In this document: positions 1 to 64,000 of the stretch, piece by piece | Layout of the letters: each line of letters begins with the position of its first letter | Numbering within the stretch: position 1 is the first letter of the stretch | IMG/VR virus record: IMGVR_UViG_3300045988_125011 | DNA: 64,000 nt | Source of the DNA: a virus | Direction: 5' to 3' (one strand) | The notes under the pieces: model-generated | The model's database searches: none | Told to the model about the DNA's origin: nothing | The model's input: only the letters and a program-made list of their open reading frames with translations | Position numbers and translations under genes: made by a program

Positions 1-3
1 CCC

Positions 4-117
4 CGCCGCCACAGGGTACACCCCTTGCGGTTAAGGGTGCAGGGCAAGACCCCGCCGCCCCGCCGCCACAGGGTACACCCCTTGCGGTTAAGGGTGCAGG
101 GCAAGACCCCGCACGGC
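4..117. repeat. Tandem direct repeat of a 57-bp unit: two full copies plus the 3' fragment of a third, cut by the window start
   Basis: Positions 4-60 and 61-117 are identical over 52 nt (cgccgccacagggtacaccccttgcggttaagggtgcagggcaagaccccgc); the 105-aa ORF at 25..342 is a repeat artefact. Confidence 0.8.
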
Positions 118-582
118 AAGCCACGAAATACAAGCGGAGATGTCCGCCACTTTCGGGTATGGCAAGCCAACACACCATTGAGTGAGTGTCAATGTGAGTA
201 CCTTTGCTATCAAAGGCGTCGCCGGTGCATGAGAGTTAGGCTCATGGTACGAGATAGTGAAAATCCCCGGAGGTTTGTGCCTATGAACCTAAGTGCGGCT
301 TGCATAACTGATGGCTATACGAAAAAGACCTCTGATGGTTAGTAGTATCGTCCGAGTTTTCCACCCAAGGGTGTTGCGCTCCGAGGAGCCGAAAATGAGG
401 GCATATAGATATGAAAGTCGGATTTGGTTGAGTATTGTGAATAAGCAGAACTTCACTCAATCGACGCGAGTATTAGAAATGATATGAGCGGCGTTCGATA
501 CTGCAATAGTTGCATGGGCGGGTTATGCCCCATGAGCCGAGTGCAGAGCCGCCGCCGCGTCCTTGAGTTTATCATTGATAGA

Positions 583-616
583 GCCGCTGACTGAGAAATC
601 TTTCAGCGGCTTTCTT
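583..616 (+). terminator. Rho-independent terminator (8-bp GC stem gccgctga/tcagcggc followed by tttctt)
   Basis: Hairpin plus T-run read directly. Confidence 0.5.
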
Positions 617-618
617 GA

Positions 619-638
619 GTGATAAACTTTGTTATCAC
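619..638. promoter_or_regulatory. Perfect 7-bp inverted repeat gtgataa-N6-ttatcac just upstream of the 668 gene; operator-like
   Basis: Dyad symmetry read directly; 30 nt before the start codon. Confidence 0.35.
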
Positions 639-667
639 CAAAAAATCTGTGAAAGGGGCATTTCAAA

Positions 668-1417
668 ATGACTAGAGAAGAAAACACCGCTAAATTGGCA
701 CAGTTGCGCTCTGAAACCGAAGCCCTTGTCAAGGATTACAATGATGCAATCCAGAATGGCAAGTTTGAGGACGCTTCCAAAGCCGACAAAGCCATGACCG
801 AGAAAATCAATGAGTACACCGCTACCGTTCGGGATATGTGCTTCGAGGATTGCAAGAACACTGATAATCCCATGCTTACCGCCGTCACGACCCTGTCCTT
901 TGTGACTATCGGGGTTAAGGACGAGCAGAAGGGTGATGACAAGGTGCCGGTTCGCGCTATCGTGGACAAGGAACGGCAGATTGACCTGCTCAAGCTCCAC
1001 AAGTATTGTGGTTCTATCGGCGCCAATGAGAATTGGTCGAGTATCGCGCAGAAGATGAACTTCCTGTTGACCGCGCAGAAAGCGGTTGACCTTGGTATCG
1101 ACCCCAAGGCTGTCAATGACAGCTATGCTATGAGCGAAATCGCCCGCGAGTTTGATATGGGTAAGAATCCGACCAGCAAGACGAACCTGCTCAAGACTTT
1201 GCAGACGGTTATCACCGCTATGCTCGGCGAGCAGTACAAGGCAACGAGCCATGATGTCAACTTCCTGATGTCGGTTTATTCCAAGAAGAACCGCAAGGCG
1301 CTGACCGTGACCTGCGCAAATCACCGGTATTTCCGCAATTATCTGGCTGAGGTTTGCCACCGCATTGTCACCGGCAAGACCTATGAGCTGGATTTCAAGA
1401 CCAAGAAAGACAACTAA
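668..1417 (+). CDS. hypothetical protein
   Basis: 249-aa ORF, same orientation as the cluster; no recognisable motif. Confidence 0.5.
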   Translation: MTREENTAKLAQLRSETEALVKDYNDAIQNGKFEDASKADKAMTEKINEYTATVRDMCFEDCKNTDNPMLTAVTTLSFVTIGVKDEQKGDDKVPVRAIVDKERQIDLLKLHKYCGSIGANENWSSIAQKMNFLLTAQKAVDLGIDPKAVNDSYAMSEIAREFDMGKNPTSKTNLLKTLQTVITAMLGEQYKATSHDVNFLMSVYSKKNRKALTVTCANHRYFRNYLAEVCHRIVTGKTYELDFKTKKDN

Positions 1418-1520
1418 ATATCTCAGTGAGGGTATTTGAACCACCGCGAGTCCATGCCATATGGCAGTTGTTTTCTAATGGGCTTCCGCCGGTGGTTTTC
1501 TTATACCCTGAGCCGCACTG

Positions 1521-1793
1521 ATGAGCCGTAATGACGGCGAAACGGTGGCATTTAAGCCACCGTCTGCGGATATCCGACAATTCGCTAAAGGAGTTTTCCA
1601 TATGTCCTATGATGTTTTCAAAGAACGAGTGAGAGGGCTTGTAAATCGCTCCGGTTGCAAAGTGAGTTTTCACCATGAGGACGGAAAGCACATTGCCCGC
1701 TGCTCTGATGGCGTTACCATCATTGGTAATGTGCTTTGTCCGAGGGTTCTTGTTAAATGGGGCAGCGGTCATACCGCTTATGCCACTATCTGA
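1521..1793 (+). CDS. hypothetical protein (small)
   Basis: 90-aa ORF. Confidence 0.3.
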   Translation: MSRNDGETVAFKPPSADIRQFAKGVFHMSYDVFKERVRGLVNRSGCKVSFHHEDGKHIARCSDGVTIIGNVLCPRVLVKWGSGHTAYATI

Positions 1794-2348
1794 GTTTTAT
1801 TCGACCGATGCTGGTACGCCGTAGGCAAAAGGGAAATTGGCGGCGTTAAATGAGGTGGGGAGCCAACGCGGTCGCCGTAATGCGGCTTATCGAGTTTTTG
1901 ATAAACGGTCACAAGCCCGTGTAAACGCAGAGTGAGGAAAATCAAAAGCAGGAGGTTTCTGTATGGCTACATATACTGGGGTCGCGTATCCCCGTCAAAG
2001 GTCGAGAACAAGAAACCAGCGCCGCCGGAAACTTTTTGCCAGACAGAAGCTGATGGGCGCGGTGCTTCTTCTCATCACCATCGGAGTTTTCTGGATGGCA
2101 TCCACAGGCACAACGTTTGAGGACAAAGACTGTACAGCAGCTTTGATTACTCTCCCGTTCGGTCTGTATCTGCTTTTCACGAGGCATATTGTAATCCAGT
2201 AATGCCTCGAAGTTTTAGCTCCTTTCACTACAACACCGTCGAAAACTTGCAATCATACAAAAGGGTTTTACTCAATGAAAAGTCTGAGGTTTCTTGAACG
2301 GGTTGAGTGTCAGCGTGGCTGAACGATTTTTGTTAGGAGGTCTGATAA

Positions 2349-2747
2349 ATGTCAAACGCAGGAATCAAGTTATCTCCAAAGCACGGTCTTAACCCAACAA
2401 TTCCGGTTTGCTTCTGGTGTGGCGAAGAGCGCAATGAGGTTGCACTTCTCGGTCACATTGGTGACGGTCGGAAGCACGGGGATTTTGAAGCGCCGATGCA
2501 TATGGTTATCGACTACGAGCCGTGCGAAAAATGCCGTGCAAACATGGCGTTGGGTGTAACACTGATGGAAGCTACCAACAAGCCGAACAGTGTAACCAAG
2601 GTCGAAATGCAGAAAGGCGTTTATCCCACTGGTCGTTACGTTGTAATTAAGCGTGATGCGGCGAGAAAAATGTTCGACAATATCGGCAGCAACGACAAGG
2701 CATTTGTCGATACCGAGCTCTTCAATCAGTTGGTCGGGCATGGTTAA
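2349..2747 (+). CDS. hypothetical Cys-rich (zinc-binding?) protein
   Basis: 132-aa ORF with CFWCG...CEKC cysteine pairs; RBS aggaggtctgataaATG. Confidence 0.5.
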   Translation: MSNAGIKLSPKHGLNPTIPVCFWCGEERNEVALLGHIGDGRKHGDFEAPMHMVIDYEPCEKCRANMALGVTLMEATNKPNSVTKVEMQKGVYPTGRYVVIKRDAARKMFDNIGSNDKAFVDTELFNQLVGHG

Positions 2748-3164
2748 ACAGCTCGGTTTTCCGGGGTTTCTTGAACTCCGGTGGTACGGGTATGGCGGAA
2801 TCTACCTGATTGTTGGTCGGGTTTGGTTCACGCTAAAGCGAGGTTCGATGTCGTAAGGCTGGCACGGTACGATTCCGTGGGGTGGGTTTAATGGGATGTG
2901 AACCCTGTGCGCACAACTCACCTAACGCTTAGACCCTGTATTGGTGAAGGTAAGTGAGGAGGCATCCAAAATCTGAAAGCCATTACGGGGCGTGCGGGAC
3001 TACGAAAGTGTTCAAGTGGAGGAAATGCTGCCACCGCGTGGGAGTTGAAAACAAACATGAAAGTGCATCCTTGGAAGGTTGGAGTTGAAAATAGTTTTCG
3101 GAGTCGCGCCCGAACCTATTGAGGTAAAACCTTCTCCCATAAAAAATTGCGGGAGGTGAAAGAC

Positions 3165-3293
3165 ATGAGTTATGGGAATTACGAGTTCAGATATGTCCGT
3201 GGGCATATTGAAGTTTTTCTCTATGGTGTCTTTCAGTTTTCCGCTGACACCATAAGCGAAGCGCAAGAGGAAATACAGGACTTCGCAAGTTGA
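3165..3293 (+). CDS. small hypothetical protein (42 aa)
   Basis: ATG preceded by gcgggaggtgaaagac RBS; below the ORF-track length cutoff. Confidence 0.3.
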   Translation: MSYGNYEFRYVRGHIEVFLYGVFQFSADTISEAQEEIQDFAS

Positions 3294-3315
3294 CGAGGAA
3301 TGGAGGGTTCCTTAG

Positions 3316-4128
3316 ATGAGTAGCAAAATGAATCAGATACCGTTCCTCAGTTCTTACGAGGATGTACGGGCAGAAATGAACAGAGATTTGCAGTACAGAT
3401 TGAACAGCCGTACTGCGCAGACTTCTCTCGGACGCCCGCTTTATTATCGCATCAATGTTCAGATGATTACGACGCAGGAATGTCCGTTTCATTGCCCGTT
3501 TTGCTTGGAGCGGCAGAACCCGATGTCTGGGGACAATGACTTTGAAGCACAAATCGAAGCGCTAAAGCGGGTTTTATCCGAACACCCCGATGCCAGATTG
3601 TCAATCACTGGAGGCGAGCCGGGTTTGTATCCTGAGCATATCGCACACATTGTGCAGACATATAAAGATAATTGCAACAACGTATTTTGTTCTATCAACA
3701 CCACAGGCTTTAACACAGAGTTGAATGGACTGGCGCACATCAATCTTTCTCGCAACGATTATGTTGGAGCAGACCCAGTCGATTATCCGGGATGCACTGT
3801 GCAGACGGTGATTGAGAACCCCACGCTTGCTTTCATCAAAGAGTATATGAAGATGGAAGCGAATAGCTTTTCGTTCCGCTTCTTGAGCGGTCTCGAAAAG
3901 AAAGACTATCCGGTGGGCGTTTGGAACGATTTGCAGAACGACACAGAAATTGATGTTCACACATTCCGCATTGGAGATTTCTTTGTCTATGCAACCTTTG
4001 ATTATGCAGGAAAGCACGCCCGTGTAACGCTGGGCGATATGTGGCAGCAACGCCATAATGACTATGGGGATGGTTACTCCAACATCATCATCCATCCTGA
4101 TGGTCGTATCACAACAAACTGGAAGTGA
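3316..4128 (+). CDS. radical SAM domain protein, function unknown
   Basis: CPFHCPFC (CxxxCxxC) cluster followed by the ITGGEP glycine-rich SAM motif; 270 aa. Confidence 0.75.
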   Translation: MSSKMNQIPFLSSYEDVRAEMNRDLQYRLNSRTAQTSLGRPLYYRINVQMITTQECPFHCPFCLERQNPMSGDNDFEAQIEALKRVLSEHPDARLSITGGEPGLYPEHIAHIVQTYKDNCNNVFCSINTTGFNTELNGLAHINLSRNDYVGADPVDYPGCTVQTVIENPTLAFIKEYMKMEANSFSFRFLSGLEKKDYPVGVWNDLQNDTEIDVHTFRIGDFFVYATFDYAGKHARVTLGDMWQQRHNDYGDGYSNIIIHPDGRITTNWK

Positions 4129-4421
4129 GGGTGGTTTCGATAAACAAGGAAGACATGGTTAGCGAACTTGCACAGAGAGCGGGAATGACCAAGGTGAGTG
4201 CAGAAGTCGCACTCGAAGCGGTTATCAGTATCATTTCTGATGCGCTCGTATCTGGCGACAAAGTCCAGCTCGTCGGTTTCGGAACCTTTGAGAGTAAGGA
4301 ACGAGCGGCAAGAGTTGGACGCAATCCGAGGGCAAATATTCCAGTGAATATCCCTGCCAAGCGTGTTCCGGTGTTTAAGCCGGGTTCTACCCTGAAATCT
4401 GCTGTTGCAAACAGCAAGTGA
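4125..4421 (+). CDS. hup: DNA-binding protein HU/IHF family
   Basis: ...ELAQRAGMTKVSAEVALEAV...VQLVGFGTFESKERAARVGRNPRANIPVNIPAKRVPVFKPG matches the HU fold signature; GTG start overlapping the upstream stop. Confidence 0.85.
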   Translation: MRVVSINKEDMVSELAQRAGMTKVSAEVALEAVISIISDALVSGDKVQLVGFGTFESKERAARVGRNPRANIPVNIPAKRVPVFKPGSTLKSAVANSK

Positions 4422-4454
4422 TTTTCAAATTTCAAAGATTAGGAGAGTAAATCA

Positions 4455-5096
4455 ATGACTACTGAAAAGATGACCGTCCATAAGGCGCTCTGTGAGCTGA
4501 AGACGCTCGACGCTCGTATTCAGAAGAGCATCCAGCAGGGCACGTTCGTTTTTGCAAATAAGCACAGCAACAACAAGGTTGCTGGTGTTAGCATCGGCAC
4601 TTATAGCGAAGAAATTCGTGCTGCATATCAGTCGGCAAAAGACCTCATCGCTCGCCGCGACGCTATCAAGCGTGCGGTTACGCTGTCCAACGCTACTGTC
4701 AAGGTAACGATTGGTGGCAAAGAGTACACGGTTGCCGAAGCAATCGAGATGAAGAACCACGGTATCCCGCTGAAGCAGTTGCTTCTCAAGAAGCTGGACA
4801 ATGACAATCGCCGTGCCCGTCTTGAGGCGGACAAGAACAACGGCGATACGCTGGAGATGCGTGCCGATGAGTATGTCAAGTCCCTCTACGGCAATGTCGA
4901 TATGAAGGGTGCCAGCGACGAAATCAAAAAGGTTCGCGCTGACTTTATCGCCGCTCAGACGATGGAGATTGTTGACCCCATCAACATTACGACAGAGCTG
5001 ACTACGCTGGAAAAGGAAATCAATGACTTCGTTGTCGAGATTGATTCCGCTCTGTCTGTGTCCAATGCTCTGACCGAGCTGGAAATCGCCTATTAA
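4455..5096 (+). CDS. hypothetical protein
   Basis: 213-aa ORF with RBS aggagagtaaatcaATG. Confidence 0.55.
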   Translation: MTTEKMTVHKALCELKTLDARIQKSIQQGTFVFANKHSNNKVAGVSIGTYSEEIRAAYQSAKDLIARRDAIKRAVTLSNATVKVTIGGKEYTVAEAIEMKNHGIPLKQLLLKKLDNDNRRARLEADKNNGDTLEMRADEYVKSLYGNVDMKGASDEIKKVRADFIAAQTMEIVDPINITTELTTLEKEINDFVVEIDSALSVSNALTELEIAY

Positions 5097-5649
5097 GCAA
5101 TCAACTTCGCTGCCGTCCGAAAACCCTGAATCATATGCCTTCTCTGTTTTCGCCAAATACAGATAAGTAAAGTAAAAAAGAATTTGGCTCCAGCCTGCTA
5201 AGCTGTCTATTTTTTGTAATGGGTTTTACAAAATCAAATTATGATGAAAAGAGTCACTGCAACCAAGCGACATAAGATGAACGTCGGCTTGGTTCTGGTG
5301 AAATATCACTGTAAAACTCAAAAGTCAAAGCTGAAGGTTAAAGGCTCAACGCTTAAAGATTTTCTTTGAACAAAGCTCAAGCCTTAAAGCATAAACACCA
5401 ACCTTTTATAAAACCCAAGATTTATGGTTTGTCGGGTGTATATGTGACCGCAGGGAGTACCACTTGGCTGGACGGTAGCGAGTTGTTTATATAAAGCAGT
5501 TCAATCTGCAATACCTAATGCTTCAACAGCGCCGACATTCGGCGCACCACATGGGATGTAGTTAGGAGGCTCTACTATGGGAAAAGCGCGAGACCAGCCC
5601 TAATTCAAATGTAGCGGAGATTAAGTGAGATAGATTGAATGAGTTTTTA

Positions 5650-5678
5650 GCGTCGCCGTTTTTTCGGCGGCGCTTTTT
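5650..5678 (+). terminator. Rho-independent terminator (gcgtcgccg-tttttt-cggcggcgc-ttttt)
   Basis: 9-bp stem with one G-U pair, followed by a T5 run. Confidence 0.6.
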
Positions 5679-5758
5679 GCCGAGGTAGTTTAATTGGTAA
5701 AACATAGCGCTGTCAACATCAGGCTATAATGGCGGTTCAAGACCGGCTCTCGGCACCA
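5679..5758 (+). ncRNA. Aberrant tRNA-like element. Acceptor stem, D-arm (gttt-aattggta-aaac), T-arm (ggttcaagacc) and 3' CCA are present, but the anticodon region is a 23-nt extended bulged hairpin with no canonical 7-nt loop.
   Basis: Folded by hand; acceptor gccgagg pairs with tctcggc; total 80 nt. Confidence 0.4.
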
Positions 5759-5885
5759 GAGGGAACGATGTTCATTCCTTGAGTATCGGAGCGCAAGGCT
5801 TATTGATGCAATCCGAAGCATTGAGGTATTAGTGTGGGGAACATCAAACGGCGGAGTTGACTTGGGTTTTATGCCGTAAAAGTAT

Positions 5886-5961
5886 GGGGATATAGCTCAG
5901 TTGGGAGAGCATCTGCTTTGCAAGCAGAGGGTCGCCGGTTCGAGTCCGGCTATCTCCACCA
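5886..5961 (+). tRNA. tRNA-Ala (anticodon TGC)
   Basis: Cloverleaf folded by hand; G3:U70 pair present; anticodon loop tttgcaa; encoded CCA. Confidence 0.9.
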
Positions 5962-6233
5962 CCTCATAAAAGAAGGAGCAACCAATGAAACCGAGTATGG
6001 CTTTGGTAAGGAGGGGGGGGTAAACATGGAGCGTGGTGACTTCATATCAGGCGAAGCGTGGTGCAAATACAAATTTGAGCGCGAAAGCAAAAAAGAAGAA
6101 ATTGAGCGACTCCAAAGAAAGGTTGAGCGAGCAAGCAAAAATCTCCACAATCGAATAGTGTATGACAACATTGTACTAACCGTTTTGAGTGTGACGACAA
6201 TCGCAGTATTAGCTGGTTGGATATAAGAAATAT

Positions 6234-6317
6234 GCAGGATTGGTGGAATTGGCAGACACGGCGGATTCAAGTCCCGCTGCCATCGGCGTAAGAGTTCAAG
6301 TCTCTTATCCTGCACCA
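6234..6317 (+). tRNA. tRNA-Leu (anticodon CAA), long variable arm
   Basis: Acceptor gcaggat/atcctgc; loop ttcaagt; A31-C39 mismatch in the anticodon stem; CCA encoded. Confidence 0.75.
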
Positions 6318-6488
6318 TGCAGTTTTGCCATGCGCGTGTCCTTCGTTCATTTGTAAGTTCCTTTCTTCGTACCTGCATCAAGATAAACACCTCCATCAAA
6401 TATTCACCTCCATCTTTTGCGGGCAAAACTGTTTGTGGAACTCAAGCGTGTCCACCTTTCTGGGCATACCGTAATAGCCGGTCAATAT

Positions 6489-6564
6489 ACTTCCGTAGCT
6501 CAGTTGGTAGAGCACGGCACTTTTAATGCTGGGGTCACGAGTTCGAGCCTCGTCGGGAGTACCA
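6489..6564 (+). tRNA. tRNA-Lys (anticodon TTT)
   Basis: Hand-folded; loop cttttaa; T-arm acgag-ttcgagc-ctcgt; CCA encoded; the ORF at 6417 overlapping it is spurious. Confidence 0.85.
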
Positions 6565-6590
6565 AAGTCAAATATATAAGGAGGTTCCTT

Positions 6591-7247
6591 ATGGGAGTTC
6601 ATATTCATATCCCCGCTGATGCAGTATGGGGGTTTTTCCAAGCAAGCAGAAAACGTTTGAACAAAGAAATGGTTCTCATCGCTGAGAACACCGACACGGA
6701 GTACGCCGTGTATCTTACCGAGGAAAACGACCTCCCAGTTTTGGCTGTTGCAAAGGGCAACGAAAAAATTGAGTACAAAGAACCTTGCGTGAGTGAGGAG
6801 GACTGTACAGCGGTGTCGAAGAAATTCTACACACGCTATCTCTTTCCTGTTGTGATTACAGACAACAAGTATGTTCCGGGAGACAATCCAGATGGCGGCA
6901 AAGAAGAAAGCGATGAAACATGGATGGACATAGAGGATGCTATGTATGAGCGAGATGATGAACTCTGTTTGGCTATGGCAGATTTCCTCGCAATCGCGCT
7001 GCAGGAGGGTGACAACGACGGAACAAATATCTTAGAAGCGTATGGCTATGAAGCTGTCGATGAAATCCTTGATGGATTTTTGAAAGAGCTTTCAGAAGAT
7101 TACGGTTTCCATATCTATCGACCGATGATTATAACGGAAAAAGAAAGCGGCTGTGAAGTCTTTACAGAGTTTCCGTATGATGAATATGACATCGACGGTG
7201 TGGACGAACCGGAAGATGAAGAAGATGAAACTGAGACGGGCGAATGA
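6591..7247 (+). CDS. hypothetical protein with a strongly acidic C-terminus
   Basis: Start moved to ATG 6591 (RBS aaggaggttcctt), downstream of tRNA-Lys; C-terminal DEPEDEEDETE. Confidence 0.55.
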   Translation: MGVHIHIPADAVWGFFQASRKRLNKEMVLIAENTDTEYAVYLTEENDLPVLAVAKGNEKIEYKEPCVSEEDCTAVSKKFYTRYLFPVVITDNKYVPGDNPDGGKEESDETWMDIEDAMYERDDELCLAMADFLAIALQEGDNDGTNILEAYGYEAVDEILDGFLKELSEDYGFHIYRPMIITEKESGCEVFTEFPYDEYDIDGVDEPEDEEDETETGE

Positions 7248-7263
7248 CCCGTCTCTTTTTATT
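7233..7263 (+). terminator. Rho-independent terminator overlapping the stop codon of the 6591 gene
   Basis: gagacggg-cgaatga-cccgtctc followed by ttttta. Confidence 0.6.
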
Positions 7264-7264
7264 T

Positions 7265-7354
7265 GGGGAGTTGACCGAGTGGCTTATGGTGGCGGTCTTG
7301 AAAACCGTTGACGGTGAAAGCCGTCCGTGGGTTCGAATCCTACACTCCCCGCCA
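7265..7354 (+). tRNA. tRNA-Ser (anticodon TGA), long variable arm
   Basis: Acceptor ggggagt/actcccc; loop cttgaaa; CCA encoded. Confidence 0.85.
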
Positions 7355-7382
7355 ACTAAATGATAATGGACGGAGGTAACAT

Positions 7383-8042
7383 ATGCCTGAATGTTTGGAT
7401 AATATGCCGTGGCGTTCGCTGAAGGGGCTTGGGGATATGGCACCCGACTTCCTTAGATTGGGAGATTTCAAAAACGTCAGATTAAAAGACGATACACTGG
7501 TTCAGTTCCGTATCATTGGATTCAAACACGATGTTACAAAAAGTGGTCGTATCCTCCCACTGACTTGGGAGATGGTTGACTGCCTTCCAAACCGGCATCG
7601 TTGGAATAGCAACGACACGAACAGAGGTTCTTGGGGTGCAACAGAGTTGTTCCATAAGATGAACGACGAAGATGGCGTAATTTACCAGCTCATGCCAGAC
7701 GAGATTCTTGAGGTGGTCGAACCAGTAATCAAGCTTACTGCAAACACCTATGACGGAGCGAACGAATTGCTCGAAACGGAGTGCAAGTTTTGGATTAAGT
7801 CCGAAAAAGAAACCTTTGGACGGAACATCTATTCGGCACCGGGCGAAGGTCATTGGTACGAATATTACCGGCAAGAAGATGTCCCTTGGGGCAAGAAGCG
7901 TAATGGTTCCGCTGAGTACACTATGCTGCGTTCTCCTAATTACACCGGCAGCGCCGGCTTCTGCTTTGTGTACACGAGCGGCACCGCGAACTTTGGCAAC
8001 GCAAGGTATTCCTCCGGCGTCGCCCCGGCTTTCAGTTTCTAA
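7383..8042 (+). CDS. hypothetical protein with a C-type-lectin/DUF1566-like C-terminus (ends ...SGVAPAFSF)
   Basis: 219 aa; C-terminal ...YTGSAGFCFVYTSGTANFGNARYSSGVAPAFSF resembles the end of FGE/CLec-fold receptor-binding domains. Confidence 0.5.
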   Translation: MPECLDNMPWRSLKGLGDMAPDFLRLGDFKNVRLKDDTLVQFRIIGFKHDVTKSGRILPLTWEMVDCLPNRHRWNSNDTNRGSWGATELFHKMNDEDGVIYQLMPDEILEVVEPVIKLTANTYDGANELLETECKFWIKSEKETFGRNIYSAPGEGHWYEYYRQEDVPWGKKRNGSAEYTMLRSPNYTGSAGFCFVYTSGTANFGNARYSSGVAPAFSF

Positions 8043-8216
8043 TCTGTGTATCAAAAGCATCAGCACCACGGAAGTGGTGCAAGATAAAACCATAACCACT
8101 GGGGCAGTTGCTTCAGTGGTTTTATGTCCACAATGGCTCCAACCTCCTCGTGGTGTGGGCGGATAGTCGTAAGACGAACTAATAGGGGTACATTTGAAAT
8201 CAAGGAGTACATACAC

Positions 8217-8615
8217 ATGGCAAAAATCGTTATCGCAGGCGACGCAGTCGTCGTCACTTCCGCAATGAAGCTTGAGGACATCAAGACCATCGAGAAGTAT
8301 CGTCCCAAGGAGCTCGTCCTGAAGGGCGGCGAGGATGGCAAGGAGCCCATCTTCGGTGTCGGCACCACTCATGGTGCAGGCAATATCAACGCAGTTGGCG
8401 CATCCTTCGGCTCCGAGACCCGTGACGATGACAAGCTGGCGTGCATCACCCTGTTCCTCGACGGTGTTACCGGCGATGTGAAGGATTGGGTCGCTGACCG
8501 CCTTGGCGCTGCCATCATCAACCTCAACAAGCTCGAAGAGAAGCTCCCCACTGTTCTCGAAGAGATTGCGGCTGAGAAGGCAACCGTGATGAGCAACATC
8601 ACTGTCGCTCAGTAA
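8217..8615 (+). CDS. hypothetical protein
   Basis: Start set at ATG 8217 with RBS caaggagtacatacac; the gene sits between tRNAs. Confidence 0.5.
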   Translation: MAKIVIAGDAVVVTSAMKLEDIKTIEKYRPKELVLKGGEDGKEPIFGVGTTHGAGNINAVGASFGSETRDDDKLACITLFLDGVTGDVKDWVADRLGAAIINLNKLEEKLPTVLEEIAAEKATVMSNITVAQ

Positions 8616-8688
8616 GAGACACTGCAACGGGGCGGCTATGCCGCCCCACCACCCAAAAAACAAAAAACGAATAAAAGGAGAATACATA

Positions 8689-8916
8689 ATGATTAAGGTT
8701 ACTGTTGGCAACAATGTTAAGCGTGAGGCTGTCATCATCGATGAGAATACCACCCTGCGCTCCTGCCTTGAGGCAAACGGCGTTGATTACACTCGTGGTG
8801 TCATGCACCTCGATGGCTCTTCTCTGAACCCCGGCGACCTCGATAAGACCTTCCAGCAGTTCGGCATTACCGAGAAGTGCTTCCTGCTGAATGTCGTTAA
8901 GGCGGACAACGCCTAA
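8689..8916 (+). CDS. small beta-grasp (ThiS/MoaD-like) protein, candidate ubiquitin-like protein; no C-terminal GG
   Basis: MIKVTVGNN...VMHLDGSSLNPGDLDKT resembles the ThiS/MoaD pattern; RBS aaaaggagaatacataATG. Confidence 0.35.
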   Translation: MIKVTVGNNVKREAVIIDENTTLRSCLEANGVDYTRGVMHLDGSSLNPGDLDKTFQQFGITEKCFLLNVVKADNA

Positions 8917-8927
8917 GTTTTAGATTA

Positions 8928-8956
8928 GAGCCGCCCTTCATGGGGCGGCTCTTTTC
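8928..8956 (+). terminator. Rho-independent terminator immediately before tRNA-Leu(TAA)
   Basis: gagccgccc-ttcat-gggcggctc followed by tttt. Confidence 0.6.
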
Positions 8957-8958
8957 AT

Positions 8959-9043
8959 GGGGAATTGGTGGAATTGGAAGACACAACAGATTTAAGTTCT
9001 GTTGGCGTATGCCGTATCGGTTCAAATCCGATATTCCCCACCA
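8959..9043 (+). tRNA. tRNA-Leu (anticodon TAA), long variable arm
   Basis: Acceptor ggggaat/attcccc; anticodon stem acaga/tctgt; loop tttaagt; CCA encoded. Confidence 0.85.
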
Positions 9044-9069
9044 AGATAAAAATGAATTGAGGTGTTTCT

Positions 9070-10563
9070 GTGTTCAAGACAAGCATTACATCGACACCGT
9101 TTACGTCAGAGGCGGCTAATAGCTTTTTTCAGAACATTACCGGAAGCTATTTTGGCAATGACTGTTCGTTCCTTTCAACGCTTCGTGCACTGGTTGCACC
9201 TCGAATCAAAGAGGACGAAAGTGTTTACCTGACTTTCGGTTCGACCAATTATGATGGGAACACTATCCGTAGCGTTCCAGCAGAACGTGCGGTTAGTGCT
9301 ATCTGTAGCAGTTATCAAATGAATGCCAGCGGTGCGCTCATAGTCCATAGCTTCAATGCTGACCAAAATAGCAATCTGGCTTGTATGCAGATTGTGGAGG
9401 ACAAGTTTACTTCTATCTACCCAGAGTATCACCGTCTTGATAAGGTCAAAGCGTTTTATCGGAAGTCATTCAATGTTGATTGTTATATCAACCCTGACAA
9501 GAAGTCGGTGATTGTCTTCGTTGACAATCTTGATGTTAAGAAAATGCATTACCTTCAGGTATCTATTCTTGCATTCATGCCGTGGTACCTAAATCAGGAT
9601 GATGGTTTGACAGAAGATGAGCTTGCATTGATGCAATCCTTGCGAGAAACAAATTCGGCAAACTATGAGAAGTACATTGCAAAGCTTGCCGAGGGATATG
9701 ATTTCAGAACAGCGCGGATTCGTCAGTTGCTGGGTGATTTTGAAACCAGATATGAGCGCATCGAATGCGATACTGTTCGCAATGAAATTCAATCTATTGA
9801 CATGGAGATTCAGCGACTCAATGATTCTATCGGCGCGTATCTGTCGCGCCGCAATGACAAGTGCATCAGATTGTTGGGACTTGAGCAAAGAATTGCAGAG
9901 GGCGGTGGAGATTCTGAAATCATGGATTATTTCCTCTGCAACAACAGACTTGTCCTGTCTCATGTTAGCAATACGGATATGTATTTCTCGGTTAAAGACT
10001 ACCTTGAATACTTTGACAGAGATATGGCTGAGCGAGCAATCAACAATAGAAGCAGTTATGTGTATCGACCGGATGGTGGCAACGGTCACAATGCGGCAGC
10101 TTCAGAGAAAATGCAGAAGCTGATGCAGGAGATTTTCGTAAGTGAAAATCCTCGGCTTAGAATCCGCTTTTGCGCAGCATATAGATTCGACCTGAATGGT
10201 AGTGTTTCTGCGCAGACTGGTGATTTTTCTGATTACACATTTGATGGTTATATGCCTAATACGCATATTGACCGTTATCATTGCATGGGCAATTACAGCA
10301 GGACTATCAATGAACTGCTGAGAAAACGAAATTATATCGGTGCACTTGAGCAGTGTATTGCGTCCTGTAAGAGTCTGAACTTCGGCGACAGTGCAGTTAT
10401 GGGCGAGTTTATGAGAACCATGTGGTCAAATAACACGGTCAGTCGTTGTATTGAGTTGCCAGATGGTCGCGTTGTAAAGCCGAACGAAGCAATTAGATGG
10501 CTTGATGAGCAGGAGGCAAAGGATGAGCAGACGGAGGAGGCGCAAAATGAGCAGACCAATTAA
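9070..10563 (+). CDS. hypothetical protein (497 aa), first gene of the operon with the JAB and E1-like genes
   Basis: Long ORF; its stop overlaps the JAB gene start; no catalytic motif recognised. Confidence 0.55.
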   Translation: MFKTSITSTPFTSEAANSFFQNITGSYFGNDCSFLSTLRALVAPRIKEDESVYLTFGSTNYDGNTIRSVPAERAVSAICSSYQMNASGALIVHSFNADQNSNLACMQIVEDKFTSIYPEYHRLDKVKAFYRKSFNVDCYINPDKKSVIVFVDNLDVKKMHYLQVSILAFMPWYLNQDDGLTEDELALMQSLRETNSANYEKYIAKLAEGYDFRTARIRQLLGDFETRYERIECDTVRNEIQSIDMEIQRLNDSIGAYLSRRNDKCIRLLGLEQRIAEGGGDSEIMDYFLCNNRLVLSHVSNTDMYFSVKDYLEYFDRDMAERAINNRSSYVYRPDGGNGHNAAASEKMQKLMQEIFVSENPRLRIRFCAAYRFDLNGSVSAQTGDFSDYTFDGYMPNTHIDRYHCMGNYSRTINELLRKRNYIGALEQCIASCKSLNFGDSAVMGEFMRTMWSNNTVSRCIELPDGRVVKPNEAIRWLDEQEAKDEQTEEAQNEQTN

Positions 10564-11479
10564 GTTGACGCAGGAACTCATTGATGAGTGCCGTCAAGAT
10601 TTTGAGAAGGCTTTGTCACTTACAAAGCTCTCGGATGGAAAGCTTTCTTTTACCAAAGCGTTCTCATGTGGTGACAGAAAGGCAGTAGTTTACTTCAGCG
10701 CAGAGGCGTGGGCAAAGATGACTATGCTTATCAAAGAGTTCGATAAAGAGGTCGCATGGCATGGTGTCGCACGTCGAACTGAAGATGAATCGCTTGACGA
10801 GTATGTCATCGATGACATCGTTGTCTATCCGCAGGAGGTAACCGGCGCAACGGTTGAGATGGACACCGAGAAATATGCTCTGTGGATTCAGGAAAACATC
10901 GAAGATGAGCGTTTCAACCACATCTATATGCAGGGACATTCCCATGTAAATATGGGTACGTCTCCATCCTCTGTTGACCTCAATCATCAAGAGGAAATCC
11001 TCGGGATGCTTGGCGATAATGACTTCTACATCTTTATGATTTGGAACAAGTCATTTGCAAGCACAAATAAAATCTATGACCTCAAGAAGAACGTGATGTT
11101 TGAGGATAAAGATATCACGGTCAAGATTATCGGTCAGAATGAAGGACTTGATGAGTTTATCAAAAACGCGAAGGATATGGTGAAGTCAAAGTCCTATGCG
11201 TATGGCGGTCAGAGCGGATACGGCGGTTACTACAATCAGGGATACAGGGGAGCTCCGGCTGGTGCTCCGTATAATCCACTTGCAGGTAAGTCCGACGACA
11301 AAAAGGACAGTAAGAAAGAAGAAAACAAGGATAAGTCATCTGGTAAAAAGAACGAGGGAGAGAAACCCAGAACCAGAATTGGAGCTGGTTGGCATGGACA
11401 GAATGCCTGCCAAGAATCAATGCATGGCTGGGAAGACGAAGATGACTACGACCCTTATGCATACTTAGGAGGTAAGTAA
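10547..11479 (+). CDS. JAB/MPN (JAMM) metallopeptidase-domain protein with a basic N-terminus and a Gly/Tyr-rich C-terminal tail
   Basis: HIYMQGHSHVNMGTSPSSVDL fits the JAMM H-x-H-x7-S-x2-D motif; start moved to ATG 10547 (RBS ggaggaggcgcaaa). Confidence 0.55.
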   Translation: MSRPIKLTQELIDECRQDFEKALSLTKLSDGKLSFTKAFSCGDRKAVVYFSAEAWAKMTMLIKEFDKEVAWHGVARRTEDESLDEYVIDDIVVYPQEVTGATVEMDTEKYALWIQENIEDERFNHIYMQGHSHVNMGTSPSSVDLNHQEEILGMLGDNDFYIFMIWNKSFASTNKIYDLKKNVMFEDKDITVKIIGQNEGLDEFIKNAKDMVKSKSYAYGGQSGYGGYYNQGYRGAPAGAPYNPLAGKSDDKKDSKKEENKDKSSGKKNEGEKPRTRIGAGWHGQNACQESMHGWEDEDDYDPYAYLGGK

Positions 11480-11480
11480 T

Positions 11481-12158
11481 ATGGCTATTGACCTGTCAAA
11501 GAGCTATGAATATTTTCAGCCCGAGAAGGTTGATTGTAGAATCCATATCGTCGGGTGTGGTTCTGTCGGCGCGACGGTTGCGGAGCTGCTGGTTCGCTTA
11601 GGACTCACGAACATCGCACTGTGGGATATGGACACAGTAAGTCCGCACAATCTGGCAAATCAGATTTTCCGTCAGCAGGACATTGGGCGCTCTAAGGTCG
11701 AGGCATTGGCGGATATTCTTTTCGACATCAATCCTGATGTTAAGGATGACCTGAAGCTTTACAAGGATGGGTGGAACGGGCAGCAGTTATCCGGCTATGT
11801 GTTCTTGTGCGTCGATAACATCGAGCTGAGAAAAAAGATTGTTGAGAAACACTTCGACAATCCGTATGTAAAGGCGATGTTTGATTTCAGAACTCTGCTG
11901 GAGGCTGGTCAGCACTATGCTGCTGATTGGTCTGACTACAAGATGAAGAAAGACCTCCTCAACTCCATGAATTTTACACACGATGAGGCGGCGGAAGAAA
12001 CTCCAGTCTCAGCTTGTGGCATCACGCTTGGCGTTGTGACTACGGTCAGAGTGATTTGTGCTCTGGGTGTGAGCAACTTCGTCAAGTACATCAGAGGCAA
12101 GGGGCTGAATAAGCTGATTATTTGTGACGCATTCCAGCCGCTGTTGGATGCGTTTTAA
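11481..12158 (+). CDS. ThiF/MoeB/HesA-family E1-like (ubiquitin-activating-like) enzyme, minimal form
   Basis: RIHIVGCGSVGATVAELLVRLG Rossmann GxGxxG nucleotide-binding motif typical of E1/ThiF; 225 aa. Confidence 0.65.
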   Translation: MAIDLSKSYEYFQPEKVDCRIHIVGCGSVGATVAELLVRLGLTNIALWDMDTVSPHNLANQIFRQQDIGRSKVEALADILFDINPDVKDDLKLYKDGWNGQQLSGYVFLCVDNIELRKKIVEKHFDNPYVKAMFDFRTLLEAGQHYAADWSDYKMKKDLLNSMNFTHDEAAEETPVSACGITLGVVTTVRVICALGVSNFVKYIRGKGLNKLIICDAFQPLLDAF

Positions 12159-12189
12159 TTTTCAAAAAGAACGAAGGGAGGGGTAAGGT

Positions 12190-12996
12190 ATGGACACGAC
12201 CGTTGGTGCTCTCAAAGTAGGTGCACAACTCGTGATGGGCAAGTACGGTGTGGACAAAGACAACCCGTACCCGATTGTTTGGCTGAAAGGAAATCCAAAC
12301 TGTGATTTTATCACAGAAAAAGCTATCGACTACCTGTGCTTCGATGCGGCAGAAGAGACTGGGCATTATAGGCGTGTTAATAATGCGAAGTATCCGGTGT
12401 CCAATCTGTTTTCGTTCTTGAACAGTGACCAGATGATGTGGTATCACGCAATGCACGATAATGATTCTTCACCCGGTGCCTTTGTGAGGTATAGTTATGC
12501 TCGCTATGAAGACCATTACGGGTTTCTATATTTCTTTGAAGACCACGAAATTGCTTCTTTGGTCAGGAAAGAGTATGTGGTCGGAGAGAACCGAGTGTCT
12601 TCGTTGATTCGCCTGCCATCAGTTGCAGATATTTTTAGCCTCCAAGATGGGCGGCGCTTTGACTTATTCAAAAGAAAAGGCATTCGTCCGAATCCGACAG
12701 CCGACTTGTTCGACCTGAAAGCTCGTTATGCAGGGCTTGATTCAGACCGTGGATTTATGAGCTTCTGGCTGTTAGACGATGTTGAGACCGAAAGAGCGGC
12801 GATTTCAAATCGCTCTGGTGTGTTAAACAGGCTGACAGCATCAAGCTGTTCCGGGGTAAGACCGGTGTGCACCTTGAACCCTGACACAATTGTCGAACAG
12901 CGAGAAGCTGGTGTGTTTTTCATCAAGCCATTCACAACTCAAAATGTCTTTACGGACGAAGAACTGTTTGAATTATTAGGTATGGCGCAGCCTTAA
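12190..12996 (+). CDS. hypothetical protein with a CLec/DUF1566-like C-terminus (...SSCSGVRPVCTL)
   Basis: The G-V-R-P-V ending is characteristic of FGE/C-type-lectin-fold domains; paralogous ending to the 7383 gene. Confidence 0.5.
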   Translation: MDTTVGALKVGAQLVMGKYGVDKDNPYPIVWLKGNPNCDFITEKAIDYLCFDAAEETGHYRRVNNAKYPVSNLFSFLNSDQMMWYHAMHDNDSSPGAFVRYSYARYEDHYGFLYFFEDHEIASLVRKEYVVGENRVSSLIRLPSVADIFSLQDGRRFDLFKRKGIRPNPTADLFDLKARYAGLDSDRGFMSFWLLDDVETERAAISNRSGVLNRLTASSCSGVRPVCTLNPDTIVEQREAGVFFIKPFTTQNVFTDEELFELLGMAQP

Positions 12997-13007
12997 TGCG
13001 CCACAGA

Positions 13008-13075
13008 CTGTAACGGATTTTCTCGTAAGAGAGCTTTACGCCAAAGGCTAAAGTAACAAATTGTCGGGAGGATGA
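13008..13075 (+). repeat. Copy 1 of a structured three-hairpin motif: GNRA hairpin tctcGTAAgaga, then cttta-CGCCAAAGGC-taaag, then agtaacaa and a gggagg..cccc hairpin. Lies upstream of the RT gene.
   Basis: Compared by eye with copies at 14558, 14836 and 31352; the stem flanking CGCCAAAGGC changes by compensatory substitutions between copies. Confidence 0.6.
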
Positions 13076-13385
13076 CCCCCGGTGGATGACGCGGTGGAAC
13101 CCAGAAAGCAAACTGGCTGCCACGGGTCGGCAGCATCACGCAATAAAACCAGCCAAATGTCAAGCACTTTTCGCCAAATCTTCGATACAAGGACGAAATG
13201 AACTGACATCAGACTCACGCTTTCAGTCGCAATAATTCCAAAGAAGAAAAAAAAATCTGCTCGCATCTTACACCACGTTTACACCATCTCCCGCATATAA
13301 GCGACTCAGTCTTCAGATTCAGGAATTCTGGGAAGCAGCAGACATATGTAGGTTACAGTTAGTTATTGGACAAGGAGGGGAAGAA

Positions 13386-14522
13386 ATGGTCTATATCACT
13401 GTTAGGCAGTCACCGATTTATCATCAGATGACACTGGAAGAGTACCTGTTTCAAAACTATCAGACACCTCCGGTTGTCAATGCCAATATTGCAAACACAA
13501 GAACATACGAGGTCGAAAATGTCAGTGAACATTTTTCCAGCAAGATTGGCGTTGAAGCTTTAATCGGAAAACTCGTGCGATTTAATAACGATACAGCAGA
13601 GCTTCGTGCAAAGGAACGGAGCGAGTTGTATGAGACTTTTTACATCCCAAAGAAATCTGGTGGTCTTCGTAGAATCGATGCGCCAAAGGCAGAGCTGATG
13701 GACGCCCTGAGAAGACTCAAAACGATTTTCGAGGATGATTTCCATGCACTCTATCATACTGCCGCGTTTGCTTATGTAAAGAAGCGGAGTACAGTCGATG
13801 CGGTTAAGCGTCACCAGAAGAACAGCAGCAAATGGTTCGCAAAGCTTGACCTGCACGACTTTTTTGGCAGCACAACATTGGATTATGCCATCTCAATGTT
13901 CTCGATGGTTTTTCCTTTTAGTGAGATTGTAAAAGAGCCACAGGGCGAGGCAGCATTGCGGACAGCTATGTCGTTAGCGTTCTTAAATGGTGGGCTACCG
14001 CAGGGTACCCCAATTTCACCGCTTATCACAAACGTAATGATGATTCCGGTTGATTTCAAACTGTCGAATACGCTCCGTAATTTTGAAAAACAGAGCTTCA
14101 TTTATACCAGATATGCGGATGACTTCATCATTTCATCCAAGTATGATTTTGATGTTCGTTCTGTTGAAGAGCTGGTAGTAAGTACATTGAACAGCTTTGG
14201 TGCCCCGTTCACAATCAATGCAAGCAAGACTCGGTATGGTTCATCAGCAGGGCGCAACTGGAATCTTGGCGTTATGCTGAATAAGGACAACGAGATTACG
14301 GTCGGTCATAAAAAGAAAAAGCAGTTCCAGTCAATGCTGTACAATTACATCACAGATAAGAACAATGGTGTCGCTTGGGAACGGAATGATGTACAGGTAA
14401 TGTATGGTCTGCATAGCTATTATCGTATGGTCGAAAAAGAGACCATCGACGCAATTGTAGCTTACATCAACAAGAAAATGAATGTGGATGTAATCCGTAT
14501 GATGAAGGACGACCTGCGGTAA
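13386..14522 (+). CDS. reverse transcriptase (retron/DRT/DGR-like single-domain RT, 378 aa)
   Basis: RT motifs FYIPKKSGGLRRI, LDLHDFF, GLPQGTPISPLITNV, YTRYADDFIIS (YADD box), plus retron-type AYVKKRSTVDAVKRH; RBS aaggaggggaagaaATG. Confidence 0.85.
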   Translation: MVYITVRQSPIYHQMTLEEYLFQNYQTPPVVNANIANTRTYEVENVSEHFSSKIGVEALIGKLVRFNNDTAELRAKERSELYETFYIPKKSGGLRRIDAPKAELMDALRRLKTIFEDDFHALYHTAAFAYVKKRSTVDAVKRHQKNSSKWFAKLDLHDFFGSTTLDYAISMFSMVFPFSEIVKEPQGEAALRTAMSLAFLNGGLPQGTPISPLITNVMMIPVDFKLSNTLRNFEKQSFIYTRYADDFIISSKYDFDVRSVEELVVSTLNSFGAPFTINASKTRYGSSAGRNWNLGVMLNKDNEITVGHKKKKQFQSMLYNYITDKNNGVAWERNDVQVMYGLHSYYRMVEKETIDAIVAYINKKMNVDVIRMMKDDLR

Positions 14523-14557
14523 CGTCTATAAATAACCCGCAATCCTGTAATGCATAA

Positions 14558-14632
14558 TTGCGAAAGCAATGCTTATCGCCAAAGGCATAAGTAACAACTT
14601 GATAGGGAGGAAAACCTCCCCAGAGGCGCATT
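14558..14632 (+). repeat. Copy 2 of the three-hairpin motif (ttgcGAAAgcaa, cttat-CGCCAAAGGC-ataag, agtaacaa, gggaggaaaacctcccc), immediately downstream of the RT stop
   Basis: About 55-nt direct repeat of copy 1 with covarying stems. Confidence 0.6.
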
Positions 14633-14835
14633 CACCTGCAGACTCAAGTCATCCTTCGAGGCTGGGAACCACACGGTGAGCAGCCCGAATCACTCGAATC
14701 CATTGTGGCACAATGGATTCAACGAGCCTGACCAAAGGATGTCGCACGCCAGACACTGGGTGCCGGAGCTCCTCCTCACGAGGAGCTACCTCCATGTAGA
14801 TTACAGGGTAATCAAATTATCATTTGCAGTGAATA

Positions 14836-14900
14836 ACATTTCGTAAGGAATGTGCTTCACGCCAAAGGCTGAAGTATCACTTTGCTGGACAGCACAATTC
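14836..14900 (+). repeat. Copy 3 of the hairpin motif (acatttcGTAAggaatgt, cttca-CGCCAAAGGC-tgaag)
   Basis: Same architecture; the stem again differs by compensatory changes. Confidence 0.55.
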
Positions 14901-15125
14901 CCCGCCCGCAGCCTGCTGCGAAGGCGCCTAAGCCAGCTGTACAGCTCATTAAAACTAATCTGGATGTCTCGTCACCTCCATCTGATGAGCGACCGACGAA
15001 CCCATTGTCTCCCAATGATTTCATCATCGCCACTTGGGATTTGAACTCGCTTTCAGCTCATCTAAATCCCGTCGTTACAGGAGATAAACAAAGAGACCAG
15101 AGCAGAATATACATATGGACTGCAG

Positions 15126-15824
15126 ATGAGAAAGGAACTGAGCATGATTTATGTCACTGGAGATACACACGCAAACATTGATATTGCCAAGCTTAATACA
15201 ACAAAGTTCCCACAACAAAAGGAATTGACGAAGAGTGATTTCGTAATCATATGTGGCGATTTCGGACTATGCTGGGACGGTTCGCATCGAGAGATGTGGT
15301 GGCAAGACTGGCTGACAGCGAAAAACTTTACGACACTTTGGATTGATGGCAACCATGAGAACTTTGATATGCTCTACCAGTTCCCGCTGATTGACAAATT
15401 TGGCGGAAAGGTGCGTGAAATCGCTCCTGACATCTATCATCTGGACAGAGGGCAGGTGCTCACGATTGATGGAAAGAAAATCTTCTGCATGGGCGGTGCT
15501 CGCTCTGTTGATAAAGAGTATCGCGTGGAACATATCTCATGGTGGAAAGAGGAAATGCCGTCCAGAGAAGAAATGGAACGAGCGATTGCAGCACTCGAAC
15601 AAAATAATTGGCGAGTTGACTATGTAATTACACATTGTGCGCCAAGGAGTGTTCAGACTCTGCTCGCAAGCTGGTACGAGAACGACCCGATGGTCAGCTT
15701 TTTGGATAGGGTTTGTTCCGACCTCACATTCAAGCGGTGGTTCTTTGGACATTATCATGTGGACAAGCAGGTCAATGAGCAATTTATTGCTCTGTATAAT
15801 AAAGTAATTCCAATGGAGTGGTAA
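15126..15824 (+). CDS. calcineurin-like metallophosphoesterase
   Basis: GDTHANID, CGDFG and GNHE metallophosphatase motifs; alternative start ATG 15144; the 3' end overlaps the first nucleotides of tRNA-Ser. Confidence 0.7.
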   Translation: MRKELSMIYVTGDTHANIDIAKLNTTKFPQQKELTKSDFVIICGDFGLCWDGSHREMWWQDWLTAKNFTTLWIDGNHENFDMLYQFPLIDKFGGKVREIAPDIYHLDRGQVLTIDGKKIFCMGGARSVDKEYRVEHISWWKEEMPSREEMERAIAALEQNNWRVDYVITHCAPRSVQTLLASWYENDPMVSFLDRVCSDLTFKRWFFGHYHVDKQVNEQFIALYNKVIPMEW

Positions 15825-15904
15825 GCCTAACGGTAAGGCAGCGGTTTGCTAAACCGTGAGTAATCCGAAAGGATGTGCAGGTTCAAGTCCTGTCCACTCC
15901 GCCA
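15815..15904 (+). tRNA. tRNA-Ser (anticodon GCT), long variable arm
   Basis: Acceptor ggagtgg/ccactcc; anticodon loop ttgctaa; CCA encoded. Confidence 0.8.
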
Positions 15905-15980
15905 AGGGGTGTGGTGCAATGGCTAACATAGCGGTCTCCAAAACCGTCAGATGGTGGTTCGAATCCATTCACCCCTGCCA
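15905..15980 (+). tRNA. tRNA-Trp (anticodon CCA)
   Basis: Acceptor aggggtg/cacccct; loop ctccaaa; CCA encoded; directly abuts tRNA-Ser. Confidence 0.8.
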
Positions 15981-16166
15981 GTTGTTGGGTAGCTCCCAAC
16001 TGATGTGAGCGATTATCGGCTTACCTCACAAAGAATGAAAATGCTTGCTGAAAACTGCGCTTGTCTTGATGCGTCAAGACCGGTTTGACCTGACGGAATA
16101 GGGGCTACGACTTTTCGGAGCGTAGTTGCCGGTAGCGTGTGACAATCTAAGCGAGAAGCCGACCAT

Positions 16167-16243
16167 GCGGCGTTGGTGTTCAACGGTTAGCACTCCGGTC
16201 TTCCAAACCGGTGGTGCCAGTTCGAGTCTGGTACGCCGCTCCA
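16167..16243 (+). tRNA. tRNA-Gly (anticodon TCC)
   Basis: Acceptor gcggcgt/acgccgc; anticodon stem ccggt/accgg; loop cttccaa; CCA encoded. Confidence 0.85.
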
Positions 16244-16360
16244 AGTAAGAAACCATTAAATTATGCGTTAAAGGAAATGCCTTTACGACACGTCAGAGCC
16301 TGCTCTGGAAGTCGGTTACAGGTTGGTTTGGCGGGACGCCGCTGCATGAGCCTGCAGATA

Positions 16361-16435
16361 CAGGGGTATGGTGAAGCGGTAACACAGCGGACTTTGACTC
16401 CGTTATTCGTAGGTTCAAATCCTACTGCCCCTGCC
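16361..16435 (+). tRNA. tRNA-Gln (anticodon TTG)
   Basis: Loop ctttgac; T-arm gtagg-ttcaaat-cctac; 75 nt; CCA encoded. Confidence 0.85.
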
Positions 16436-16595
16436 AAAATCATCTTCGGCATTAGAGCTTGTTTTCTATCCCTGCAATCCCTTGTGCCACGATGATTTAT
16501 CCATGATTCTCCTTTCACGCTATCAAAACTGCCATCATAGTGAGTTTGTATTGGTGGTGTTAATGACATCGCCATAGTTTCAGGATGGCATCTAT

Positions 16596-16671
16596 GCTGG
16601 AATAGCTCAACTGGTAGAGTAACGCTTTCGTACAGCGTGGGTTCTCGGTTCGACTCCGAGTTCCAGCTCCA
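16596..16671 (+). tRNA. tRNA-Thr (anticodon CGT)
   Basis: Acceptor gctggaa/ttccagc; anticodon stem acgct/agcgt; loop ttcgtac; CCA encoded. Confidence 0.85.
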
Positions 16672-16784
16672 TCTGCTCTGTTGGTCATGCTTACGTTTGT
16701 ACGGTTAGTTCATCACTCAACTGTTATCTCTGTAAGAGACACAGCCGGGTGCACACGGAGTCCTACGGGCGCAGGGCGTATCTA

Positions 16785-16858
16785 TGCTGATGTAGCTCAG
16801 TTGGTAGAGCAGCACCGGAAGTGCGAGCCGCTGGTTCAAGTCCAGTCATCAGCAGCCT
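16785..16858 (+). ncRNA. Degenerate tRNA-like element. Acceptor stem gctgatg/catcagc, D-arm and T-arm are canonical, but only 18 nt lie between D- and T-arms (4-bp stem gcac/gtgc, 5-nt loop), so it has no anticodon loop and ends GCC rather than CCA.
   Basis: Hand fold gives a total of 69 nt; cannot make a standard cloverleaf. Confidence 0.4.
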
Positions 16859-16898
16859 TTTAGCTAAAAGCTGACACCTCGGAAAGACGAGGGTGCAC

Positions 16899-16974
16899 GC
16901 TGGTGTAGCGTAATTGGTAGCGCAAGTGATTTGTACTCACTGGGTTGCGGGTTCGAGCCCTGTCACCAGCTCCA
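16899..16974 (+). tRNA. tRNA-Thr (anticodon TGT)
   Basis: Acceptor gctggtg/caccagc; anticodon stem agtga/tcact; loop tttgtac; CCA encoded; two G-U pairs in the T-stem. Confidence 0.8.
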
Positions 16975-17008
16975 ACGGACTGACATATCCGTTTTCCTTT
17001 CTGCCCCG

Positions 17009-17092
17009 GCACGCACTACTAAGCATTGATGGCGATGCTTATGGTGAGGATGGTTCGAACCCATCAGTAGTGCGTGTGCGTTCGGAAACAAA
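17009..17092 (+). ncRNA. tRNA-like or mini-helix structure: an 11-bp closing stem (cacgcactact/agtagtgcgtg) enclosing a 6-bp hairpin (aagcat..atgctt) and a canonical T-arm (gatgg-ttcgaac-ccatc), with no D-arm
   Basis: Structure read by hand in the spacer between tRNA-Thr and tRNA-Pro. Confidence 0.3.
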
Positions 17093-17102
17093 ACCATTAT
17101 AT

Positions 17103-17178
17103 CTGGGTGTAGCACAGGTGGTAGTGCGCTTGCTTTGGGAGCAAGATGTCGGGGGTTCGAGTCCTCTCGCCCAGACCA
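17103..17178 (+). tRNA. tRNA-Pro (anticodon TGG)
   Basis: Anticodon stem cttgc/gcaag; loop tttggga; CCA encoded. Confidence 0.8.
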
Positions 17179-17199
17179 ATTTCATAGAGGAGGGTTGCC

Positions 17200-17682
17200 A
17201 TGTATCTGTATCACGGTACTCCGGCAGATTTCGATGTACCAACCCTGAACAAGTGTAAGCCGCACCGAGATTTCGGATGCGGCTTTTATCTTGCCACAAA
17301 TTATTTCGATGCCTTGCCGATGGCAGTCAAAAACTCTCGGGTGGGATATGTCCAAACATATCTGCTCACAGACTTGGATGGACTTTCCGTTCTGGAGTTT
17401 GATGAAAGGTCTGAGGATTGGCTTCGGTTCGTGGTTTCTTCAAGGCTCGGCACCGCTCCAAATGTCGATTTGGTAATCGGATATATGGCTGGCGGAGGAA
17501 GTAATTTGAAAAGTAAATTTACAAAGCTGAGAAATAGCAATGTGTCGATTGACGTGGCGGCTACAGCAATGCGAAAAGAGTTAACCAGTACGCAGCTTGG
17601 CGTACAATATGCGTTCCTGACAGAAAAAGCATTGTCCAAGCTCGTTAGGGTCTCAACTGAAATAGTGGAAATGGAGGATTAA
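17200..17682 (+). CDS. hypothetical protein with an H-G-T...Y...E arrangement reminiscent of H-Y-E (PARP/DarT-like) ADP-ribosyltransferases
   Basis: MYLYHGTPADFD resembles the PARP HGS motif; downstream GCGFYLA (Y) and LEFDERSED (E); this is inference only. Confidence 0.3.
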   Translation: MYLYHGTPADFDVPTLNKCKPHRDFGCGFYLATNYFDALPMAVKNSRVGYVQTYLLTDLDGLSVLEFDERSEDWLRFVVSSRLGTAPNVDLVIGYMAGGGSNLKSKFTKLRNSNVSIDVAATAMRKELTSTQLGVQYAFLTEKALSKLVRVSTEIVEMED

Positions 17683-17685
17683 AAC

Positions 17686-18240
17686 ATGACAAGGAATGAA
17701 TTTATTGACAATATCACTGAGTGGTGTGAACTGAAAGACTTTTGCAACGACTTTGACTGCGATATCTGTGAGGACATCTATGACGATGATGATTACGATG
17801 ACAGCGTCGAAGAAGATATCCGCGATGCTATCGCCGACTACGGCTGGAGGGACATCCGAGACTTCCTTGGCAACCTCCCCAGCGGGTACTATTACTACCG
17901 TCGTAACAGCGCCTTTGATTATGATGGTCTCGATGACGATGACTTCGAAGACTACAAAGAGGATGTCCTCGAATGGGGCGATGACTACGGCGCATGGGAC
18001 GACGAGGAAGATGAAGATGAAGAGTACGCCGATGCAGATGACGACTTCCTCGATTCTCTGGAAGAGGAACCCGACGAAGATGAAACCATTGAGGAAGAGG
18101 ATTTCTCCATCGATGACCTCATCGGTATGTGCAGTGTAGTGTTTGTGGCTATCCAGAATGATGAAGTGGAAAAGCAGCAAGAAGAAGACGAGGCGTTCGC
18201 ACAGCTCCTGAGCATGGATGGGAGACGTATTGCAACCTAA
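17686..18240 (+). CDS. hyper-acidic protein (very high Asp/Glu content), possible DNA-mimic or anti-restriction-like protein
   Basis: Composition read directly: runs such as DDDDYDD, DEEDEDEEYADADDDF, EEEPDEDETIEEED. Confidence 0.6.
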   Translation: MTRNEFIDNITEWCELKDFCNDFDCDICEDIYDDDDYDDSVEEDIRDAIADYGWRDIRDFLGNLPSGYYYYRRNSAFDYDGLDDDDFEDYKEDVLEWGDDYGAWDDEEDEDEEYADADDDFLDSLEEEPDEDETIEEEDFSIDDLIGMCSVVFVAIQNDEVEKQQEEDEAFAQLLSMDGRRIAT

Positions 18241-18676
18241 AACATAAGCGGATAACCGCTATGATACAGACCGCTTTGAAGATTGACTACATACATATGT
18301 CTCAGCAAAACGTGTAGTATCTTCTCGCTTAAAGCAGAAGAAAAGATTTGAGTTCTTCATTTTTAGCCTCGCATTTCCGAGGTTATAATTTTTATTCAGC
18401 GAATAAAAATAATAACCCGGAAATTGCTTGCTAAAAATGTCACTTTGTGCACATGGGGCTTCTGTAACAATCACGCCCCATGCGGAAAGCGGTCGGCAAA
18501 TTGAGAACGGAGGCGAGTTCAATGACAGACAAGAATAGGCGAAAACTTCAAGCGAAGAGAGCACGCAATTTCTGGACTTGTGCTCGTCCCGTTACTCAAA
18601 TTGTTCCAAACAAACGAGCTTATAATCGTAAGCGCGAGAAGGATATTCGTTACAAGTATAAGGAGGGCGAGCAAGA

Positions 18677-19198
18677 ATGAGATATCAGAGCACCCCAGAA
18701 AAAGAATTTGATGGCGACATTATCATTACAGACCCGTGTTACATCATTCGCAAGGAAAACGGGATAACTAAAAACGACTGGCACTATTGTGAGTACGGTG
18801 AATATATGGAGCGACTTGGGATTAAAAATTATCTGACCCATGACACCATCTATGGAGACTGGGGATGCACAGTTTTTGATTCTGACACAAAGAAACCGTT
18901 GGGACGATTCTGTGCAGATGCCGGTCTTGTATCTGTATTTCTGCTGGATGAAGTTCTTGCCTATAACCCAAACTTCAATTATCACGTAGAGAGACCGTGG
19001 ACAACTACGATAATTCCAGACTTCAAAGGGACTATTCAAATCGAAGTTGTAAGAGAAACCGGTACCTTCCAAGAGGACTCTGAGTATTGGAAAGCGGGAG
19101 AAACTTGGGAAGATTACCTCGTCCATGTTGTTGGGCATGGTGTAAACAAGAAAACAGGTAAAGCGATAAACTTTATTAGCAAACAAACGTCGCTGTAA
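18677..19198 (+). CDS. hypothetical protein
   Basis: 173-aa ORF with RBS aaggagggcgagcaagaATG. Confidence 0.5.
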   Translation: MRYQSTPEKEFDGDIIITDPCYIIRKENGITKNDWHYCEYGEYMERLGIKNYLTHDTIYGDWGCTVFDSDTKKPLGRFCADAGLVSVFLLDEVLAYNPNFNYHVERPWTTTIIPDFKGTIQIEVVRETGTFQEDSEYWKAGETWEDYLVHVVGHGVNKKTGKAINFISKQTSL

Positions 19199-19213
19199 GA
19201 TGGAGGGTGAAGA

Positions 19214-19774
19214 ATGAAGGTTCTTGTTGTCGTTGATATGCAGAACGACTTTATTGATGGTACACTTGGCACACCGGAGGCGCAGGCTATTGTGCCGAAG
19301 GTCGTCAAGAAAATCAAAGAGTTTGATGGGGAAGTTTTGTGGACACAAGACACCCATTCTGATGATTACCTCGAAACGCAAGAAGGAAGACTGTTGCCGG
19401 TAGAACACTGTATATCTGCAAGTAATGGCTGGCAGATTCATAGCTCAGTCAAAGCAGCAATTCAGAGCAAGCATCCAGTGGATGACCAGTTGAATGGTTT
19501 CGAGAAGAAAACGTTTGGTTCATTAGCACTTGCTGGTCGCCTATATCCAGAAGTTGCGTTTGGTGATGGCATAGAAGAAATTGTCCTTGTCGGTCTTTGT
19601 ACCGATATCTGTGTTATCTCAAACGCCTTGCTGCTCAAGTCGTTCATGCCGGAAGTTAAGATTACGGTCGATGCTTCCTGCTGCGCTGGCGTGACACCAG
19701 AGAGTCACAAGACTGCACTGTCGGCAATGAAAATGTGCCAGATTAACATCGAGAACGAGGGGGTCACGGCATGA
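19214..19774 (+). CDS. isochorismatase-family cysteine hydrolase (nicotinamidase PncA-like)
   Basis: VVVDMQNDF N-terminal motif and VGLCTDICV catalytic Cys context. Confidence 0.7.
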   Translation: MKVLVVVDMQNDFIDGTLGTPEAQAIVPKVVKKIKEFDGEVLWTQDTHSDDYLETQEGRLLPVEHCISASNGWQIHSSVKAAIQSKHPVDDQLNGFEKKTFGSLALAGRLYPEVAFGDGIEEIVLVGLCTDICVISNALLLKSFMPEVKITVDASCCAGVTPESHKTALSAMKMCQINIENEGVTA

Positions 19775-20559
19775 TTCTTGTCAACGACAAGCAGGTCGAG
19801 TTTACAAAGTTCCCTGATGGTACAACCTCTTTTAGGTATAATCCGTTTGGCTCAATGACTCGCATCTTCAATATCACATGGAAGTATGACGGCGATGAGG
19901 AGTGCATCCTTCTATGGTATCTGGTAAATCATATCCGCGACCATGACCGGAACGTTCGCCTCCGCTTGCTGCTCCCATACATTCCAAATGCCAGAATGGA
20001 TAGAGTAAAAAATGCGGACGAAGTGTTTACGCTAAAATGGTTTGCGCAGTTTATCAATATGCTGAATTTTGACGACGTGTTAGTCGATGACCCTCACTCG
20101 AATGTATCAGCAGCATTACTTGACAGAGTCAAGGTATATGACGCGCAGCCGCACATCCAGAAAGCTCTGGACAAGTTGGATGACAAAAATGTGTTGCTGT
20201 GCTATCCTGATGAGGGAGCAGCAAAACGATATTCATCGCAAGCTGGTAGAGAGTATGTGTTCTGCATCAAGCACAGAGACTGGCGCACCGGGAAAATTGA
20301 ACGGCTGGAACTGACGAGCCCAGAAAAGGTTACCGATAGAAATGTGCTGATTGTCGATGATATTTGTTCTCGCGGAGGCACATTCACTTTTACAGCTAAG
20401 GCACTAAAAGAGGCTGGCGCGAATGAAGTGTATTTGTATGTGACCCATTGTGAAAACACAATTCACAGTGGAACGGTTCTCACAGACGGCTTAATCAGTC
20501 GTGTGTTTACCACAGATAGTATCTATCGCGGAAATAGCGAGATGATTTCGCTCATTTAA
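19771..20559 (+). CDS. ribose-phosphate pyrophosphokinase (Prs)-like phosphoribosyltransferase-fold protein; candidate ADP-ribose pyrophosphokinase of a NAD reconstitution pathway
   Basis: PRPP-binding loop NVLIVDDICSRGGT and Prs-like C-terminal EVYLYVTHCENTIHSG; 262 aa. Confidence 0.55.
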   Translation: MILVNDKQVEFTKFPDGTTSFRYNPFGSMTRIFNITWKYDGDEECILLWYLVNHIRDHDRNVRLRLLLPYIPNARMDRVKNADEVFTLKWFAQFINMLNFDDVLVDDPHSNVSAALLDRVKVYDAQPHIQKALDKLDDKNVLLCYPDEGAAKRYSSQAGREYVFCIKHRDWRTGKIERLELTSPEKVTDRNVLIVDDICSRGGTFTFTAKALKEAGANEVYLYVTHCENTIHSGTVLTDGLISRVFTTDSIYRGNSEMISLI

Positions 20560-20578
20560 TCTTAAAGGAGGCGGGCAA

Positions 20579-21784
20579 ATGCTTGAGTTACAGGGTAAGT
20601 TTGGCACTGCAAAGGTGTTTACCGACGTGGTCGATAATGAGTCTATCTCTCAGGTTATCAATCTTTTGAATCAACCGTACATCGAGGGAAGCAAAGTCCG
20701 TATGATGCCAGACATTCATGCTGGGGCTGGTTGTACAATCGGAACCACGATGACCATCAAGGATAAGATTTGCCCGAACCTTGTCGGCGTTGACATTGGA
20801 TGCGGCATGGAAACTATCCGTATCAAAGAAACGCATATTGAACCGCAGAAGCTGGACAAAGTTATTCGTGCAGGAGTTCCGTCCGGTTTCGAGATTCGCA
20901 CAGAAGCTCATAGATATGCAAGTAGCATCGACCTGTCGGAACTGTGCTGTGCAAAGATGGTCAATGTAGACCGCGCATATAAAAGCATCGGTACGCTTGG
21001 TGGAGGGAATCATTTCATCGAAGCCAACAAAGATGATGATGGACACATCTATATTGTGGTGCATTCCGGTAGTAGACACCTTGGTCTGGAGATTGCTAAC
21101 TTCTATCAGGAAGCTGCGTTCAAGGCGTTAACCTCGTATTCCAAGGAAGAAATCGAGGAGGTCGTCAACGAGTTAAAAGCGGCTGGAAGACAAAGAGAAA
21201 TCCAAGCTGTTCTTAAAGGCATGAAGGCGAAGAAGCCGGGAGTTCCAAAGCAGCTTGCATACGTTGAGGGAGAATTGTTTGAGCAGTATATCCATGACAT
21301 GAAAATTGCTCAACGTTTTGCTGAGCTTAACCGCCAAGCAATGATGGACACCATTGTTAAGGGTATGGGCTTCCATGTCGAAGAGCAGTTTACGACTATT
21401 CACAACTACATCGATGTAGAGAATATGATTCTTCGCAAGGGCTCGGTCTCTGCACAGGCTGGTGAGCGGCTGCTGATTCCTATCAACATGAGAGACGGTA
21501 GTTTGCTGTGTACCGGCAAAGGAAATGAAGACTGGAACTTCTCTGCCCCGCATGGAGCTGGGCGTTTGATGAGCCGCAGTGCAGCGAAAGAGACATTCAC
21601 AGTTTCTGAGTTCAAGAAGCAGATGGAAGGCATTTACACCACATCTGTTGGAAGAAGCACACTCGATGAATGCCCGATGGCATACAAAGGTATGGATGAT
21701 ATCGTAAACAATGTCGAACCGACAGTGACCATTGATGCCATCATCAAGCCGATTTATAACTTTAAGGCGGGTGAAGAGGAATGA
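20579..21784 (+). CDS. rtcB: RtcB-family RNA ligase (3'-phosphate/5'-OH)
   Basis: MPDIHAGAGCTIGTT, VGVDIGCGM, GGGNHFIE and SAPHGAGR motifs align with E. coli RtcB; 401 aa. Confidence 0.9.
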   Translation: MLELQGKFGTAKVFTDVVDNESISQVINLLNQPYIEGSKVRMMPDIHAGAGCTIGTTMTIKDKICPNLVGVDIGCGMETIRIKETHIEPQKLDKVIRAGVPSGFEIRTEAHRYASSIDLSELCCAKMVNVDRAYKSIGTLGGGNHFIEANKDDDGHIYIVVHSGSRHLGLEIANFYQEAAFKALTSYSKEEIEEVVNELKAAGRQREIQAVLKGMKAKKPGVPKQLAYVEGELFEQYIHDMKIAQRFAELNRQAMMDTIVKGMGFHVEEQFTTIHNYIDVENMILRKGSVSAQAGERLLIPINMRDGSLLCTGKGNEDWNFSAPHGAGRLMSRSAAKETFTVSEFKKQMEGIYTTSVGRSTLDECPMAYKGMDDIVNNVEPTVTIDAIIKPIYNFKAGEEE

Positions 21785-22005
21785 TGATAGTCCTTTTGGT
21801 ACTCCTGTACCTCTGCATTGGTGCGATTGTAACATTCGCACTTTGCCGCTTGTACACTATCGTAGAACCATATGACAAATATAACGGCTTCGAATGCGAG
21901 TATATCGTGGTAGGTGTTTTCTGGATTGTTGCAGCACCGTTTGCGTTTGCTGTGTTTTTTGCGAAATATGGTGAAAAACTAAAGAAAAGAGGAAAAGCTG
22001 AATGA
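21781..22005 (+). CDS. small membrane protein
   Basis: 74 aa with two hydrophobic segments. Confidence 0.4.
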   Translation: MMIVLLVLLYLCIGAIVTFALCRLYTIVEPYDKYNGFECEYIVVGVFWIVAAPFAFAVFFAKYGEKLKKRGKAE

Positions 22006-23414
22006 TTACATACAATCCGCTCCTGTGTCTGGACTTCTATAAGACTTGTCACGCTGAACAGTATCCGAAGGGATTGACCAAGATGGTCTCATACTACACG
22101 CCGCGCATGAGTCGCCTTAGTGATACCGATAAGGTTACACTGTTTGGGCTTCAGGCATTCATTCAGGAATATCTCATTGAGGCATTCAACGACCACTTCT
22201 TTAATGTCCCGTTTGATAGTGTACTCAAGGAGTACACCAGAGTTCTTGGGGCAACAATCAGAACGAAAGGCGTTGGAGAGAAACGGCTTCGTGAATTGCA
22301 TGACCTCGGCTATCTTCCGTTACAGATTCGTGCTGTTCCCGAAGGAACGAGAACCAATATCAAAGTTCCGCAAATTGAAATCTCAAATACACACCCTAAC
22401 TTCGTATGGCTGGTCAACACCATCGAGACGATGCTCTCTTGCACAATGTGGCATACGCAAGTCTCCGCTGAGGTTGGGTACAGATATCGTAAAATCGTCA
22501 ATGAGTATGCAGAACGCACTTGCGATGACAATGTGGTTCGTGCGAGACTCCTTGGCGATTTTTCTATGCGCGGGCAAGAGAGCGTTGAAAGTGCAACAAA
22601 GAGCGCAGCGGCTTTCTGCCTGAGCTTCTTGAATACAGCGACAGTGCCTGCGATTTTGTGGCTTGAGCATAATTACAACTGTGATTGTAGCAAGGAACCT
22701 GTCGCATATGGTGCGCTCTCAACAGAACACAGCGTAATGTGTTCCAACTTTGCTGTTGACGGTGATGAGGTGACACAGATTCGACGACTTCTTTGTGAGG
22801 TGTATCCGCATCAAAGTTTCTCAATGGTTAGCGACAGCTATGACTATTGGAATCTTGTTGAAAAAGTCCTCCCTCAGCTCAAAGATGACATCCTAAATCA
22901 CGATGGCTTCATCTCAATTCGCGGCGACAGCGGTGACCCTGTTAGTGTAATCACTGAGACCGTATATCGTCTGTGGGACATCTTTGGCGACAAGCGTACT
23001 GAAATCAATGCCGAGTTGGATACCTATTTGCGTGAGAAGTTCGACCAGTATGGCATCATTATTGACACTGTAAACTTTACGGATATCTCAGTTGACGATG
23101 AAACGGCTGCGGCTATCCAGAAGAAAGTCACTGCTCAGCAGGAGCTTGAGTTGGCGAATATTGAAAAGCAAACCGCCAAGGTTCAGGCTGAGAAAGATAG
23201 AGAGGTCGCACAGATTAACGCAGAGAAAGCAGTTATTGAAGCAGAAGCAAAAGCAGAGACATTGCGTATTGCTGCGGAGGCAGAAGCCGACGCAAACCGC
23301 AAGATTGCGGCTTCACTTACCAATGAGTTGATTGAAAAAATCAAGTATGAGCAGTGGAACGGAGAGCTGCCTACGGTGACTGGCTCAACGCCCATCATTA
23401 GTCTCGAACCGTGA
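22002..23414 (+). CDS. NAMPT/NadV-family nicotinamide phosphoribosyltransferase homologue, truncated core with a C-terminal Ala/Glu-rich coiled-coil extension (candidate Namat-type enzyme)
   Basis: LLCLDFYKTCH, LQIRAVPEG, GDFSMRG, MVSDSYD and IRGDSGDP align with NAMPT; the last ~100 aa are a low-complexity helical segment. Confidence 0.7.
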   Translation: MITYNPLLCLDFYKTCHAEQYPKGLTKMVSYYTPRMSRLSDTDKVTLFGLQAFIQEYLIEAFNDHFFNVPFDSVLKEYTRVLGATIRTKGVGEKRLRELHDLGYLPLQIRAVPEGTRTNIKVPQIEISNTHPNFVWLVNTIETMLSCTMWHTQVSAEVGYRYRKIVNEYAERTCDDNVVRARLLGDFSMRGQESVESATKSAAAFCLSFLNTATVPAILWLEHNYNCDCSKEPVAYGALSTEHSVMCSNFAVDGDEVTQIRRLLCEVYPHQSFSMVSDSYDYWNLVEKVLPQLKDDILNHDGFISIRGDSGDPVSVITETVYRLWDIFGDKRTEINAELDTYLREKFDQYGIIIDTVNFTDISVDDETAAAIQKKVTAQQELELANIEKQTAKVQAEKDREVAQINAEKAVIEAEAKAETLRIAAEAEADANRKIAASLTNELIEKIKYEQWNGELPTVTGSTPIISLEP

Positions 23415-23626
23415 TGGAAAAATGGTGGGACAATGCAAAAGATTGGGTTAAAGTTCTAATTTGCATTGCTGTCTCCATCGTCTCGATTGCGCTAATCATT
23501 CTTACGATGATTATGCCAATTGTTTGGAGCATCAAGATGCATAACCCAGCCTTTCTGCTTTTGTGGTGCATCCCCGCTGGCATCTTTGTCGGCGTATGGG
23601 CTTACCAAGAGTTTTTTGATTTCTAA
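23411..23626 (+). CDS. small membrane protein
   Basis: 71 aa, hydrophobic. Confidence 0.4.
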   Translation: MMEKWWDNAKDWVKVLICIAVSIVSIALIILTMIMPIVWSIKMHNPAFLLLWCIPAGIFVGVWAYQEFFDF

Positions 23627-23642
23627 ATAAGGAGGAGATTAT

Positions 23643-24134
23643 TTGACAGCCGTATATCTGGTCATTTTATTTTTCGCTAAGGTGCTGGACAACACGCTTG
23701 GTACAGCCAAGACAATCTTGGTACAGAGAAATCGTTGTGTCCTTGCCGGAGTCGCTCTCGGCTTGTCAAATTTTATCTACCTTAGCATCACAAAAGATAT
23801 TGTAACGAGTGACAGCAGCCTCGCCCTTGCAACTGTTTCCATTGCAAGCGGTGTTGGCTGCTGTTTAGCTGTCGCATTAAGCAACAGGTTTTCAAAAGAC
23901 AAGACCTATGTGAACGTCATTATGTCGGATAATTTGGAGGCGATGCAAGAGTTTCGAGATTTTCTGGCAACACAGCACATCACGAATGTCGCTGCAGACA
24001 GCTATACCTTGGACTGGAGCAAAAAGTCCATTACCATCACTGCCTATGCAGAGACAAAAGCACAGAGCAAACTGATTGATGATTACATCGCAAATAGCTC
24101 ATTGAAGTTCAAAAGAGTTATCAGCAGAAGCTAA
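23643..24134 (+). CDS. membrane protein (TTG start)
   Basis: 163 aa with N-terminal transmembrane segments; RBS aaggaggagattaTTG. Confidence 0.45.
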   Translation: MTAVYLVILFFAKVLDNTLGTAKTILVQRNRCVLAGVALGLSNFIYLSITKDIVTSDSSLALATVSIASGVGCCLAVALSNRFSKDKTYVNVIMSDNLEAMQEFRDFLATQHITNVAADSYTLDWSKKSITITAYAETKAQSKLIDDYIANSSLKFKRVISRS

Positions 24135-24170
24135 AAACGATGGTTTTAATAATTCAAAGGAGGGTGTCCT

Positions 24171-25256
24171 ATGCGACATTTGGCAACAATCCGTGAGATT
24201 GCATCTCTTCGCCCGATTGCAGGAGCTGACCGCATTGAAGTTGCGCAGGTCGATGGTTGGGAATGTGTGGTTCAGAAGGGCGAGTTCCATACAGGAGAGC
24301 ATATCGTTTACATTGAGGTCGATTCTATCGTCCCAGAGCGCCCAGAGTTCGAGTTCTTGAGAGACAGAAAGTTCAGAGTCCGCACCATTAAGCTGCGTGG
24401 TCAGGTCAGTCAGGGTTTGGTTCTCCCACTGTCAATCCTTCCGAATGGTACTCCTGCAATTCTTGGCGCCGATGTGACAGACGCTTTGGGCATTAAGAAG
24501 TATGACCCAGAAGCGCAGCAAGAAGCACAGCTCTTGACAAAGCAACCGCAAAAACCGCAGAGCGCAATCGCTCGCTTCCTGATGCGATTCAAGTGGTATC
24601 GCAAACTGTTTATGAAGCCCAAGCGCAAGGGAGGATTCCCCGACTGGATTGCCAAGACGGATGAGACCCGCATTCAAAACCTTACGACGCTCTTTGAGAT
24701 GGAGCGTAACAAGGGAACGAAGTTCTCTGTCACAGAGAAAGTTGATGGGCAGTCAGCGACGTATTACCTGCGTAAAGTTTCCAAACGCAAGTATGAGTTT
24801 GGCGTTTGCAGCCGTAATATCTATCTCGGAACACCGGATAACAGTTCTTACTGGACGATTGCTAAGAAGTACAATATCGAAAACGTACTGCGACAGCTTA
24901 TCGGTGATTATGAAACCATCGTTTTACAAGGTGAGATTTGCGGCAACCAGATTCAGGGCAACAAGTACCACATTAGTGGTTACGACTTGTTTGCCTTCAA
25001 CCTGATTTATCCAGACCACAAGTGTGGCACGGCAGAAATCAAGAAACTGCTTGAGCCGTATGGAATTAAGACTGTTCCGATTATTGAGGAGGACAAAACC
25101 CTGCCCGAAACTATCGCTGAGCTGGTCGAGTATTCCAAGGGAAAATCAGTGGTTCGTAAGGAACAAAAACGAGAAGGTGTAGTTATGCGCAATGTCCAGA
25201 GCAACATCAGCTTCAAGGTCATCAATCCTGACTTCCTTCTCGCAGAAAAGGACTGA
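24171..25256 (+). CDS. ATP-dependent RNA ligase (Rnl-type nucleotidyltransferase with an N-terminal OB/tRNA-binding-like domain)
   Basis: Lysine-adenylation motif TEKVDGQSATYY (KxDG); 361 aa. Confidence 0.6.
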   Translation: MRHLATIREIASLRPIAGADRIEVAQVDGWECVVQKGEFHTGEHIVYIEVDSIVPERPEFEFLRDRKFRVRTIKLRGQVSQGLVLPLSILPNGTPAILGADVTDALGIKKYDPEAQQEAQLLTKQPQKPQSAIARFLMRFKWYRKLFMKPKRKGGFPDWIAKTDETRIQNLTTLFEMERNKGTKFSVTEKVDGQSATYYLRKVSKRKYEFGVCSRNIYLGTPDNSSYWTIAKKYNIENVLRQLIGDYETIVLQGEICGNQIQGNKYHISGYDLFAFNLIYPDHKCGTAEIKKLLEPYGIKTVPIIEEDKTLPETIAELVEYSKGKSVVRKEQKREGVVMRNVQSNISFKVINPDFLLAEKD

Positions 25257-25261
25257 TTTTT

Positions 25262-25741
25262 ATGAGTGGTAAATCAACAGACTTGACCAACAGAACATTC
25301 GGAGAATTAAAAGTGGTCAAGCGAGCTGAAAACAGCAACAGCGGTCAACCAAGGTGGCTGTGCGAATGTAGATGCGGCAAGACTTGCATCGTTGATGGGC
25401 GATTCCTCAAAAATGGTGCCGTAAAATCTTGCGGGTGTTTGCCGAGAGGTGTTCCGCAAGGTGAAATGCCGGAGCGAGCAATGGCACAACCATCGGTAAG
25501 CCTTGGGCGGTTGAGAAAAAGTAACGATGACCCTTGGCGCAATTTGGCGAATGCCATTGTTGCAGTTGCAGCGGATGATTATCGTTCGGCACTTCGTAAT
25601 GAAGACGAGGGATTGTTGAAAAGTCTGGAGAGGTTCTTCCATTCTGAATGGTACAGGATTTTGACGGACGTAGATGCAGACAGGCTTCTCGGAATGTTAC
25701 GAAGAGAACGGAGCGGCTCATTACAAGCCGCTTACATATAA
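25262..25741 (+). CDS. hypothetical Cys-rich (zinc-binding) protein
   Basis: WLCECRCGKTCIV...KSCGC cysteine cluster. Confidence 0.45.
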   Translation: MSGKSTDLTNRTFGELKVVKRAENSNSGQPRWLCECRCGKTCIVDGRFLKNGAVKSCGCLPRGVPQGEMPERAMAQPSVSLGRLRKSNDDPWRNLANAIVAVAADDYRSALRNEDEGLLKSLERFFHSEWYRILTDVDADRLLGMLRRERSGSLQAAYI

Positions 25742-25815
25742 ACAGAGCCGAGTTATTCGGCTCTTTTCTTTGAGCAATCCAGCTTATGATTGCTTGAAGA
25801 AAAGAATCGAAAGGA

Positions 25816-26178
25816 GTGACACAAATGCTCAGAGTTCACAGAGATTTCAAGGGGCTGTTGAAAGATGTGCAGGACGAATATGATTTCCTCGTTGAACTGA
25901 ATAAGAGCCTGCAAAAGAAGGTCGCCGAATGGAACAAGGATGAAGAGATTCAAAGGGCAGTGGAGATGACTGAGTATTGTCGCACCCATTCCTTATGTCA
26001 GATGTCAGATAACGAGAAGAAAGCAGAAAGAGCGTTCAGAGACAGTCACTACAAGTCATGTAAGAATGGCAGCAAGTATTTGTACGAGTTGACCGGAACA
26101 GGCATTGGAACGGCGATTACAATTAAGTGTCCTGTCTGCGGCGAAGAAAAAGACATTACTGACTACGATTGCTGGTGA
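25816..26178 (+). CDS. hypothetical protein with a C-terminal zinc ribbon
   Basis: CPVCGEE...; 120 aa. Confidence 0.45.
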   Translation: MTQMLRVHRDFKGLLKDVQDEYDFLVELNKSLQKKVAEWNKDEEIQRAVEMTEYCRTHSLCQMSDNEKKAERAFRDSHYKSCKNGSKYLYELTGTGIGTAITIKCPVCGEEKDITDYDCW

Positions 26179-26188
26179 GGTGGTGGAC

Positions 26189-26350
26189 ATGATTTTTCGT
26201 GTAATTCTGTTTGCGCTGGCAACAGCAGCAGTCATTGGCGGTCTTGCATATTGGTTGAAGTGTCTTTGCCTGTGCGACTATGAAAATGCTTGTGACTATT
26301 CGCAGTGCGATAGTTGTCCGTTCCCTTGTGAGAGGCATAATTGTGGGTAA
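26189..26350 (+). CDS. small membrane/Cys-rich protein
   Basis: Internal ATG with RBS gaggtggtggacATG; TM helix then CLCLCDYENACDYSQCDSC. Confidence 0.3.
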   Translation: MIFRVILFALATAAVIGGLAYWLKCLCLCDYENACDYSQCDSCPFPCERHNCG

Positions 26351-26550
26351 GGCGAAAAGAAAACCAAGACCATCAATGCCAGACTGGTTTTGGTGGGGGC
26401 AAGACGGGTGCTGGTTCTGCAAACAAAGAAATAACTGCAATCAGTGTAAGGCGAACCGTGAATATGCAAAAGAGTTCGGAGAGAAGAAGCAAAAAGGAAG
26501 ACACGCCAGCGCAAAGCGAGGAGCGCGGACGAAACTGCAATTGATGGAGG

Positions 26551-26862
26551 ATGATTATGGATTTGTGGAAGGGATATGAGCTAAGCAGGACATATGTCCC
26601 AGCGGCTTATTACACGATTACATCGATTAAGAGCAAAAACGGCAGAGCAAATCCATTGCATGACGAGGTGCTCGGTCGAAAGGCATACGTTGTTTACTTG
26701 GAGGTCGGAGAGCGTGGCTTTATCAAGTATTTGCCCGATTATGACGACCGGTATCATTGCCTACATACATCTACTGTTTTGGATTTTACTCCGTGGGGAA
26801 ACGGCGAAGGCACAATTACTATCCAAACAGCAAATACGGAGTATATCTTGACGAAGCAGTAA
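26551..26862 (+). CDS. hypothetical protein
   Basis: 103-aa ORF. Confidence 0.4.
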   Translation: MIMDLWKGYELSRTYVPAAYYTITSIKSKNGRANPLHDEVLGRKAYVVYLEVGERGFIKYLPDYDDRYHCLHTSTVLDFTPWGNGEGTITIQTANTEYILTKQ

Positions 26863-26885
26863 GACTTTTCATCAGGAGGTCAATC

Positions 26886-27380
26886 ATGCTTGAGTTCTGT
26901 GGAAGAAAGTTCACTTGCGATGAATGCCCAATTTGTGAAGGCATTGAGCATAGGCTCGGGGTTGCAAGAGAAGGTGGCTACGAACCGCAGCTTGAATACT
27001 GCGGTTGCGATAAAGTCCAGACTGAGTTTTTTATCAGTGGTTATTGCAGTGATGCTTTTGAGGCGGACAAGCCGCATGGCAAACTGTGTGAACCGAGAAA
27101 AACCGGGAGAGCATATCGGCGCAAGATGCGCAAACAGAAGAAAGAAAAGCTGATGCGTATTATGACCTACGGATATAAGTCAGGTATCGGCTATACAGAC
27201 TGGGGTTGGAAAGACGGCGTTTATCAGCCGGTCGGAAGTTACATCCAGTACCCCAAGAACTCAAACAGGCAGACGTTTTGGAAGACATATTCCAACAGGA
27301 AAATCAGAAGCTATAAGGGCAATATTCGTAAGGGAAATTCGTACCGGAGACATTTCGATTATGCGTGGGAGGTTGACTAA
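26886..27380 (+). CDS. hypothetical Cys-rich basic protein
   Basis: Start moved to ATG 26886 (RBS aggaggtcaatc); CDECPICEG motif. Confidence 0.45.
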   Translation: MLEFCGRKFTCDECPICEGIEHRLGVAREGGYEPQLEYCGCDKVQTEFFISGYCSDAFEADKPHGKLCEPRKTGRAYRRKMRKQKKEKLMRIMTYGYKSGIGYTDWGWKDGVYQPVGSYIQYPKNSNRQTFWKTYSNRKIRSYKGNIRKGNSYRRHFDYAWEVD

Positions 27381-27820
27381 TGGAGAATAAAAATATGCGG
27401 AAGCTCAATGTGACCGTCCAATGTATGGCTGTGTATAACAGCAGCATTATGGTTCCACGCGAACTGACGTTTGAAGAGGCAATCAAATATGCCAAAGAAC
27501 ATATTGACGAGATTAACCTTGGCGAACTTGAGTACATTTCAGACAGCGATGAGCTCGACGAAGAGAACTGCGACTTCGACGAGGAGGAAGACACCGACTC
27601 TGATTGTAGGGTGCTTTATGAAACTGGCATTGAGGAGCCAGAAATCCTTGGCTCCGGGTCAACGTACAGCAATGTTGTATATTCCCCGGATGAAGAGCGT
27701 GCCTTTGAAGAATTCCATCACTGTGGACGGAACTATCTGCACAGGATAACTTACCGCAAAAAGTCACCGTACACAACTACGGAGTGGTGGGACGAAGACC
27801 TGAAATGCTGGCGGAGCTAA
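27380..27820 (+). CDS. hypothetical acidic protein
   Basis: 146-aa ORF. Confidence 0.45.
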   Translation: MENKNMRKLNVTVQCMAVYNSSIMVPRELTFEEAIKYAKEHIDEINLGELEYISDSDELDEENCDFDEEEDTDSDCRVLYETGIEEPEILGSGSTYSNVVYSPDEERAFEEFHHCGRNYLHRITYRKKSPYTTTEWWDEDLKCWRS

Positions 27821-27826
27821 GCCGCT

Positions 27827-28042
27827 ATGGATATATTTTTTAAGAACGATGGTTCATACAGTCAATCAGCAGTGGGAATCCCAGTCCTTGTGGACTACAC
27901 ACCGGTTGGATTTGTACGAGAAGTTAATGCCGACATGGTAACGTGCTCCCTATTCGATAAATTCATCGGGAAAGAGTGGTTGGCGCAGAGTCTGACGACA
28001 AAAGAACCGGACATATGCTCTGTATATATCGATACAAAATGA
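27827..28042 (+). CDS. hypothetical small protein
   Basis: 71-aa ORF. Confidence 0.35.
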   Translation: MDIFFKNDGSYSQSAVGIPVLVDYTPVGFVREVNADMVTCSLFDKFIGKEWLAQSLTTKEPDICSVYIDTK

Positions 28043-28054
28043 TGGAGGTATAAC

Positions 28055-28468
28055 ATGGGAGTAAGTATCAGCGAGTTTAGAGGTGAGTATTATTTTCTGA
28101 GTAACTTCTACTCGGCACCAGTTACCTACAACGGAATGTGTTTTGAGAATAACGAGGCGGCGTTTCAAGCGGCTAAATGCCCAGAACGTATGACTGAGTT
28201 TTGCCATCTGAATCCGTCAGAGGCAAAGAGGCTTGGGCGTAGGGTTAAGCTCCGTGGTGACTGGGAGGCGGTCAAAGATACCGTTATGTATGAGATTTGC
28301 AAGGCAAAGTTCTCACAGAATCCTGATTTGGCAGACAAGCTTGTTGCGACCAGGGATGCCGAACTCATTGAAGGCAATACTTGGGGCGACCGCATCTGGG
28401 GCGTCTGTGATGGCGTTGGAGAAAATCGCCTTGGTAAAATCCTTATGCGGGTCAGAGCAGAAATGTGA
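28055..28468 (+). CDS. NADAR (YbiA/DUF1768) domain protein
   Basis: FLSNFY, AFQAAK, EAKRLGR, AKFSQNPDLADKL, GNTWGD...GENRLGKILMRVRAEM align along the full length with E. coli YbiA. Confidence 0.85.
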   Translation: MGVSISEFRGEYYFLSNFYSAPVTYNGMCFENNEAAFQAAKCPERMTEFCHLNPSEAKRLGRRVKLRGDWEAVKDTVMYEICKAKFSQNPDLADKLVATRDAELIEGNTWGDRIWGVCDGVGENRLGKILMRVRAEM

Positions 28469-28476
28469 TGTGAACT

Positions 28477-28674
28477 ATGAAGAAGGCTAACACTTATAAA
28501 GGAAAACTTGGCTGGCAGTCTGAGTTCAGCCACAGATATGCTTGCTGGGCGAACAACCACAATGGGTGGGCAAAAGCCAAAAAGTCCAACAAGCGGTTGG
28601 CTAAGCGCAGATTGAGGGATGAGCTACGGAAAGAACTTGTTTATAGCGCATCGGATAAACAAGTTGGAGAATGA
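28477..28674 (+). CDS. small basic protein
   Basis: 65-aa ORF. Confidence 0.3.
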   Translation: MKKANTYKGKLGWQSEFSHRYACWANNHNGWAKAKKSNKRLAKRRLRDELRKELVYSASDKQVGE

Positions 28675-28973
28675 ACGGAGGAGAATTTATGAAGAGAGAA
28701 GATTTTATCTTTGACCATATGGATGATGAGTATGAAGACTATTGGTTCAAAGTCGTTGGCGATACAAAAGACGAGCTTACAAAGAAGTACATGGAAATGT
28801 GTATGGTTTCGGTGACAGAGGTTGTCTATTCCAATAAGGAGCAGGCTCTTGGCGTTAAGCGCCTCTTCCCGTTCAACTACGATGTCATTATGCCAGATGA
28901 CACAGAGCTAAAAGATATGCTGGAATCGCTGGTAAACGAGGTAAACGGCAGACATGAAGAAACTGAAACTTAA
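28671..28973 (+). CDS. hypothetical acidic protein
   Basis: 100-aa ORF. Confidence 0.4.
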   Translation: MNGGEFMKREDFIFDHMDDEYEDYWFKVVGDTKDELTKKYMEMCMVSVTEVVYSNKEQALGVKRLFPFNYDVIMPDDTELKDMLESLVNEVNGRHEETET

Positions 28974-29310
28974 CTATACCTGCACAGACCCAGATTGTGC
29001 CCAGTATATGGCAAAGGTGACGGATACACGATACAGCTACATCGAGTACAGAGAGTGGTTTGGGAATTATATTGTATGTCACGCTGTTGTTGACCTGCAG
29101 GACTATACTCTGGACGAAATTTGCACATACTGCTCCTCATACTATGATTCTCTGGAACAGATGGTTGCCGACTACGGTTTTCGTGGAGCGTTGCAGATTA
29201 TGGCAGAATGTATTTTTGAACAGCTTGGTTTCGATGATATGGAGTTTAATGCAGAACAAAAAAGTGAAGGCGCGGCAATTAAATTCATACACGAATGGAT
29301 GAAAGGCTGA
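28954..29310 (+). CDS. hypothetical protein
   Basis: 118-aa ORF. Confidence 0.4.
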   Translation: MKKLKLNYTCTDPDCAQYMAKVTDTRYSYIEYREWFGNYIVCHAVVDLQDYTLDEICTYCSSYYDSLEQMVADYGFRGALQIMAECIFEQLGFDDMEFNAEQKSEGAAIKFIHEWMKG

Positions 29311-29316
29311 TTTGAT

Positions 29317-30087
29317 ATGGCATTATACAAGATTGGAATTACAGAAGCGGGAGACGCAGGCGTTGATTTGTCTTGGGTCGAGAAATTAGACAGAGTTGAT
29401 GCTGCTGTTCTAATTACGAAGTGTGTGTCGCCGGATTTCTTCGATGCCGCTCTTGAACACAAAGGCAGACTCATTGTCCATGCAACAATCACTGGATACG
29501 GGCACTCTGCTTTGGAACCTAATGTACCAACTCCATACGAGGAGTTTGCCGCAATTATGGAGTTGGTTAAAGCTGGGTTCCCGATGGAGAAAATCGTTAT
29601 TCGCATCGACCCCATCATCCCCACAGAGAAAGGACTTTCAGTTGCATACCGTACAATGATTTCCTTTATGGAAATGGGATTTCAGCGCTACAGAGTGAGC
29701 GTTATTGATATGTATCCACACGCAAGAAGCCGGTTCAAAAAGGCTGGATTGCCGCTTCCCTATGGCGATAGCGGTTTCGCTCCGTCTCAAGCACAGCTTT
29801 CAAAAGTGGACGATATGCTGCGGCAAGCAAAGCAGTTCTGGGAAGGGCTGGATAACGGCAAAGTTCTCCGAATTGAGTCCTGTGCAGAACCCGGTCTTAC
29901 GGAGCCGATTGCCTGTGGCTGCATTTCAGACTACGACCTCAATCTGCTCGGATTTTCTGAGGATGCAGAATCAAACGGGGCTGGCTATCAACGAAAGGGC
30001 TGTATGTGTTATGCAGGGAAAACTGAACTGCTGAAACATAAGACGAGATGCCCCACGGGTGTCTCTACTGCTACTGGAAAGATATAA
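29317..30087 (+). CDS. hypothetical protein with a C-terminal Cys cluster (possibly DUF1848-like)
   Basis: 256 aa; CGCISDYD...RKGCMCYAG...RCPTG. Confidence 0.45.
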   Translation: MALYKIGITEAGDAGVDLSWVEKLDRVDAAVLITKCVSPDFFDAALEHKGRLIVHATITGYGHSALEPNVPTPYEEFAAIMELVKAGFPMEKIVIRIDPIIPTEKGLSVAYRTMISFMEMGFQRYRVSVIDMYPHARSRFKKAGLPLPYGDSGFAPSQAQLSKVDDMLRQAKQFWEGLDNGKVLRIESCAEPGLTEPIACGCISDYDLNLLGFSEDAESNGAGYQRKGCMCYAGKTELLKHKTRCPTGVSTATGKI

Positions 30088-30099
30088 AAGGTTAATTCG

Positions 30100-30306
30100 A
30101 TGACTAATTTCGAGGAAATTAAGAGGAAAATAGCCAATATGAATATCGATGAGCTGATAGAGTTTTGCGGCGGTGATACTTGCGAGAATGTGCTTTGCTC
30201 TTTTGTGAGCGATGGCGATTGTTGCGGGAACAATTGCAAGGTCAGCTATGATTGTGGAGGCTGTATTAAAAAGTTCTTGCAAAGAGAGACGAGGGTAGTC
30301 AGATGA
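30100..30306 (+). CDS. small Cys-rich protein
   Basis: 68 aa with several CxxC. Confidence 0.35.
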   Translation: MTNFEEIKRKIANMNIDELIEFCGGDTCENVLCSFVSDGDCCGNNCKVSYDCGGCIKKFLQRETRVVR

Positions 30307-30515
30307 AATGTCCATATTGTGAATCTGGGACAAATGATTTTGTTCCAATGAACCAAGCCGTTGAATACAGCGGCATTGAGATGGCTGTAAACAGGCAGGG
30401 AATGTTGAGGGTGAGAGTGCTTGACGACGATGGCAGTTTCACGACTCAAGATATCATTGAGATACGCAACTGCCCACTGTGTGGGAAACGATTTATGAAG
30501 GGTCGATGTGTATGA
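30303..30515 (+). CDS. small zinc-ribbon protein
   Basis: CPYCESG...CPLCGK. Confidence 0.4.
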   Translation: MKCPYCESGTNDFVPMNQAVEYSGIEMAVNRQGMLRVRVLDDDGSFTTQDIIEIRNCPLCGKRFMKGRCV

Positions 30516-30790
30516 GCGGCATCGTCCATTGCCCAAGATGTGGGCACCATATAAACATCCCTTCTGATGGAACTGTCGGGTACTGCCCGATATGCGATAA
30601 GAAGGTTACTGACATGGAGAAAAGAACAATTTGGGTAAAGCCATCCTGCTTTACTCCAGAGTTTGAGATGGTTATTCCTGTCCCGACAGACCGAGATGAT
30701 GAGGAGTACATCGATGAACTGCTGGACGGAATTCTGAATAACGAGGTTCGCTACAATATCGAGTGGGATTTTGTAGACGGGCTAAGCTGA
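30479..30790 (+). CDS. zinc-ribbon protein
   Basis: CPRCGHH...CPICDKK. Confidence 0.4.
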   Translation: MWETIYEGSMCMSGIVHCPRCGHHINIPSDGTVGYCPICDKKVTDMEKRTIWVKPSCFTPEFEMVIPVPTDRDDEEYIDELLDGILNNEVRYNIEWDFVDGLS

Positions 30791-30833
30791 CAATGGGAAT
30801 ATATGTGGTGGTGGAAGACAACCGATTGGAGGT

Positions 30834-31049
30834 GTGGTTGTGGCTGAGCGCAACGAACACAAGAGCGCGAAATACCAAGATGGTGACATTTATTTGAATC
30901 CATGCTTCGGCGACCTGTGGGTTGTGGATGGCGCATCGTTCATTAAAATCAATAACGGATATGCAATTGAGTTGGACGAGCCAGAAGGATTCATTAAAGT
31001 TGGACATATCGATGGAGTAATTAACAAGAGAAGTCAACCGGCAAAGTGA
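30834..31049 (+). CDS. hypothetical small protein
   Basis: 71-aa ORF. Confidence 0.3.
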   Translation: MVVAERNEHKSAKYQDGDIYLNPCFGDLWVVDGASFIKINNGYAIELDEPEGFIKVGHIDGVINKRSQPAK

Positions 31050-31309
31050 GGGTTCAAATGACAGTCAAGGACATTCTTCCGAGCCATCCAGTTGAAATCA
31101 TGGTTAGAACCAACTATCCAGAAAGCCTTTTGCCGTATCTAAGCAGTGAGAGAATTGAACAGGGATTGCTTGTTGGTTATTGCTCTTGGGACGGTGAGAA
31201 TCTCATCCCTGCGGATGGTGATTACTATTCTGTGGATGAAGTTATTTCAAAATATGAGTATGAAGAGGACGGCAGTCTAACATACTGGACTGTCTCTGAA
31301 TGGGTGTAG
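31046..31309 (+). CDS. hypothetical small protein
   Basis: 87-aa ORF. Confidence 0.35.
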   Translation: MRVQMTVKDILPSHPVEIMVRTNYPESLLPYLSSERIEQGLLVGYCSWDGENLIPADGDYYSVDEVISKYEYEEDGSLTYWTVSEWV

Positions 31310-31351
31310 ACAACGACCGCTTTGTAGATTTGCTGTTATACATATTTCCTT

Positions 31352-31400
31352 CAGCAGCTTTTCGCCAAAGGCAAAAGTAAGAATTCGGCACTATGCTCGT
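31352..31400 (+). repeat. Copy 4 of the hairpin motif (ctttt-CGCCAAAGGC-aaaag then gtaagaa), followed after ~33 nt by a terminator
   Basis: Same covarying stem architecture as copies 1-3. Confidence 0.5.
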
Positions 31401-31409
31401 AAACCAGAA

Positions 31410-31431
31410 GCCCGCTACGCGGGCGGTTTTT
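31410..31431 (+). terminator. Rho-independent terminator (gcccgc-tac-gcgggc-ggttttt)
   Basis: GC stem plus T-run. Confidence 0.6.
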
Positions 31432-31751
31432 CCTTTTACTCACTCGCTTTGCAAGCAACGCTCGTGAGTTCTGGTTTACGACCAATGCTTATGCACATCG
31501 GTTGAGGGAGTTAGAAAAAACGACCGATGCGGAAAGCGGTTACAGTGAAGAGGTGGGATAATTGTTATGTGATAAATGCTTACACAAAAAAGTGTACAGG
31601 TTTGAAGTCCCAGATGAGGGGCAATGTGATGACTTTATTGACGAAGCCATCGTAGATAAATTCAACAGCATTGGATGCACATCATTTCGAATTAGCGCGG
31701 ATTCCATAAAAGGAATACTCGACAGACAATTAGCCGAACCCCCGGCTACTC

Positions 31752-32273
31752 TTGGGCGAAGCAATGCAGGTTGAACTTCACGACACATACGGCGTTCTTC
31801 GGATAAAGACAAGCGAGTTCTTATTCGATTTGGAGGACTTGCCGCTCATAAAGGGACGCGACAGTTGGTATTGCGACAAGGACGGTTACCTCGTCAGCAG
31901 TTACTTCTATAATGGTATTCGACGCTTTGTCCGATTCCACCGACTTGTGATGCACGCGAAACCCGGTCAATGTGTTGACCACATTAACAAAAACAAAGCG
32001 GATAACAGGAAGAAAAATTTGCGATGTTGCGAGCGTTCTGAGAACGACAGGAATCGCAGCCTGTATTCGTGCAATACATCCGGTGTCGCTGGCGTCTACT
32101 TCGACAAAGAACGTAAGAAGTGGGTTGCCAGCATTACTTATAACCATAAGAAAGTTTACTTGGGAAGATACGCGGTCAAGGAAGAAGCAATCTTGGCTCG
32201 GCTGACCAAGGAGGTCGAATTGTATAAAGAGTTCTCGCCGCAACGAGGGCTTTTGGAATCTCTAAATCTATAG
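31752..32273 (+). CDS. HNH homing endonuclease with a C-terminal AP2 DNA-binding domain
   Basis: CVDHINKNKADNRKKNLRCCERSENDRNR (HNH) and SGVAGVYFDKERKKWVASITYNHKKVYLGRYAVKEEA (AP2). Confidence 0.75.
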   Translation: MGEAMQVELHDTYGVLRIKTSEFLFDLEDLPLIKGRDSWYCDKDGYLVSSYFYNGIRRFVRFHRLVMHAKPGQCVDHINKNKADNRKKNLRCCERSENDRNRSLYSCNTSGVAGVYFDKERKKWVASITYNHKKVYLGRYAVKEEAILARLTKEVELYKEFSPQRGLLESLNL

Positions 32274-32282
32274 GAGGCAAAC

Positions 32283-32591
32283 GTGAGGGTAATCTACAAG
32301 TATCCATTGGAGATTACAGCAGAACAGGTAATCAATATCCCGATGCTGTACTTCGATGACCGCGTTGCAAGATGCAACGAACAAGTTCTTCATGTGGATG
32401 TTCAAGACATGATTCGACCTTGCCTTTGGTGCATGGTTGACACCGAAAACCAGACATACCCGATGAAGGTTGTGACAAAGATGACTGGCGAGGAAATCCG
32501 AGAAGATGAGAAGGACAAACTGAAATATGTTGGTTCATATCTCATCGGCGGTGGCGATTTCGTGGGTCATGTGTTCGTATGTTACGAATAA
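32283..32591 (+). CDS. hypothetical protein (GTG start)
   Basis: 102-aa ORF. Confidence 0.4.
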   Translation: MRVIYKYPLEITAEQVINIPMLYFDDRVARCNEQVLHVDVQDMIRPCLWCMVDTENQTYPMKVVTKMTGEEIREDEKDKLKYVGSYLIGGGDFVGHVFVCYE

Positions 32592-32619
32592 AACCTGAGT
32601 TTTATAAGGAGAAAATGCT

Positions 32620-32919
32620 ATGAAGTATATGCTGATTGAAGTAATGGAGCGAGAAATTTCCGAGCCTGAGTATTTCGATACGCACGATGCGGCGCATGAT
32701 GAGATGTGCCGACGTGTCGCTGAGGTTTACGATATCTCTCCTGACGAAGTCAAAGAGTCTTATCTTGAAGGCGAAGACCTGAATGAGAACGCCGTGGTTC
32801 TTGAGGACATTGCGTGGGCTGAACGGTATGGTAAGAACTTTGACTGGAAAATCTTCGCCATTGAGCGAGATACTCCTGCGCAGGTAACAGCTCCTCCTCT
32901 GTTCAATACCCTGAGATAA
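32620..32919 (+). CDS. hypothetical acidic protein
   Basis: 99-aa ORF with RBS aaggagaaaatgctATG. Confidence 0.45.
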   Translation: MKYMLIEVMEREISEPEYFDTHDAAHDEMCRRVAEVYDISPDEVKESYLEGEDLNENAVVLEDIAWAERYGKNFDWKIFAIERDTPAQVTAPPLFNTLR

Positions 32920-33012
32920 CGATGATGCGGTGACGGAATAGGTAGACGCGCTTCCCGTATCACGATAGGTCACCCTAAACCACAGATACATATTCGAAAG
33001 GGGTGACACAAG

Positions 33013-34095
33013 TTGGAAACAAATAAACAAAACGAGATACGCAATGCTTATGAGCATAGCGCACAAGTCCAGTGTATTCCCGCTTCGATTAAAAAGACTA
33101 CTGAGCACAGCGAAGAAGACCCATTGGTGGTCGCGCCGTATTGCAGAGTCAGTACGGACAACAAAGACCAGCTCGCAAGCTACGAGCTGCAGTGCCAGTA
33201 TTACAAAGAATATGTGTCGAAGCATCCGGGGTGGCGGCTTTATGACATCTACGCCGATGAAGGGATTTCTGGGACTTCCGTAAAGAAACGCACGGACTTC
33301 TTACGGATGATTGATGATTGTAAAGCAGGCAAAATCGACATGATTATCGTGAAGAACATTGCAAGGTTCGCACGAAATGTTGTTGACTGCGTTGCCACTG
33401 TGCGTATGCTCAAGGCACTGGACAAGCCGGTTGCTGTTTATTTTGAGGATATTGCAATCAATACCTTGACACAGACCGGCGAGCTTCTGATGGTCGTTAT
33501 GGCTGCTATTGCGCAAGGCGAGTCAGAAGCAAAGTCTGAGAGCGTGAAATGGGGGTTCCAGAAAAGATTTGAGAAGGGGCTCCCAAAGCTCGCAGACCTC
33601 TATGGGTACACCAGAGATAAGAGGCTGCTGGAGATTTACGAACCTGAAGCGAATGTTGTGCGGCTGATTTATCAAATGTTCTACGATGACAAAACGATTC
33701 CTGACATCTGCTACATCTTAAACCAGCAAGGTATTCCATCCCCACGAGGTGGTCAGTGGACATACTCTACGGTAAAGACAATCTTGACAAATGAGAAATA
33801 TTCCGGTGACGTTTTGATGCAGAAGACCGTTACCGTGGATATCTTTTCGCATCGCTCTATTCGGAACGACGGACGTGCTAACCAGTTTTTTATCCAAGGC
33901 TATCACGAAGCGATTATTCCGAGAGAACTTTGGCTTGAGGTGCAACAGATTCTAAAGGGCGAAAATGTTGTTCCGGTTCCATCAGTTGATGAGGTGGCAG
34001 ATTTGTCTGCATCTGATGTCCCTCGGATATTGGATGGCTTTTTTGTAATTAAACCTCGAAAGGATGGAAACAATGAGTATCTTAGACAACTTTGA
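33013..34095 (+). CDS. serine recombinase (resolvase/invertase catalytic domain plus recombinase domain), short form
   Basis: VAPYCRVSTD catalytic Ser motif; GISGTSVKKRTDFLRMI...IDMIIVKNIARFAR; 360 aa, TTG start. Confidence 0.75.
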   Translation: METNKQNEIRNAYEHSAQVQCIPASIKKTTEHSEEDPLVVAPYCRVSTDNKDQLASYELQCQYYKEYVSKHPGWRLYDIYADEGISGTSVKKRTDFLRMIDDCKAGKIDMIIVKNIARFARNVVDCVATVRMLKALDKPVAVYFEDIAINTLTQTGELLMVVMAAIAQGESEAKSESVKWGFQKRFEKGLPKLADLYGYTRDKRLLEIYEPEANVVRLIYQMFYDDKTIPDICYILNQQGIPSPRGGQWTYSTVKTILTNEKYSGDVLMQKTVTVDIFSHRSIRNDGRANQFFIQGYHEAIIPRELWLEVQQILKGENVVPVPSVDEVADLSASDVPRILDGFFVIKPRKDGNNEYLRQL

Positions 34096-34564
34096 TGTGG
34101 TTGGTGTTCCTCGTACATTCAGTATTGCAGAGGTTCGAATCCTGAAGAACCGCATCTCCTTTAACCTTGCAACAGCTTCCGAGATTGGCTATCCGCCGTT
34201 TGTGCGGCTGTTTATCAGCAGAGACAAAACGCAGATTGCGTTGCAGCCTTGTGCCAAAGAAACGCCGAACGCGATGAAGTTCTTTACATCGGATTCTACG
34301 AAAGACGGAAAGCCCAAGAAGAGAATGATTCCGGTTGGAAATCGTGCGCTGACGGCGCTTGTAAAAGCCGGTATTGGTGTCGAGATGAATGTTCCGTTAA
34401 AGGCGCCGGGTGTTCGCTTCGCAGATGAAGGCGTCATCATCTTCGACCTCAAACAAGCAACTGACATGAATCAACCAAATGCTTGCACAGAAACTGGTCT
34501 GTGCCTGATTCCCACTCCGGCATATCCATTTGTTGAGATGCCGTCTGGATACTTCGCATCATAA
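34064..34564 (+). CDS. hypothetical protein
   Basis: 166-aa ORF. Confidence 0.4.
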   Translation: METMSILDNFDVVGVPRTFSIAEVRILKNRISFNLATASEIGYPPFVRLFISRDKTQIALQPCAKETPNAMKFFTSDSTKDGKPKKRMIPVGNRALTALVKAGIGVEMNVPLKAPGVRFADEGVIIFDLKQATDMNQPNACTETGLCLIPTPAYPFVEMPSGYFAS

Positions 34565-34607
34565 TTGCAGGTGCAAGCCTGCATACATACTTTGGAGGTG
34601 AACCCAC

Positions 34608-35441
34608 TTGAGTAAGAAATATGATTCACTCGGCGACAGAATGAAAGGCTACGAGAATATTGCTCGCAACTATTTGACTCGTCGGATTCCAACCATTATC
34701 AGAGTGGACGGCAAGGCGTTTCATACATTCACAAGAGGTATGGAAAAGCCATTTGACCGCATCCTGATGACAACGATGCAAAATACAATGAAGTACCTGT
34801 GTGAAAACATTCAGGGCTGTGTCTTTGGATATACGCAGTCAGATGAAATCACGTTGGTACTTACGGACTATGCAACAATTACAACGGATGCATGGTTCGG
34901 ATACAACATCCAAAAGATGTGCAGCGTTTCCGCTTCAATGGCTACGCTTGCTTTTTCAAATGCCTATGCTGCCGAGCTGTGGAAGAACTTTCCTGAAGCG
35001 ATGTGCAGCAGTGACAATGGCACAAATAAGTACATTGAAACTCTGGTCGCAAAGATGGGTACAGCCATGTTTGATGCCAGAGTTTTTTCTATTCCAAAAG
35101 ACGAAGTTTGTAACTGCCTGATTTGGCGTCAACAAGATGCGACTCGTAACAGCATTGAGTCAGTTGGTCATGCAAATTTCAGTCAAAAAGAACTCCACGG
35201 CAAGAGCTGCAACTCTATCCAAGATATGCTGTGGAAAGAACGTGGCATCAATTGGAATGACTTCCCCGTTGATTGTAAGCGTGGTTCTGCTTGCTACAAA
35301 ACAAAAGTTAAAGAGACCGCTCCTCTTCTCAACGATAAAGACGACACCGAAATGGTTGAGGTCGTTAGAAACCGTTGGGTTATCGACCGAGAGCCTCCCA
35401 TTTTCTCACAAGAAAGAGGGTACGTTGAAAAATGGATATGA
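34608..35441 (+). CDS. Thg1-like protein (tRNA-His guanylyltransferase family 3'-5' nucleotidyltransferase)
   Basis: IIRVDGKAFHTF and YTQSDEITLV match the Thg1 RLDGRNFH and YGQSDE catalytic motifs; TTG start after ggaggtgaa. Confidence 0.75.
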   Translation: MSKKYDSLGDRMKGYENIARNYLTRRIPTIIRVDGKAFHTFTRGMEKPFDRILMTTMQNTMKYLCENIQGCVFGYTQSDEITLVLTDYATITTDAWFGYNIQKMCSVSASMATLAFSNAYAAELWKNFPEAMCSSDNGTNKYIETLVAKMGTAMFDARVFSIPKDEVCNCLIWRQQDATRNSIESVGHANFSQKELHGKSCNSIQDMLWKERGINWNDFPVDCKRGSACYKTKVKETAPLLNDKDDTEMVEVVRNRWVIDREPPIFSQERGYVEKWI

Positions 35442-35746
35442 CACCGGCTGAAGTTGCTACTTGTATTTGCGATATCTATGAGAAACTCGGACGTTTAGAA
35501 TGCCGCCTCGAAAATACACGAGGAGATTTAGTCACCACAATAGAACGAAACAGGCAGCACACAGAAGAGTTCCTGAACCAGCAGACAGATATCGAAAACA
35601 AAATCGATATAGCCCTGACAACGGCTGTCCATGAACTGATTGAGTATCTACGATACCAAGACATCCAAGCTTTGGATGAGGAAGAGTTTTTGCTAAGGGT
35701 TCGGGAGCTTATTCGTGTTGAGCAAGACGAACGCCTTCCGTTCTAA
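35432..35746 (+). CDS. hypothetical coiled-coil protein
   Basis: 104-aa ORF. Confidence 0.4.
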   Translation: MDMTPAEVATCICDIYEKLGRLECRLENTRGDLVTTIERNRQHTEEFLNQQTDIENKIDIALTTAVHELIEYLRYQDIQALDEEEFLLRVRELIRVEQDERLPF

Positions 35747-35757
35747 GGAGGAAAAAT

Positions 35758-36060
35758 ATGAGTTGCTATAAAGACGGTGGCTGTGGTATTTATGAGATGT
35801 ATTCTTGCTATGAATGTCCAGCAAGCAAGCCGGAGTACCTTAAAAGAAAGTCGCGCGAGCCGCAAAGATTACAGGCAATCGGAAACCTGCACGACGTAGC
35901 CAAGCAGATTCTGGATGACGAAGTGGTCATTCTCCTCCGTCAATACGGAACAACGCTTGCACCGGGACGAATGGGAGATGAGAGTCGTGTTCCAAAGTGG
36001 CTGCTCGTTCTTGCGGCAGACAGAATCGAGGAGTTAAAAAATGCAAGAACAAAGCAATAA
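35758..36060 (+). CDS. hypothetical protein
   Basis: 100 aa with RBS aaggaggaaaaatATG. Confidence 0.45.
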   Translation: MSCYKDGGCGIYEMYSCYECPASKPEYLKRKSREPQRLQAIGNLHDVAKQILDDEVVILLRQYGTTLAPGRMGDESRVPKWLLVLAADRIEELKNARTKQ

Positions 36061-36631
36061 ACAGTTCTACATTTCAGATTGGCATTATGGTCATGCAAAC
36101 GTGATTGCCTTTGACAATCGTCCGTTCAAATCACTTCTGGAGATGGACGAGGCTCTGGTTGACCGGTGGAATGCTGTGGTTTCTCCGGGCGACACCGTGT
36201 ACGTTCTTGGAGATATGTTTTGGTGTAAGGCACAAGATGCTATTCCGATTTTGCGTTCCTTAAAAGGACAGAAGTTTCTGATTAAGGGGAACCATGACCG
36301 GTGCAATGACAACAAATTCTTACGAGAGTTTGTTAAAGTCACAGAGTATCTCGAAGTGAAGGACAATGGGCGAACAGTGATTCTTTGCCACTACCCAATT
36401 CCATGTTTTAAGAATCACTTTTATGGCTCCTTCCACCTGTATGGTCATGTCCATAATTCCTTCGAGTGGAACATGATGGAACACGACAAGTATCTGATGG
36501 AGGAACTGTACACGAAACCCTGCCAAATGTTCAATGTTGGGGTAATGATGCCGTGGATGGATTACACACCTCGGACGCTTGATGAAATCATCGCGGCAAA
36601 TTCGCATAACGAGGCTGTTAGAAATAAATGA
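36041..36631 (+). CDS. calcineurin-like metallophosphoesterase
   Basis: SDWHYGH, GDMFW, GNHD and GHVHNS motifs. Confidence 0.7.
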   Translation: MQEQSNKQFYISDWHYGHANVIAFDNRPFKSLLEMDEALVDRWNAVVSPGDTVYVLGDMFWCKAQDAIPILRSLKGQKFLIKGNHDRCNDNKFLREFVKVTEYLEVKDNGRTVILCHYPIPCFKNHFYGSFHLYGHVHNSFEWNMMEHDKYLMEELYTKPCQMFNVGVMMPWMDYTPRTLDEIIAANSHNEAVRNK

Positions 36632-36677
36632 CGGCTTGAATCACTTGTACCACAAGGCTTTGAAAGGCGCTTGATGA

Positions 36678-37892
36678 GTGGTATTAGTGCATCATATAAA
36701 ACAAAAGGAGTGGTCACTTGTGATTTACTTGGACAATGCTGCCACTACACAAATGGATGAGCGGGTTCTTGATGCAATGATGCCGTATCTGACAACAGAG
36801 TACGGTAATGCGGGAACTCTCTATAAGTTTGGACGAGCTGCGAACGAGGCTGTGCAGAAAGCCAGAGCGCAAGTGGCAGCTTTAATCAATGCAGAGCCAG
36901 AGCAAATCATTTTTACATCTGGTGGGAGTGAAGCAAACAATTTAGTCTTTCAGGGCTTGAAGGACTACCTGAAAAGCGTCGGGAAAACACACATTTTGGT
37001 ATCGGCAGTTGAGCATGATTCCGTCCTACGAGCCGCAGAATCGCTTATAAAAGACGGGTTTCATGTAGAGTATATTCCAGTATCCAGTGAGTGCAGGGTC
37101 TCTCCTGCTGTCATTGAGGACGCATTACGGGCAGATACGGGGCTCGTATCTGTGATGTTTGCGAACAATGAAACAGGCGCAATCAACCCAATCGAAGATA
37201 TTGGAACGATTTGCATGAAGCGCGGGATTCTGTTCCACACAGATTGCGTGCAAGCTGCAGGATGCTATCCTATTGATGTAGTGAAAATCGGCTGCGATTT
37301 CCTTTCGGTGTCATCACATAAGATTCATGGGTGTAAAGGCATTGGAGCTTTGTACGCAAAGGATAAGTCCAAACTTACACCCATTGTATATGGTGGTTCA
37401 GAGCAAGAGTTCGGGCTGAGGGGCGGAACAGAAAATGTTGCTGGTATCGTAGGATTCGGAAAGGCTTGTGAGATTTCATCGAAGAGCTTGCACGAAGATA
37501 CGGTGTGGGTTTCAACATTGAAACAGCGATTTTTCATGGCGCTGAATGAAGCGCTTAAAGATACGGGTGATGAAGGCTGTGTCCATGTAAATGGTATGTC
37601 GATTCTTACACCCGGAAAGACAATTAACTTGAGAATGGACGGCGTTGATGGTGAAACGCTCTTGCTTATGTTGGACGGCAAGGGAGTTTGTGTTTCTGCC
37701 GGGTCTGCGTGTAGGAGTCACGAAGCAGAACCAAGTCACGTTTTATCTGCGATGGGGTTATCCAAAGATGAAGCGCGGTCTTCCATCAGAATCTCGTTCT
37801 CAAAGAAAAACACGGTTGATGAAGCCGTAAGAGCTGCACAGATTTTAGCTGGGTGCATTTCAGCACTCAGGGCGAGAGAAGAAAAGGAGTAA
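36678..37892 (+). CDS. cysteine desulfurase (NifS/IscS-type, PLP-dependent class V aminotransferase)
   Basis: YLDNAATTQ N-terminus, FTSGGSEANN, SSHKIHGCKGIGALY; the true start is probably GTG 36720. Confidence 0.8.
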   Translation: MVLVHHIKQKEWSLVIYLDNAATTQMDERVLDAMMPYLTTEYGNAGTLYKFGRAANEAVQKARAQVAALINAEPEQIIFTSGGSEANNLVFQGLKDYLKSVGKTHILVSAVEHDSVLRAAESLIKDGFHVEYIPVSSECRVSPAVIEDALRADTGLVSVMFANNETGAINPIEDIGTICMKRGILFHTDCVQAAGCYPIDVVKIGCDFLSVSSHKIHGCKGIGALYAKDKSKLTPIVYGGSEQEFGLRGGTENVAGIVGFGKACEISSKSLHEDTVWVSTLKQRFFMALNEALKDTGDEGCVHVNGMSILTPGKTINLRMDGVDGETLLLMLDGKGVCVSAGSACRSHEAEPSHVLSAMGLSKDEARSSIRISFSKKNTVDEAVRAAQILAGCISALRAREEKE

Positions 37893-37896
37893 GGTT

Positions 37897-38919
37897 ATGA
37901 CGATTGAGCAAATCAAAGAGATGGTCAACGGTTCTGCTTATGATTTCCTTAGAACAAACGAGCACCTCGGGCGCAAGATTATCTTTCTTACGCTTGGTGG
38001 CAGCTATTCCTATGGAACGAACGTCGAAACATCCGATGTTGATGTAAGAGGGTGTGCGTTGAACAGTGAATCAGATTTGCTTGGTCTGACGAGCTTTGAG
38101 CAGGTCGTTAATACACAAACGGATACGACAATCTATGCTTTTAATAAGCTGGTAAGCCTGCTCCTAAATTGTAATCCAAATACGATTGAAATGCTTGGGT
38201 GTAAGCCAGAGCACTATTTCTATATCTCAGACATTGGCAGAGAAATGATTGCCAACAGAAAAATGTTTCTGTCCAAACGAGCAGTCCATTCTTTTGGAGG
38301 TTATGCGAATCAGCAGCTCCGGCGCTTGGAGAATGCTCTTGCGCGAGATAGACTGTCACAGGCAAGAAGAGAGGAACATATCCTCAACTCTATGAAAGGC
38401 GCCGTTAAATCATTTGAGAGTCGATACACGATTTTTGAAAACGGCAGCATTGTTCTCTATACAGATGAGAGTCCGCGAGAGGATTTAGACCGTGAGATTT
38501 TTGCAGATATCCAGCTTAAAAAGTATCCAGTCAGAGAGTTCAATAGTGTAATCAACGACCTGACGAATGTTATCGGGACGTATGAGAAGCTCAACCACAG
38601 GAACCACAAGAAGGACGATGAGCATTTGAACAAACACGCGATGCATCTTATTCGTTTGTACCTTCTCTGCTTGGATATTCTGGAGAAAGAGGACATTGTC
38701 ACATATCGTGGTGATGACCTGCCTCTGCTGATGAGTATCCGCAAGGGCGATTATCAACTGGAAGATGGAACATATAGACCAGAGTTTTTTGAAATGGTTT
38801 CTGACTTTGAAAAACGACTCAATTATGCAAAGCAAAACACGAGCCTCCCAGATAACCCGGATATGAAGAAAGTTGAGGAGTTCGTTATGAGTGTAAACAG
38901 GAGGGCGATTGATGCATAG
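37897..38919 (+). CDS. pol-beta-superfamily nucleotidyltransferase, substrate unknown
   Basis: TLGGSYSYGTNVETSDVDVRG matches the GS-x9-13-Dx[DE] nucleotidyltransferase motif; 340 aa. Confidence 0.5.
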   Translation: MTIEQIKEMVNGSAYDFLRTNEHLGRKIIFLTLGGSYSYGTNVETSDVDVRGCALNSESDLLGLTSFEQVVNTQTDTTIYAFNKLVSLLLNCNPNTIEMLGCKPEHYFYISDIGREMIANRKMFLSKRAVHSFGGYANQQLRRLENALARDRLSQARREEHILNSMKGAVKSFESRYTIFENGSIVLYTDESPREDLDREIFADIQLKKYPVREFNSVINDLTNVIGTYEKLNHRNHKKDDEHLNKHAMHLIRLYLLCLDILEKEDIVTYRGDDLPLLMSIRKGDYQLEDGTYRPEFFEMVSDFEKRLNYAKQNTSLPDNPDMKKVEEFVMSVNRRAIDA

Positions 38920-40255
38920 GATTTCTATCCCCAAAGGTGCGCGAGCAGTTCTGCTGAATCTCCGATATGAAAACCATGAGGCATATGTGGTTGGCGGATG
39001 TGTCCGAGACAGTCTGCTTGGGAAAGAACCAAAAGATTGGGATATCTGTACCTCTGCTACACCGGACGAAGTTAAGGAACTAATGCATCGTCGTGGCATA
39101 AAGACAATTGATACTGGGCTGCAGCATGGAACAGTAACGGTTGACATGGGCACTGTTGGGAAGTATGAAGTCACAACGTTTCGAATTGATGGAAACTATA
39201 CAGACGGGAGGCACCCTGATTATGTGGAGTTTATCGAGAGCATTTATAGGGACTTGTCTCGCAGGGATTTCACCATCAACGCTATGGCGTACAACAGTGC
39301 TGGATTGATTGACCCCTTCCACGGGAGAGATGATTTACAAGCAGGGATTATTCGCTGTGTTGGCAATCCTGATGAGCGTTTTGAAGAAGATGCGCTTCGC
39401 ATTTTGCGAGCGCTGAGATTCGCAGCGACCTATGGCTTTTCTATCGAAGAACAGACAGCCGCTGCCATCCACAAGGATGCTTGGATGCTAAAACGTATTG
39501 CTGCAGAGCGAATCAATGGCGAGCTTTGCAAAATGCTACTCGGCGACGGCATCTTGAATGTGCTGCTGAATTTCTCAGATGTTATTGCGACGATTATTCC
39601 AGAAATGGAGCCTTGCATTGGGTTTGAACAGAACAACAAGTATCATCAATACACTGTGTACGAGCATATTGCCCACGCTGTTGCGAACTACAAGGGTGCC
39701 GATGTGTCTGTTAAGGTAGCCTTACTACTCCACGACATCGGAAAGCCACAATGCTACACTGAAGATGAAAACGGTGGGCACTTCCACGGTCATGGGGTAC
39801 CAAGCCGTGATATTGCAGAACAAGTTTTGGATAGACTGCGGTTCGATAATAAGACAAAGCAGGAAGTTCTTGAACTCGTGCTTTATCACGACACTATGAT
39901 TGAGCCAACACCCCGCACAGTCCGCAAATGGCTGCATAAACTCGGTGAACGTCGGTTCTCGCAGTTTTTGGATGTGCGGATGGCTGATATTCTTGCCCAT
40001 GCAGAGGGTACACAGGAGTCCAGAATCGAAAGATGCATTGCACTCGGTTCCATTATGTCTGAGGTTTTAGAAGCGGAGCAGTGTTTCGCATTAAAAGACT
40101 TGCAAATCAACGGAAGAGATATTATGAACCTCGGCATTGAGCAAGGGAAACGTGTTGGCGAAATCCTTAACAGCCTTTTAGATGAAGTGATTTCGGGTGC
40201 TTTAGAAAACGAACACAATGCTTTGATGCAGAGGGCGGTGGAGCTTCTTGGCTGA
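38909..40255 (+). CDS. cca: CCA-adding tRNA nucleotidyltransferase with an HD domain
   Basis: VVGGCVRDSLLGKEPKDWDI head motif, RDFTINAMA, HD motif LLLHDIGK. Confidence 0.8.
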   Translation: MMHRISIPKGARAVLLNLRYENHEAYVVGGCVRDSLLGKEPKDWDICTSATPDEVKELMHRRGIKTIDTGLQHGTVTVDMGTVGKYEVTTFRIDGNYTDGRHPDYVEFIESIYRDLSRRDFTINAMAYNSAGLIDPFHGRDDLQAGIIRCVGNPDERFEEDALRILRALRFAATYGFSIEEQTAAAIHKDAWMLKRIAAERINGELCKMLLGDGILNVLLNFSDVIATIIPEMEPCIGFEQNNKYHQYTVYEHIAHAVANYKGADVSVKVALLLHDIGKPQCYTEDENGGHFHGHGVPSRDIAEQVLDRLRFDNKTKQEVLELVLYHDTMIEPTPRTVRKWLHKLGERRFSQFLDVRMADILAHAEGTQESRIERCIALGSIMSEVLEAEQCFALKDLQINGRDIMNLGIEQGKRVGEILNSLLDEVISGALENEHNALMQRAVELLG

Positions 40256-40466
40256 ACCCAAATACCCCAAAGGTGAAAGAGTCTGGGTTGGATATTATAA
40301 TGCCGAGCATGAGCTCTGCTTTATTCTTACCAGCAAAGAGAGCCGTGAATTTTATTTCCTGTATGAGCTTGTTGACGGAGAGTTTAAGAAGCTTGGAAAA
40401 GCACGGACACCGAAAGAACTTGAGGATAAGTTCGAAGTTTCGAAGAGAATGAGGTGTGCGCAATGA
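40248..40466 (+). CDS. hypothetical small protein
   Basis: 72 aa. Confidence 0.35.
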   Translation: MAEPKYPKGERVWVGYYNAEHELCFILTSKESREFYFLYELVDGEFKKLGKARTPKELEDKFEVSKRMRCAQ

Positions 40467-41074
40467 TGTCTGATTTTGAGTATGATTGCTGGCAGCGTAA
40501 ACGTATTGCACAGCAAGCAAAGTACCGCAAGTGCGGAAGCAAGAGCAAGAAATGCTCAATGTCAACAGACCACATGACGCAAAAACAATGGAAGGAAAGG
40601 AATGGGAAAGTTGTGACCGTTAATTTGAACCAGCCAATTACATGGGATGACTTCAAGGCACTGACGGCTTCAATGCAAGAAGAGTATCTCAAACACATGA
40701 TGGAAAACTATGGCGCTAACGCAACGAGTTTTGCCGCCATGTTCGGAGTGCAACCACTTACGATTCGTCGGCATATCCAAATGAACAAGCTGAATATCAA
40801 GTTCCCAGTTGGTCACTCTATGAGTACAGCGCAAAAGGATGCGTGGGATGAATTGCTGCATGGGAAAACATCTGATGAGGATGCCGAAGTAGAAGTAGAA
40901 GATGTACCAGCCACCAAGTTGGACGAAGCAGCTTCCAAACAGAGTATGGATATGAAGCGCTTTTCATTGTGCTTTAACGGGAGAATTGATGTCAACATGA
41001 TTGCGAATTCTTTGCTACATATCTTGGGCGACAATGCAGTTGGAGAGGTTGAAATTGTGTGCAACCTTAGTTGA
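40454..41074 (+). CDS. hypothetical protein with a probable HTH
   Basis: 206 aa; ATSFAAMFGVQPLTIRRHI helix-turn-helix-like segment. Confidence 0.4.
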   Translation: MCAMMSDFEYDCWQRKRIAQQAKYRKCGSKSKKCSMSTDHMTQKQWKERNGKVVTVNLNQPITWDDFKALTASMQEEYLKHMMENYGANATSFAAMFGVQPLTIRRHIQMNKLNIKFPVGHSMSTAQKDAWDELLHGKTSDEDAEVEVEDVPATKLDEAASKQSMDMKRFSLCFNGRIDVNMIANSLLHILGDNAVGEVEIVCNLS

Positions 41075-41128
41075 TTTACCTTGATAATCTGTATCTTTGT
41101 GATAGAATTGAATTGAAGGAGTGGTCAA

Positions 41129-41518
41129 ATGGATAACGGCTTTGACTTGAAGTTTATGTCAGACGAGGAGCTGCGAAACGCAATGGATGAGTTCATCGAT
41201 AGCGTTAAGGACGATGTCGCAGCAGATGAAGAAAAGACAACGGTTTTGAATCCGATGAAGCTGCAGCAGATGCAGTTTGCTCATGCGGCACTAAAATACA
41301 TTACAAGGGATTCTGACGTTGAAGTTTCCTACAAATTGAATACACCGTTCAAAACGATGGGGAGCATCAGTGTCGAGGGAGAGACGCTGGCTTTTGACAA
41401 ACCGGAGTGGTTTGCGAGAGTAGCAGAGTTTGCAAACAACATGGAGGTCTATCCATTGGTTAAGAACCGAGTCCGTTTGACATTTACATTCCACGGTCTC
41501 ACTAAACCGATTGAATAA
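41129..41518 (+). CDS. hypothetical protein
   Basis: 129 aa with RBS aaggagtggtcaaATG. Confidence 0.45.
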   Translation: MDNGFDLKFMSDEELRNAMDEFIDSVKDDVAADEEKTTVLNPMKLQQMQFAHAALKYITRDSDVEVSYKLNTPFKTMGSISVEGETLAFDKPEWFARVAEFANNMEVYPLVKNRVRLTFTFHGLTKPIE

Positions 41519-41530
41519 GAGGAGGCTGGA

Positions 41531-41890
41531 ATGGAGTACACAACTTGCAAAGACTCCGTCATGGAGTTGATTAGCGATGGTTCTAAGGTCTTTGGACGCG
41601 ACTATAAGATTTCAGAAGAAATGCTTTCTAAAATCGATGAGACTTGTGATGGCGTGGATGAGTTGGTATCTGAAATTGAATGCGAAAGTGTCCATGCAGA
41701 TATTGAAGAAAAAACAAAGACACTCCGTATTGTCATTGTGTGTGATGAGCTTGAGCTTCACGGAGGAAGAACCAACGGGTTCTTCAAGCTAATTACGAAA
41801 CTGAACTCTTTTAGCTTTTCAAAGCAGGGTCGAGAGTTCATCAAAATTGAGTTGAACATTTCGAATGTATGGGAGCGTATGAGTGAATGA
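41531..41890 (+). CDS. hypothetical protein
   Basis: 119 aa with RBS aagaggaggctggaATG. Confidence 0.45.
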   Translation: MEYTTCKDSVMELISDGSKVFGRDYKISEEMLSKIDETCDGVDELVSEIECESVHADIEEKTKTLRIVIVCDELELHGGRTNGFFKLITKLNSFSFSKQGREFIKIELNISNVWERMSE

Positions 41891-42113
41891 AAAAAGAAGA
41901 GGGCGGCTAAGAGACGCCTTGAAAATGCTGAGCAGTGCTGCATCCATTGTGGAAACAGTCTGCGACAGTGAGCAAGACTGTATGGATAACTATCCTGAAA
42001 ACTTGCAAGGAACAGAGAAGTTTGAGCGTATGGAAGATGCGGTCGATAGTCTCAGTGATGCGCTCGAAAAGATTGATGATGCGAAAGGACATATCCAGTC
42101 TGCGTTAGGCTGA
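41883..42113 (+). CDS. hypothetical small protein
   Basis: 76 aa. Confidence 0.35.
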   Translation: MNEKRRGRLRDALKMLSSAASIVETVCDSEQDCMDNYPENLQGTEKFERMEDAVDSLSDALEKIDDAKGHIQSALG

Positions 42114-42128
42114 TGTAGTGGTGGCTTT

Positions 42129-42716
42129 ATGGAACTTGTGATTGCTGTGATTCTCGGAGTTATCTTGCTCATTAAATTTGGGTCAGATAAAAACGCAGTG
42201 AGGAATACTCGAAAGGCGCATGACAAGAAACAGCAGGTAATTTCGGAGTGGAAAAGTGTAGTGACAGACCGCAGCCTTGAGCAGCGACTGAAAAGCTTTA
42301 TCCATAATCCAGACAATAAAGAACAAGTTTCTGAGGAAGTTGCTCCTGTATATGAGGGAATCTTCGCCGGTAAGCAACTTTGCGAGTTGTTTCCAAAAGA
42401 ACGGTGGTGCAAACCAAAAGCAGGATGGACACCAGAGTATCACGAGCAAGTCCAGCGAGAAGTATGTATGAAGAACTCAGAAAACGCGCTTAGAATTATG
42501 ATGGCAAAACGCGGGAAGATTTTGGACTATGACGCAGACAGAAGCGCGTCTTACAGCCCCAGTGTAATATCAAGTGGCATCTCAGCAGACTCTCCATTGA
42601 CGGCGTATGTTCTTATCTGGTGTGCGAAAGCCATAAAGGAGCATGGGGTGCCAAATGAGTTTATTGTTCCATCAATCGGTAAATATGGAGCAGGTAATAT
42701 CCATTGGGAATTATAA
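42129..42716 (+). CDS. hypothetical membrane-anchored protein
   Basis: N-terminal TM helix; 195 aa. Confidence 0.45.
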   Translation: MELVIAVILGVILLIKFGSDKNAVRNTRKAHDKKQQVISEWKSVVTDRSLEQRLKSFIHNPDNKEQVSEEVAPVYEGIFAGKQLCELFPKERWCKPKAGWTPEYHEQVQREVCMKNSENALRIMMAKRGKILDYDADRSASYSPSVISSGISADSPLTAYVLIWCAKAIKEHGVPNEFIVPSIGKYGAGNIHWEL

Positions 42717-42743
42717 AAAGTAGGGCGTGAGCCCTACTTTTTC
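42714..42743. terminator. Bidirectional rho-independent terminator between convergent genes
   Basis: aaaagtagggc-gtga-gccctactttt, with A/T runs on both sides. Confidence 0.6.
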
Positions 42744-43545
42744 AATCCTCAAACAAATAATCTGGAAGGTCAATTTTTTCTTTCAACAGCACCTTACCGC
42801 AGGCTTTTACAGAACGTCCGCTGTCGGCTGAGACGAAGATGTTTGTATGGCGAAGCTCTGGGTTTGCAGAAACCAAAACCAGATTGTTATTATCATCAAG
42901 ATAGTATTGCTTACAATACATTGCTCCATCGACACAGAAGATGCCAACATCTCCAACTGAAAGCTCTGCGTCTTTTTTTACATATACCATATCACCATCA
43001 TGTATATATGGGTACATACTGTTACCTTGGATATAAACAGCGTAGTCTGCTTCCTCTGGTACGGAGCTATCAACAAGAATCATCTCGAAGTCAACCCCGT
43101 CGAGAGGTACAGAGCTACCGGCAGCAGATGGAGTAGTATAGCGTGGAATGAATCGCTCGCTGTTGACCTGCTGAAAATCTATGACCTTTGGAATGACACG
43201 AATTGTTTTAGCGGCATCGACCCTTTCCTTCTCAAGTACACAGATTGCGTCAACTGCTTTTTTGCCATAGTTGTCAAGAGCTTGATAGCTGGACAAAAGT
43301 TTTTTTTCGGCAGAAGTGAGAACCAAAGCGTAGTTTGGTGTGTTCTCCAAATGGAAGTCCAGTAGCGTGTCTATCGATATATTGAGAGCCCGCCCGAGAG
43401 AAAGCAACGCATCCATTGCGGGTTTCTTAGCGTTGCGTTCCCAAGCGCGAATTGTAACTGTGGAAACACCTACTGCATCTCCAAGATTTTGCTGTGTGAG
43501 GTTCCGTTCTGCACGAAGGCTCTTTAGCCTCTGCCCGAAGTCCAT
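42742..43545 (-). CDS. CI/LexA-like phage repressor (XRE-family HTH plus S24 peptidase domain)
   Basis: N-terminal QRLKSLRAERNLTQQNLGDAVGVSTVTIRAWE HTH; C-terminal IQGNSMYPYIHDGDMVYVKK S24 Ser/Lys dyad context; start set at ATG 43545 with a ggagg RBS. Confidence 0.8.
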   Translation of the reverse strand: MDFGQRLKSLRAERNLTQQNLGDAVGVSTVTIRAWERNAKKPAMDALLSLGRALNISIDTLLDFHLENTPNYALVLTSAEKKLLSSYQALDNYGKKAVDAICVLEKERVDAAKTIRVIPKVIDFQQVNSERFIPRYTTPSAAGSSVPLDGVDFEMILVDSSVPEEADYAVYIQGNSMYPYIHDGDMVYVKKDAELSVGDVGIFCVDGAMYCKQYYLDDNNNLVLVSANPELRHTNIFVSADSGRSVKACGKVLLKEKIDLPDYLFED

Positions 43546-43620
43546 GTTAAAGTCCTCCAAAAAAATAGCCCAAGTTTTGATGTTGACAGACCACTGTGTT
43601 TGTGGTAGCATAAAACCGCA

Positions 43621-43669
43621 ACAACTGTTTCTATTGACAGATTAACACAAACAACTGTTTCTGTCAATA
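43621..43669. promoter_or_regulatory. Operator/promoter region: direct repeats of acaactgtttct (43621 and 43650) and inverted tattgacag/ctgtcaata half-sites, lying between the divergent repressor and early genes
   Basis: Repeats read directly in the 250-nt divergent intergenic region. Confidence 0.5.
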
Positions 43670-43859
43670 ATTAAAAAAGGTAGCTCGCCAATATAGACGA
43701 GCTACCACGAAACGCACACTGCCATGAACACCAACGTAATAACAGCGTGCAACGACCCGTTAACGACAGGTCGAAGTCATCGTTGACACCACTCAGCAAT
43801 GACTCACTTGTAGTATAACACGGGATTTCTCGTAAATCAATGGAGGTTTTTACTACAGG

Positions 43860-44183
43860 ATGAAGAAGATAGTCTCAGTCAAGGAACTTAAAGAGTATTG
43901 TGAAAACCATAAGCCTCAGCAGATTTCCTTTTACACAGAGAACCAGAGTTGGTATTGCGTCTCAGACCCATGCAAATTCAAGTTGTCATTCCCGGTTATG
44001 TTGATATGCGAGAACCCCAATATGATTTGCTTGAAATCTGGAGCAAATACCTTATGTTTTGACCGAGTACGTTGTGTCGAGATAGACACTGAAATGACCG
44101 TGATTGGAACTGTTTTCACAGTTTTTTGTGGAGGTAGAAACGACAAAGAACAAGAAATCACCTATACCCTGTTAGCCGGTTAA
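43860..44183 (+). CDS. hypothetical protein, first early gene
   Basis: 107 aa, divergent from the repressor. Confidence 0.45.
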   Translation: MKKIVSVKELKEYCENHKPQQISFYTENQSWYCVSDPCKFKLSFPVMLICENPNMICLKSGANTLCFDRVRCVEIDTEMTVIGTVFTVFCGGRNDKEQEITYTLLAG

Positions 44184-44213
44184 ATATTTTTCGATGTTGT
44201 CTATATAATTGAC

Positions 44214-44720
44214 TTGACTATGCCATATTGGGCGTGCTATACTCCAACCATCAACATAATTGTATTTAAGGGGTTTAGCGCATTGGGTTTTCAGAATCAT
44301 AAAGAACGGGTTCCACAGATTGGTGAAGTGTATTTGATGAAGTTCGGTGGCAGTGGCAGCGAGCAGAGTGGTTGGCGTCCGGGCGTTGTCTTCCAGAACA
44401 ACATGGGGAATGCATACAGCCCCAACATCATCGCACTCCCACTTACCAGTTCGCTCAAAAAGACGAACCAACCTACACACGTTATCATCAAAGCAGCAGA
44501 TAGTGGGCTTCGCAGAGACAGCATGGTTCTTTGCGAAAACCCAGAGCGTATGTCTAAAGAACGCCTCGGGCAGTACATCACTACGTTGTCAGAGGAGCAC
44601 ATGAAGCAAGTTGCCGAAGCAAACTTGCTGGCGACGGGTGCAATCGCCTATCTGGACATCGAAGCGCTGCTTGCTGTGTGGAAGAAAGCCGCAGCCCTAA
44701 ACGCTGTTGTACCAGCATAA
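44214..44720 (+). CDS. PemK/MazF-family endoribonuclease-like protein (start uncertain)
   Basis: GEVYLMKFGGSGSEQSGWRPGVVFQNN...IIALPLTSS...THVII...RDSMVLCENPERMSKERL parallels the MazF/Kid RGDIY-DL-P-GSEQ-G-RP-L core. Confidence 0.55.
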   Translation: MTMPYWACYTPTINIIVFKGFSALGFQNHKERVPQIGEVYLMKFGGSGSEQSGWRPGVVFQNNMGNAYSPNIIALPLTSSLKKTNQPTHVIIKAADSGLRRDSMVLCENPERMSKERLGQYITTLSEEHMKQVAEANLLATGAIAYLDIEALLAVWKKAAALNAVVPA

Positions 44721-44747
44721 TGCTACATACTAAGTAGGAGGCTCGCT

Positions 44748-45698
44748 ATGTACAATGCGGAGTTAAAGTCAAGATTCGTTAAGGACTATACCAAGAGTAT
44801 CAACACGGCTAACGTTGCCACAACTGTTTTCGAAGCGTTTGAACCGTATGAAACTTCGTGGAATGCAGACCTCTGTACAAGAGACAGAGAAGAACTGCAG
44901 CCAGCTATCGATGAGATACTTGCACTGCGCTCCAGAAGCCAGTGGATGTCTCTCACGATATTAAAAGAGTATGTAAAATGGTGTATTGCCATGAAGGTTC
45001 CAGACGCTTGCGATGGGATGCTTAATATTGAGGCAGCGGGGTTAGCAAAAGTTAGGCGGCAGATGGTCTCAAGTCCACTCCATCTTCAACGTATTCTTGA
45101 TGAGGTCTTTGACAAAGAGAGCGAAGAGACAATCGATGTCACCTACCGTTGTTATTATTGGATGGCTTTTGGTGGCATCAAAGAAGATGATACACTTCTC
45201 GTAAGAGCGTCTGATATTGACTTCGCCAACATGGAAATTGTCTATCAAGATACGCACGTCCCGCTTTATCGTGAAGCACTGCCAGCGTTCCATAAAGCAG
45301 CAGAACTCAATAGCTTCTGCTACAAGAATCCCAATTACTCTCGAACGATTACACGAGATAGAGTTTCTGGCGATACTTTGATGCGTGGTATTCGCGCAGT
45401 AAAAAAGACCGCGACACTTCGTTCAATTTTATCTAAGAAATCAGCAAAAGCCATTGAAGATGGACTCACCCAGCAACAACTTAGTTTCTACAGAGTATGG
45501 ATGTCAGGGTTATTCTACAGAATGTACGATAGAGAACGAGCCGGTATTCCGGTCGATTTCTCAGAAGCAGCAACAGACTTTGTCGCTGACAGAACTTATG
45601 TGCTCAACGGAAGAATCAAGTTGGAGCACAAGCAGAACCGCATAGAAAAAAATTATATGGAAGATTATCAGCGTTGGAAGCTGGCGTTTTCAATCTAA
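44748..45698 (+). CDS. hypothetical protein
   Basis: 316 aa with RBS aagtaggaggctcgctATG. Confidence 0.5.
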   Translation: MYNAELKSRFVKDYTKSINTANVATTVFEAFEPYETSWNADLCTRDREELQPAIDEILALRSRSQWMSLTILKEYVKWCIAMKVPDACDGMLNIEAAGLAKVRRQMVSSPLHLQRILDEVFDKESEETIDVTYRCYYWMAFGGIKEDDTLLVRASDIDFANMEIVYQDTHVPLYREALPAFHKAAELNSFCYKNPNYSRTITRDRVSGDTLMRGIRAVKKTATLRSILSKKSAKAIEDGLTQQQLSFYRVWMSGLFYRMYDRERAGIPVDFSEAATDFVADRTYVLNGRIKLEHKQNRIEKNYMEDYQRWKLAFSI

Positions 45699-45717
45699 CG
45701 AAGCGAATGAAGAGATT

Positions 45718-45741
45718 CCCACAGAAGTGGGTTTCTCTTTT
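45718..45741 (+). terminator. Rho-independent terminator (cccac-agaa-gtggg-tttctctttt)
   Basis: Hairpin plus T-run. Confidence 0.5.
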
Positions 45742-45746
45742 ACATA

Positions 45747-45770
45747 TATCAACATAATTAAATAACATAC
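45747..45770 (+). promoter_or_regulatory. Conserved 24-bp motif tatcaacataattaaataacatac, copy A, upstream of the 45818 gene
   Basis: Near-identical copy at 49897 (one substitution). Confidence 0.45.
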
Positions 45771-45817
45771 ATCGCCGAACGGCTTAGGTATAAATCTGGA
45801 AAGAAAGGAGAAAGTGT

Positions 45818-46093
45818 ATGGCTTTCAAGAAGACAAAGCAAGAGGCATTGGACTTGCTGCAGGAAAAGGAAAAGCGTCTGGCTGAATTGACAGAAGAGTC
45901 CGCATATGCGGTTCAGATGGTTCAGAACACCATTGATAATCTGCAAGCGGTCAACAGTGACATCCAGACCACGATGGATGAAATCGATACATATATGCAG
46001 CGGTTGAATGATACTCGCAGCAGCCTCAGCACCACTCACGACAAGAATGAAAAAATCATGCAGAACTTCGCCAAGCTGTTGTGCGTTGATTAA
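45818..46093 (+). CDS. hypothetical coiled-coil protein
   Basis: 91 aa. Confidence 0.45.
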   Translation: MAFKKTKQEALDLLQEKEKRLAELTEESAYAVQMVQNTIDNLQAVNSDIQTTMDEIDTYMQRLNDTRSSLSTTHDKNEKIMQNFAKLLCVD

Positions 46094-46105
46094 GGAGGAG
46101 ATTCA

Positions 46106-46684
46106 TTGAGCGAATTAAAGGAAAGATTCCTCGCGGTCTACAAGGAAACAGTTACGCGAGAGGGTTCGGATTCTTTACTGGACTGGCTCGAACATTCTGA
46201 TTTCTTCGTGGCACCGGCTTCGACAAGGTATCATGGATGCTATGAGGGTGGGCTTTTGCAACACTCTCTTAATGTTTATGATTGTTTGAAAATCGGAATC
46301 GAGGCAGCCGGACTACAAGGCACCTATAGCGAGGAAACAATCGCAATTGTTTCTTTGATGCACGACCTTTGTAAAGTCAACTACTACAAAAAGGGCTTTC
46401 GGAATGTCAAAGATGAAGAGACTGGGCAGTGGTATAAAAAAGAGGTTTATGAGGTTGATGAAAAATTTCCCTGTGGAGAACACGCAGATAAGTCTATTAT
46501 CATCCTTCAGAATTTCATTCGCCTTGAGCCAGAAGAAATCTTGGCAATTCGTGCCCACATGGGCGGTTGGGACACCGCAGTAAAAGGTGGTAACGCTTTC
46601 ATTGGTAAGATTTTTGAGCGTAGCAAACTGGCGCTCCTGTTGCATCTTGCCGACATGGGAGCGACATATTTAATGGAGGGGTGA
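46106..46684 (+). CDS. HD-domain phosphohydrolase
   Basis: H...HD...K arrangement (LQHSLNVYD...LMHDLCK). Confidence 0.5.
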   Translation: MSELKERFLAVYKETVTREGSDSLLDWLEHSDFFVAPASTRYHGCYEGGLLQHSLNVYDCLKIGIEAAGLQGTYSEETIAIVSLMHDLCKVNYYKKGFRNVKDEETGQWYKKEVYEVDEKFPCGEHADKSIIILQNFIRLEPEEILAIRAHMGGWDTAVKGGNAFIGKIFERSKLALLLHLADMGATYLMEG

Positions 46685-46685
46685 A

Positions 46686-47381
46686 ATGGCAGAACAGATG
46701 AACATTTATCAGAAACTTGCCAGAATCAGAAAGCAAGTGGAGGTCATCCAGAAGAACAAGAGTGGCTACGGTTACAAGTATGTTTCCGAGGATGAGATTC
46801 TCGCAAAAATCTCGGTATTTATGGACAAGTATGGTCTGTCTCTGATTCCGAATATCAAGCAGGGCAGCACAATTGTGTCCCCATATACATACAAAAAGAC
46901 CAAGACTACCGGCAAGGGTGATATCTATGAAGAAAACAACAACGAGGTCTTGGTTAGCGCAGATATGATGTGGTCTTGGGTTGATAACGACAACCCGGAA
47001 GAGCGTATCGATGTTGAGTGGGCGCTTGTTGGGCAACAGGGAGATGCTTCTCAGGCATTTGGCTCTGGTTTGACATATTCGAATCGTTATTTCCTGCTCA
47101 AGTTCTTCAATATTGCTACACCTGATGCAGACCCTGATGCATTCCGTAGCAAGCAGAGAGCGGCGGAAACAGCAGAGGACAAAATGATTGCCGAGCAAAT
47201 CATTCAGAGTTTTGATGAGACACTGAAAGAGTATCTCAGTGTGCATAAGGATAAAACAGACGATGTTAAAAAGTTTGTATCCAAGTACGCAAAGGGCGGC
47301 AACTACTTTGCAATTACAGAGTCCGTGTTGGCAGGAAAACTTCTGTCGGATTTCAAGGAAACGTTTAAGATTGAGGAGTGA
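46686..47381 (+). CDS. erf: Erf-family single-strand annealing recombinase
   Basis: NIYQKLARIRKQVEVIQKNKSG...YKYVSEDEILAKI...YGLSL matches the Erf N-terminal pattern (P22 Erf YKYRS-EDILE). Confidence 0.65.
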   Translation: MAEQMNIYQKLARIRKQVEVIQKNKSGYGYKYVSEDEILAKISVFMDKYGLSLIPNIKQGSTIVSPYTYKKTKTTGKGDIYEENNNEVLVSADMMWSWVDNDNPEERIDVEWALVGQQGDASQAFGSGLTYSNRYFLLKFFNIATPDADPDAFRSKQRAAETAEDKMIAEQIIQSFDETLKEYLSVHKDKTDDVKKFVSKYAKGGNYFAITESVLAGKLLSDFKETFKIEE

Positions 47382-47387
47382 TACACT

Positions 47388-47759
47388 ATGGGTTTTCGTA
47401 CAGGTGCCTATGCAAAAATTTGGGAAGTAACTCCCATGAGCGACACGAGCACAAAGGTTCGGTTGTCGGTCAGCAGAAAGAACAAGCAGACCAATGAGTA
47501 CGAGCAAGACTTTTCTGGTTTTGTTCTTGCCATTGGGACTGCGGCGGCAAAGAAAGCTGCTTGTCTGAAAGAGGGCGAGCGCATTAAGCTTGGAGACGTT
47601 GATGTCACGACAAAGTACGACAAGGAGAAAAAGGTGACGTACACCAACTTCAAGATGTTCTCCTTTGAAGTTGAGGGCGACGAGAGTAGCTCTCAAACCA
47701 CAGACCCTCAGCCTACGGTTGATGATGGCGAAATTGATGACAGCCGGTTGCCATTCTAA
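47388..47759 (+). CDS. ssb: single-stranded DNA-binding protein (OB fold, acidic C-terminal tail)
   Basis: C-terminal DDGEIDDSRLPF resembles the SSB acidic DDDIPF tail. Confidence 0.55.
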   Translation: MGFRTGAYAKIWEVTPMSDTSTKVRLSVSRKNKQTNEYEQDFSGFVLAIGTAAAKKAACLKEGERIKLGDVDVTTKYDKEKKVTYTNFKMFSFEVEGDESSSQTTDPQPTVDDGEIDDSRLPF

Positions 47760-47770
47760 GGTAATCGCCT

Positions 47771-48556
47771 ATGGGAGAAGTAAACTACGCACCACTCATT
47801 GATGACATGGTGTGGAGCTACTCACGAATAAAGGCTTTTGAGGATTGCCCGTATAGGTGGTACTTGAAGTACATAAAGAAGTTTCATGGTAAGGATATGT
47901 TCTTTTCAAGCTATGGTACTTTTATGCACAAGCTTATTGAGTTGTATCACAAAGGTGAAAAAACGCCAAGGCAGATTGTCGATATGTACTTGCAAGACTT
48001 CAAAACTGAAGTTGTGGGACGTGCTCCAAACAGGAAGGTGTTCAGTAGTTACTTTACTGGCGGCTTGCAATATCTTAAAGCACTTCAGCCATTCCCGTAT
48101 GGCATGGTTGGTGTCGAAAAGAAAGTTGACTTCGTAGTAAACGGTATCCCGTTTGTTGGTTACATAGACTTCCTTGGGGAAAAAGATGGTGACCTATATG
48201 TCGTAGACAACAAGTCGAGGATTTTGAAACCACGAAGCAGCAGAGCAAAACCAACTAAGGCTGACGAAGAGTTGGATGCTTATTTAAGACAGCTTTATAT
48301 CTACTCTGCGGCAGTTGAAGAAGAATATGGTAAGACGCCAAAGAGTCTTTGCTTCAACTGCTTTAGAGATAAGCTGTTTATCATAGAGCCATTTAAGGAA
48401 CAGGCATACGCCGAATCTAAAGAATGGCTTGCAAAGAGCATCGGAAAGATTCGTGAGGAATCAGATTTCAAACCATCAGTAGAGTTTTTCAAATGCACAC
48501 ACCTGTGTGAAATGCAGGATATGTGTGAGTATTACGAGTTGATGAGAAAGAGGTGA
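47771..48556 (+). CDS. PD-(D/E)xK nuclease, Cas4/RecB-like, with a C-terminal Cys cluster
   Basis: EDCPYRWYLKYI...VDNKSR...CTHLCEMQDMCEYY. Confidence 0.55.
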   Translation: MGEVNYAPLIDDMVWSYSRIKAFEDCPYRWYLKYIKKFHGKDMFFSSYGTFMHKLIELYHKGEKTPRQIVDMYLQDFKTEVVGRAPNRKVFSSYFTGGLQYLKALQPFPYGMVGVEKKVDFVVNGIPFVGYIDFLGEKDGDLYVVDNKSRILKPRSSRAKPTKADEELDAYLRQLYIYSAAVEEEYGKTPKSLCFNCFRDKLFIIEPFKEQAYAESKEWLAKSIGKIREESDFKPSVEFFKCTHLCEMQDMCEYYELMRKR

Positions 48557-48580
48557 TGAATTATTAGGGCAAGTGAAGAC

Positions 48581-49894
48581 ATGGCAAGGGTTGAGAGCGA
48601 AGCTGGCATTATCGCTACGCTGATTCATCACCCGGAGTTCTCATATTACTCAGAGCAACTGTTGCCAAACCATTTCACTAACGAGGAGAACCGCTATATC
48701 TATCAGGCAATTTGTTCTCTTGCACGAGACGGGATTACGACGATTGACCCGTATAACATTATCCAAGCGCTGTCTGCGAAAGAAGCGACAAGGCGTTTTG
48801 CAGATGAGCTCAGTATCGACCAGCTCTATACATTGATGGACAACAGTGACAGCATTGCTCGAAATACTGTTGAAGAGTACAAGTTGCTTGTCAACAATGT
48901 TATGGATGCGGCTTTTAGGCGGGATACTTTTCAGCAACTCAAAGAGTGCCAGAAGCTTTGCACTCAGCCGTCCGAAGAAAACATCGAACAGAAAATCTAC
49001 AAGATGCTGGATGATGTGATGATGGAGTTCTCAGCAACAAACGAAGTCCCACCATACAAAGATGTCGTAGATAAATGCTGGGAAGAAATCAAAGGTAGGC
49101 AAGGCGCTGGATACGCAGGTATTCCCTTTAAGTTTCCTGCACTGAACGATTATGCGACCATTGAGCGTGGAGAACTGTTCATCTTTGGCGCAGAGCAAAA
49201 GCAGGGCAAGAGTATGATGCTTTTGAATTGTGCAGTTGACTTGCTGAAGCAGGATTACGCAGTCCTCTATCTGGACAGTGAGCTAAATACGCGACTGTTT
49301 ACATCAAGAATCTTGGCACACCTATCTGGTATTGAGTACAAGCGATTGACATCTGGCAATTATAGCGACGAAGAGGAAAAGCGTATTCTGGATGCAAAGG
49401 AATGGTTAAAAACGCGCAAGTTCACCCATATCTATATCCCAATGTTTGACCAACAGAGTATTTTTACGGCTGTGAATAAGGTGAAACATACGCAAGGGCT
49501 TGATGTTCTTATTGTTGATTACTTCAAGGGTAAAGGCGAGGGCGATGCGTTTGACAGCTATCAAGAGCTTGGCAGATTTGTAGATATGGTGAAGAATCAG
49601 ATTTGTGGTGAGATGAATATTGCTGGTATTGGCGCCGCTCAAGCAACCATTACCGGTAAGCTTGCCGATAGTGCAAAGATTGCTCGTAACGCATCAACCA
49701 TTGCAATGATTTCCGATAAAACCCCAGAGGAAATCGAAGCTGATGGTGCCGAGTGCGGCAACAAAAAACTCCGTGTAACTGTAAACCGTAATGGTATGCA
49801 GATGACGCAGGACGAATACATAGATTTGCTGTTCGATGGAAATCACATCCTCTATGAACAGGCAAAACAGCATATTCCACAGACACCTTTTTAA
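48581..49894 (+). CDS. replicative DNA helicase (DnaB-like)
   Basis: DnaB-type N-terminal domain; Walker A-like FGAEQKQGKSM. Confidence 0.7.
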   Translation: MARVESEAGIIATLIHHPEFSYYSEQLLPNHFTNEENRYIYQAICSLARDGITTIDPYNIIQALSAKEATRRFADELSIDQLYTLMDNSDSIARNTVEEYKLLVNNVMDAAFRRDTFQQLKECQKLCTQPSEENIEQKIYKMLDDVMMEFSATNEVPPYKDVVDKCWEEIKGRQGAGYAGIPFKFPALNDYATIERGELFIFGAEQKQGKSMMLLNCAVDLLKQDYAVLYLDSELNTRLFTSRILAHLSGIEYKRLTSGNYSDEEEKRILDAKEWLKTRKFTHIYIPMFDQQSIFTAVNKVKHTQGLDVLIVDYFKGKGEGDAFDSYQELGRFVDMVKNQICGEMNIAGIGAAQATITGKLADSAKIARNASTIAMISDKTPEEIEADGAECGNKKLRVTVNRNGMQMTQDEYIDLLFDGNHILYEQAKQHIPQTPF

Positions 49895-49896
49895 CC

Positions 49897-49920
49897 TATC
49901 AACATAATTAAATAAAATAC
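49897..49920 (+). promoter_or_regulatory. Conserved 24-bp motif tatcaacataattaaataaaatac, copy B, upstream of the primase gene
   Basis: Matches the copy at 45747. Confidence 0.45.
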
Positions 49921-49930
49921 GGAAGGAGGA

Positions 49931-50917
49931 GTGGGGGTGGAGCTATCTGAGCTGATTGAATCAGTCGATATCCTTGAATATATCTCGCAATATACAGAGT
50001 TCACAGAAAAGAACGGAGAATATTGGGCATTGTCGCCATTCAAAGATGAGAAAACCCCCTCCTTCTCCGTTCGTAAGGAAACAAACTCATTCTACGACTT
50101 TTCATCGGGTATCGGCGGTAACGTACTGACATTCATTCGGTATTACGACAAGTGTGGTTATGCTGAAGCTATCGAAAAACTGAAAAATTACAGCGGAGTC
50201 GATGGTAATGTGGTCAGCAGAAAGAAATTGGCGACAGTTGAGGTCGCCAAGAGGTTTATGCCGCCGAAAAAAGTGCAGAAGCAGTCAAAATCAACTGTGC
50301 TTCCAGACGATTATATGGAACGGTATGAAAAAAGACCGGACAAATTAGCTGTTTGGGAGCGCGAGGGTATATCCAAAGGTTCACTCGACAAGTTTGGCGT
50401 GTACTACGACAGCTTTTCGGATAGATTGGTCTATCCAATACGGAATCCAGATGGAAAAATCGTAAATGTAGGTGGTAGAACGCTTGACCCGGCATGGAAA
50501 GAAAAAGGTTTGCGTAAATACACCTACTTTATGGCGTGGGGTGAGCTGAAAACTATTTATGGTCTTGCAGAAAACATGGAAGGCATCAGGGAAAAGGGAG
50601 AAATCATTCTTTTCGAAGGATGTAAGTCAGTTTTACTCGCAGATACATATGGGGTACAAAACACTGGTGCGATTTTGACATCGCATCTTAATCCGAATCA
50701 GATGAAACTGCTGGTCTCCCTTGGGTGCAGGGTGGTTTTCGCCCTTGACAAGGATGTTTGCATCAGGGACGACCACAATATCAAGCGGTTAAAGCAGTTT
50801 GTCAACGTTGAATACATTTGGGACAAGGAAGATTTGCTTGGCGATAAGGACAGTCCTGTCGATAGAGGTCAAGACACTTGGAAAAAACTCTACGACGGGA
50901 GGCTGTCATGGCGATGA
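49931..50917 (+). CDS. DNA primase (DnaG-like zinc-binding region plus TOPRIM)
   Basis: ALSPFKDEKTPSFSV (DnaG zinc-ribbon region, Cys lost) and TOPRIM-like ILFEGCKSV...FALDKD. Confidence 0.55.
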   Translation: MGVELSELIESVDILEYISQYTEFTEKNGEYWALSPFKDEKTPSFSVRKETNSFYDFSSGIGGNVLTFIRYYDKCGYAEAIEKLKNYSGVDGNVVSRKKLATVEVAKRFMPPKKVQKQSKSTVLPDDYMERYEKRPDKLAVWEREGISKGSLDKFGVYYDSFSDRLVYPIRNPDGKIVNVGGRTLDPAWKEKGLRKYTYFMAWGELKTIYGLAENMEGIREKGEIILFEGCKSVLLADTYGVQNTGAILTSHLNPNQMKLLVSLGCRVVFALDKDVCIRDDHNIKRLKQFVNVEYIWDKEDLLGDKDSPVDRGQDTWKKLYDGRLSWR

Positions 50918-53900
50918 GCAATCAATACACCCTATACCACTTGCATAGTGACCTTTCAAACGGTGTTACCAACATTGACTCCGTTACAAAGTACGGCGAA
51001 TACATAGAGCGTGCCAAAGAGTGCGGCATGAAAGCAATGGCGTTTACGGAGCATGGCTCTGTTTTTGAGTGGTGGCACAAGAAAAGTGCTATCGAAGCTG
51101 CTGGAATGAAGTATATCCACGGCATCGAGGCATATCTTACGCTTAACATCGACGAAAAAATCAGAGACAACTACCACTGTGTCTTGCTTGCGAAGAACTA
51201 CGACGGGTTCTTAGAACTCAACAGCCTTGTGTCTAAGAGTTTCTGCAGAACCGACAACCACTTTTACTACGTCCCACGAATCACGTTCAACGAATTGTTT
51301 GCGACATCTGACAACATTATCATCACTACGGCTTGCGTCGGTGGCGTTCTCGGAAAAGGTGACGAACAGGTTCAGCAGTATTATCTGGATTTTCTTGAAC
51401 GAAATAAGCACCGCTGTTTCTTAGAAGTCGGTCACCACATGGATGAGAAGCAGGTCACCTACAACGAAAAACTGTTATTGCTTAGCAAGAGTACCGGTGT
51501 CCCTTTGATTGCAGGAACTGATACGCACGTCCTCAATGCAGAGCATGAAAAAGGAAGAAGTATCTTACAGGCATCTAAAAACATTACGTTTGATGGCGAA
51601 GAACGTTGGGACTTAAAGTTTAAGACTTATGACGAGTTAGTTGCTGCATATAGAGAGCAAGGGTCGCTTCCAGAAGCAGAATATATGCAAGCCATTGAAA
51701 ACACCAATGTGATGGCAGATATGGTAGAGCCGTTTGAATTAGATAGAGGTACAAAGTACCCACATATCTACTCTGAACCCGAGAAGACGTTCCGTAACAA
51801 GATTCAGACAGCAGTTGAGAACCACCCATATGCACTCAAGCATCACACAAAGGAAGAGTTGCAGAAAACTATCGATGAAGAGTTCGATGTTTATAAGGCA
51901 ACGAAGTCAATTGACTTTATGCTGCTCCAAACTTACTTGCGTGAGTGGGAAAAGCAAAACGATATCCAGTGCGGCTATGGTCGTGGCTCAGTTTCAGGTA
52001 GCATGATTGCGTATCTCTTGGGGATTACGCAGATGGACAGTATGAGGTATGGTTTGAACTTCTTCCGCTTTATGAATCCGTCCCGTGTTACAAATGCTGA
52101 TATTGACACGGACTATTCTGGCAAGGACAGAGAAACAATTAAGCGGTTCCTGCTTAAAGATAAGATGAATCTGCCGAGTATTCGTTCAGCAGAAATTATT
52201 ACCTTTAATACCATTGCACTCAAAGGCGCAATCCGCGATGTTTGCCGCGCTCTCTATAAAGACCGCGCAGACATGAACTATCTTCAAGTGGCAAACCACA
52301 TCTGCAAAGAAGCGGAGCTCCATGAAGATGCTATCCGAAAGAAGTATCCAGATGTCTTCAAGTATGTAGATATCGTTAATGGAACAATCGTCTCCATCGG
52401 TACACACCCGAGTGGAGTCCTTATCAGTGACCTACCTATTGACCAAACGGTTGGTCTGTGCAGTATCTCCACATCCGAGTATCCGGTATCCATGATTAAC
52501 ATGAAAGAGCTGGACGACTTGATGTATGTCAAGCTTGACATCCTTGGCTTGGATAATATCGGTGTCATCAACGATACCTGTAAAATGCTTGGGATTGAGC
52601 GCTTGACGCCAGACAACACTGATATGGAGGATATGAATGTGTGGAGAAGTATCCGAGACGATACGACGCTTATCTTCCAATGGGAGTCTGACAGCGCACA
52701 GCATTATCTAAAGCAGTTCATGTCTGATGCCACGCTCGATATTGCTCGGTCAAAGATTCCAAATTTCTCAATGCTAAAGTGGATGTCATTTGGTAACGGC
52801 TTGCTCCGACCTGCGTGTGCCAGCTTCCGTGATAGTGTAGCCAAAGGCGAGTTTTACGATAACGGTTTTGACGCACTGAATGAGTTCCTTGCTCCAGAAG
52901 CAGGACGAATCGCAATGCAGGAAACCATTATGCAGTTCTTGGTTAAGTTCTGCGGCTACTCAAGCGCGGAATCAGACAACGTCCGCCGAGCGATTGCCAA
53001 GAAAAAAGGAACAGAAAAGCTCTTGCCGGAGATTGAAGAACGCTTTGTGGCTTATTGCTCAAAGGCGTACAAGATGAGTGCAGAGCGTTGCGAAGAGGTT
53101 ATCAAGCCGTTCCTGCAAATCATTCTGGATGCGTCAGCGTATGGCTTCTCGTGGAACCACTCAGACGCTTATTCGTCCATCGGTTATATCTGCGGATATT
53201 TGCGCTACTATTACCCATTGGAGTTCTTAACAGCAGCATTGAATATCTTCGGAGACAATATGGACAAGACTGCTGACATTACAAGCTATGCCCATAAGGT
53301 CGGTATTCGAGTTACGTTGCCTAAATGGGGGTTGTCCAGAGGTGAATACTTCTTCGATAGAGAGCGGAAAATCATCGCCAAGGGTCTCACGTCAATCAAG
53401 TATATGAGCGCTGGTCTTGCCGATGAACTGTACAACCTTGCAGCAAAAAACAAGTATTCCTGTTTTATGGATTTGTTGAAAGACCTCGATGAAAAAACGA
53501 GTATTAACTCAAGGCAGCTTGATATTCTGATTAAGCTTGATTTCTTCTCTGACTTCGGCAATCAGCGTGAGCTGCTTCGGATGGTTGACCTGTTCTTTAA
53601 TATCTTCAAGAGAGGTCAAGCGAAGCAAATCAAAAAGGCTGAGGTTGATGGAACACCACTCGAAGAAATTGTGAAGCGATACGCGGTCGGTGTTACAAAG
53701 TCTGGTGGCGAAGCTAAGAGCTACACACTTCTTGATGTGATGTCAATTTTGCGTGGCGCAGAAGATGCGGTAAAAGCAGTTGGCATGGACGACCTAAGCG
53801 ATATTATCAAAGTCCGTAACTTCTATGATGTGATGGGCTATATCGGATATGTGTCTGGCAATGAAGCGGACAGACGCAAGCTATACATAACAGATATGAA

Positions 53901-54105
53901 GCCACTGGTTCGGAGAAGAGATGGTGAGCAATTTGCTTACAGCGTCTTCACAAAATCAATCGGTAGCGGCAAGGAAAGTAGGTTCACGTTATTCAATCGT
54001 GAGTTTAAGAAAGAACCGGTTAAAGTCGGTGACATTATTTACTGTAAAGGCTACCAGCGCGATGGTGAGTATTTCAAGCTGACAGCGTATGACAAGGTTC
54101 TGTAA
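50908..54105 (+). CDS. DNA polymerase III alpha subunit (DnaE-type, N-terminal PHP domain)
   Basis: YHLHSDLSNG PHP motif; >1060 aa; start set at ATG 50908 after gggagg. Confidence 0.8.
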   Translation: MAMSNQYTLYHLHSDLSNGVTNIDSVTKYGEYIERAKECGMKAMAFTEHGSVFEWWHKKSAIEAAGMKYIHGIEAYLTLNIDEKIRDNYHCVLLAKNYDGFLELNSLVSKSFCRTDNHFYYVPRITFNELFATSDNIIITTACVGGVLGKGDEQVQQYYLDFLERNKHRCFLEVGHHMDEKQVTYNEKLLLLSKSTGVPLIAGTDTHVLNAEHEKGRSILQASKNITFDGEERWDLKFKTYDELVAAYREQGSLPEAEYMQAIENTNVMADMVEPFELDRGTKYPHIYSEPEKTFRNKIQTAVENHPYALKHHTKEELQKTIDEEFDVYKATKSIDFMLLQTYLREWEKQNDIQCGYGRGSVSGSMIAYLLGITQMDSMRYGLNFFRFMNPSRVTNADIDTDYSGKDRETIKRFLLKDKMNLPSIRSAEIITFNTIALKGAIRDVCRALYKDRADMNYLQVANHICKEAELHEDAIRKKYPDVFKYVDIVNGTIVSIGTHPSGVLISDLPIDQTVGLCSISTSEYPVSMINMKELDDLMYVKLDILGLDNIGVINDTCKMLGIERLTPDNTDMEDMNVWRSIRDDTTLIFQWESDSAQHYLKQFMSDATLDIARSKIPNFSMLKWMSFGNGLLRPACASFRDSVAKGEFYDNGFDALNEFLAPEAGRIAMQETIMQFLVKFCGYSSAESDNVRRAIAKKKGTEKLLPEIEERFVAYCSKAYKMSAERCEEVIKPFLQIILDASAYGFSWNHSDAYSSIGYICGYLRYYYPLEFLTAALNIFGDNMDKTADITSYAHKVGIRVTLPKWGLSRGEYFFDRERKIIAKGLTSIKYMSAGLADELYNLAAKNKYSCFMDLLKDLDEKTSINSRQLDILIKLDFFSDFGNQRELLRMVDLFFNIFKRGQAKQIKKAEVDGTPLEEIVKRYAVGVTKSGGEAKSYTLLDVMSILRGAEDAVKAVGMDDLSDIIKVRNFYDVMGYIGYVSGNEADRRKLYITDMKPLVRRRDGEQFAYSVFTKSIGSGKESRFTLFNREFKKEPVKVGDIIYCKGYQRDGEYFKLTAYDKVL

Positions 54106-54119
54106 TTGGAGGTGAAAAC

Positions 54120-54572
54120 ATGGAAGTGTTAACCGGAGACACATTGGCAGAAGCACTATTGTTCTGCTCTCAACAAGAGAATGTTTCAGTGTGTGTCGTA
54201 CTTGATAATATGCGTAATACCAAAGAGCTGGTCGAGATTCTTTGGAGGGAAATAGAGTTGGGGAATCTTCCGGGATGGGTAATGCAAAGAGGATTTGATG
54301 TAGCGTCCTTCTCTAATACATACTCCATTCTAAACACGAAGAAATCATCCGCTATGTATTTCATTACCGCATATGACACGCAAAATTTCAAGGGGCGCAC
54401 ATTTAACCGCATCCTATACCTAAGTGACTTGAACACGGTCATCCTGTCTGAGATTGAACGCTGTGAACAGCCATTGCGGTTTACCGATGGAACATATGGC
54501 GGTGAGGAACTGGACGACTTCCTCAGTGGTTTCAAAATCAAACCTGCTGCTTCAACAGTAAGGGTGATATAA
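54120..54572 (+). CDS. hypothetical protein
   Basis: 150 aa with RBS ggaggtgaaaacATG. Confidence 0.5.
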   Translation: MEVLTGDTLAEALLFCSQQENVSVCVVLDNMRNTKELVEILWREIELGNLPGWVMQRGFDVASFSNTYSILNTKKSSAMYFITAYDTQNFKGRTFNRILYLSDLNTVILSEIERCEQPLRFTDGTYGGEELDDFLSGFKIKPAASTVRVI

Positions 54573-54599
54573 AACACAGATTTTATAAGTGCATAGGAG

Positions 54600-54815
54600 G
54601 TGCGAAACTTGTCAGACAAACGTGTCTGCAATTATTGCGGCAAGGAGCTTGACCTCTTTGACCTGCAGGAAGATTTCTCTATACATAGACAACATATCGG
54701 ATACGGCAGTATCCATGACGGAGACAATGTTGATTTGCAGCTTTGCTGTGACTGCTTCGACAAGCTCGTAAGCGAGTGTAATGTGTCTCCAATTGAGGAG
54801 GTCGATGACGAGTGA
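54600..54815 (+). CDS. small zinc-ribbon protein
   Basis: CNYCGKE...CCDCFDK. Confidence 0.4.
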   Translation: MRNLSDKRVCNYCGKELDLFDLQEDFSIHRQHIGYGSIHDGDNVDLQLCCDCFDKLVSECNVSPIEEVDDE

Positions 54816-55630
54816 CGAGAGCAGAGTTCAACAATGCTTTGGAGGAGGCTCTTCAGAAAGCGGCGCGAGCACGAGCCTATACGGGTGGAGGATGCGAAAT
54901 TGCGTTGATTGTAACGAGAGACGTTTATAGATTCCTCTCTGAACACGCAGGTGTCACGTTTGATGTTCGCAATACTGACCACGGTATTTATCGTGGGTAC
55001 AGAATTGGCATTGTCAATGAGCAGGGGTACAGCGATATTCTCAAACCGGCTATGCTCGGAATGGAGTATTACAACGGCATGGAGGTAAATGACATTATCG
55101 TTGTCGGCGATGAGAACAGACTGTTCCAGCTTGAGAGCAGAGAACCGATTTGCTTCCGGGACATGGGGTTAACCGTCAGTTTTGGGAATGGTACAAGGGC
55201 AACAGCCAATGTAACCGTAACAAATACCGCTGTTGATGCCATCAATGAGACAAATGCGGCGGAGACGGTAACTGCTGCAGCAGTTAATGCTGCGCGTCCA
55301 GTAGAAATGAACTATAGAGATGGGCAGTTGTTTGTCGATGGGATTCCGATTGACCTCCCGCTTGTAGACCTTGCAATGGAAGACCTCGTAGGAGTAACGA
55401 CACCGGTAACGACACCGCAGCTTGATTGGAATGCCACTGGTCGTGCGACAGTTGGTTGGTTCGGTGATGTTCCGGTCACTGCTACTGAACCCACACGACC
55501 GGTGCGAGCACAGAGAGCGGCACGTCCGAGAGCACCACGGGCAGAAGAACCGCTGAATCCCGGCGATACAAAAATGCTGGATGAGTTCCTTGGCAGTTTT
55601 GCCATTAAAGAAACTCTCCAGCACGCATAA
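54812..55630 (+). CDS. hypothetical protein
   Basis: 272 aa. Confidence 0.5.
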   Translation: MTRAEFNNALEEALQKAARARAYTGGGCEIALIVTRDVYRFLSEHAGVTFDVRNTDHGIYRGYRIGIVNEQGYSDILKPAMLGMEYYNGMEVNDIIVVGDENRLFQLESREPICFRDMGLTVSFGNGTRATANVTVTNTAVDAINETNAAETVTAAAVNAARPVEMNYRDGQLFVDGIPIDLPLVDLAMEDLVGVTTPVTTPQLDWNATGRATVGWFGDVPVTATEPTRPVRAQRAARPRAPRAEEPLNPGDTKMLDEFLGSFAIKETLQHA

Positions 55631-55720
55631 GAAAAGTAAGAGGCTAAACATACTATGTGGAAGAGCCCAGAGTAAAACACTCTGGAGCTCTTTTTTCGTA
55701 GGCAGTAAAGAGGTAGAACA

Positions 55721-56458
55721 ATGCGAAAAATTTTCACTATCTTCTTGCTGGTATCTATGATGTGCGTTTCAATCTGCGGATGCAGTAGCGCATCTGCCAG
55801 ACAAGAAACGCTGTTGACCATTGAGGAGAAAACGGAAGTCGATGCGTTGGAAACCGCTATCACAGCGACAGACGCAAACCAGACAATTGAGGAGCCAGAA
55901 GAGGAGGCAGTGCGCCACACGGAGGGAGTAGACGGCTTCTCTGATGACATTGATTATCTCAGCATAATGAAGCAAAGTTGCTTAAACGGTGATTATGAAG
56001 CGGGCGTGGTTGCAGAGAAAGCCAGAAACAAGAAAATCGATGTGCTCGGCTTAAACGTGACAAAGGTTTTCTTTGAAGACTTGCTTGAGCTATCAAAGAT
56101 TATCACGGCAGAATGTGGCGACAAGCGTTTGCCCTTTGAGTGGAAGCTGGCTGTTGGCGAGGTGGTTATCAACAGAGCTAACTCGCCAGAGTTCCCAGAC
56201 ACAATCAAAGAGGTCATTCACGCAGAGGGACAATATGCTAACGCGAATACAGACTATTTCAAAAACCTGACTCCGTTTGAACCCTGCGTTGAAGCAGCAG
56301 CCCGCCTTTTAAGTGGCGAACGTGTTTTGAATGAACCGTCAGTCGTATTCCAGTCTGGTGGGGTACAAGGTAGCGGCGTTTATCTTGAACTGTACAGCAG
56401 CTATTACGGCTATACCTATTTGTGTTATAGCAGTTACCCAGAACTTTACGGAGGTTAA
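55721..56458 (+). CDS. lipoprotein with a SleB/Hydrolase_2-type cell-wall hydrolase domain
   Basis: Lipoprotein signal MRKIFTIFLLVSMMCVSICGC; VVINRANSPEFPDTIKEVIHAEGQYA hydrolase_2 motif. Confidence 0.55.
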   Translation: MRKIFTIFLLVSMMCVSICGCSSASARQETLLTIEEKTEVDALETAITATDANQTIEEPEEEAVRHTEGVDGFSDDIDYLSIMKQSCLNGDYEAGVVAEKARNKKIDVLGLNVTKVFFEDLLELSKIITAECGDKRLPFEWKLAVGEVVINRANSPEFPDTIKEVIHAEGQYANANTDYFKNLTPFEPCVEAAARLLSGERVLNEPSVVFQSGGVQGSGVYLELYSSYYGYTYLCYSSYPELYGG

Positions 56459-56465
56459 GTAACGA

Positions 56466-57140
56466 ATGGGAAAAGTAATTGTTCAAGATTATACATACAA
56501 AAAGCCAATCACGATGATTGGTGTAGAGGCTGGTATCTGCTGGGGAGCAAATACCAGTAATGATGAGAAGAATTATCTCAGAGGCATTGACTGTCTTGAG
56601 AGCGGACATGGGAGAACATTTGAGTTCCCTGATGTGTATTTGACTCTTGAAGGGTATTCGGCACGGGTCACCCGTGAGTGGTACACCCATATCGGCGGTC
56701 TGCCCACACGCCTTCAGGCGAGTACGCGATATATCGACTATGAACATGGTTTTGGATATGTTACGCCGCCAAGCATCGAAGGTAATCCAGAAGCGAAAGA
56801 AGTCTATGAAGATTTGATGGAACATATCAAATCATACTTAGAGAGCCTCGACACTATTGGTGTTCCTCGTGAGGACTCAGCATTAGGGCTTCCGCTTGGC
56901 ATGGAGACGAAAATTGTGTGTAAGCACAATATGCGTAACCTGATGGATATGTCGCATCAGAGAATGTGCAATCGAGCCTACCATGAATACAGGGGGCTAT
57001 TCAACGATGTATGCGATGCTTTGGGGAACTATTCGGAGGAATGGAAATACATTGTAGACCACTACTTCATGCCCAAATGCAAGCTCATGGGTTTTTGCTC
57101 AGAGAAAAAGACCTGCGGTATGATGCCGCGCAAACAATGA
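56466..57140 (+). CDS. thyX: flavin-dependent thymidylate synthase ThyX
   Basis: ARVTREWYTHIGGLPTRLQASTRY resembles the ThyX RHR-x7-S-x-RY signature; 224 aa. Confidence 0.6.
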   Translation: MGKVIVQDYTYKKPITMIGVEAGICWGANTSNDEKNYLRGIDCLESGHGRTFEFPDVYLTLEGYSARVTREWYTHIGGLPTRLQASTRYIDYEHGFGYVTPPSIEGNPEAKEVYEDLMEHIKSYLESLDTIGVPREDSALGLPLGMETKIVCKHNMRNLMDMSHQRMCNRAYHEYRGLFNDVCDALGNYSEEWKYIVDHYFMPKCKLMGFCSEKKTCGMMPRKQ

Positions 57141-57170
57141 ATGGGGCGCTTTCAGTTGCCGTTGTGATTC

Positions 57171-57647
57171 TTGCGGCTGTATTGCTATTCGGCAATGACG
57201 ACAACCGACCAAGACCTGCTTGAATTTGGAGGTCTTATGAAAAGCAAGATACTGAACCCCAAACGTATGAAACAACTCATCGACTTCAAAGGGCTTGAAC
57301 TTGATAACGGGATATACCCTACGGATATCGATGGGCTAATTGAGTATCACGACTCAGAATACATACTCCTCGAAGTAAAACACAAGGATGCAAGAGTACC
57401 ATACGGGCAACGACTTGCTATCCAAAGAATGGTCGATGATTTTACAAAGGCTGGTAAGAAGGCAGTTGCAATTGTTTGTGAACACAAAGTGGATAATACA
57501 GACAAGCCTGTGGTTGCGGCATTTTGCAAGGTCAGAGAGCTGTACTACGGCGGCGAACACAAGTGGCGACCGCCAGATTCGCCAATGAATGTTCGACAAG
57601 CCATAGATAAATTCCGAAAGTATGCGAAGCAACACAAAGGAGGTTGA
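57171..57647 (+). CDS. hypothetical protein with a possible PD-(D/E)xK nuclease motif
   Basis: DIDGLIEYHDSEYILLEVKHK (D...E-V-K); the start may instead be ATG 57238. Confidence 0.35.
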   Translation: MRLYCYSAMTTTDQDLLEFGGLMKSKILNPKRMKQLIDFKGLELDNGIYPTDIDGLIEYHDSEYILLEVKHKDARVPYGQRLAIQRMVDDFTKAGKKAVAIVCEHKVDNTDKPVVAAFCKVRELYYGGEHKWRPPDSPMNVRQAIDKFRKYAKQHKGG

Positions 57648-57650
57648 CAG

Positions 57651-58208
57651 GTGAAAGTCATTACGATTTCTGGTAAAGCGCAAAACGGTAAAGACACCAC
57701 TGCTGGATTGCTTAAAGCGGCTTTAGAAGCAGACGGATATAAAGTTTTGATTACCCATTACGCAGACCTGCTCAAATATATTTGCAAGCAGTTCTTTGGA
57801 TGGGACGGACAGAAAGATGATGCTGGTCGGCATATTCTTCAATATGTCGGAACAGACATCATTCGGCAGAAACGCCCTGACTATTGGGTAGGGTTTGTTA
57901 CATCAATTTTGGAGCTATTCCCAAATGAGTGGGACTATGTGCTGATTCCTGATTGCCGATTCCCAAATGAGATTGATTATCTCAAAGAAGCTGGATTGGA
58001 CACAGTTAATTTGCGTGTTGTCAGAAAAAACTTTAAGAGTCCTCTCACCCCAGAGCAGCAAGCACACCCTTCTGAGACAGCGCTCGACGATGTTGAGCCA
58101 GATTATTACATAACGAATAACGGGTCAATGACTGACCTGAAAAGAAATGTCATCGATTGGTTGGTCGAATACCTTGGTTCTCACCAAATGACGATTGATG
58201 AACTGTAA
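57651..58208 (+). CDS. P-loop deoxynucleoside monophosphate kinase-like protein
   Basis: Walker A ISGKAQNGKDT at the N-terminus; GTG start. Confidence 0.5.
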   Translation: MKVITISGKAQNGKDTTAGLLKAALEADGYKVLITHYADLLKYICKQFFGWDGQKDDAGRHILQYVGTDIIRQKRPDYWVGFVTSILELFPNEWDYVLIPDCRFPNEIDYLKEAGLDTVNLRVVRKNFKSPLTPEQQAHPSETALDDVEPDYYITNNGSMTDLKRNVIDWLVEYLGSHQMTIDEL

Positions 58209-58217
58209 GGAGGCTAA

Positions 58218-59003
58218 ATGAAGCATCTGACAATCTTGGTTGACATGGATGACACGATTGAGTCACTGGCGAGTGCTTGGGTTGATTACTTAAATGCACG
58301 ACACGGGACGACTACAAAGCTGACAGACATCACCGGTTGGGATATTTCTAAAGCATTCCCGACGCTCACGAATGAACAGGTGTACGCACCACTGTTCGAG
58401 GATGATTTCTGGGATTGTGTTAAACCAATTGATGGTGCATCAGAAACTTTGCAAAAGCTTATTGCGGATGGGCATAAGGTCTTGATTGTAACCACATCGA
58501 ACTACCATACGCTCGCATCAAAAATGGAACGGGTGTTATTCAAATACTTCCCGTTCCTAACGTGGAACGATGTCATTATCACTTCCCACAAGCAGCTTGT
58601 GAATGGTGATGTTCTCATCGATGATGGTACGCACAATCTTGAGGGTGGGAACTATTTCAAAATCCTTATGACTGCGCAACACAATAAAAAATATGATGCA
58701 GAAGCCAATGGGATGCTCCGTGTAGAAACATGGGCTGAGGTTTATTCAGCAATTACGCTTCTTGCAGAGGAAGACGACCTTAAAGGTTGGAAGGAGGTGC
58801 CAATGGCAATTACTTTGTACTCAACAGGATGTCCAAAGTGCAAGGTTCTGAAAAAGAAGCTGGAAGAAAAGGGTATCAAGTACACAGAGAACAATTCTGT
58901 GGATGAGATGCTGTCACTTGGAATCAGTCAGGTGCCCGTTCTTAGTGTGAACAATAAATTACTTGACTTCTCGACAGCAAATGACTGGGTGAACCAACAA
59001 TAA
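58218..59003 (+). CDS. HAD-family 5'(3')-deoxyribonucleotidase fused to a C-terminal NrdH/glutaredoxin-like domain
   Basis: ILVDMDDTI (DxDxT) N-terminus; C-terminal ITLYSTGCPKCKVLKKKLEEKGIKYTE CxxC redoxin motif. Confidence 0.6.
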   Translation: MKHLTILVDMDDTIESLASAWVDYLNARHGTTTKLTDITGWDISKAFPTLTNEQVYAPLFEDDFWDCVKPIDGASETLQKLIADGHKVLIVTTSNYHTLASKMERVLFKYFPFLTWNDVIITSHKQLVNGDVLIDDGTHNLEGGNYFKILMTAQHNKKYDAEANGMLRVETWAEVYSAITLLAEEDDLKGWKEVPMAITLYSTGCPKCKVLKKKLEEKGIKYTENNSVDEMLSLGISQVPVLSVNNKLLDFSTANDWVNQQ

Positions 59004-59021
59004 GCGAAGGGAGATTAAGCA

Positions 59022-60938
59022 ATGAACATTCCACTCAAAATGAACAGGGACTTTGAAAAGGCTATGACCACACTCAATGAGCGCTATGGCGAAGATTTCG
59101 AGTACCTGAACGGTTTCCACGAAACGCAACTGAACTTTTCGGATTTCATCGATGGATTTATTGACAAGAATGTCGCCGACGTGACCATCGATGCCAATGC
59201 GAACGCATCCAACAAGGATATTCGCAGTCTTTTGAATGAAAAGGGTAAATCTCACGATAAGCTGTTCGCTTTCAACAAGATTTTCTATGAGATGAAGAAG
59301 CGTTACAACCTGAAAACAGCCCGTGAATGGCTTGAAACAGAGTATAACGGCGGGTTTTATCTGCATGATGCGTCTACTTCTACATATCTGCCGTACTGCT
59401 ATGCCTATGACCTGACCAGACTGGCAACCGAGGGTCTTTTCTTCCTCAAAAACTACAATAATCAGGCTCCAAAGCACCTCACAACGTTCATGGATGACGT
59501 AATTGAGTATATCAGCTACATGAGCAATCGTAGTTCCGGTGCTGTAGGCATCCCCAACGTCCTTATCTGGACGTATTACTTCTGGAGAAAGGACTGTGAG
59601 AGTGGTCACTTCATTAAGAACCCAGAATACTACATCAAGCAGTGCTTCCAGAAGTTTATCTACCGCCTGAACCAGCCGTTTATGCGCATCGACCAGACTG
59701 CTTTTGTTAATGTGTCAATTTTTGACCGGAATTACATTGAGGCGTTGTTCGGCGGCGTGCAATATCCTGACGGAACATATGTGATTGACTGTGTTGAAGA
59801 GCTGATTGAGCATCAAAAGCTCTTTATGGAGGTCGTTTCGCAAATCAGAAGCGAGAATATGTTTACGTTCCCAGTGCTGACATACAGTTTGCTTTACCGT
59901 GACGGCAAATTCGTCGATGAAGAGTTCGCCAGATGGTGTTCCGACCACAATGTGACATGGAATGACAGCAACTTTTTCATCAGCGGCGATGTAAACACGC
60001 TGAGTAACTGCTGCCGACTGCTGTCTGATACTTCAAAACTCAACGCATTCATCAATTCGATTGGCGGCACAGCACTCTCCATCGGTTCTGTGAAGGTCAA
60101 CACAATCAACCTTATGCGGATTGCGTTGGAAACTGAGTGCGACGAGAAAAAGTATCTTGCTCTGCTCAAAAAGCGTGCGTTGCTGTGTTGTAAGACACTC
60201 GATACTGTACGCCATATCATCCAGAGAAACGTTGAGAAGGGGTTACTCCCCAACTATCAGGATGGCGCGGTCGAGATGGACAAGCAATACTGCACAATGG
60301 GCATCCTTGGTCTGTATGAAGTCATCGAGGCGTTTGGTTACACCAAGACGGATGAGTTTGGTTACATCAGTTACACCGATGAAGGCATCGCTTTTGCAAG
60401 CAAAATCTTTGAGGTACTGAATGAGGTCAAGGACAACTTCACCGATGCTTACTCTTTCAACATCGAGAGTGTTCCTGCAGAGCGTGCGGCAGTTATCCTG
60501 TGCCAGAAAGACAACGTTCTGTACGACCACAATGACAAGTTCATCTACTCAAACCAGTGGATTCCGCTGTCTGCAAAATGCACCATTCAGGAGAAGCTCC
60601 GCCTCAGCTCAATCCTTGATGAGAAGTGTTCTGGCGGTAGCATTGCGCACATCAATTTGGAATCCAACTTCCCGAATACGGAAACAGCGTGGAAGATGCT
60701 GAACAAGATTGCTCAGGCTGGCGTGATTTACTTTGCGTTCAACACCCGTATCAACGAGTGCAAGAACCATCACGGCTTTGTTGGCACTGACCATTGCCCA
60801 GTATGCGGTGAGCCTGTCTTTGATACATACCAGCGCATTGTTGGGTATCTCGTCCCATCAAGGGCTTACTCCAAAGACCGTTTCCGTGAGTTTAACACAA
60901 GACAGTGGTACAGCTATGCGGAGGCTATGAGCGAATGA
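59022..60938 (+). CDS. nrdD: anaerobic ribonucleoside-triphosphate reductase NrdD (class III)
   Basis: 638 aa; C-terminal zinc ribbon CPVCGEPV and glycyl-radical-type RIVGYL motif. Confidence 0.8.
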   Translation: MNIPLKMNRDFEKAMTTLNERYGEDFEYLNGFHETQLNFSDFIDGFIDKNVADVTIDANANASNKDIRSLLNEKGKSHDKLFAFNKIFYEMKKRYNLKTAREWLETEYNGGFYLHDASTSTYLPYCYAYDLTRLATEGLFFLKNYNNQAPKHLTTFMDDVIEYISYMSNRSSGAVGIPNVLIWTYYFWRKDCESGHFIKNPEYYIKQCFQKFIYRLNQPFMRIDQTAFVNVSIFDRNYIEALFGGVQYPDGTYVIDCVEELIEHQKLFMEVVSQIRSENMFTFPVLTYSLLYRDGKFVDEEFARWCSDHNVTWNDSNFFISGDVNTLSNCCRLLSDTSKLNAFINSIGGTALSIGSVKVNTINLMRIALETECDEKKYLALLKKRALLCCKTLDTVRHIIQRNVEKGLLPNYQDGAVEMDKQYCTMGILGLYEVIEAFGYTKTDEFGYISYTDEGIAFASKIFEVLNEVKDNFTDAYSFNIESVPAERAAVILCQKDNVLYDHNDKFIYSNQWIPLSAKCTIQEKLRLSSILDEKCSGGSIAHINLESNFPNTETAWKMLNKIAQAGVIYFAFNTRINECKNHHGFVGTDHCPVCGEPVFDTYQRIVGYLVPSRAYSKDRFREFNTRQWYSYAEAMSE

Positions 60939-61423
60939 GAGTAAAGACAATTGTGGATGAAGACTTCACTAATTATAAAAAGCCAGCGATGTTCATTGGA
61001 ACGATTTCTTGTGGCGGTAAATGCTGTATTGAAGCAGGTATCCCGTTGTCGGTCTGTCAAAATGATGGGTGGCGTGCAAGCGCCCCCATCAGTATTGACG
61101 ACGAACAACTGTGCCTCCGGTATCTAAATAATCCGCTTACGGAATCAATCGTGTTTGGTGGGCTTGAACCGCTTGAACAATTTGATGAGTTGTGTTCGTT
61201 TCTTGAGGTTCTTCGCGGTCAATTCCAGTGCAAAGACGACGTTGTCATTTATACTGGTTACTACTTTGAAGAAGTCCCTGAATGGATTCAACAGCTTGCC
61301 ACTTATGGAAATGTGATTGTAAAGTTCGGACGATACATCCCAAACCAAAAGCACATATTTGATGAAGTGCTTGGCGTCGAACTCGCTTCTGATAATCAAT
61401 ACGCAGAGCGGTTCGACAGTTAA
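60935..61423 (+). CDS. nrdG: NrdG-like anaerobic RNR activating protein with an atypical Cys motif
   Basis: ATG overlaps the nrdD stop (ATGA); ISCGGKCC (CxxxCC rather than CxxxCxxC); FGGLEP SAM-motif analogue. Confidence 0.55.
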   Translation: MRVKTIVDEDFTNYKKPAMFIGTISCGGKCCIEAGIPLSVCQNDGWRASAPISIDDEQLCLRYLNNPLTESIVFGGLEPLEQFDELCSFLEVLRGQFQCKDDVVIYTGYYFEEVPEWIQQLATYGNVIVKFGRYIPNQKHIFDEVLGVELASDNQYAERFDS

Positions 61424-61428
61424 ACATA

Positions 61429-61626
61429 TTGGAGAAGACATCAATGAAAATCAACATCAATCCAGACAAAGAGTTCGTTAACGATATGCGCAAAGCATTG
61501 AAAGACAATAATGGCTTCTGCCCATGTTCCCTCGAAAAGAACGAGGATACAAAGTGTATGTGTAAGGAATTCAGAGAGATGGCAAGTGGAACCTGCCACT
61601 GCGGCCTCTATACAAAAACAGAGTAA
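61429..61626 (+). CDS. small Cys-rich protein resembling the ferredoxin-thioredoxin reductase catalytic subunit pattern
   Basis: CPC-x14-CMC-x11-CHC spacing. Confidence 0.35.
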   Translation: MEKTSMKININPDKEFVNDMRKALKDNNGFCPCSLEKNEDTKCMCKEFREMASGTCHCGLYTKTE

Positions 61627-61654
61627 AACGTCCAAACGAAAATAAGGAGGACAT

Positions 61655-61840
61655 ATGATTAAACGCACAATCAAAGAAACTGTCCGCGAGTACGATGCGG
61701 ACGGAAAAGTCGTGAGAGAAACGGTCACTGAAACGACCGAGGATGACGACACCATGTATTTTCCACCATTCCAAACCTACCAAGAAACAGTTAAGCCTTG
61801 GTGGGGTGAGCCGTCTTGTACTTGCAAAACAAATAGCTGA
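61655..61840 (+). CDS. hypothetical small protein
   Basis: 61 aa with RBS aaggaggacatATG. Confidence 0.35.
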   Translation: MIKRTIKETVREYDADGKVVRETVTETTEDDDTMYFPPFQTYQETVKPWWGEPSCTCKTNS

Positions 61841-61850
61841 GGAGGACACA

Positions 61851-62387
61851 ATGCAGAGAGTTGGAGAATTTGAAAAGGTCAGCTTTGAACAGTTCCGTGA
61901 CGCGATGAAAGATGAATTCTATAGGGGGCAGGAATTGCCGCCTGCCATCGAAGATGACCTTAGAAAGATGTGGGAGGAAATTGCACTCCCCAGCAGAGCA
62001 ACGACTGGCTCCGCCGGTTATGACTTTAAGGCACCATTTACATTTGAGATGCGCCCCGGCGAAACAATGAAGATTCCCACCGGTATCAGAGTGAAGATTG
62101 ACGAGGGCTGGTGGCTCGGTTGCCTGCCGCGTAGTGGTCTGGGCTTCAAGTTCCGTATGCAGTTTGACAATACGATGGGCGTTATCGACAGCGATTATTA
62201 CTTCTCCGACAACGAGGGGCACATCTTCGCCAAGATTACAAACGACAGCAAGAGTCAAAAGATTGTGCACGTTGAAGCCGGTAACGGCTTTATGCAGGCA
62301 ATCTTCATTCCGTATGGGATTACATACTCCGATGATGCAACCGGCGTCAGAAACGGCGGTATGGGCTCCACGGACAGCAAGGCGTAA
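61851..62387 (+). CDS. dut: dUTP diphosphatase
   Basis: GSAGYD, RSGLGFKF, GVIDSDYYFSDNEGH and GFMQAIFIP dUTPase motifs; start set at ATG 61851 (RBS gaggaggacacaATG). Confidence 0.75.
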   Translation: MQRVGEFEKVSFEQFRDAMKDEFYRGQELPPAIEDDLRKMWEEIALPSRATTGSAGYDFKAPFTFEMRPGETMKIPTGIRVKIDEGWWLGCLPRSGLGFKFRMQFDNTMGVIDSDYYFSDNEGHIFAKITNDSKSQKIVHVEAGNGFMQAIFIPYGITYSDDATGVRNGGMGSTDSKA

Positions 62388-62399
62388 GAGGAACCACAC

Positions 62400-62573
62400 A
62401 TGAAAGACTCATCTTCGAAAGGTCTTGGATTGTGCGATGTACTCGCCGTAGTTTTTATCGTTCTAAAACTGATTGGCGTGATTGACTGGAGCTGGTGGTG
62501 GGTACTTGCGCCTGTCTGGATTCCGGTTATTATCGTAGTCATTGCTTACATAGTAATCAGCATCGTTGATTAG
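62400..62573 (+). CDS. small hydrophobic (two-TM) protein, 57 aa
   Basis: MKDSSSKGLGLCDVLAVVFIVLKLIGVIDWSWWWVLAPVWIPVIIVVIAYIVISIVD; below the ORF-track cutoff. Confidence 0.35.
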   Translation: MKDSSSKGLGLCDVLAVVFIVLKLIGVIDWSWWWVLAPVWIPVIIVVIAYIVISIVD

Positions 62574-62600
62574 GTTCCTTATTACTCAAGAGGTAGACAT

Positions 62601-62636
62601 GGGGCTGGCTTTACTGCCAGCCCTTTCTTTTTTTTA
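62601..62636 (+). terminator. Rho-independent terminator (ggctggc-tttact-gccagcc followed by a T-rich run)
   Basis: Hairpin plus a T-rich run of about 10 nt. Confidence 0.65.
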
Positions 62637-62663
62637 CATACGCGCAGCGCACGAGGAGGCGAG

Positions 62664-62870
62664 ATTATTAACACCCTGCAAATCCCATTTTGGGAAAGGT
62701 ACACACTGACAATTCAGGAGGCATCACAATACTTCCGCATCGGAGAAACTAAGCTGCGTAAGATTGTCAGCGAAAACAAAGACGCTGATTTTGTTCTTTG
62801 GAATGGCACACGCCCACAGATTAAACGTACAAAATTCGAGCGATTTGTTGACCAACTCAACCTTATATGA
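62664..62870 (+). CDS. xis: excisionase/Xis-like HTH DNA-binding protein with no ATG start (candidate ATT 62664, CTG 62676 or CTG 62706)
   Basis: Translation ...[40 protein letters not shown] resembles excisionase-family HTH domains; open frame 62574-62870 with RBS-like gaggagg and gggaaagg. Confidence 0.4.
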
Positions 62871-62951
62871 CATCTAACTTGAAAGTGAATCCAGACTATG
62901 GTATATTGAGAATGCCATGTTGATATTCATTTTCAGACAAAAGGAGTAGCC

Positions 62952-64000
62952 ATGCCTGAAAAAAGAAAAGACAACAAAGGCAGAGTTCTGAGAGAGGGTG
63001 AGGTGCAGAGAAGCGACGGGAAGTATATGTACCGCTATACTGATTCTGGTGGAGTACGCCGAGCGATTTATAGCTGGAAGCTTGTAGAGTCAGATAAAGC
63101 GCCTGATGGTAAGCGTAGCACAGAACCATTAAGGACTCAGATAAAACGAATCCAAAGGGATATTGATGACGGCATCAGCTCCCATACGGCGTACAGGATG
63201 ACGCTGAACAGCTTTTATGACGCCTACATTGAAACTAAGTACGAGCTTAAAGCATCTACAAGAACCAACTATAAGTATATGTACAGGAAGTATGTACAGG
63301 ACGAAATAGGCGCGAAGAACATTGCCGACATCAAGTATAGCGATATCAAGCGGTTCTACATCCACCTCATTAAAGATATTGGATTTAAGCCGAACAGTAT
63401 GGAGATAATTCATACGATTCTTCATCCGGTCTTTAATGTAGCAGTGAGGGATGGGTTCATAAGAACAAATCCTACCGACGGTGTGATTGCAGAAATCAAG
63501 AAGAGCCATAACTGGGAGAAACCAAAGCGTCATGCGTTGACAGAGACACAGCAAAATAGGTTCCTCGATTTTGTTTCCAGTTCGAAAACGTACAAACACT
63601 GGATGCCGCTGTTTACGGTCATGCTTGGGACAGGCGCACGCATAGGAGAAATCCTCGGATTGAGATGGGAAGATTGCGACTTCACGCAGAATATTATTGA
63701 CATTAACCATAATTTGATATATCGTCAACAAGAAAGCGGGAAGATGGAGCTCCACATCACCACTCCGAAGACACGGGCTGGCACGCGAATCATTCCAATG
63801 TTTTCTGACGTGCGAGCAGCTTTGCTCCAGATTCGATTGAAACATATGGAGGAAGGCTTCAACGAGTGCGAGGTTGATGGATACACGAACTTCATTTTTA
63901 AGAACCGGTTCGGAGAGATGCTAAATCCACACGTCATCAATAGAGCGCTTGAGAGAATTATTCGTGACTGCAATGCCGAGGAAACAGAGCGTGCAGAACA
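62952..64000 (+). CDS. int: tyrosine integrase (phage integrase family), truncated at the 3' end by the window edge
   Basis: RBS aaggagtagccATG; LFTVMLGTGARIGEILGLRWEDCDF conserved Arg box; no stop before position 64000. Confidence 0.8.
   Translation, partial: MPEKRKDNKGRVLREGEVQRSDGKYMYRYTDSGGVRRAIYSWKLVESDKAPDGKRSTEPLRTQIKRIQRDIDDGISSHTAYRMTLNSFYDAYIETKYELKASTRTNYKYMYRKYVQDEIGAKNIADIKYSDIKRFYIHLIKDIGFKPNSMEIIHTILHPVFNVAVRDGFIRTNPTDGVIAEIKKSHNWEKPKRHALTETQQNRFLDFVSSSKTYKHWMPLFTVMLGTGARIGEILGLRWEDCDFTQNIIDINHNLIYRQQESGKMELHITTPKTRAGTRIIPMFSDVRAALLQIRLKHMEEGFNECEVDGYTNFIFKNRFGEMLNPHVINRALERIIRDCNAEETERAE

Follow-up and report, generated by a model that had tools for sequence, protein, structure and literature searches.

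A conserved phage module for NAD reconstitution, probably disabled by a deletion

NARP1, known from Bacillus phage SPbetaL1, E. coli phage Bas63 and Vibrio phage ICP1, couples Adps, an ADP-ribose pyrophosphokinase of the Prs fold, to the NAMPT-fold transferase Namat, and the route described for it makes ADPR-PP from ADPR and ATP and then joins this to nicotinamide to give NAD. Such gene sets restore NAD that bacterial defences have destroyed. NARP1-AP, of Vibrio phage Gary, adds to this pair the Macro-domain ADPR-1''-phosphate phosphatase Adpp, and NARP2, of Vibrio phage KVP40, combines the NAMPT NadV with the NMN adenylyltransferase NatV. The Preiss-Handler route, or pyridine nucleotide cycle, runs through PncA, PncB, NadD and NadE. 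The window considered here, by which we mean the whole 64-kb stretch of gut phage DNA that was analysed, contains a locus that resembles NARP1 most closely. At a probability of roughly 0.8, it is a conserved NAD-reconstitution module of phages in a copy that a deletion has damaged and that cannot close the cycle to NAD.

Genes upstream of the transferase

The three open reading frames singled out in a first-pass annotation of the window all lie on the + strand, at the positions given there. The first (19214..19774, 186 aa, intact) had been called an isochorismatase-type hydrolase, which its Pfam match (Isochorismatase, 1.6e-24) bears out, and within this superfamily it is of the PncA nicotinamidase type. 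In the PDB it is closest to the Pyrococcus horikoshii nicotinamidase/pyrazinamidase 1im5, with whose catalytic triad (D10/K94/C133) and metal ligands (D52/H54/H71) its D8/K86/C133 and D46/H48/H65 align, so both the Asp-Lys-Cys triad and the Asp/His/His metal site are complete. The match to the NCBIfam nicotinamidase equivalog is weak, at 29.7 bits where the cut-off is 174.

The second reading frame (19771..20559, +, 262 aa, intact) had been described as a Prs-like protein with a PRPP loop, about 50 aa short of housekeeping Prs, and as a candidate ADP-ribose pyrophosphokinase. The description of the protein stands, since it matches Pfam Pribosyltran and Pribosyl_synth as well as PHROG 619 ('ribose-phosphate pyrophosphokinase', 1e-77), carries VLIVDDICSRGGT and lacks the C-terminal region and helices of PRPS; Adps enzymes have themselves been described as about 50 aa shorter than PRPS. 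The family assignment is likewise supported, as the protein shares 37% identity (E 2e-44) with the Adps of SPbetaL1, an enzyme validated biochemically, whereas the closest true PRPP synthetase in the PDB is matched at 1e-13. Residues F18, R87, H121, D161 and K185 of ICP1 Adps correspond to F14, R75, H109, D147 and K167 of the kinase, and D212, D213, I214, C215, F221 and F223 to D196, D197, I198, C199, F205 and F207. The Adps active site is thus complete, with the catalytic lysine K167, the DDIC PP-loop, G202-G203-T204 and the two-Phe lid F205/F207. ICP1 Adps F92 is conserved neither in the kinase nor in the validated SPbetaL1 enzyme.

The Adps-like and Namat-like reading frames share a strand and are 1.4 kb apart. 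Two genes that had gone unmentioned separate them, an RtcB RNA ligase gene (20579..21784, +; Pfam RtcB 2.5e-65, PHROG 1075 2.5e-142) and a hydrophobic membrane ORF of 74 aa (21781..22005, +) for which Pfam and PHROG searches gave no family match. The 74-aa ORF occurs at the matching position in the related contigs L003-L008. The rtcB gene is an insertion confined to the lineage of the window: no RtcB homologue was detected in most of the more remote relatives, whose Adps-like and Namat-like genes are adjacent in that order.

A chimeric reading frame at a 4,035-bp deletion

The third reading frame (22002-23414) encodes a 470-aa chimera in which residues 1-329 of a Namat/NAMPT-family transferase are followed by the C-terminal 141 residues of an SPFH/Band-7 protein. 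Its product is indeed NAMPT-like through GDSGDP and Ala/Glu-rich and helical thereafter, much as had been described, and the profile matches trace just this switch: residues 7-326 match NAMPT_N and NAPRTase (positions 12-345 of 500 in PHROG 448), and residues 326-463 match Band_7/SPFH (PHROG 200 2e-26, Pfam Band_7 1.7e-7). The transferase part (22002..22989, +, the first 329 codons of a gene whose wild-type product has 496 aa) is 99% identical to its nearest full-length homologue, the 496-aa protein P0003, which represents a cluster of 3,374 member sequences, and is 44% identical to SPbetaL1 Namat (E 1.5e-90). Its assignment to the Namat-type family holds, as the full-length form matches the crystallised SPbetaL1 Namat sequence at 407 bits and real NAMPTs at 150-173 bits.

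That the tail is recognisable as the C-terminus of an SPFH protein had not been remarked on. It is encoded in frame by 22990..23414 (+), the last 141 codons of a gene whose wild-type product has 296 aa (Pfam Band_7, PHROG 200). In the wild-type SPFH protein the Band_7 match (1.9e-25) spans residues 28-222 (profile positions 2-172), so that of this domain the fusion retains just the end, along with the helical C-terminus; in the chimera only positions 110-172 of the 176 in the Pfam profile are matched, and the domain is incomplete.

Comparison with intact relatives, which are about 98% identical to the window in DNA and encode the full 496-aa enzyme, accounts for this structure. Their gene order runs from the PncA-like nicotinamidase through the Adps-like kinase, RtcB, the 74-aa ORF and the Namat-like transferase to a Macro-domain protein, NadE, an ATP-dependent DNA ligase, two small ORFs and the SPFH/Band-7 protein. 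In L003-L006, the contigs that encode P0003, Macro, NAD_synthase, DNA ligase, a 132-aa ORF, a 58-aa ORF and Band_7 lie between the halves of the window ORF. The wild-type NadE is an NH3-type NAD synthase that passes TIGR00552 (168 bits against a cut-off of 63.65), and the Macro protein resembles the DarG macro domain (NCBIfam, PADLOC). By blastn, window 12001-22989 corresponds to L003 14-10988 and window 22977-27378 to L003 15011-19412, and these segments overlap by 13 bp, the repeat GACATCTTTGGCG, which is found at both wild-type sites. In L003 its copies lie at 10976-10988, in the Namat-like gene, and at 15011-15023, in the Band_7 gene, in the same frame, both reading DIFG. The sole copy remaining in the window (22977..22989, no strand assigned) marks the deletion junction, as it is within these 13 bases that the likeness to L003 passes from the first site to the second, and the chimera tail is collinear with L003 15024-15448. 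Exactly 4,035 bp are thus missing between two direct repeats, comprising the last 167 codons of the transferase gene, the genes for Macro, NadE and ligase, both small ORFs and the initial 151 codons of the SPFH gene. Elsewhere in the window, tblastn gave no match to the transferase C-terminus and phmmer none to Macro, NadE or ligase. Recombination or replication slippage between the 13-bp repeats removed the 4,035 bp and left the in-frame chimeric ORF.

It could be argued that the junction is an artefact of assembly or a chimeric contig, as it sits in a short repeat and the window is an assembly of unknown origin. This is exceedingly improbable, however, because L007, an independent Logan contig from run ERR11594172, encodes the identical chimera across the identical junction in DNA about 2% divergent from that of the window, and because the repeat has merely 13 bp. 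Such a repeat is probably too short for a false join at common assembler k-mer sizes. Moreover, two further independent deletions strike the same gene in sister contigs: L008 joins the same two genes in frame at another junction, NSKGY|DDETAAA, and L249 and L250, which come from two samples, have in common a third deletion, 1,486 bp long, by which the transferase gene is fused to mid-nadE. Exact matches to the deletion junction numbered 0 in IMG/VR and 0 among JGI metagenome contigs, against 13 and 15 for the wild-type junction.

The loss of the C-terminus is predicted to be severe for the transferase. The chimera keeps D11, Y13, R38, F187, S188, R190, H243, R307 and D309, but alignment to PDB 9w5x indicates that it lacks nine of the 20 positions that match NAD-contacting residues of the solved Namat, namely the equivalents of SPbetaL1 Namat G360, D361, A362, G390, S391, F392, T398, R399 and D400. 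The NAMPT-like catalytic core, for which wild-type relatives have G349, D350, G379, S380 and R402, is incomplete in the window. In an AlphaFold2 model of P0003 of moderate confidence (mean pLDDT 70), 8 strands and 4 helices lie beyond residue 329, both counts being approximate, so the chimera would lack roughly a third of the fold. In SPbetaL1 Namat, R306A and clamp mutants such as R40A/F392G abolish in vivo rescue, and the chimera would be unable to make a dinucleotide, the residues predicted to hold the ribose, both phosphates and the adenine being gone. With these ligand residues, NadE and the Macro gene lost, NAD reconstitution is predicted to be non-functional in the window, and the pathway there is most likely broken. 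PncA would still deamidate nicotinamide and Adps would probably still make ADPR-PP, with no return to NAD. NAMPT-family enzymes are dimers whose active sites are shared between subunits, and a full-length copy beyond the 64-kb window, or a co-infecting wild-type phage, could in principle complement the truncated subunit.

The C-terminal extension had been proposed as a functional novelty worth pursuing. It is instead the scar of the 4,035-bp deletion that removed the last 167 residues of the enzyme, and we infer no designed role for the helical tail. One could imagine the chimera as a functional new protein, for example an SPFH-tethered or oligomerised Namat N-domain that binds nicotinamide or nicotinate or acts as a decoy, since the fusion is in frame and retains the native start, an identical protein is encoded on two contigs with differing DNA, and L008 carries another in-frame fusion of these genes. 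We give this very little credence, because there are only two such contigs, plus one with another junction, against the wild-type cluster noted above, and because the N-terminal half of the SPFH domain is gone. The junctions of the window type and of L008 also differ by 8 and 35 codons, so there is no conserved fusion point. The identity of the window and L007 proteins despite their DNA differences might be taken as a sign of purifying selection on the fusion, but each of the two alleles is nearest a different wild-type allele rather than the other, so the silent differences are better explained by recurrent repeat-mediated deletion or by recombination with wild type. That both fusions reaching the SPFH gene are in frame (chance 1/9) may hint at selection for translation into downstream genes.

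It is also conceivable that the deletions are adaptive and that the remnant serves as a counter-defence without the transferase, with Adps draining ADPR or ADPR-derived signals into ADPR-PP and PncA removing nicotinamide. PncA, Adps and RtcB are indeed intact in all three kinds of deletion allele, every deletion begins within the transferase gene and none upstream, and at least three independent deletions strike the same segment. However, the flanks are about 98% identical to wild type, which fits recent events, so the intact neighbouring genes are no proof of remnant use, and the deletion alleles are rare. Removal of nicotinamide would, moreover, relieve product inhibition of NADases, with no obvious gain for the phage. 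In the accessible NARP1 literature, the anti-defence phenotype was lost when a pathway gene or a key residue was inactivated. We regard an adaptive remnant as quite improbable and favour a broken module.

Intact relatives and a putative nicotinate route

The nicotinamidase had been placed outside the pathway, but it belongs, with NadE, to the conserved genes of a larger module. Once redundancy was reduced, 34 of 35 Ala/Ser-type Namat homologues adjoin both PncA and NadE, against 0 of 24 Asp-type homologues. This typing refers to Asp215 of SPbetaL1 Namat, the equivalent of Asp219 of human NAMPT, a determinant of nicotinamide-binding specificity (PMC7096376), whose replacement (D215A) lowers NAD output 8-fold. 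The position is Ala or Ser in all 35 non-redundant clade members and Asp or Glu in all 24 SPbetaL1-like ones. D215 and A242 of SPbetaL1 Namat correspond to A213 and S240 in the chimera; Ala213 is shared by all close relatives, and throughout the clade Ala242Ser accompanies the Asp215 replacement. This linkage of PncA and NadE to Ala/Ser-type but not Asp-type transferases suggests that the intact relatives rebuild NAD via nicotinic acid: ADPR-PP and nicotinic acid would yield NaAD, which NadE would then convert to NAD. No description of a nicotinate version of the pathway was found in the searchable literature, and it is apparently undescribed. Since the Namat-like enzyme lacks the nicotinamide-binding Asp, the chemistry of the module is probably not the described reaction of nicotinamide with ADPR-PP. 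The NAD-reconstitution composition first proposed for the locus thus holds for the Adps and Namat families, but probably not for this chemistry, nor, most likely, for the window copy as a working pathway.

Alternatively, the intact module might be a PRPP-based Preiss-Handler salvage route rather than one that recycles ADPR, the window copy being broken likewise: the Prs-like enzyme would make PRPP, the NAMPT-like enzyme NaMN, host NadD would adenylate it and phage NadE amidate the product. The replaced specificity Asp, the presence of PncA and NadE as the flanking steps of that route, the NCBIfam family name ('nicotinate phosphoribosyltransferase') and the PRPP-dependent activity that SPbetaL1 Namat keeps in vitro all accord with this scenario, and a housekeeping role is conceivable given that the same four genes occur on large contigs (up to 1.7 Mb) of Clostridium isolate genomes. 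Yet the kinase is far nearer validated Adps than any PRPS, with the Adps PP-loop and Phe lid and no PRPS C-terminus. The full-length transferase, moreover, has R38, F381 and T401-R402-D403, clamp residues for ADPR-PP that are dispensable for PRPP. The wild-type clamp reads GSF...(12-residue insertion)...YTRD, with F381 and TRD kept and the Tyr396 position aligned with Pro, and the Clostridium-type copies carry the canonical full aromatic motif GS-Y...Y-TRD. An ADP-ribose-binding Macro gene is nearby in about one third of the non-redundant clade loci. Finally, within the window, to which this point applies, no NaMN/NMN adenylyltransferase was found. A Preiss-Handler module is thus possible but unlikely, and ADPR-PP-dependent use of nicotinate is the reading we retain for the intact clade.

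Comparison with known systems

NARP2 has in common with the locus a NAMPT-family enzyme for rebuilding NAD, but it requires an NMNAT, and the kinase partner in the window is Adps-like. A separate NMNAT elsewhere, together with a Prs-like protein making only PRPP and a NAMPT-like one making only NMN, had been named as what would refute the proposal; in the 64 kb, profile searches of the called ORFs at E<=1e-4 detected no member of the CTP_transf_like, NadR or NMNAT families, so the window shows no such NMNAT. The SPFH/Band-7 proteins (prohibitin, HflK/C-like) are represented by residues 330-470 of the chimera, the C-terminal end of such a protein, but only as a fragment with the last 141 of 296 residues. 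With NARP1-AP, the wild-type relatives share a Macro gene directly after the transferase; their Macro protein is DarG-like, however, and the window has lost it to the deletion.

The likeness to NARP1 is closest. The window has the same order of Prs-fold kinase and NAMPT-fold transferase, with the Adps homologue close to the Namat homologue and its catalytic Lys, PP-loop and Phe lid conserved; the full-length relative of its transferase is closest to the Namat crystal-structure sequences 9w5x and 9w5w, and an NMNAT is absent as in NARP1. The window differs from NARP1 in that its transferase lacks the last 167 residues and that, of the clamp, R38 is present and the SCH region deleted. The whole clade differs in the replacement of Asp215 by Ala (or Ser) and of Ala242 by Ser, in an SCH clamp with a 12-residue insertion, and in the almost constant linkage of PncA and NadE genes, of which the accessible NARP1 literature makes no mention. 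These two enzymes are the first and last steps of the Preiss-Handler cycle. NadE is missing from the window and PncB-type NAPRT and NadD are absent, but in the intact module the Adps-like and Namat-like pair would replace the middle steps of that cycle.

The deletion allele in the window

Five closely packed ORFs occupy 19214-23414 on the plus strand. The first (19214-19774, +, 186 aa) belongs to the isochorismatase superfamily (Pfam 1.6e-24) and is read here as a PncA-type nicotinamidase; among solved proteins the best match is 1im5, a Pyrococcus horikoshii nicotinamidase, and both sites are kept, the Asp-Lys-Cys triad as D8, K86 and C133 and the Asp/His/His metal site as D46, H48 and H65. 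It is followed by a Prs-like or Adps-like kinase (19771-20559, +, 262 aa; PHROG 619, 1e-77), by RtcB (20579-21784, +) and by a 74-aa hydrophobic ORF (21781-22005, +), both of which lie between the Prs-like and NAMPT-like genes. The last ORF (22002-23414, +) encodes a 470-aa chimera that matches NAMPT-family profiles over residues 3-333 and SPFH/Band-7 profiles over residues 326-463. The first-pass annotation had described the sequence of this cluster correctly, and the Ala/Glu-rich coiled coil that it saw behind the NAMPT-like part is present, the profile matches at residues 326-463 identifying it as the C-terminal end of an SPFH protein.

Since a megablast of 19000-24200 against 50,697 GenBank phage records returned no match, relatives had to come through proteins and metagenome contigs. 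In the large protein collection searched, the exact 470-aa chimera occurs on two contigs only. A 496-aa relative of its transferase part, P0003, is 99% identical to chimera residues 1-329 and is the representative of a cluster with 3,374 member sequences. The wild-type contigs that encode P0003 (L003-L006) share ~98% DNA identity with the window and carry, in order, isochorismatase, Pribosyltran, RtcB, the 74-aa ORF, the NAMPT-like gene (496 aa), Macro (150 aa), NAD_synthase (248 aa), an ATP-dependent DNA ligase (424 aa), a 132-aa ORF, a 58-aa ORF and Band_7 (296 aa), after which the window's own downstream genes follow. Similarity between the window and L003 extends up to L003 10988 and begins again from 15011, with an overlap of 13 bases. 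The repeat GACATCTTTGGCG is found at both wild-type junction sites, each time coding D-I-F-G in frame, and in the window as a single copy at 22977-22989. Given this 13-base overlap, with two copies in L003 and one in the window, 4,035 bp are missing from the window, namely the final 167 transferase codons, the whole of Macro, NadE, the ligase and two small ORFs, and the first 151 SPFH codons. A search of the rest of the 64-kb window for the transferase C-terminus, Macro, NadE and the ligase found none of them. The C-terminal extension had been singled out earlier as unusual and worth testing, but the repeat junction and the 4,035 bp lost relative to wild type mark it as a deletion scar. Taken by itself, the feature seen in the window is unremarkable, being a rare deletion allele.

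What the deletion removes can be gauged from the crystal structures of the Namat of phage SPbetaL1, in which 20 residues contact NAD (PMC12774641). The chimera keeps equivalents of Namat D13, Y15, R40, F189, S190, R192, R306, D308 and the catalytic His. It is without equivalents of G360, D361, A362, G390, S391, F392, T398, R399 and D400, which hold the ribose, phosphates and adenine; the Y396 position, Pro in the wild-type relatives, also lies within the deleted part. In SPbetaL1 Namat, R306A and R40A/F392G each abolished in vivo protection. An AlphaFold2 model of P0003 (mean pLDDT 70 from a shallow alignment, and therefore used solely to count lost secondary-structure elements rather than to judge the pocket) places 8 strands and 4 helices beyond residue 329 with moderate confidence. 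Because these ligand residues are missing, and NadE and Macro are gone as well, we infer from the sequence that the window variant cannot regenerate NAD through this module. That the PncA-like and Adps-like genes have stayed intact is what a recent event would lead one to expect. The earlier interpretation in terms of NARP1, the phage pathway in which Adps converts ADPR to ADPR-PP and Namat joins ADPR-PP with nicotinamide to give NAD, thus holds for the family, by similarity to Adps and Namat, but not for the state of this copy, which the deletion has most likely broken. The caution to draw is that a conspicuous "domain fusion" in a gene for counter-defence was here a deletion scar, and that a rule based on gene presence would label this phage NARP1-positive and so overstate its capability.

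A second ADP-ribose/NAD-related gene is kept in the deletion variant 4.6 kb downstream of the cluster, encoding a NADAR-domain protein (28055-28468, +; Pfam 3.3e-26; PADLOC candidate PDC-M42C, 5.8e-14). The ATP-dependent DNA ligase gene (L003 12701-13975) falls inside the deleted segment and no further DNA ligase turned up in the window's 64 kb, so the deletion variant may rely on the host's NAD-dependent ligase.

Recurrence of damaged alleles and genome context

A chimera protein identical to the window's is encoded on L007, a Logan contig from run ERR11594172 whose DNA is 1-3% different. This identity on two diverged contigs could be taken as purifying selection on the fusion. In the transferase part, though, the window is closest to the wild-type allele L009 (6 differences) and L007 to another, L010 (2 differences), while the two deletion alleles differ mutually at 10 sites. 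Since the nearest wild-type alleles differ, the purely synonymous differences between the window and L007 are uninformative on selection for the fusion, and we reject that explanation; the repeat-mediated deletion either arose more than once or spread by recombination. A second in-frame fusion of a Namat-like to a Band_7 gene, with a junction different from the window's, is present on L008 (ERR10683771), and L249 and L250, from two samples (ERZ28639511 and ERZ28014244), lack the same 1,486 bp, so that their transferase gene passes at codon ~268 directly into mid-nadE. The 1-nt loss that L251 shows in an A5 stretch may stem from sequencing error. Wherever these damaged-transferase contigs reach further upstream, their PncA-like, Adps-like and RtcB genes are intact. 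That the chimera was created by misassembly is rejected, as independent assemblies share it and further junctions exist.

Scans for exact matches gave 0 hits for the window-type junction in both IMG/VR and the JGI metagenome contigs, compared with 13 and 15 hits, respectively, for the wild-type junction, which makes the deletion alleles rare variants of a phage that is common in the human gut. Three independent deletions and a possible 1-nt frameshift within one phage species amount to natural knock-outs that open the way to fitness tests, and with their intact flanking genes the deletion alleles are ready material for measuring the cost of the module and when it pays.

The window comes from a large phage, of which wild-type contigs reach 180-250 kb, and the larger ORFs in the window lie mostly on the plus strand. 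The nearest copies in cultured genomes, at 76-77% protein identity, come from Dysosmobacter segnis and another Oscillospiraceae isolate, which suggests an Oscillospiraceae host. Replication and nucleotide genes in the window include PolIII-alpha, DnaB, primase, ThyX and anaerobic NrdD/G. There is also an unusually complete tRNA/RNA-repair set (5679-17178, 11481-12158, 20579-21784, 24171-25256, 34608-35441 and 36678-40255), made up of 13 tRNA genes, ThiF, RtcB, an Rnl-type RNA ligase with a PHA02142 OB domain, a Thg1 tRNA-His guanylyltransferase, a NifS-like aminotransferase, RlaP and a CCA-adding enzyme with an HD domain. Divergence from L003 and L007 peaks at 29001-30000, inside a DUF1848 gene (29317-30087), with ~90 mismatches per kb as against 1-45 elsewhere in the 12-33 kb region. 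A strain-level indel spans 27380-28054, where the window has small ORFs at 27380-27820 and 27827-28042; ORFs of similar size stand at the matching position in L004 and L007 and are absent in L003 and L005. An HNH/AP2 endonuclease-like ORF, two small ORFs and a 360-aa serine recombinase (Resolvase and Recombinase domains) follow one another in 31752-34095, and a PemK/MazF-like toxin gene lies at 44214-44720. A phage reverse transcriptase (13386-14522, +) matches Pfam RVT_1 and is best matched by retron-type models (PADLOC RT_II-A, 5.5e-46). A 45-nt motif (consensus about GCTTnnCGCCAAAGGCnnAAGTAnCA) occurs in three copies around it, one upstream (13032-13076) and two downstream (14570-14614 and 14853-14897). 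A search around the gene for the template/variable repeat pair of a diversity-generating retroelement found none.

An altered nicotinamide pocket in a NARP1-like module

The kinase at 19771-20559 shares 37% identity with SPbetaL1 Adps (E 2e-44), whereas no true PRPP synthetase in the PDB scores better than 1e-13. Mapped through the ICP1 sequence onto the published Adps structure of that phage (PMC13586617), it keeps F14, R75, H109, D147, the catalytic K167, D196-D197, I198-C199, the G-G-T PP-loop and the F205/F207 lid, and it is without the PRPS C-terminal helices. Against the sequences of the Namat structures 9w5x/9w5w the full-length transferase relative reaches 407 bits, compared with 150-173 bits for real NAMPTs. 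A Pfam scan of the window's other called ORFs, concatenated into packs, found no NMNAT, NadD or NadR. Judged by these similarities, the module is NARP1-like, and neither NARP2-like nor a generic Prs and NAMPT pair.

The nicotinamide pocket is changed. The position of Namat Asp215 (human NAMPT Asp219) is Ala and that of Ala242 is Ser in the window and all its relatives, in an alignment that is locally gap-free (LSF..T[D/A]T[I/V]PAIL and [A/S]TEHSVMC). Khan and colleagues are said to have found in 2006 that D219S makes NAMPT able to use nicotinate. In Namat, Asp215 forms a hydrogen bond to the nicotinamide amide, and positions 215 and 242 line the nicotinamide pocket (PMC12774641); D215A brings NAD output down 8-fold. 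Asp219 of NAMPT has been cited as fundamental to substrate specificity (PMC7096376).

Pocket residues and neighbouring genes were scored in 132 IMG/VR loci, each holding a homologue of either the gut-phage enzyme or SPbetaL1 Namat, and the set was reduced to 59 representatives at 90% identity with a flank of at least 4 kb on each side. Both a PncA-like and a NadE-like gene lie within 8 kb of 34 of the 35 Ala/Ser-type genes, and neither lies within that distance of any of the 24 Asp/Glu-type genes (Fisher p = 1e-15, a value that ignores phylogeny, and the Ala/Ser type may be one clade). The loci show eight different gene orders, which argues for selection maintaining the linkage; about one third of the loci also have a linked Macro gene. 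The wild-type NadE scores above the TIGR00552 cut-off, and the Adps-like proteins of the Ala/Ser and Asp/Glu types show no difference at the mapped active-site positions. The four genes also occur together in Oscillospiraceae, Lachnospiraceae and Ruminococcus genome bins. In Clostridium isolate genomes and related bins (L201-L216), Adps-like, PncA-like, Namat-like (Ala215/Ser242) and NadE-like genes stand together on contigs of up to 1.7 Mb, and these copies have the canonical Namat adenine-clamp motif, GS-Y..Y-TRD.

A putative nicotinate route and its known relatives

The simplest explanation of a module linked to PncA and NadE would be a deamidated version of NARP1. PncA would turn the nicotinamide freed by NADase defences into nicotinate, and Adps would turn ADPR into ADPR-PP. 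The Namat-like enzyme, its pocket re-tuned through Asp215 to Ala/Ser and Ala242 to Ser, would then couple nicotinate and ADPR-PP directly into deamido-NAD (NaAD), which NadE would amidate to NAD, so that the four enzymes would form a closed pathway with no need for an adenylyltransferase. The first-pass annotation had named nicotinamide as the substrate, which is probably wrong; with Asp215 replaced and PncA and NadE linked, nicotinate is the likelier prediction. We put somewhat below even, at about 0.45, the probability that the intact ancestors represent an apparently undescribed nicotinate-dependent branch of NAD reconstitution, widespread in gut-Clostridia phages, found also on chromosome-sized Clostridium contigs and repeatedly deleted in the phage studied here. 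Why such a route should help is a matter of speculation: the pyridine might be trapped once it is a charged acid unable to diffuse, or the route might be of use in hosts that deamidate nicotinamide quickly.

The main rival is a PRPP-based Preiss-Handler salvage that would borrow the host's NadD. We rate it lower than the ADPR-PP route, since the kinase and the clamp residues resemble those of Adps and Namat rather than those of PRPS and NAMPT. If nicotinate and ADPR-PP do yield NaAD, this would be a new enzymatic reaction and a fourth step in the NAD arms race, and the presence of a nicotinamidase in these phages would be explained.

In the searchable literature, where subscription journals are sparsely covered, no mention was found that ties nicotinamidase, NadE, nicotinate or NaAD to NARP1. 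Nor did that literature yield, under "NARP4", a description of a PncA/NadE-linked variant, although one may have been published before. Among the systems that have been described are NARP1 and NARP2 (bioRxiv 10.1101/2024.02.11.579819), NARP1-AP with the Macro phosphatase Adpp (10.64898/2026.01.28.702374), RyDEP inserted in NARP1 operons (10.64898/2026.05.28.727677) and NARP3 (PMC13464706). Next to these stands a large and tightly conserved NARP1 variant that adds a nicotinamidase and an NAD synthase to the two known genes and has the nicotinamide-specificity residue replaced. The parent module is a well-supported variant of a known system, and it comes with a testable prediction.

Follow-up and report, generated by a model that had tools for sequence, protein, structure and literature searches.

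Why would a single phage carry two RNA ligases that prefer opposite kinds of broken ends? We addressed this question in a 64,000-nt stretch of DNA (hereafter the window) from a human gut prophage whose uncultured host is probably a member of the Clostridia. Judged from sequence, two intact ligases with such opposite preferences are encoded on one strand:

20579..21784, + strand, RtcB RNA ligase, 401 aa (Pfam PF01139, E 2.5e-65; alignment to Pyrococcus horikoshii RtcB)
24171..25256, + strand, Rnl5-family (DraRnl/NgrRnl) ATP-dependent RNA ligase, 361 aa (PF21189, PF09414, 5COT, TIGR02306, phrog_968)

A first-pass annotation had proposed two RNA ligases of different chemistries at this locus, and both ORFs were recovered as described. 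The E-values of the ligase matches, and of those for the accessory genes considered below, are far beyond chance.

Identity of the two ligases

The identification of the 20579 protein as RtcB was upheld. It scored 221.8 bits against PF01139 (cutoff 27) and aligned with P. horikoshii RtcB over the conserved blocks. The motifs for metal binding and the nucleophile are GVDIGCGM (D72, C75), GGGNHFIE (N144, H145), VHSGSRHLG (H162), TTIHNY (H275) and SAPHGAGR (H325); as read from the alignment, the metal ligands and the GMP-histidine are intact. By homology, the enzyme is predicted to join 3'-P or 2',3'-cyclic-P to 5'-OH ends in a GTP/Mn-dependent reaction. Its identity with the RtcB proteins of Bacillus Herelleviridae phages is about 60%. 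It scores under the NCBIfam equivalog cutoffs (137 bits against PRK09588, cutoff 407), which places it in a divergent phage/Firmicutes branch.

The 24171 protein has the architecture of Rnl5-type ligases, with an N-terminal OB domain followed by a nucleotidyltransferase domain and no C-terminal module. Residues 4-87 matched the PHA02142 OB-fold domain (PF21189, E 5.4e-32) and residues 184-351 the RNA_ligase domain (PF09414, E 1.9e-23), and KVDGQS occupies residues 190-195, in agreement with the KxDG motif and OB-like domain noted in the first pass. The protein also matched phrog_968 'RNA ligase' (E 1e-76) and scored 162.7 bits against TIGR02306 RNA_lig_DRB0094, above the curated cutoff of 151.15. 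All nine active-site residues are kept (R2, D51, K110, R167, K190, D192, E255, E335 and K349), corresponding in order to the ATP and metal contacts R4, D53, K121, R149, K170, D172, E227, E312 and K326 of NgrRnl. Identification as a DNA ligase was excluded, as was identification as a capping enzyme, since the protein is a full-length homologue of NgrRnl (5COT, E 4.5e-51) and passes TIGR02306.

Both ligase genes are under strong purifying selection, with dN/dS of about 0.05 (0.05 for RtcB versus relative L002; 0.04-0.06 for the Rnl5-type gene), and both ORFs are constant in length within the clade.

Gene neighborhood and its conservation

The two ligase genes belong to a same-strand gene string with 4-nt overlaps. 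They apparently form one transcription unit and are probably co-transcribed. The unit boundaries were taken from a simple consensus scan, and the neighboring features are as follows:

18364-18385, terminator-like hairpin upstream of the ligase unit, matching that at 25744..25764 (consensus scan)
19214..20559, + strand, isochorismatase-family (nicotinamidase-like) and ribose-phosphate diphosphokinase-like genes, directly preceding RtcB and part of its gene string (PF00857, E 1.6e-24; PF00156; 4-nt gene overlaps; TIGR01251 ribP_PPkin, E 5e-31, under its cutoff)
21781..22005, + strand, predicted 74-aa membrane protein, a hydrophobic ORF between RtcB and NAMPT
22002..23414, + strand, chimeric ORF, an in-frame fusion of NAMPT (N-terminal two-thirds) with an SPFH/Band-7 protein (C-terminal half) (Pfam: NAMPT_N, partial NAPRTase, partial Band_7)
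23411..24134, + strand, two predicted membrane proteins (71 aa, 163 aa) that separate the SPFH remnant from Rnl5
25262..25741, + strand, 159-aa protein immediately 3' of Rnl5
25744..25764, + strand, terminator-like hairpin of 9 bp followed by a T-run, which would close the ligase unit (consensus scan)

The three small membrane proteins are kept in relatives; the 74-aa protein had no match in a family search, and the other two gave only a weak Bon-like domain match (Pfam). In almost every clade member the 159-aa protein comes right after Rnl5, with identities of 50-100%. Its residues 3-62 matched phrog_374 (E 1e-16), a zinc-ribbon-like N-terminus common to phage HNH endonucleases, and it contains a phrog_7024 domain (E 2e-15); no function was assigned from these two matches.

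In 35 syntenic contigs of related gut phages, RtcB is located upstream of Rnl5 and no more than 10 kb from it. It was not found within range of Rnl5 in clade members L030, L032 and L037, nor within 10 kb of Rnl5 at the loci of distant relatives (at most 56% identity), indicating that the pairing is not obligatory. Linkage of the Rnl5 gene to an ATP-dependent DNA ligase gene is as close in relatives as its linkage to RtcB.

In relatives such as L002, an intact NAMPT gene is followed in order by Macro, NadE, an ATP-dependent DNA ligase gene, one hypothetical gene and SPFH. The chimeric ORF arose through a 4,035-bp deletion whose breakpoints, located by blastn, share a 13-bp microhomology and whose junction is at 22977-22989 (GACATCTTTGGCG). 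This deletion is unique to the window, where it removed the DNA ligase gene and fused NAMPT to SPFH.

Accessory RNA-repair genes and tRNAs

The Thg1-like, metallophosphoesterase and CCA-adding genes named in the first-pass annotation were all found by Pfam, along with an RlaP gene that was absent from its list of repair genes:

15126-15824, second metallophosphoesterase (Pfam)
15815..17178, + strand, tRNA array shortly 5' of the ligase unit, with Ser, Trp, Gly, Gln, Thr-CGU, Thr-UGU and Pro (ARAGORN, Rfam)
16786..16854, + strand, 69-nt tRNA-Thr(UGU)-like RNA (Rfam tRNA, 54.8 bits)
34608..35441, + strand, Thg1-like 3'-5' nucleotidyltransferase (tRNA 5'-end repair / G-1 addition; PF04446, E 8e-29)
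36041..36631, + strand, calcineurin-type metallophosphoesterase, a candidate 3'-end healing enzyme (PF00149, PF12850)
37897..38919, + strand, RlaP (RNA-ligase-associated Pol-beta) nucleotidyltransferase (PF10127, E 1.6e-17; phrog_388, E 1.7e-52)
38909..40255, + strand, CCA-adding tRNA nucleotidyltransferase with an HD domain (PF01743, PF13735, PF01966, PF12627; NF009814, 288.6 bits, cutoff 290)

Enzymes of the RlaP family add one or two NMPs onto the 3'-OH of damaged RNA (PMC12776372). Thg1-like homologues occur in 164 phage records. Six further tRNAs at 5679-9043 bring the window total to at least 13 (ARAGORN, Rfam). No polynucleotide kinase was found by Pfam among the window ORFs scanned.

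A proposed counter-defense role and its alternatives

We propose, with moderate confidence, that the two ORFs encode active RNA ligases with complementary end requirements and that they sit inside a translation-apparatus and NAD+ maintenance array serving as a counter-defense toolkit. The cyclic-phosphate/5'-OH ends left behind by metal-independent anticodon nucleases are suited to RtcB. RtcB would join 2',3'-cyclic-P or 3'-P ends directly to 5'-OH ends, reversing cuts by metal-independent tRNases and toxins (PrrC/RloC-type, HEPN, MazF-type). The Rnl5-type ligase would use ATP, form lysyl-AMP on K190 and seal 3'-OH/5'-P nicks in duplex-held RNA, as in tRNA stems or rRNA helices. Metal-dependent nucleases, among them the Toprim tRNases of OLD/PARIS/Septu type, may produce these nicks, which would need no end healing. 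P2-OLD-like Toprim tRNases leave 5'-P/3'-OH ends in the anticodon stem, and a single nick is resealed by ATP-dependent ligases, including those of T4, without healing (PMC12445682). Lost 3' nucleotides may be put back by RlaP and 3' phosphates trimmed by the metallophosphoesterases and the HD domain, while the CCA-adding and Thg1-like enzymes would rebuild 3' and 5' ends, respectively; the phage tRNAs could stand in for those beyond repair.

The first-pass annotation held that the pair could reseal RNA breaks made by either class of host ribonuclease. Matching two end chemistries to two RNase classes is reasonable, but the claim is too broad for Rnl5. Enzymes of this family seal duplex nicks with an RNA 3'-OH strand and act only feebly on single strands (PMC4408790), so the window ligase would not be a general resealer of anticodon-loop breaks. 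As the Pfam scan of window ORFs yielded no polynucleotide kinase, the Rnl5 arm could not take cyclic-phosphate/5'-OH breaks by T4-style heal-and-seal, and the two pathways could not back each other up.

A point against the proposal is that the physiological role of Rnl5 ligases has been called uncharted (PMC5397189). An alternative that we regard as unlikely is that the window enzyme serves DNA replication or repair, sealing RNA 3'-OH/DNA 5'-P nicks at ribonucleotide patches or primer remnants, with RtcB alone in RNA repair and their co-location reflecting a general 'ligase / nucleic-acid maintenance' cluster. NgrRnl and DraRnl do seal RNA-OH/pDNA nicks (assay product RNApDNA), RNA-patch DNA repair is among the proposed Rnl5 roles (PMC4408790), D. 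radiodurans without DraRnl is sensitized to ionizing radiation (PMC5397189), and an ATP-dependent DNA ligase (PF01068 plus OB domain) lies between RtcB and Rnl5 in about 36 relatives. However, the window variant has lost that DNA ligase and kept Rnl5 intact. The immediate surroundings of Rnl5 consist of NAD-salvage genes, RtcB and genes for membrane proteins, whereas replication genes are at least 20 kb away, at 46-54 kb, and the RlaP, Thg1 and CCA-adding genes with the tRNAs point to RNA substrates.

That the ligases lack any functional partnership, being two independent accessory genes in a variable region of a mosaic prophage, either of which may be dispensable, is likewise improbable in our estimate. 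The loci at which RtcB is missing near Rnl5 fit such a reading, as do a 227-bp inversion that breaks the Rnl5 gene in relative L041 and the high plasticity of the intervening segment, in which NAMPT, Macro and NadE come and go and the window carries its 4-kb deletion. Against it stand the strong purifying selection on both genes and the independent recurrence of the pair in unrelated Proteobacteria phages, adjacent in an Erwinia phage. We consider it very unlikely that RtcB serves phage-programmed RNA processing, either religating the phage's own MazF/PemK-like cuts or splicing unusual phage tRNA precursors. A PemK/MazF-like toxin gene is present (44214-44720, E 1.2e-22), E. coli RtcB reportedly repairs MazF-cut 16S rRNA (as cited in bioRxiv 10.1101/312249), and a tRNA-like gene in relative L027 has an apparent 59-nt insertion in its anticodon loop. 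Yet the toxin gene is 22 kb away, adjoins a recombinase and resembles an addiction module; all 13 window tRNAs examined by ARAGORN and Rfam are of normal length and intron-free; and RtcB shares 60% identity with that of lytic Bacillus phages, which themselves carry Thg1.

Relation to known systems

The suggestion that RtcB, an Rnl ligase and a Thg1-like enzyme had gone unnoticed in a single phage was not borne out. Iyer et al. described phages combining RtcB with Rnl ligases in 2021, viewing them as non-redundant ligases for different RNase ends, and treated one of the closest cases, Burkholderia phages BcepSauron and BcepSaruman (Sarumanvirus; PMC7824862). BcepSauron encodes RtcB (gp130, 30% identical to that of the window), an Rnl5-type ligase (gp160, 32%), a Thg1-like protein (gp334, 37%), NAMPT (gp112) and, four genes from RtcB, a homologous metallophosphoesterase (gp126). 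In contrast to the ~120-kb gut prophage studied here, it is a jumbo phage of 263 kb and lytic type that infects a Proteobacterium. Its ligases are 10 kb apart, an additional Rnl1 (gp373) is present as well as an NAD-dependent DNA ligase, and an SPFH gene was not noted. In Erwinia phages pEa_SNUABM_37 and _48, the Rnl5-type (90005-91330) and RtcB (91340-92578) genes are adjacent on the same strand and annotated merely as hypothetical proteins. These are 294-kb jumbo phages in which the Rnl5 homologue, longer at 441 aa, precedes RtcB, the reverse of the window order. The window phage is thus a further example of a pairing documented earlier in other large phages and interpreted there as reversing host damage to tRNA.

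The closest cultured RtcB proteins (52-61% identity) are from Bacillus Herelleviridae phages Bcp1, Kioshi, BSP38 and Goe8, which also encode a Thg1-like protein. Among 343 Rnl5-holding records, Bacillus was not in the top ten organism names, nor in the best 40 of the 343 matches. The window RtcB is of the short, bacterial type. Like its counterparts in E. coli (rtcBA operon) and P. horikoshii (PDB 1UC2/4DWQ), it has the conserved metal site of Cys, His and Asp as well as the HGAGR histidine, but an RtcA cyclase, RtcR regulator or archease is not nearby.

The Rnl5-type ligase shares its domain order with NgrRnl (Naegleria gruberi, PDB 5COT) and DraRnl (Deinococcus radiodurans, DRB0094), and differs from NgrRnl in an unaligned basic/hydrophobic interdomain linker of about 37 residues (116-152, FLMRFKWYRKLFMKPKRK...) and from both in its phage gene context and in that its activity is predicted. 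The T4 system of Pnkp and Rnl1 (plus Rnl2) likewise supplies a phage with ATP-dependent RNA ligase for the presumed reversal of tRNA cleavage, and T4 Rnl2 is a duplex nick sealer (PMC4408790), as the window enzyme may be. The window ligase is an Rnl5 rather than an Rnl1 or Rnl2, however, and in place of T4-type healing, cyclic-phosphate ends would be ligated directly by RtcB.

A tRNA-like RNA upstream of the ligases

ARAGORN made no call for the tRNA-Thr(UGU)-like RNA at 16786..16854, a paralogue of the tRNA-Thr(UGU) of the clade. Its anticodon arm is 13 nt long, with a 4-bp stem and a 5-nt loop (CGGAA), and CCA is not encoded. The stems covary across eight distinct sequences, with 96.9% of cells paired and seven pairs changed on both sides, a level reached by none of 500 shuffles. 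Bacterial loci combining RtcB, Band-7 and a b7a-tRNA were reportedly predicted by Burroughs and Aravind in 2016 (cited in bioRxiv 10.1101/312249). The window resembles these in encoding a tRNA-like RNA about 4 kb upstream of RtcB, and its relatives do so in having an intact SPFH/Band-7 gene between RtcB and Rnl5; the window differs in that the deletion has left only part of its SPFH gene and its tRNA-like RNA does not adjoin SPFH. One may speculate that this RNA acts as an accessory to the repair genes. When IMG/VR was scanned for its exact pattern, it was placed in 20 contigs only, all of the same clade.

A second RNA ligase of the Rnl5 family

Pfam domains and sequence alignment bore out the first-pass annotation in its report of two RNA ligases on this phage, and in the KVDGQS motif and N-terminal OB-like domain it ascribed to one of them, referred to here as the 24171 protein. 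Chance or spurious ORFs were excluded for both ligases by the E-values.

20579-21784 (+), RtcB RNA ligase, 401 aa (Pfam PF01139)
24171-25256 (+), Rnl5-type RNA ligase, 361 aa (Pfam)

In the 24171 protein, a PHA02142-type OB domain (PF21189) spans residues 4-87 and an RNA_ligase nucleotidyltransferase domain (PF09414) residues 184-351. This is the Rnl5 signature order, an N-terminal OB-like module followed by a nucleotidyltransferase domain without a C-terminal appendage; the family is defined by the N-terminal OB module and the absence of a C-terminal domain (PMC4408790). When all PDB sequences were searched, the sole matches at E ≤1 were entries for NgrRnl, the Rnl5 ligase of Naegleria gruberi. 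The best of these (5COT, E 4.5e-51) aligned over essentially the whole length in two blocks, covering chain positions 5-127 and 136-339 (of 340). The protein scored 162.7 bits against the NCBIfam equivalog TIGR02306 (RNA_lig_DRB0094), which is above the cutoff of 151.15, and PHROG 968, 'RNA ligase', matched it with an E-value of 1e-76.

The catalytic residues were examined in the alignment with NgrRnl. K190 and D192 of the motif I nucleophile sequence KVDGQS correspond to NgrRnl K170 and D172, while E255 (LQGEICG), E335 (KREGVV) and K349 (ISFKVI) correspond to E227, E312 and K326, and R167 aligns to R149. In the OB domain, R2, D51 and K110 are identical to the aligned NgrRnl Arg4, Asp53 and Lys121, which hold the ATP gamma-phosphate and the second metal (PMC7261155). 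For each of the NgrRnl active-site residues that Unciuleac et al. 2020 (PMC7261155) probed, the aligned residue is identical. The 24171 protein clearly departs from NgrRnl in one feature only, a basic stretch of ~37 residues that links its two domains and does not align. The PDB match, the TIGR02306 score, the active-site residues and the OB module without a C-terminal domain therefore identify the 24171 protein, on sequence grounds, as an ATP-dependent RNA ligase of the Rnl5 (DraRnl/NgrRnl) family. The first-pass annotation had allowed that it might prove to be a DNA ligase or a capping enzyme; both were ruled out by the NgrRnl-only PDB matches and the TIGR02306 score. No DNA-ligase family match to the protein appeared, and the clade has its true ATP-dependent DNA ligase in another gene, at 6496-7770 of the related contig L002. 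The Rnl5 ORF is constant in length across the clade with a dN/dS of 0.04-0.06 where dS is measurable, and the same holds for RtcB.

The RtcB ORF matched PF01139 with an E-value of 2.5e-65 and 221.8 bits (cutoff 27), and it aligned to Pyrococcus horikoshii RtcB over the blocks DIGCG, GNHF, VHSGSR and HGAGR. D72 and C75 (DIGCG), N144 and H145 (GNHF), H162 (VHSGSR) and H325 (SAPHGAGR) are in place, and H275 was assigned by motif. From RtcB structures, we take H325 in HGAGR to be the histidine that forms the RtcB-GMP adduct and the Asp, Cys and His residues to be metal ligands. The ORF scored below the E. coli-type RtcB equivalog PRK09588 of NCBIfam (137.3 vs 407 bits) and the release-factor-associated RtcB equivalog TIGR03073 (107.1 vs 271.8 bits). 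Judged by these profiles, it is a family member at the Pfam level that lies outside both subgroups. Its nearest cultured relatives are the RtcBs of Bacillus Herelleviridae phages, with 52-61% identity.

Gene context and a deletion between the ligases

The window is a dense gene array, nearly all on the + strand, with phage hallmarks. Upstream of RtcB lie an isochorismatase-family (nicotinamidase-like) gene and a PRPP-synthetase-like gene; a 74-aa membrane protein, a NAMPT-like ORF and two further membrane proteins are encoded between RtcB and Rnl5, and a conserved 159-aa zinc-ribbon protein downstream of Rnl5. Several genes around the two ligases overlap by 4 nt, and terminator-like hairpins, which are consensus matches only, were found by a consensus scan of the + strand at 18364-18385 and 25744-25764. 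Because of these overlaps and the bracketing hairpins, RtcB and Rnl5 are probably in one transcription unit. Elsewhere in the window, a reverse transcriptase gene (13386-14522, +; RVT_1, E 1e-19) lies near genes for DUF6273 proteins at 7383-8042 and 12190-12996, and these may represent a diversity-generating retroelement.

Set against L002, L006 and L031, close relatives of about 96-98% identity, the window is missing 4,035 bp. The blastn alignment stops at window 22989 (L002 4783) and restarts at window 22977 (L002 8806); the 13-bp GACATCTTTGGCG is common to both segments at the junction, 22977-22989, and the junction is in frame. NAMPT lost its C-terminal third and SPFH its N-terminal half, the genes between them (Macro, NadE, the ATP-dependent DNA ligase and a hypothetical gene) are gone entirely, and the chimeric NAMPT-SPFH ORF at 22002-23414 is the product of the deletion. 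No other compared locus has it, and about 36 relatives all keep the DNA ligase segment. Assemblers usually work with k-mers longer than the 13-bp repeat, which favours a real deletion through microhomology over a misassembly. As a consequence, the ligases are 2.4 kb apart in the window as opposed to about 6.4 kb in relatives, and the window variant is without its own DNA ligase and probably without NAD salvage.

An integrated prophage lineage of the human gut

The window comes from a human-gut metagenome scaffold of 118,962 bp, where it spans bases 58-64057. A megablast of its 19-41 kb region against 50,697 phage records gave no match, indicating that the phage is undescribed in those records. 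On a 146-kb contig with an identical NrdD (L102), the dUTPase gene is followed (13930-21917) by one for a tyrosine integrase, beyond which the genes are bacterial (DprA, SpoU methylase, and M24 and M20 peptidases), so the element is an integrated prophage. A 426-kb Eubacteriales MAG contig (L085) was noted together with L102. The collection indexes the NrdD protein in 1,510 blocks, so the lineage is very common. MAG titles are inconsistent as to the host, with Eubacteriales, Clostridiales, Oscillospiraceae and Lachnospiraceae predominating and Prevotella and Brachyspira also occurring; the host probably belongs to the Clostridia.

An Rnl5 relative is encoded by 77 IMG/VR loci. Of the 57 loci whose upstream sequence reaches 8 kb or more, 35 have RtcB upstream of Rnl5, in every case an Rnl5 at least 63% identical; among about 40 loci with Rnl5 homologues ≤56% identical, none has RtcB within 10 kb. 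It is absent from the range of Rnl5 in the clade members L030, L032 and L037. The conserved order in relatives is RtcB, optional NAMPT, Macro and NadE, ATP-dependent DNA ligase, a hypothetical gene, SPFH/Band-7, membrane protein(s), Rnl5 and the 159-aa protein. In the related contig L041, a 227-bp segment inside the Rnl5 gene (10748-10974) is inverted with respect to the window, with 14-nt inverted repeat flanks and a broken frame. Either the gene is truly inactivated or the assembly is at fault here.

RNA repair genes and the proposed functions of the ligases

Thg1-like, CCA-adding and phosphoesterase genes had been listed alongside the ligases at first pass, and Pfam placed all of them in the window, with others:

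28055, NADAR (Pfam)
34608 (start), Thg1-like gene (Pfam)
36041 (start), metallophosphoesterase (Pfam)
36678-37892 (+), class-V aminotransferase / cysteine desulfurase, E 3e-80, between the phosphoesterase and RlaP
37897 (start), RlaP nucleotidyltransferase PF10127 (Pfam)
38909 (start), CCA-adding enzyme with HD domain (Pfam)

Burroughs and Aravind (2016) reportedly described a 'syntax' of modular RNA repair that combines a ligase, a nucleotidyltransferase, an end-modifying enzyme and a scaffold. RNA ligases (RtcB and Rnl5) and repair nucleotidyltransferases (RlaP, the CCA-adding enzyme and Thg1) occur together here, 9-15 kb apart and in the same orientation. The candidate end-healing genes are two calcineurin-type phosphoesterases and the HD domain. 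Candidates for the scaffold and its RNA are SPFH/Band-7, intact between the ligases in relatives and truncated in the window, and a covarying tRNA-like RNA at 16786-16854. A large serine recombinase gene (33013-34095, +) and an HNH_3/AP2 homing-endonuclease-like gene (31752-32273, +) separate the ligase unit from the Thg1/RlaP/CCA unit. A ThiF-family E1-like gene (11481-12158, +) is found upstream of the cysteine desulfurase, and the two could constitute a phage route for tRNA or nucleotide thiolation.

No polynucleotide kinase was found by Pfam among the scanned ORFs of the 64-kb window, where the sole P-loop kinase is a dNMP kinase, and neither was a Pnkp or Rnl1 domain of the T4-type pathway. 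The T4 heal-and-seal system pairs a bifunctional kinase-phosphatase (Pnkp) with Rnl1 for anticodon-loop breaks, whereas the ATP-dependent ligase of the window is of the Rnl5 type. RtcB would join 2',3'-cyclic-phosphate or 3'-phosphate ends directly to 5'-OH ends in a reaction proposed to depend on GTP and Mn2+. Enzymes of the Rnl5 type transfer AMP to a 5'-phosphate, which they then join to a 3'-OH, efficiently only in a duplex with an RNA 3'-OH strand (PMC4408790, PMC5397189), and NgrRnl is feeble on single-stranded RNA (PMC4408790). Given this duplex requirement, the 24171 ligase suits base-paired RNA nicks over anticodon-loop breaks.

The first-pass annotation had proposed that the phage can reseal breaks made by either class of host ribonuclease. 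Toprim tRNases leave 5'-P/3'-OH ends, P2-OLD cuts inside the anticodon stem of tRNA-Thr(UGU), and T4 Rnl1 or Rnl2 can close a single nick in the stem with no end healing (PMC12445682). This biochemistry gives the proposal a plausible footing. The two arms are not interchangeable, however: with no kinase detected, the Rnl5 arm cannot replace RtcB where a break has cyclic-phosphate/5'-OH ends. Damaged 3'-OH ends gain one or two nucleotides through RlaP (PMC12776372), and missing or blocked termini would fall to the phosphoesterases and to the CCA-adding and Thg1-like enzymes. All these functional steps are drawn from homology. We consider the phage RNA-repair interpretation partly supported, in that the enzymes are correctly identified and the mechanism, already inferred in print, is plausible.

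Other roles for the ligases have to be weighed. Rnl5 may act in DNA repair or replication, a role compatible with its steady linkage to the ATP-dependent DNA ligase in relatives and with the capacity of Rnl5 enzymes to join RNA-OH to pDNA (PMC7261155, PMC4408790). RtcB, for its part, might service cuts made by the phage itself, which encodes a MazF/PemK-like endoribonuclease. The two ligases could also be independent cargo; this is allowed by the plasticity of the region, with its optional NAD genes and 4,035-bp deletion, by the clade members without RtcB and by the L041 inversion disrupting Rnl5. As to tRNA introns as a substrate of RtcB, there are none in the window, where all tRNAs are of normal length by ARAGORN and Rfam. 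The PemK/MazF-like toxin gene (44214-44720, +; E 1.2e-22) has no recognisable antitoxin upstream and is followed by a recombinase gene (44748-45698) with an MrpR-type N-terminal domain.

Relation to previously described phages

The combination of RtcB, an Rnl and Thg1 had been thought unreported, a claim that fails against earlier work. Iyer et al. 2021 (PMC7824862) name BcepSaruman and BcepSauron, phages of Burkholderia, for the combination of RtcB and Rnl, and describe RlaP, a CCA-adding enzyme, Thg1, NAD+ salvage and NADAR/Macro in them as well. When BcepSauron was checked directly, gp130 was found to be an RtcB (E 4e-45), gp160 an Rnl5-type ligase (E 6e-45) and gp334 Thg1-like (E 3e-35), with gp112 NAMPT and gp126 phosphoesterase also present. 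In Erwinia phage pEa_SNUABM_37, the Rnl5-type and RtcB genes are adjacent, 9 nt apart, and annotated as hypothetical only. Phage homologues of DraRnl had been noted by 2015 (PMC4408790). Homologues of Rnl5, RtcB and Thg1 are held by 343, 696 and 164, respectively, of the 50,697 phage records; among the INPHARED matches listed, co-occurrence of RtcB with an Rnl5-type ligase was checked directly in two phages, BcepSauron and pEa_SNUABM_37. The dominant host groups differ, so the overlap should be a minority.

The concept, in print since 2016-2021, is unchanged by the window phage. With it, the phages that have RtcB, an ATP-dependent Rnl and tRNA end repair now include an abundant prophage lineage of the human gut, whose host is probably among the Clostridia and in which both ligases are in one apparent operon. 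It is a compact natural system in which to ask what Rnl5 ligases repair in vivo, a role stated to be uncharted (PMC5397189), and whether two ligase chemistries match two classes of anti-phage tRNases, the makers of cyclic phosphates and the Toprim-type makers of 5'-P ends. A tRNA-Thr-like RNA and the deletion variant without DNA ligase, NAMPT and SPFH provide extra experimental handles.

A conserved tRNA-Thr-like RNA

ARAGORN called thirteen tRNAs at 5.7-17.2 kb of the window. Between tRNA-Thr(CGU) and tRNA-Thr(UGU), Rfam finds a further tRNA-like RNA that ARAGORN does not call; its copies in related contigs are listed with it.

16786-16854 (+), tRNA-Thr(UGU)-like RNA, 69 nt (Rfam, 54.8 bits)
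L084 3874-3942, copy
L034 2818-2886, copy
L033 2788-2856 and 2859-2927, two tandem copies
L041 3009-3077, copy
L032 2616-2680, copy

This RNA is a paralogue of the clade's tRNA-Thr(UGU) and is kept at the same position in relatives. Its anticodon arm, with a 4-bp stem and a CGGAA loop, has 13 nt where 17 nt is normal and, unlike the neighbouring tRNAs, it has no encoded CCA. Over eight distinct sequences, 96.9% of cells are paired and seven pairs, three of them among the four of the short stem, have changed on both sides; none of 500 shuffles reached the observed pairing. An exact-pattern scan of 2.9 million viral contigs found the RNA in only 20, all of this clade.

Burroughs and Aravind are said to have predicted in 2016 a Band-7-associated tRNA at RtcB loci. 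We regard two possible links of the 69-nt RNA as leads only, one to this predicted tRNA and one to OLD-type nucleases that target tRNA-Thr. A more specific reading, which we think improbable, is that the clade has a dedicated counter to anticodon-stem tRNases in which Rnl5 is the stem-nick sealer and the 69-nt RNA its functional partner. The targets would be OLD/PARIS-like Toprim nucleases leaving 5'-P/3'-OH ends. The RNA could act on a tRNA-Thr-targeting nuclease as a decoy or an inhibitor. Alternatively, it could be the predicted tRNA-like cofactor of SPFH/Band-7-RtcB repair complexes, in which SPFH would scaffold the ligases at the membrane. If this reading is true, a physiological substrate would for the first time be defined for Rnl5 ligases.

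Several tRNAs of the clade have further peculiarities. Relatives carry a tRNA-Gln(UUG) of 95 nt (L034 2504-2598) and a tRNA-Ile(UAU) of 91 nt (L041 2306-2396) with unusually long variable arms, and a tRNA-like gene with an apparent 59-nt anticodon-loop insertion (L027 18456-18594); none of these kinds is present in the window. At its left end, Rfam identified RAGATH-16 (201-272, 95.6 bits), RAGATH-4 (448-578, 151.1 bits) and RAGATH-36 (2860-3016, 134.3 bits), all on the + strand. The anticodon stem of the window's tRNA-Thr(UGU) (16899-16974) is AGTGA/TCACT, while those of the compared relatives (L017 3726-3801, L041 3128-3203 and L034 2942-3017) are of the CCGGT or TCGGT type, with several positions changed and pairing kept. 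CNG-type motifs, as cut by P2-OLD, are absent from the window's stem and present in those of the relatives.
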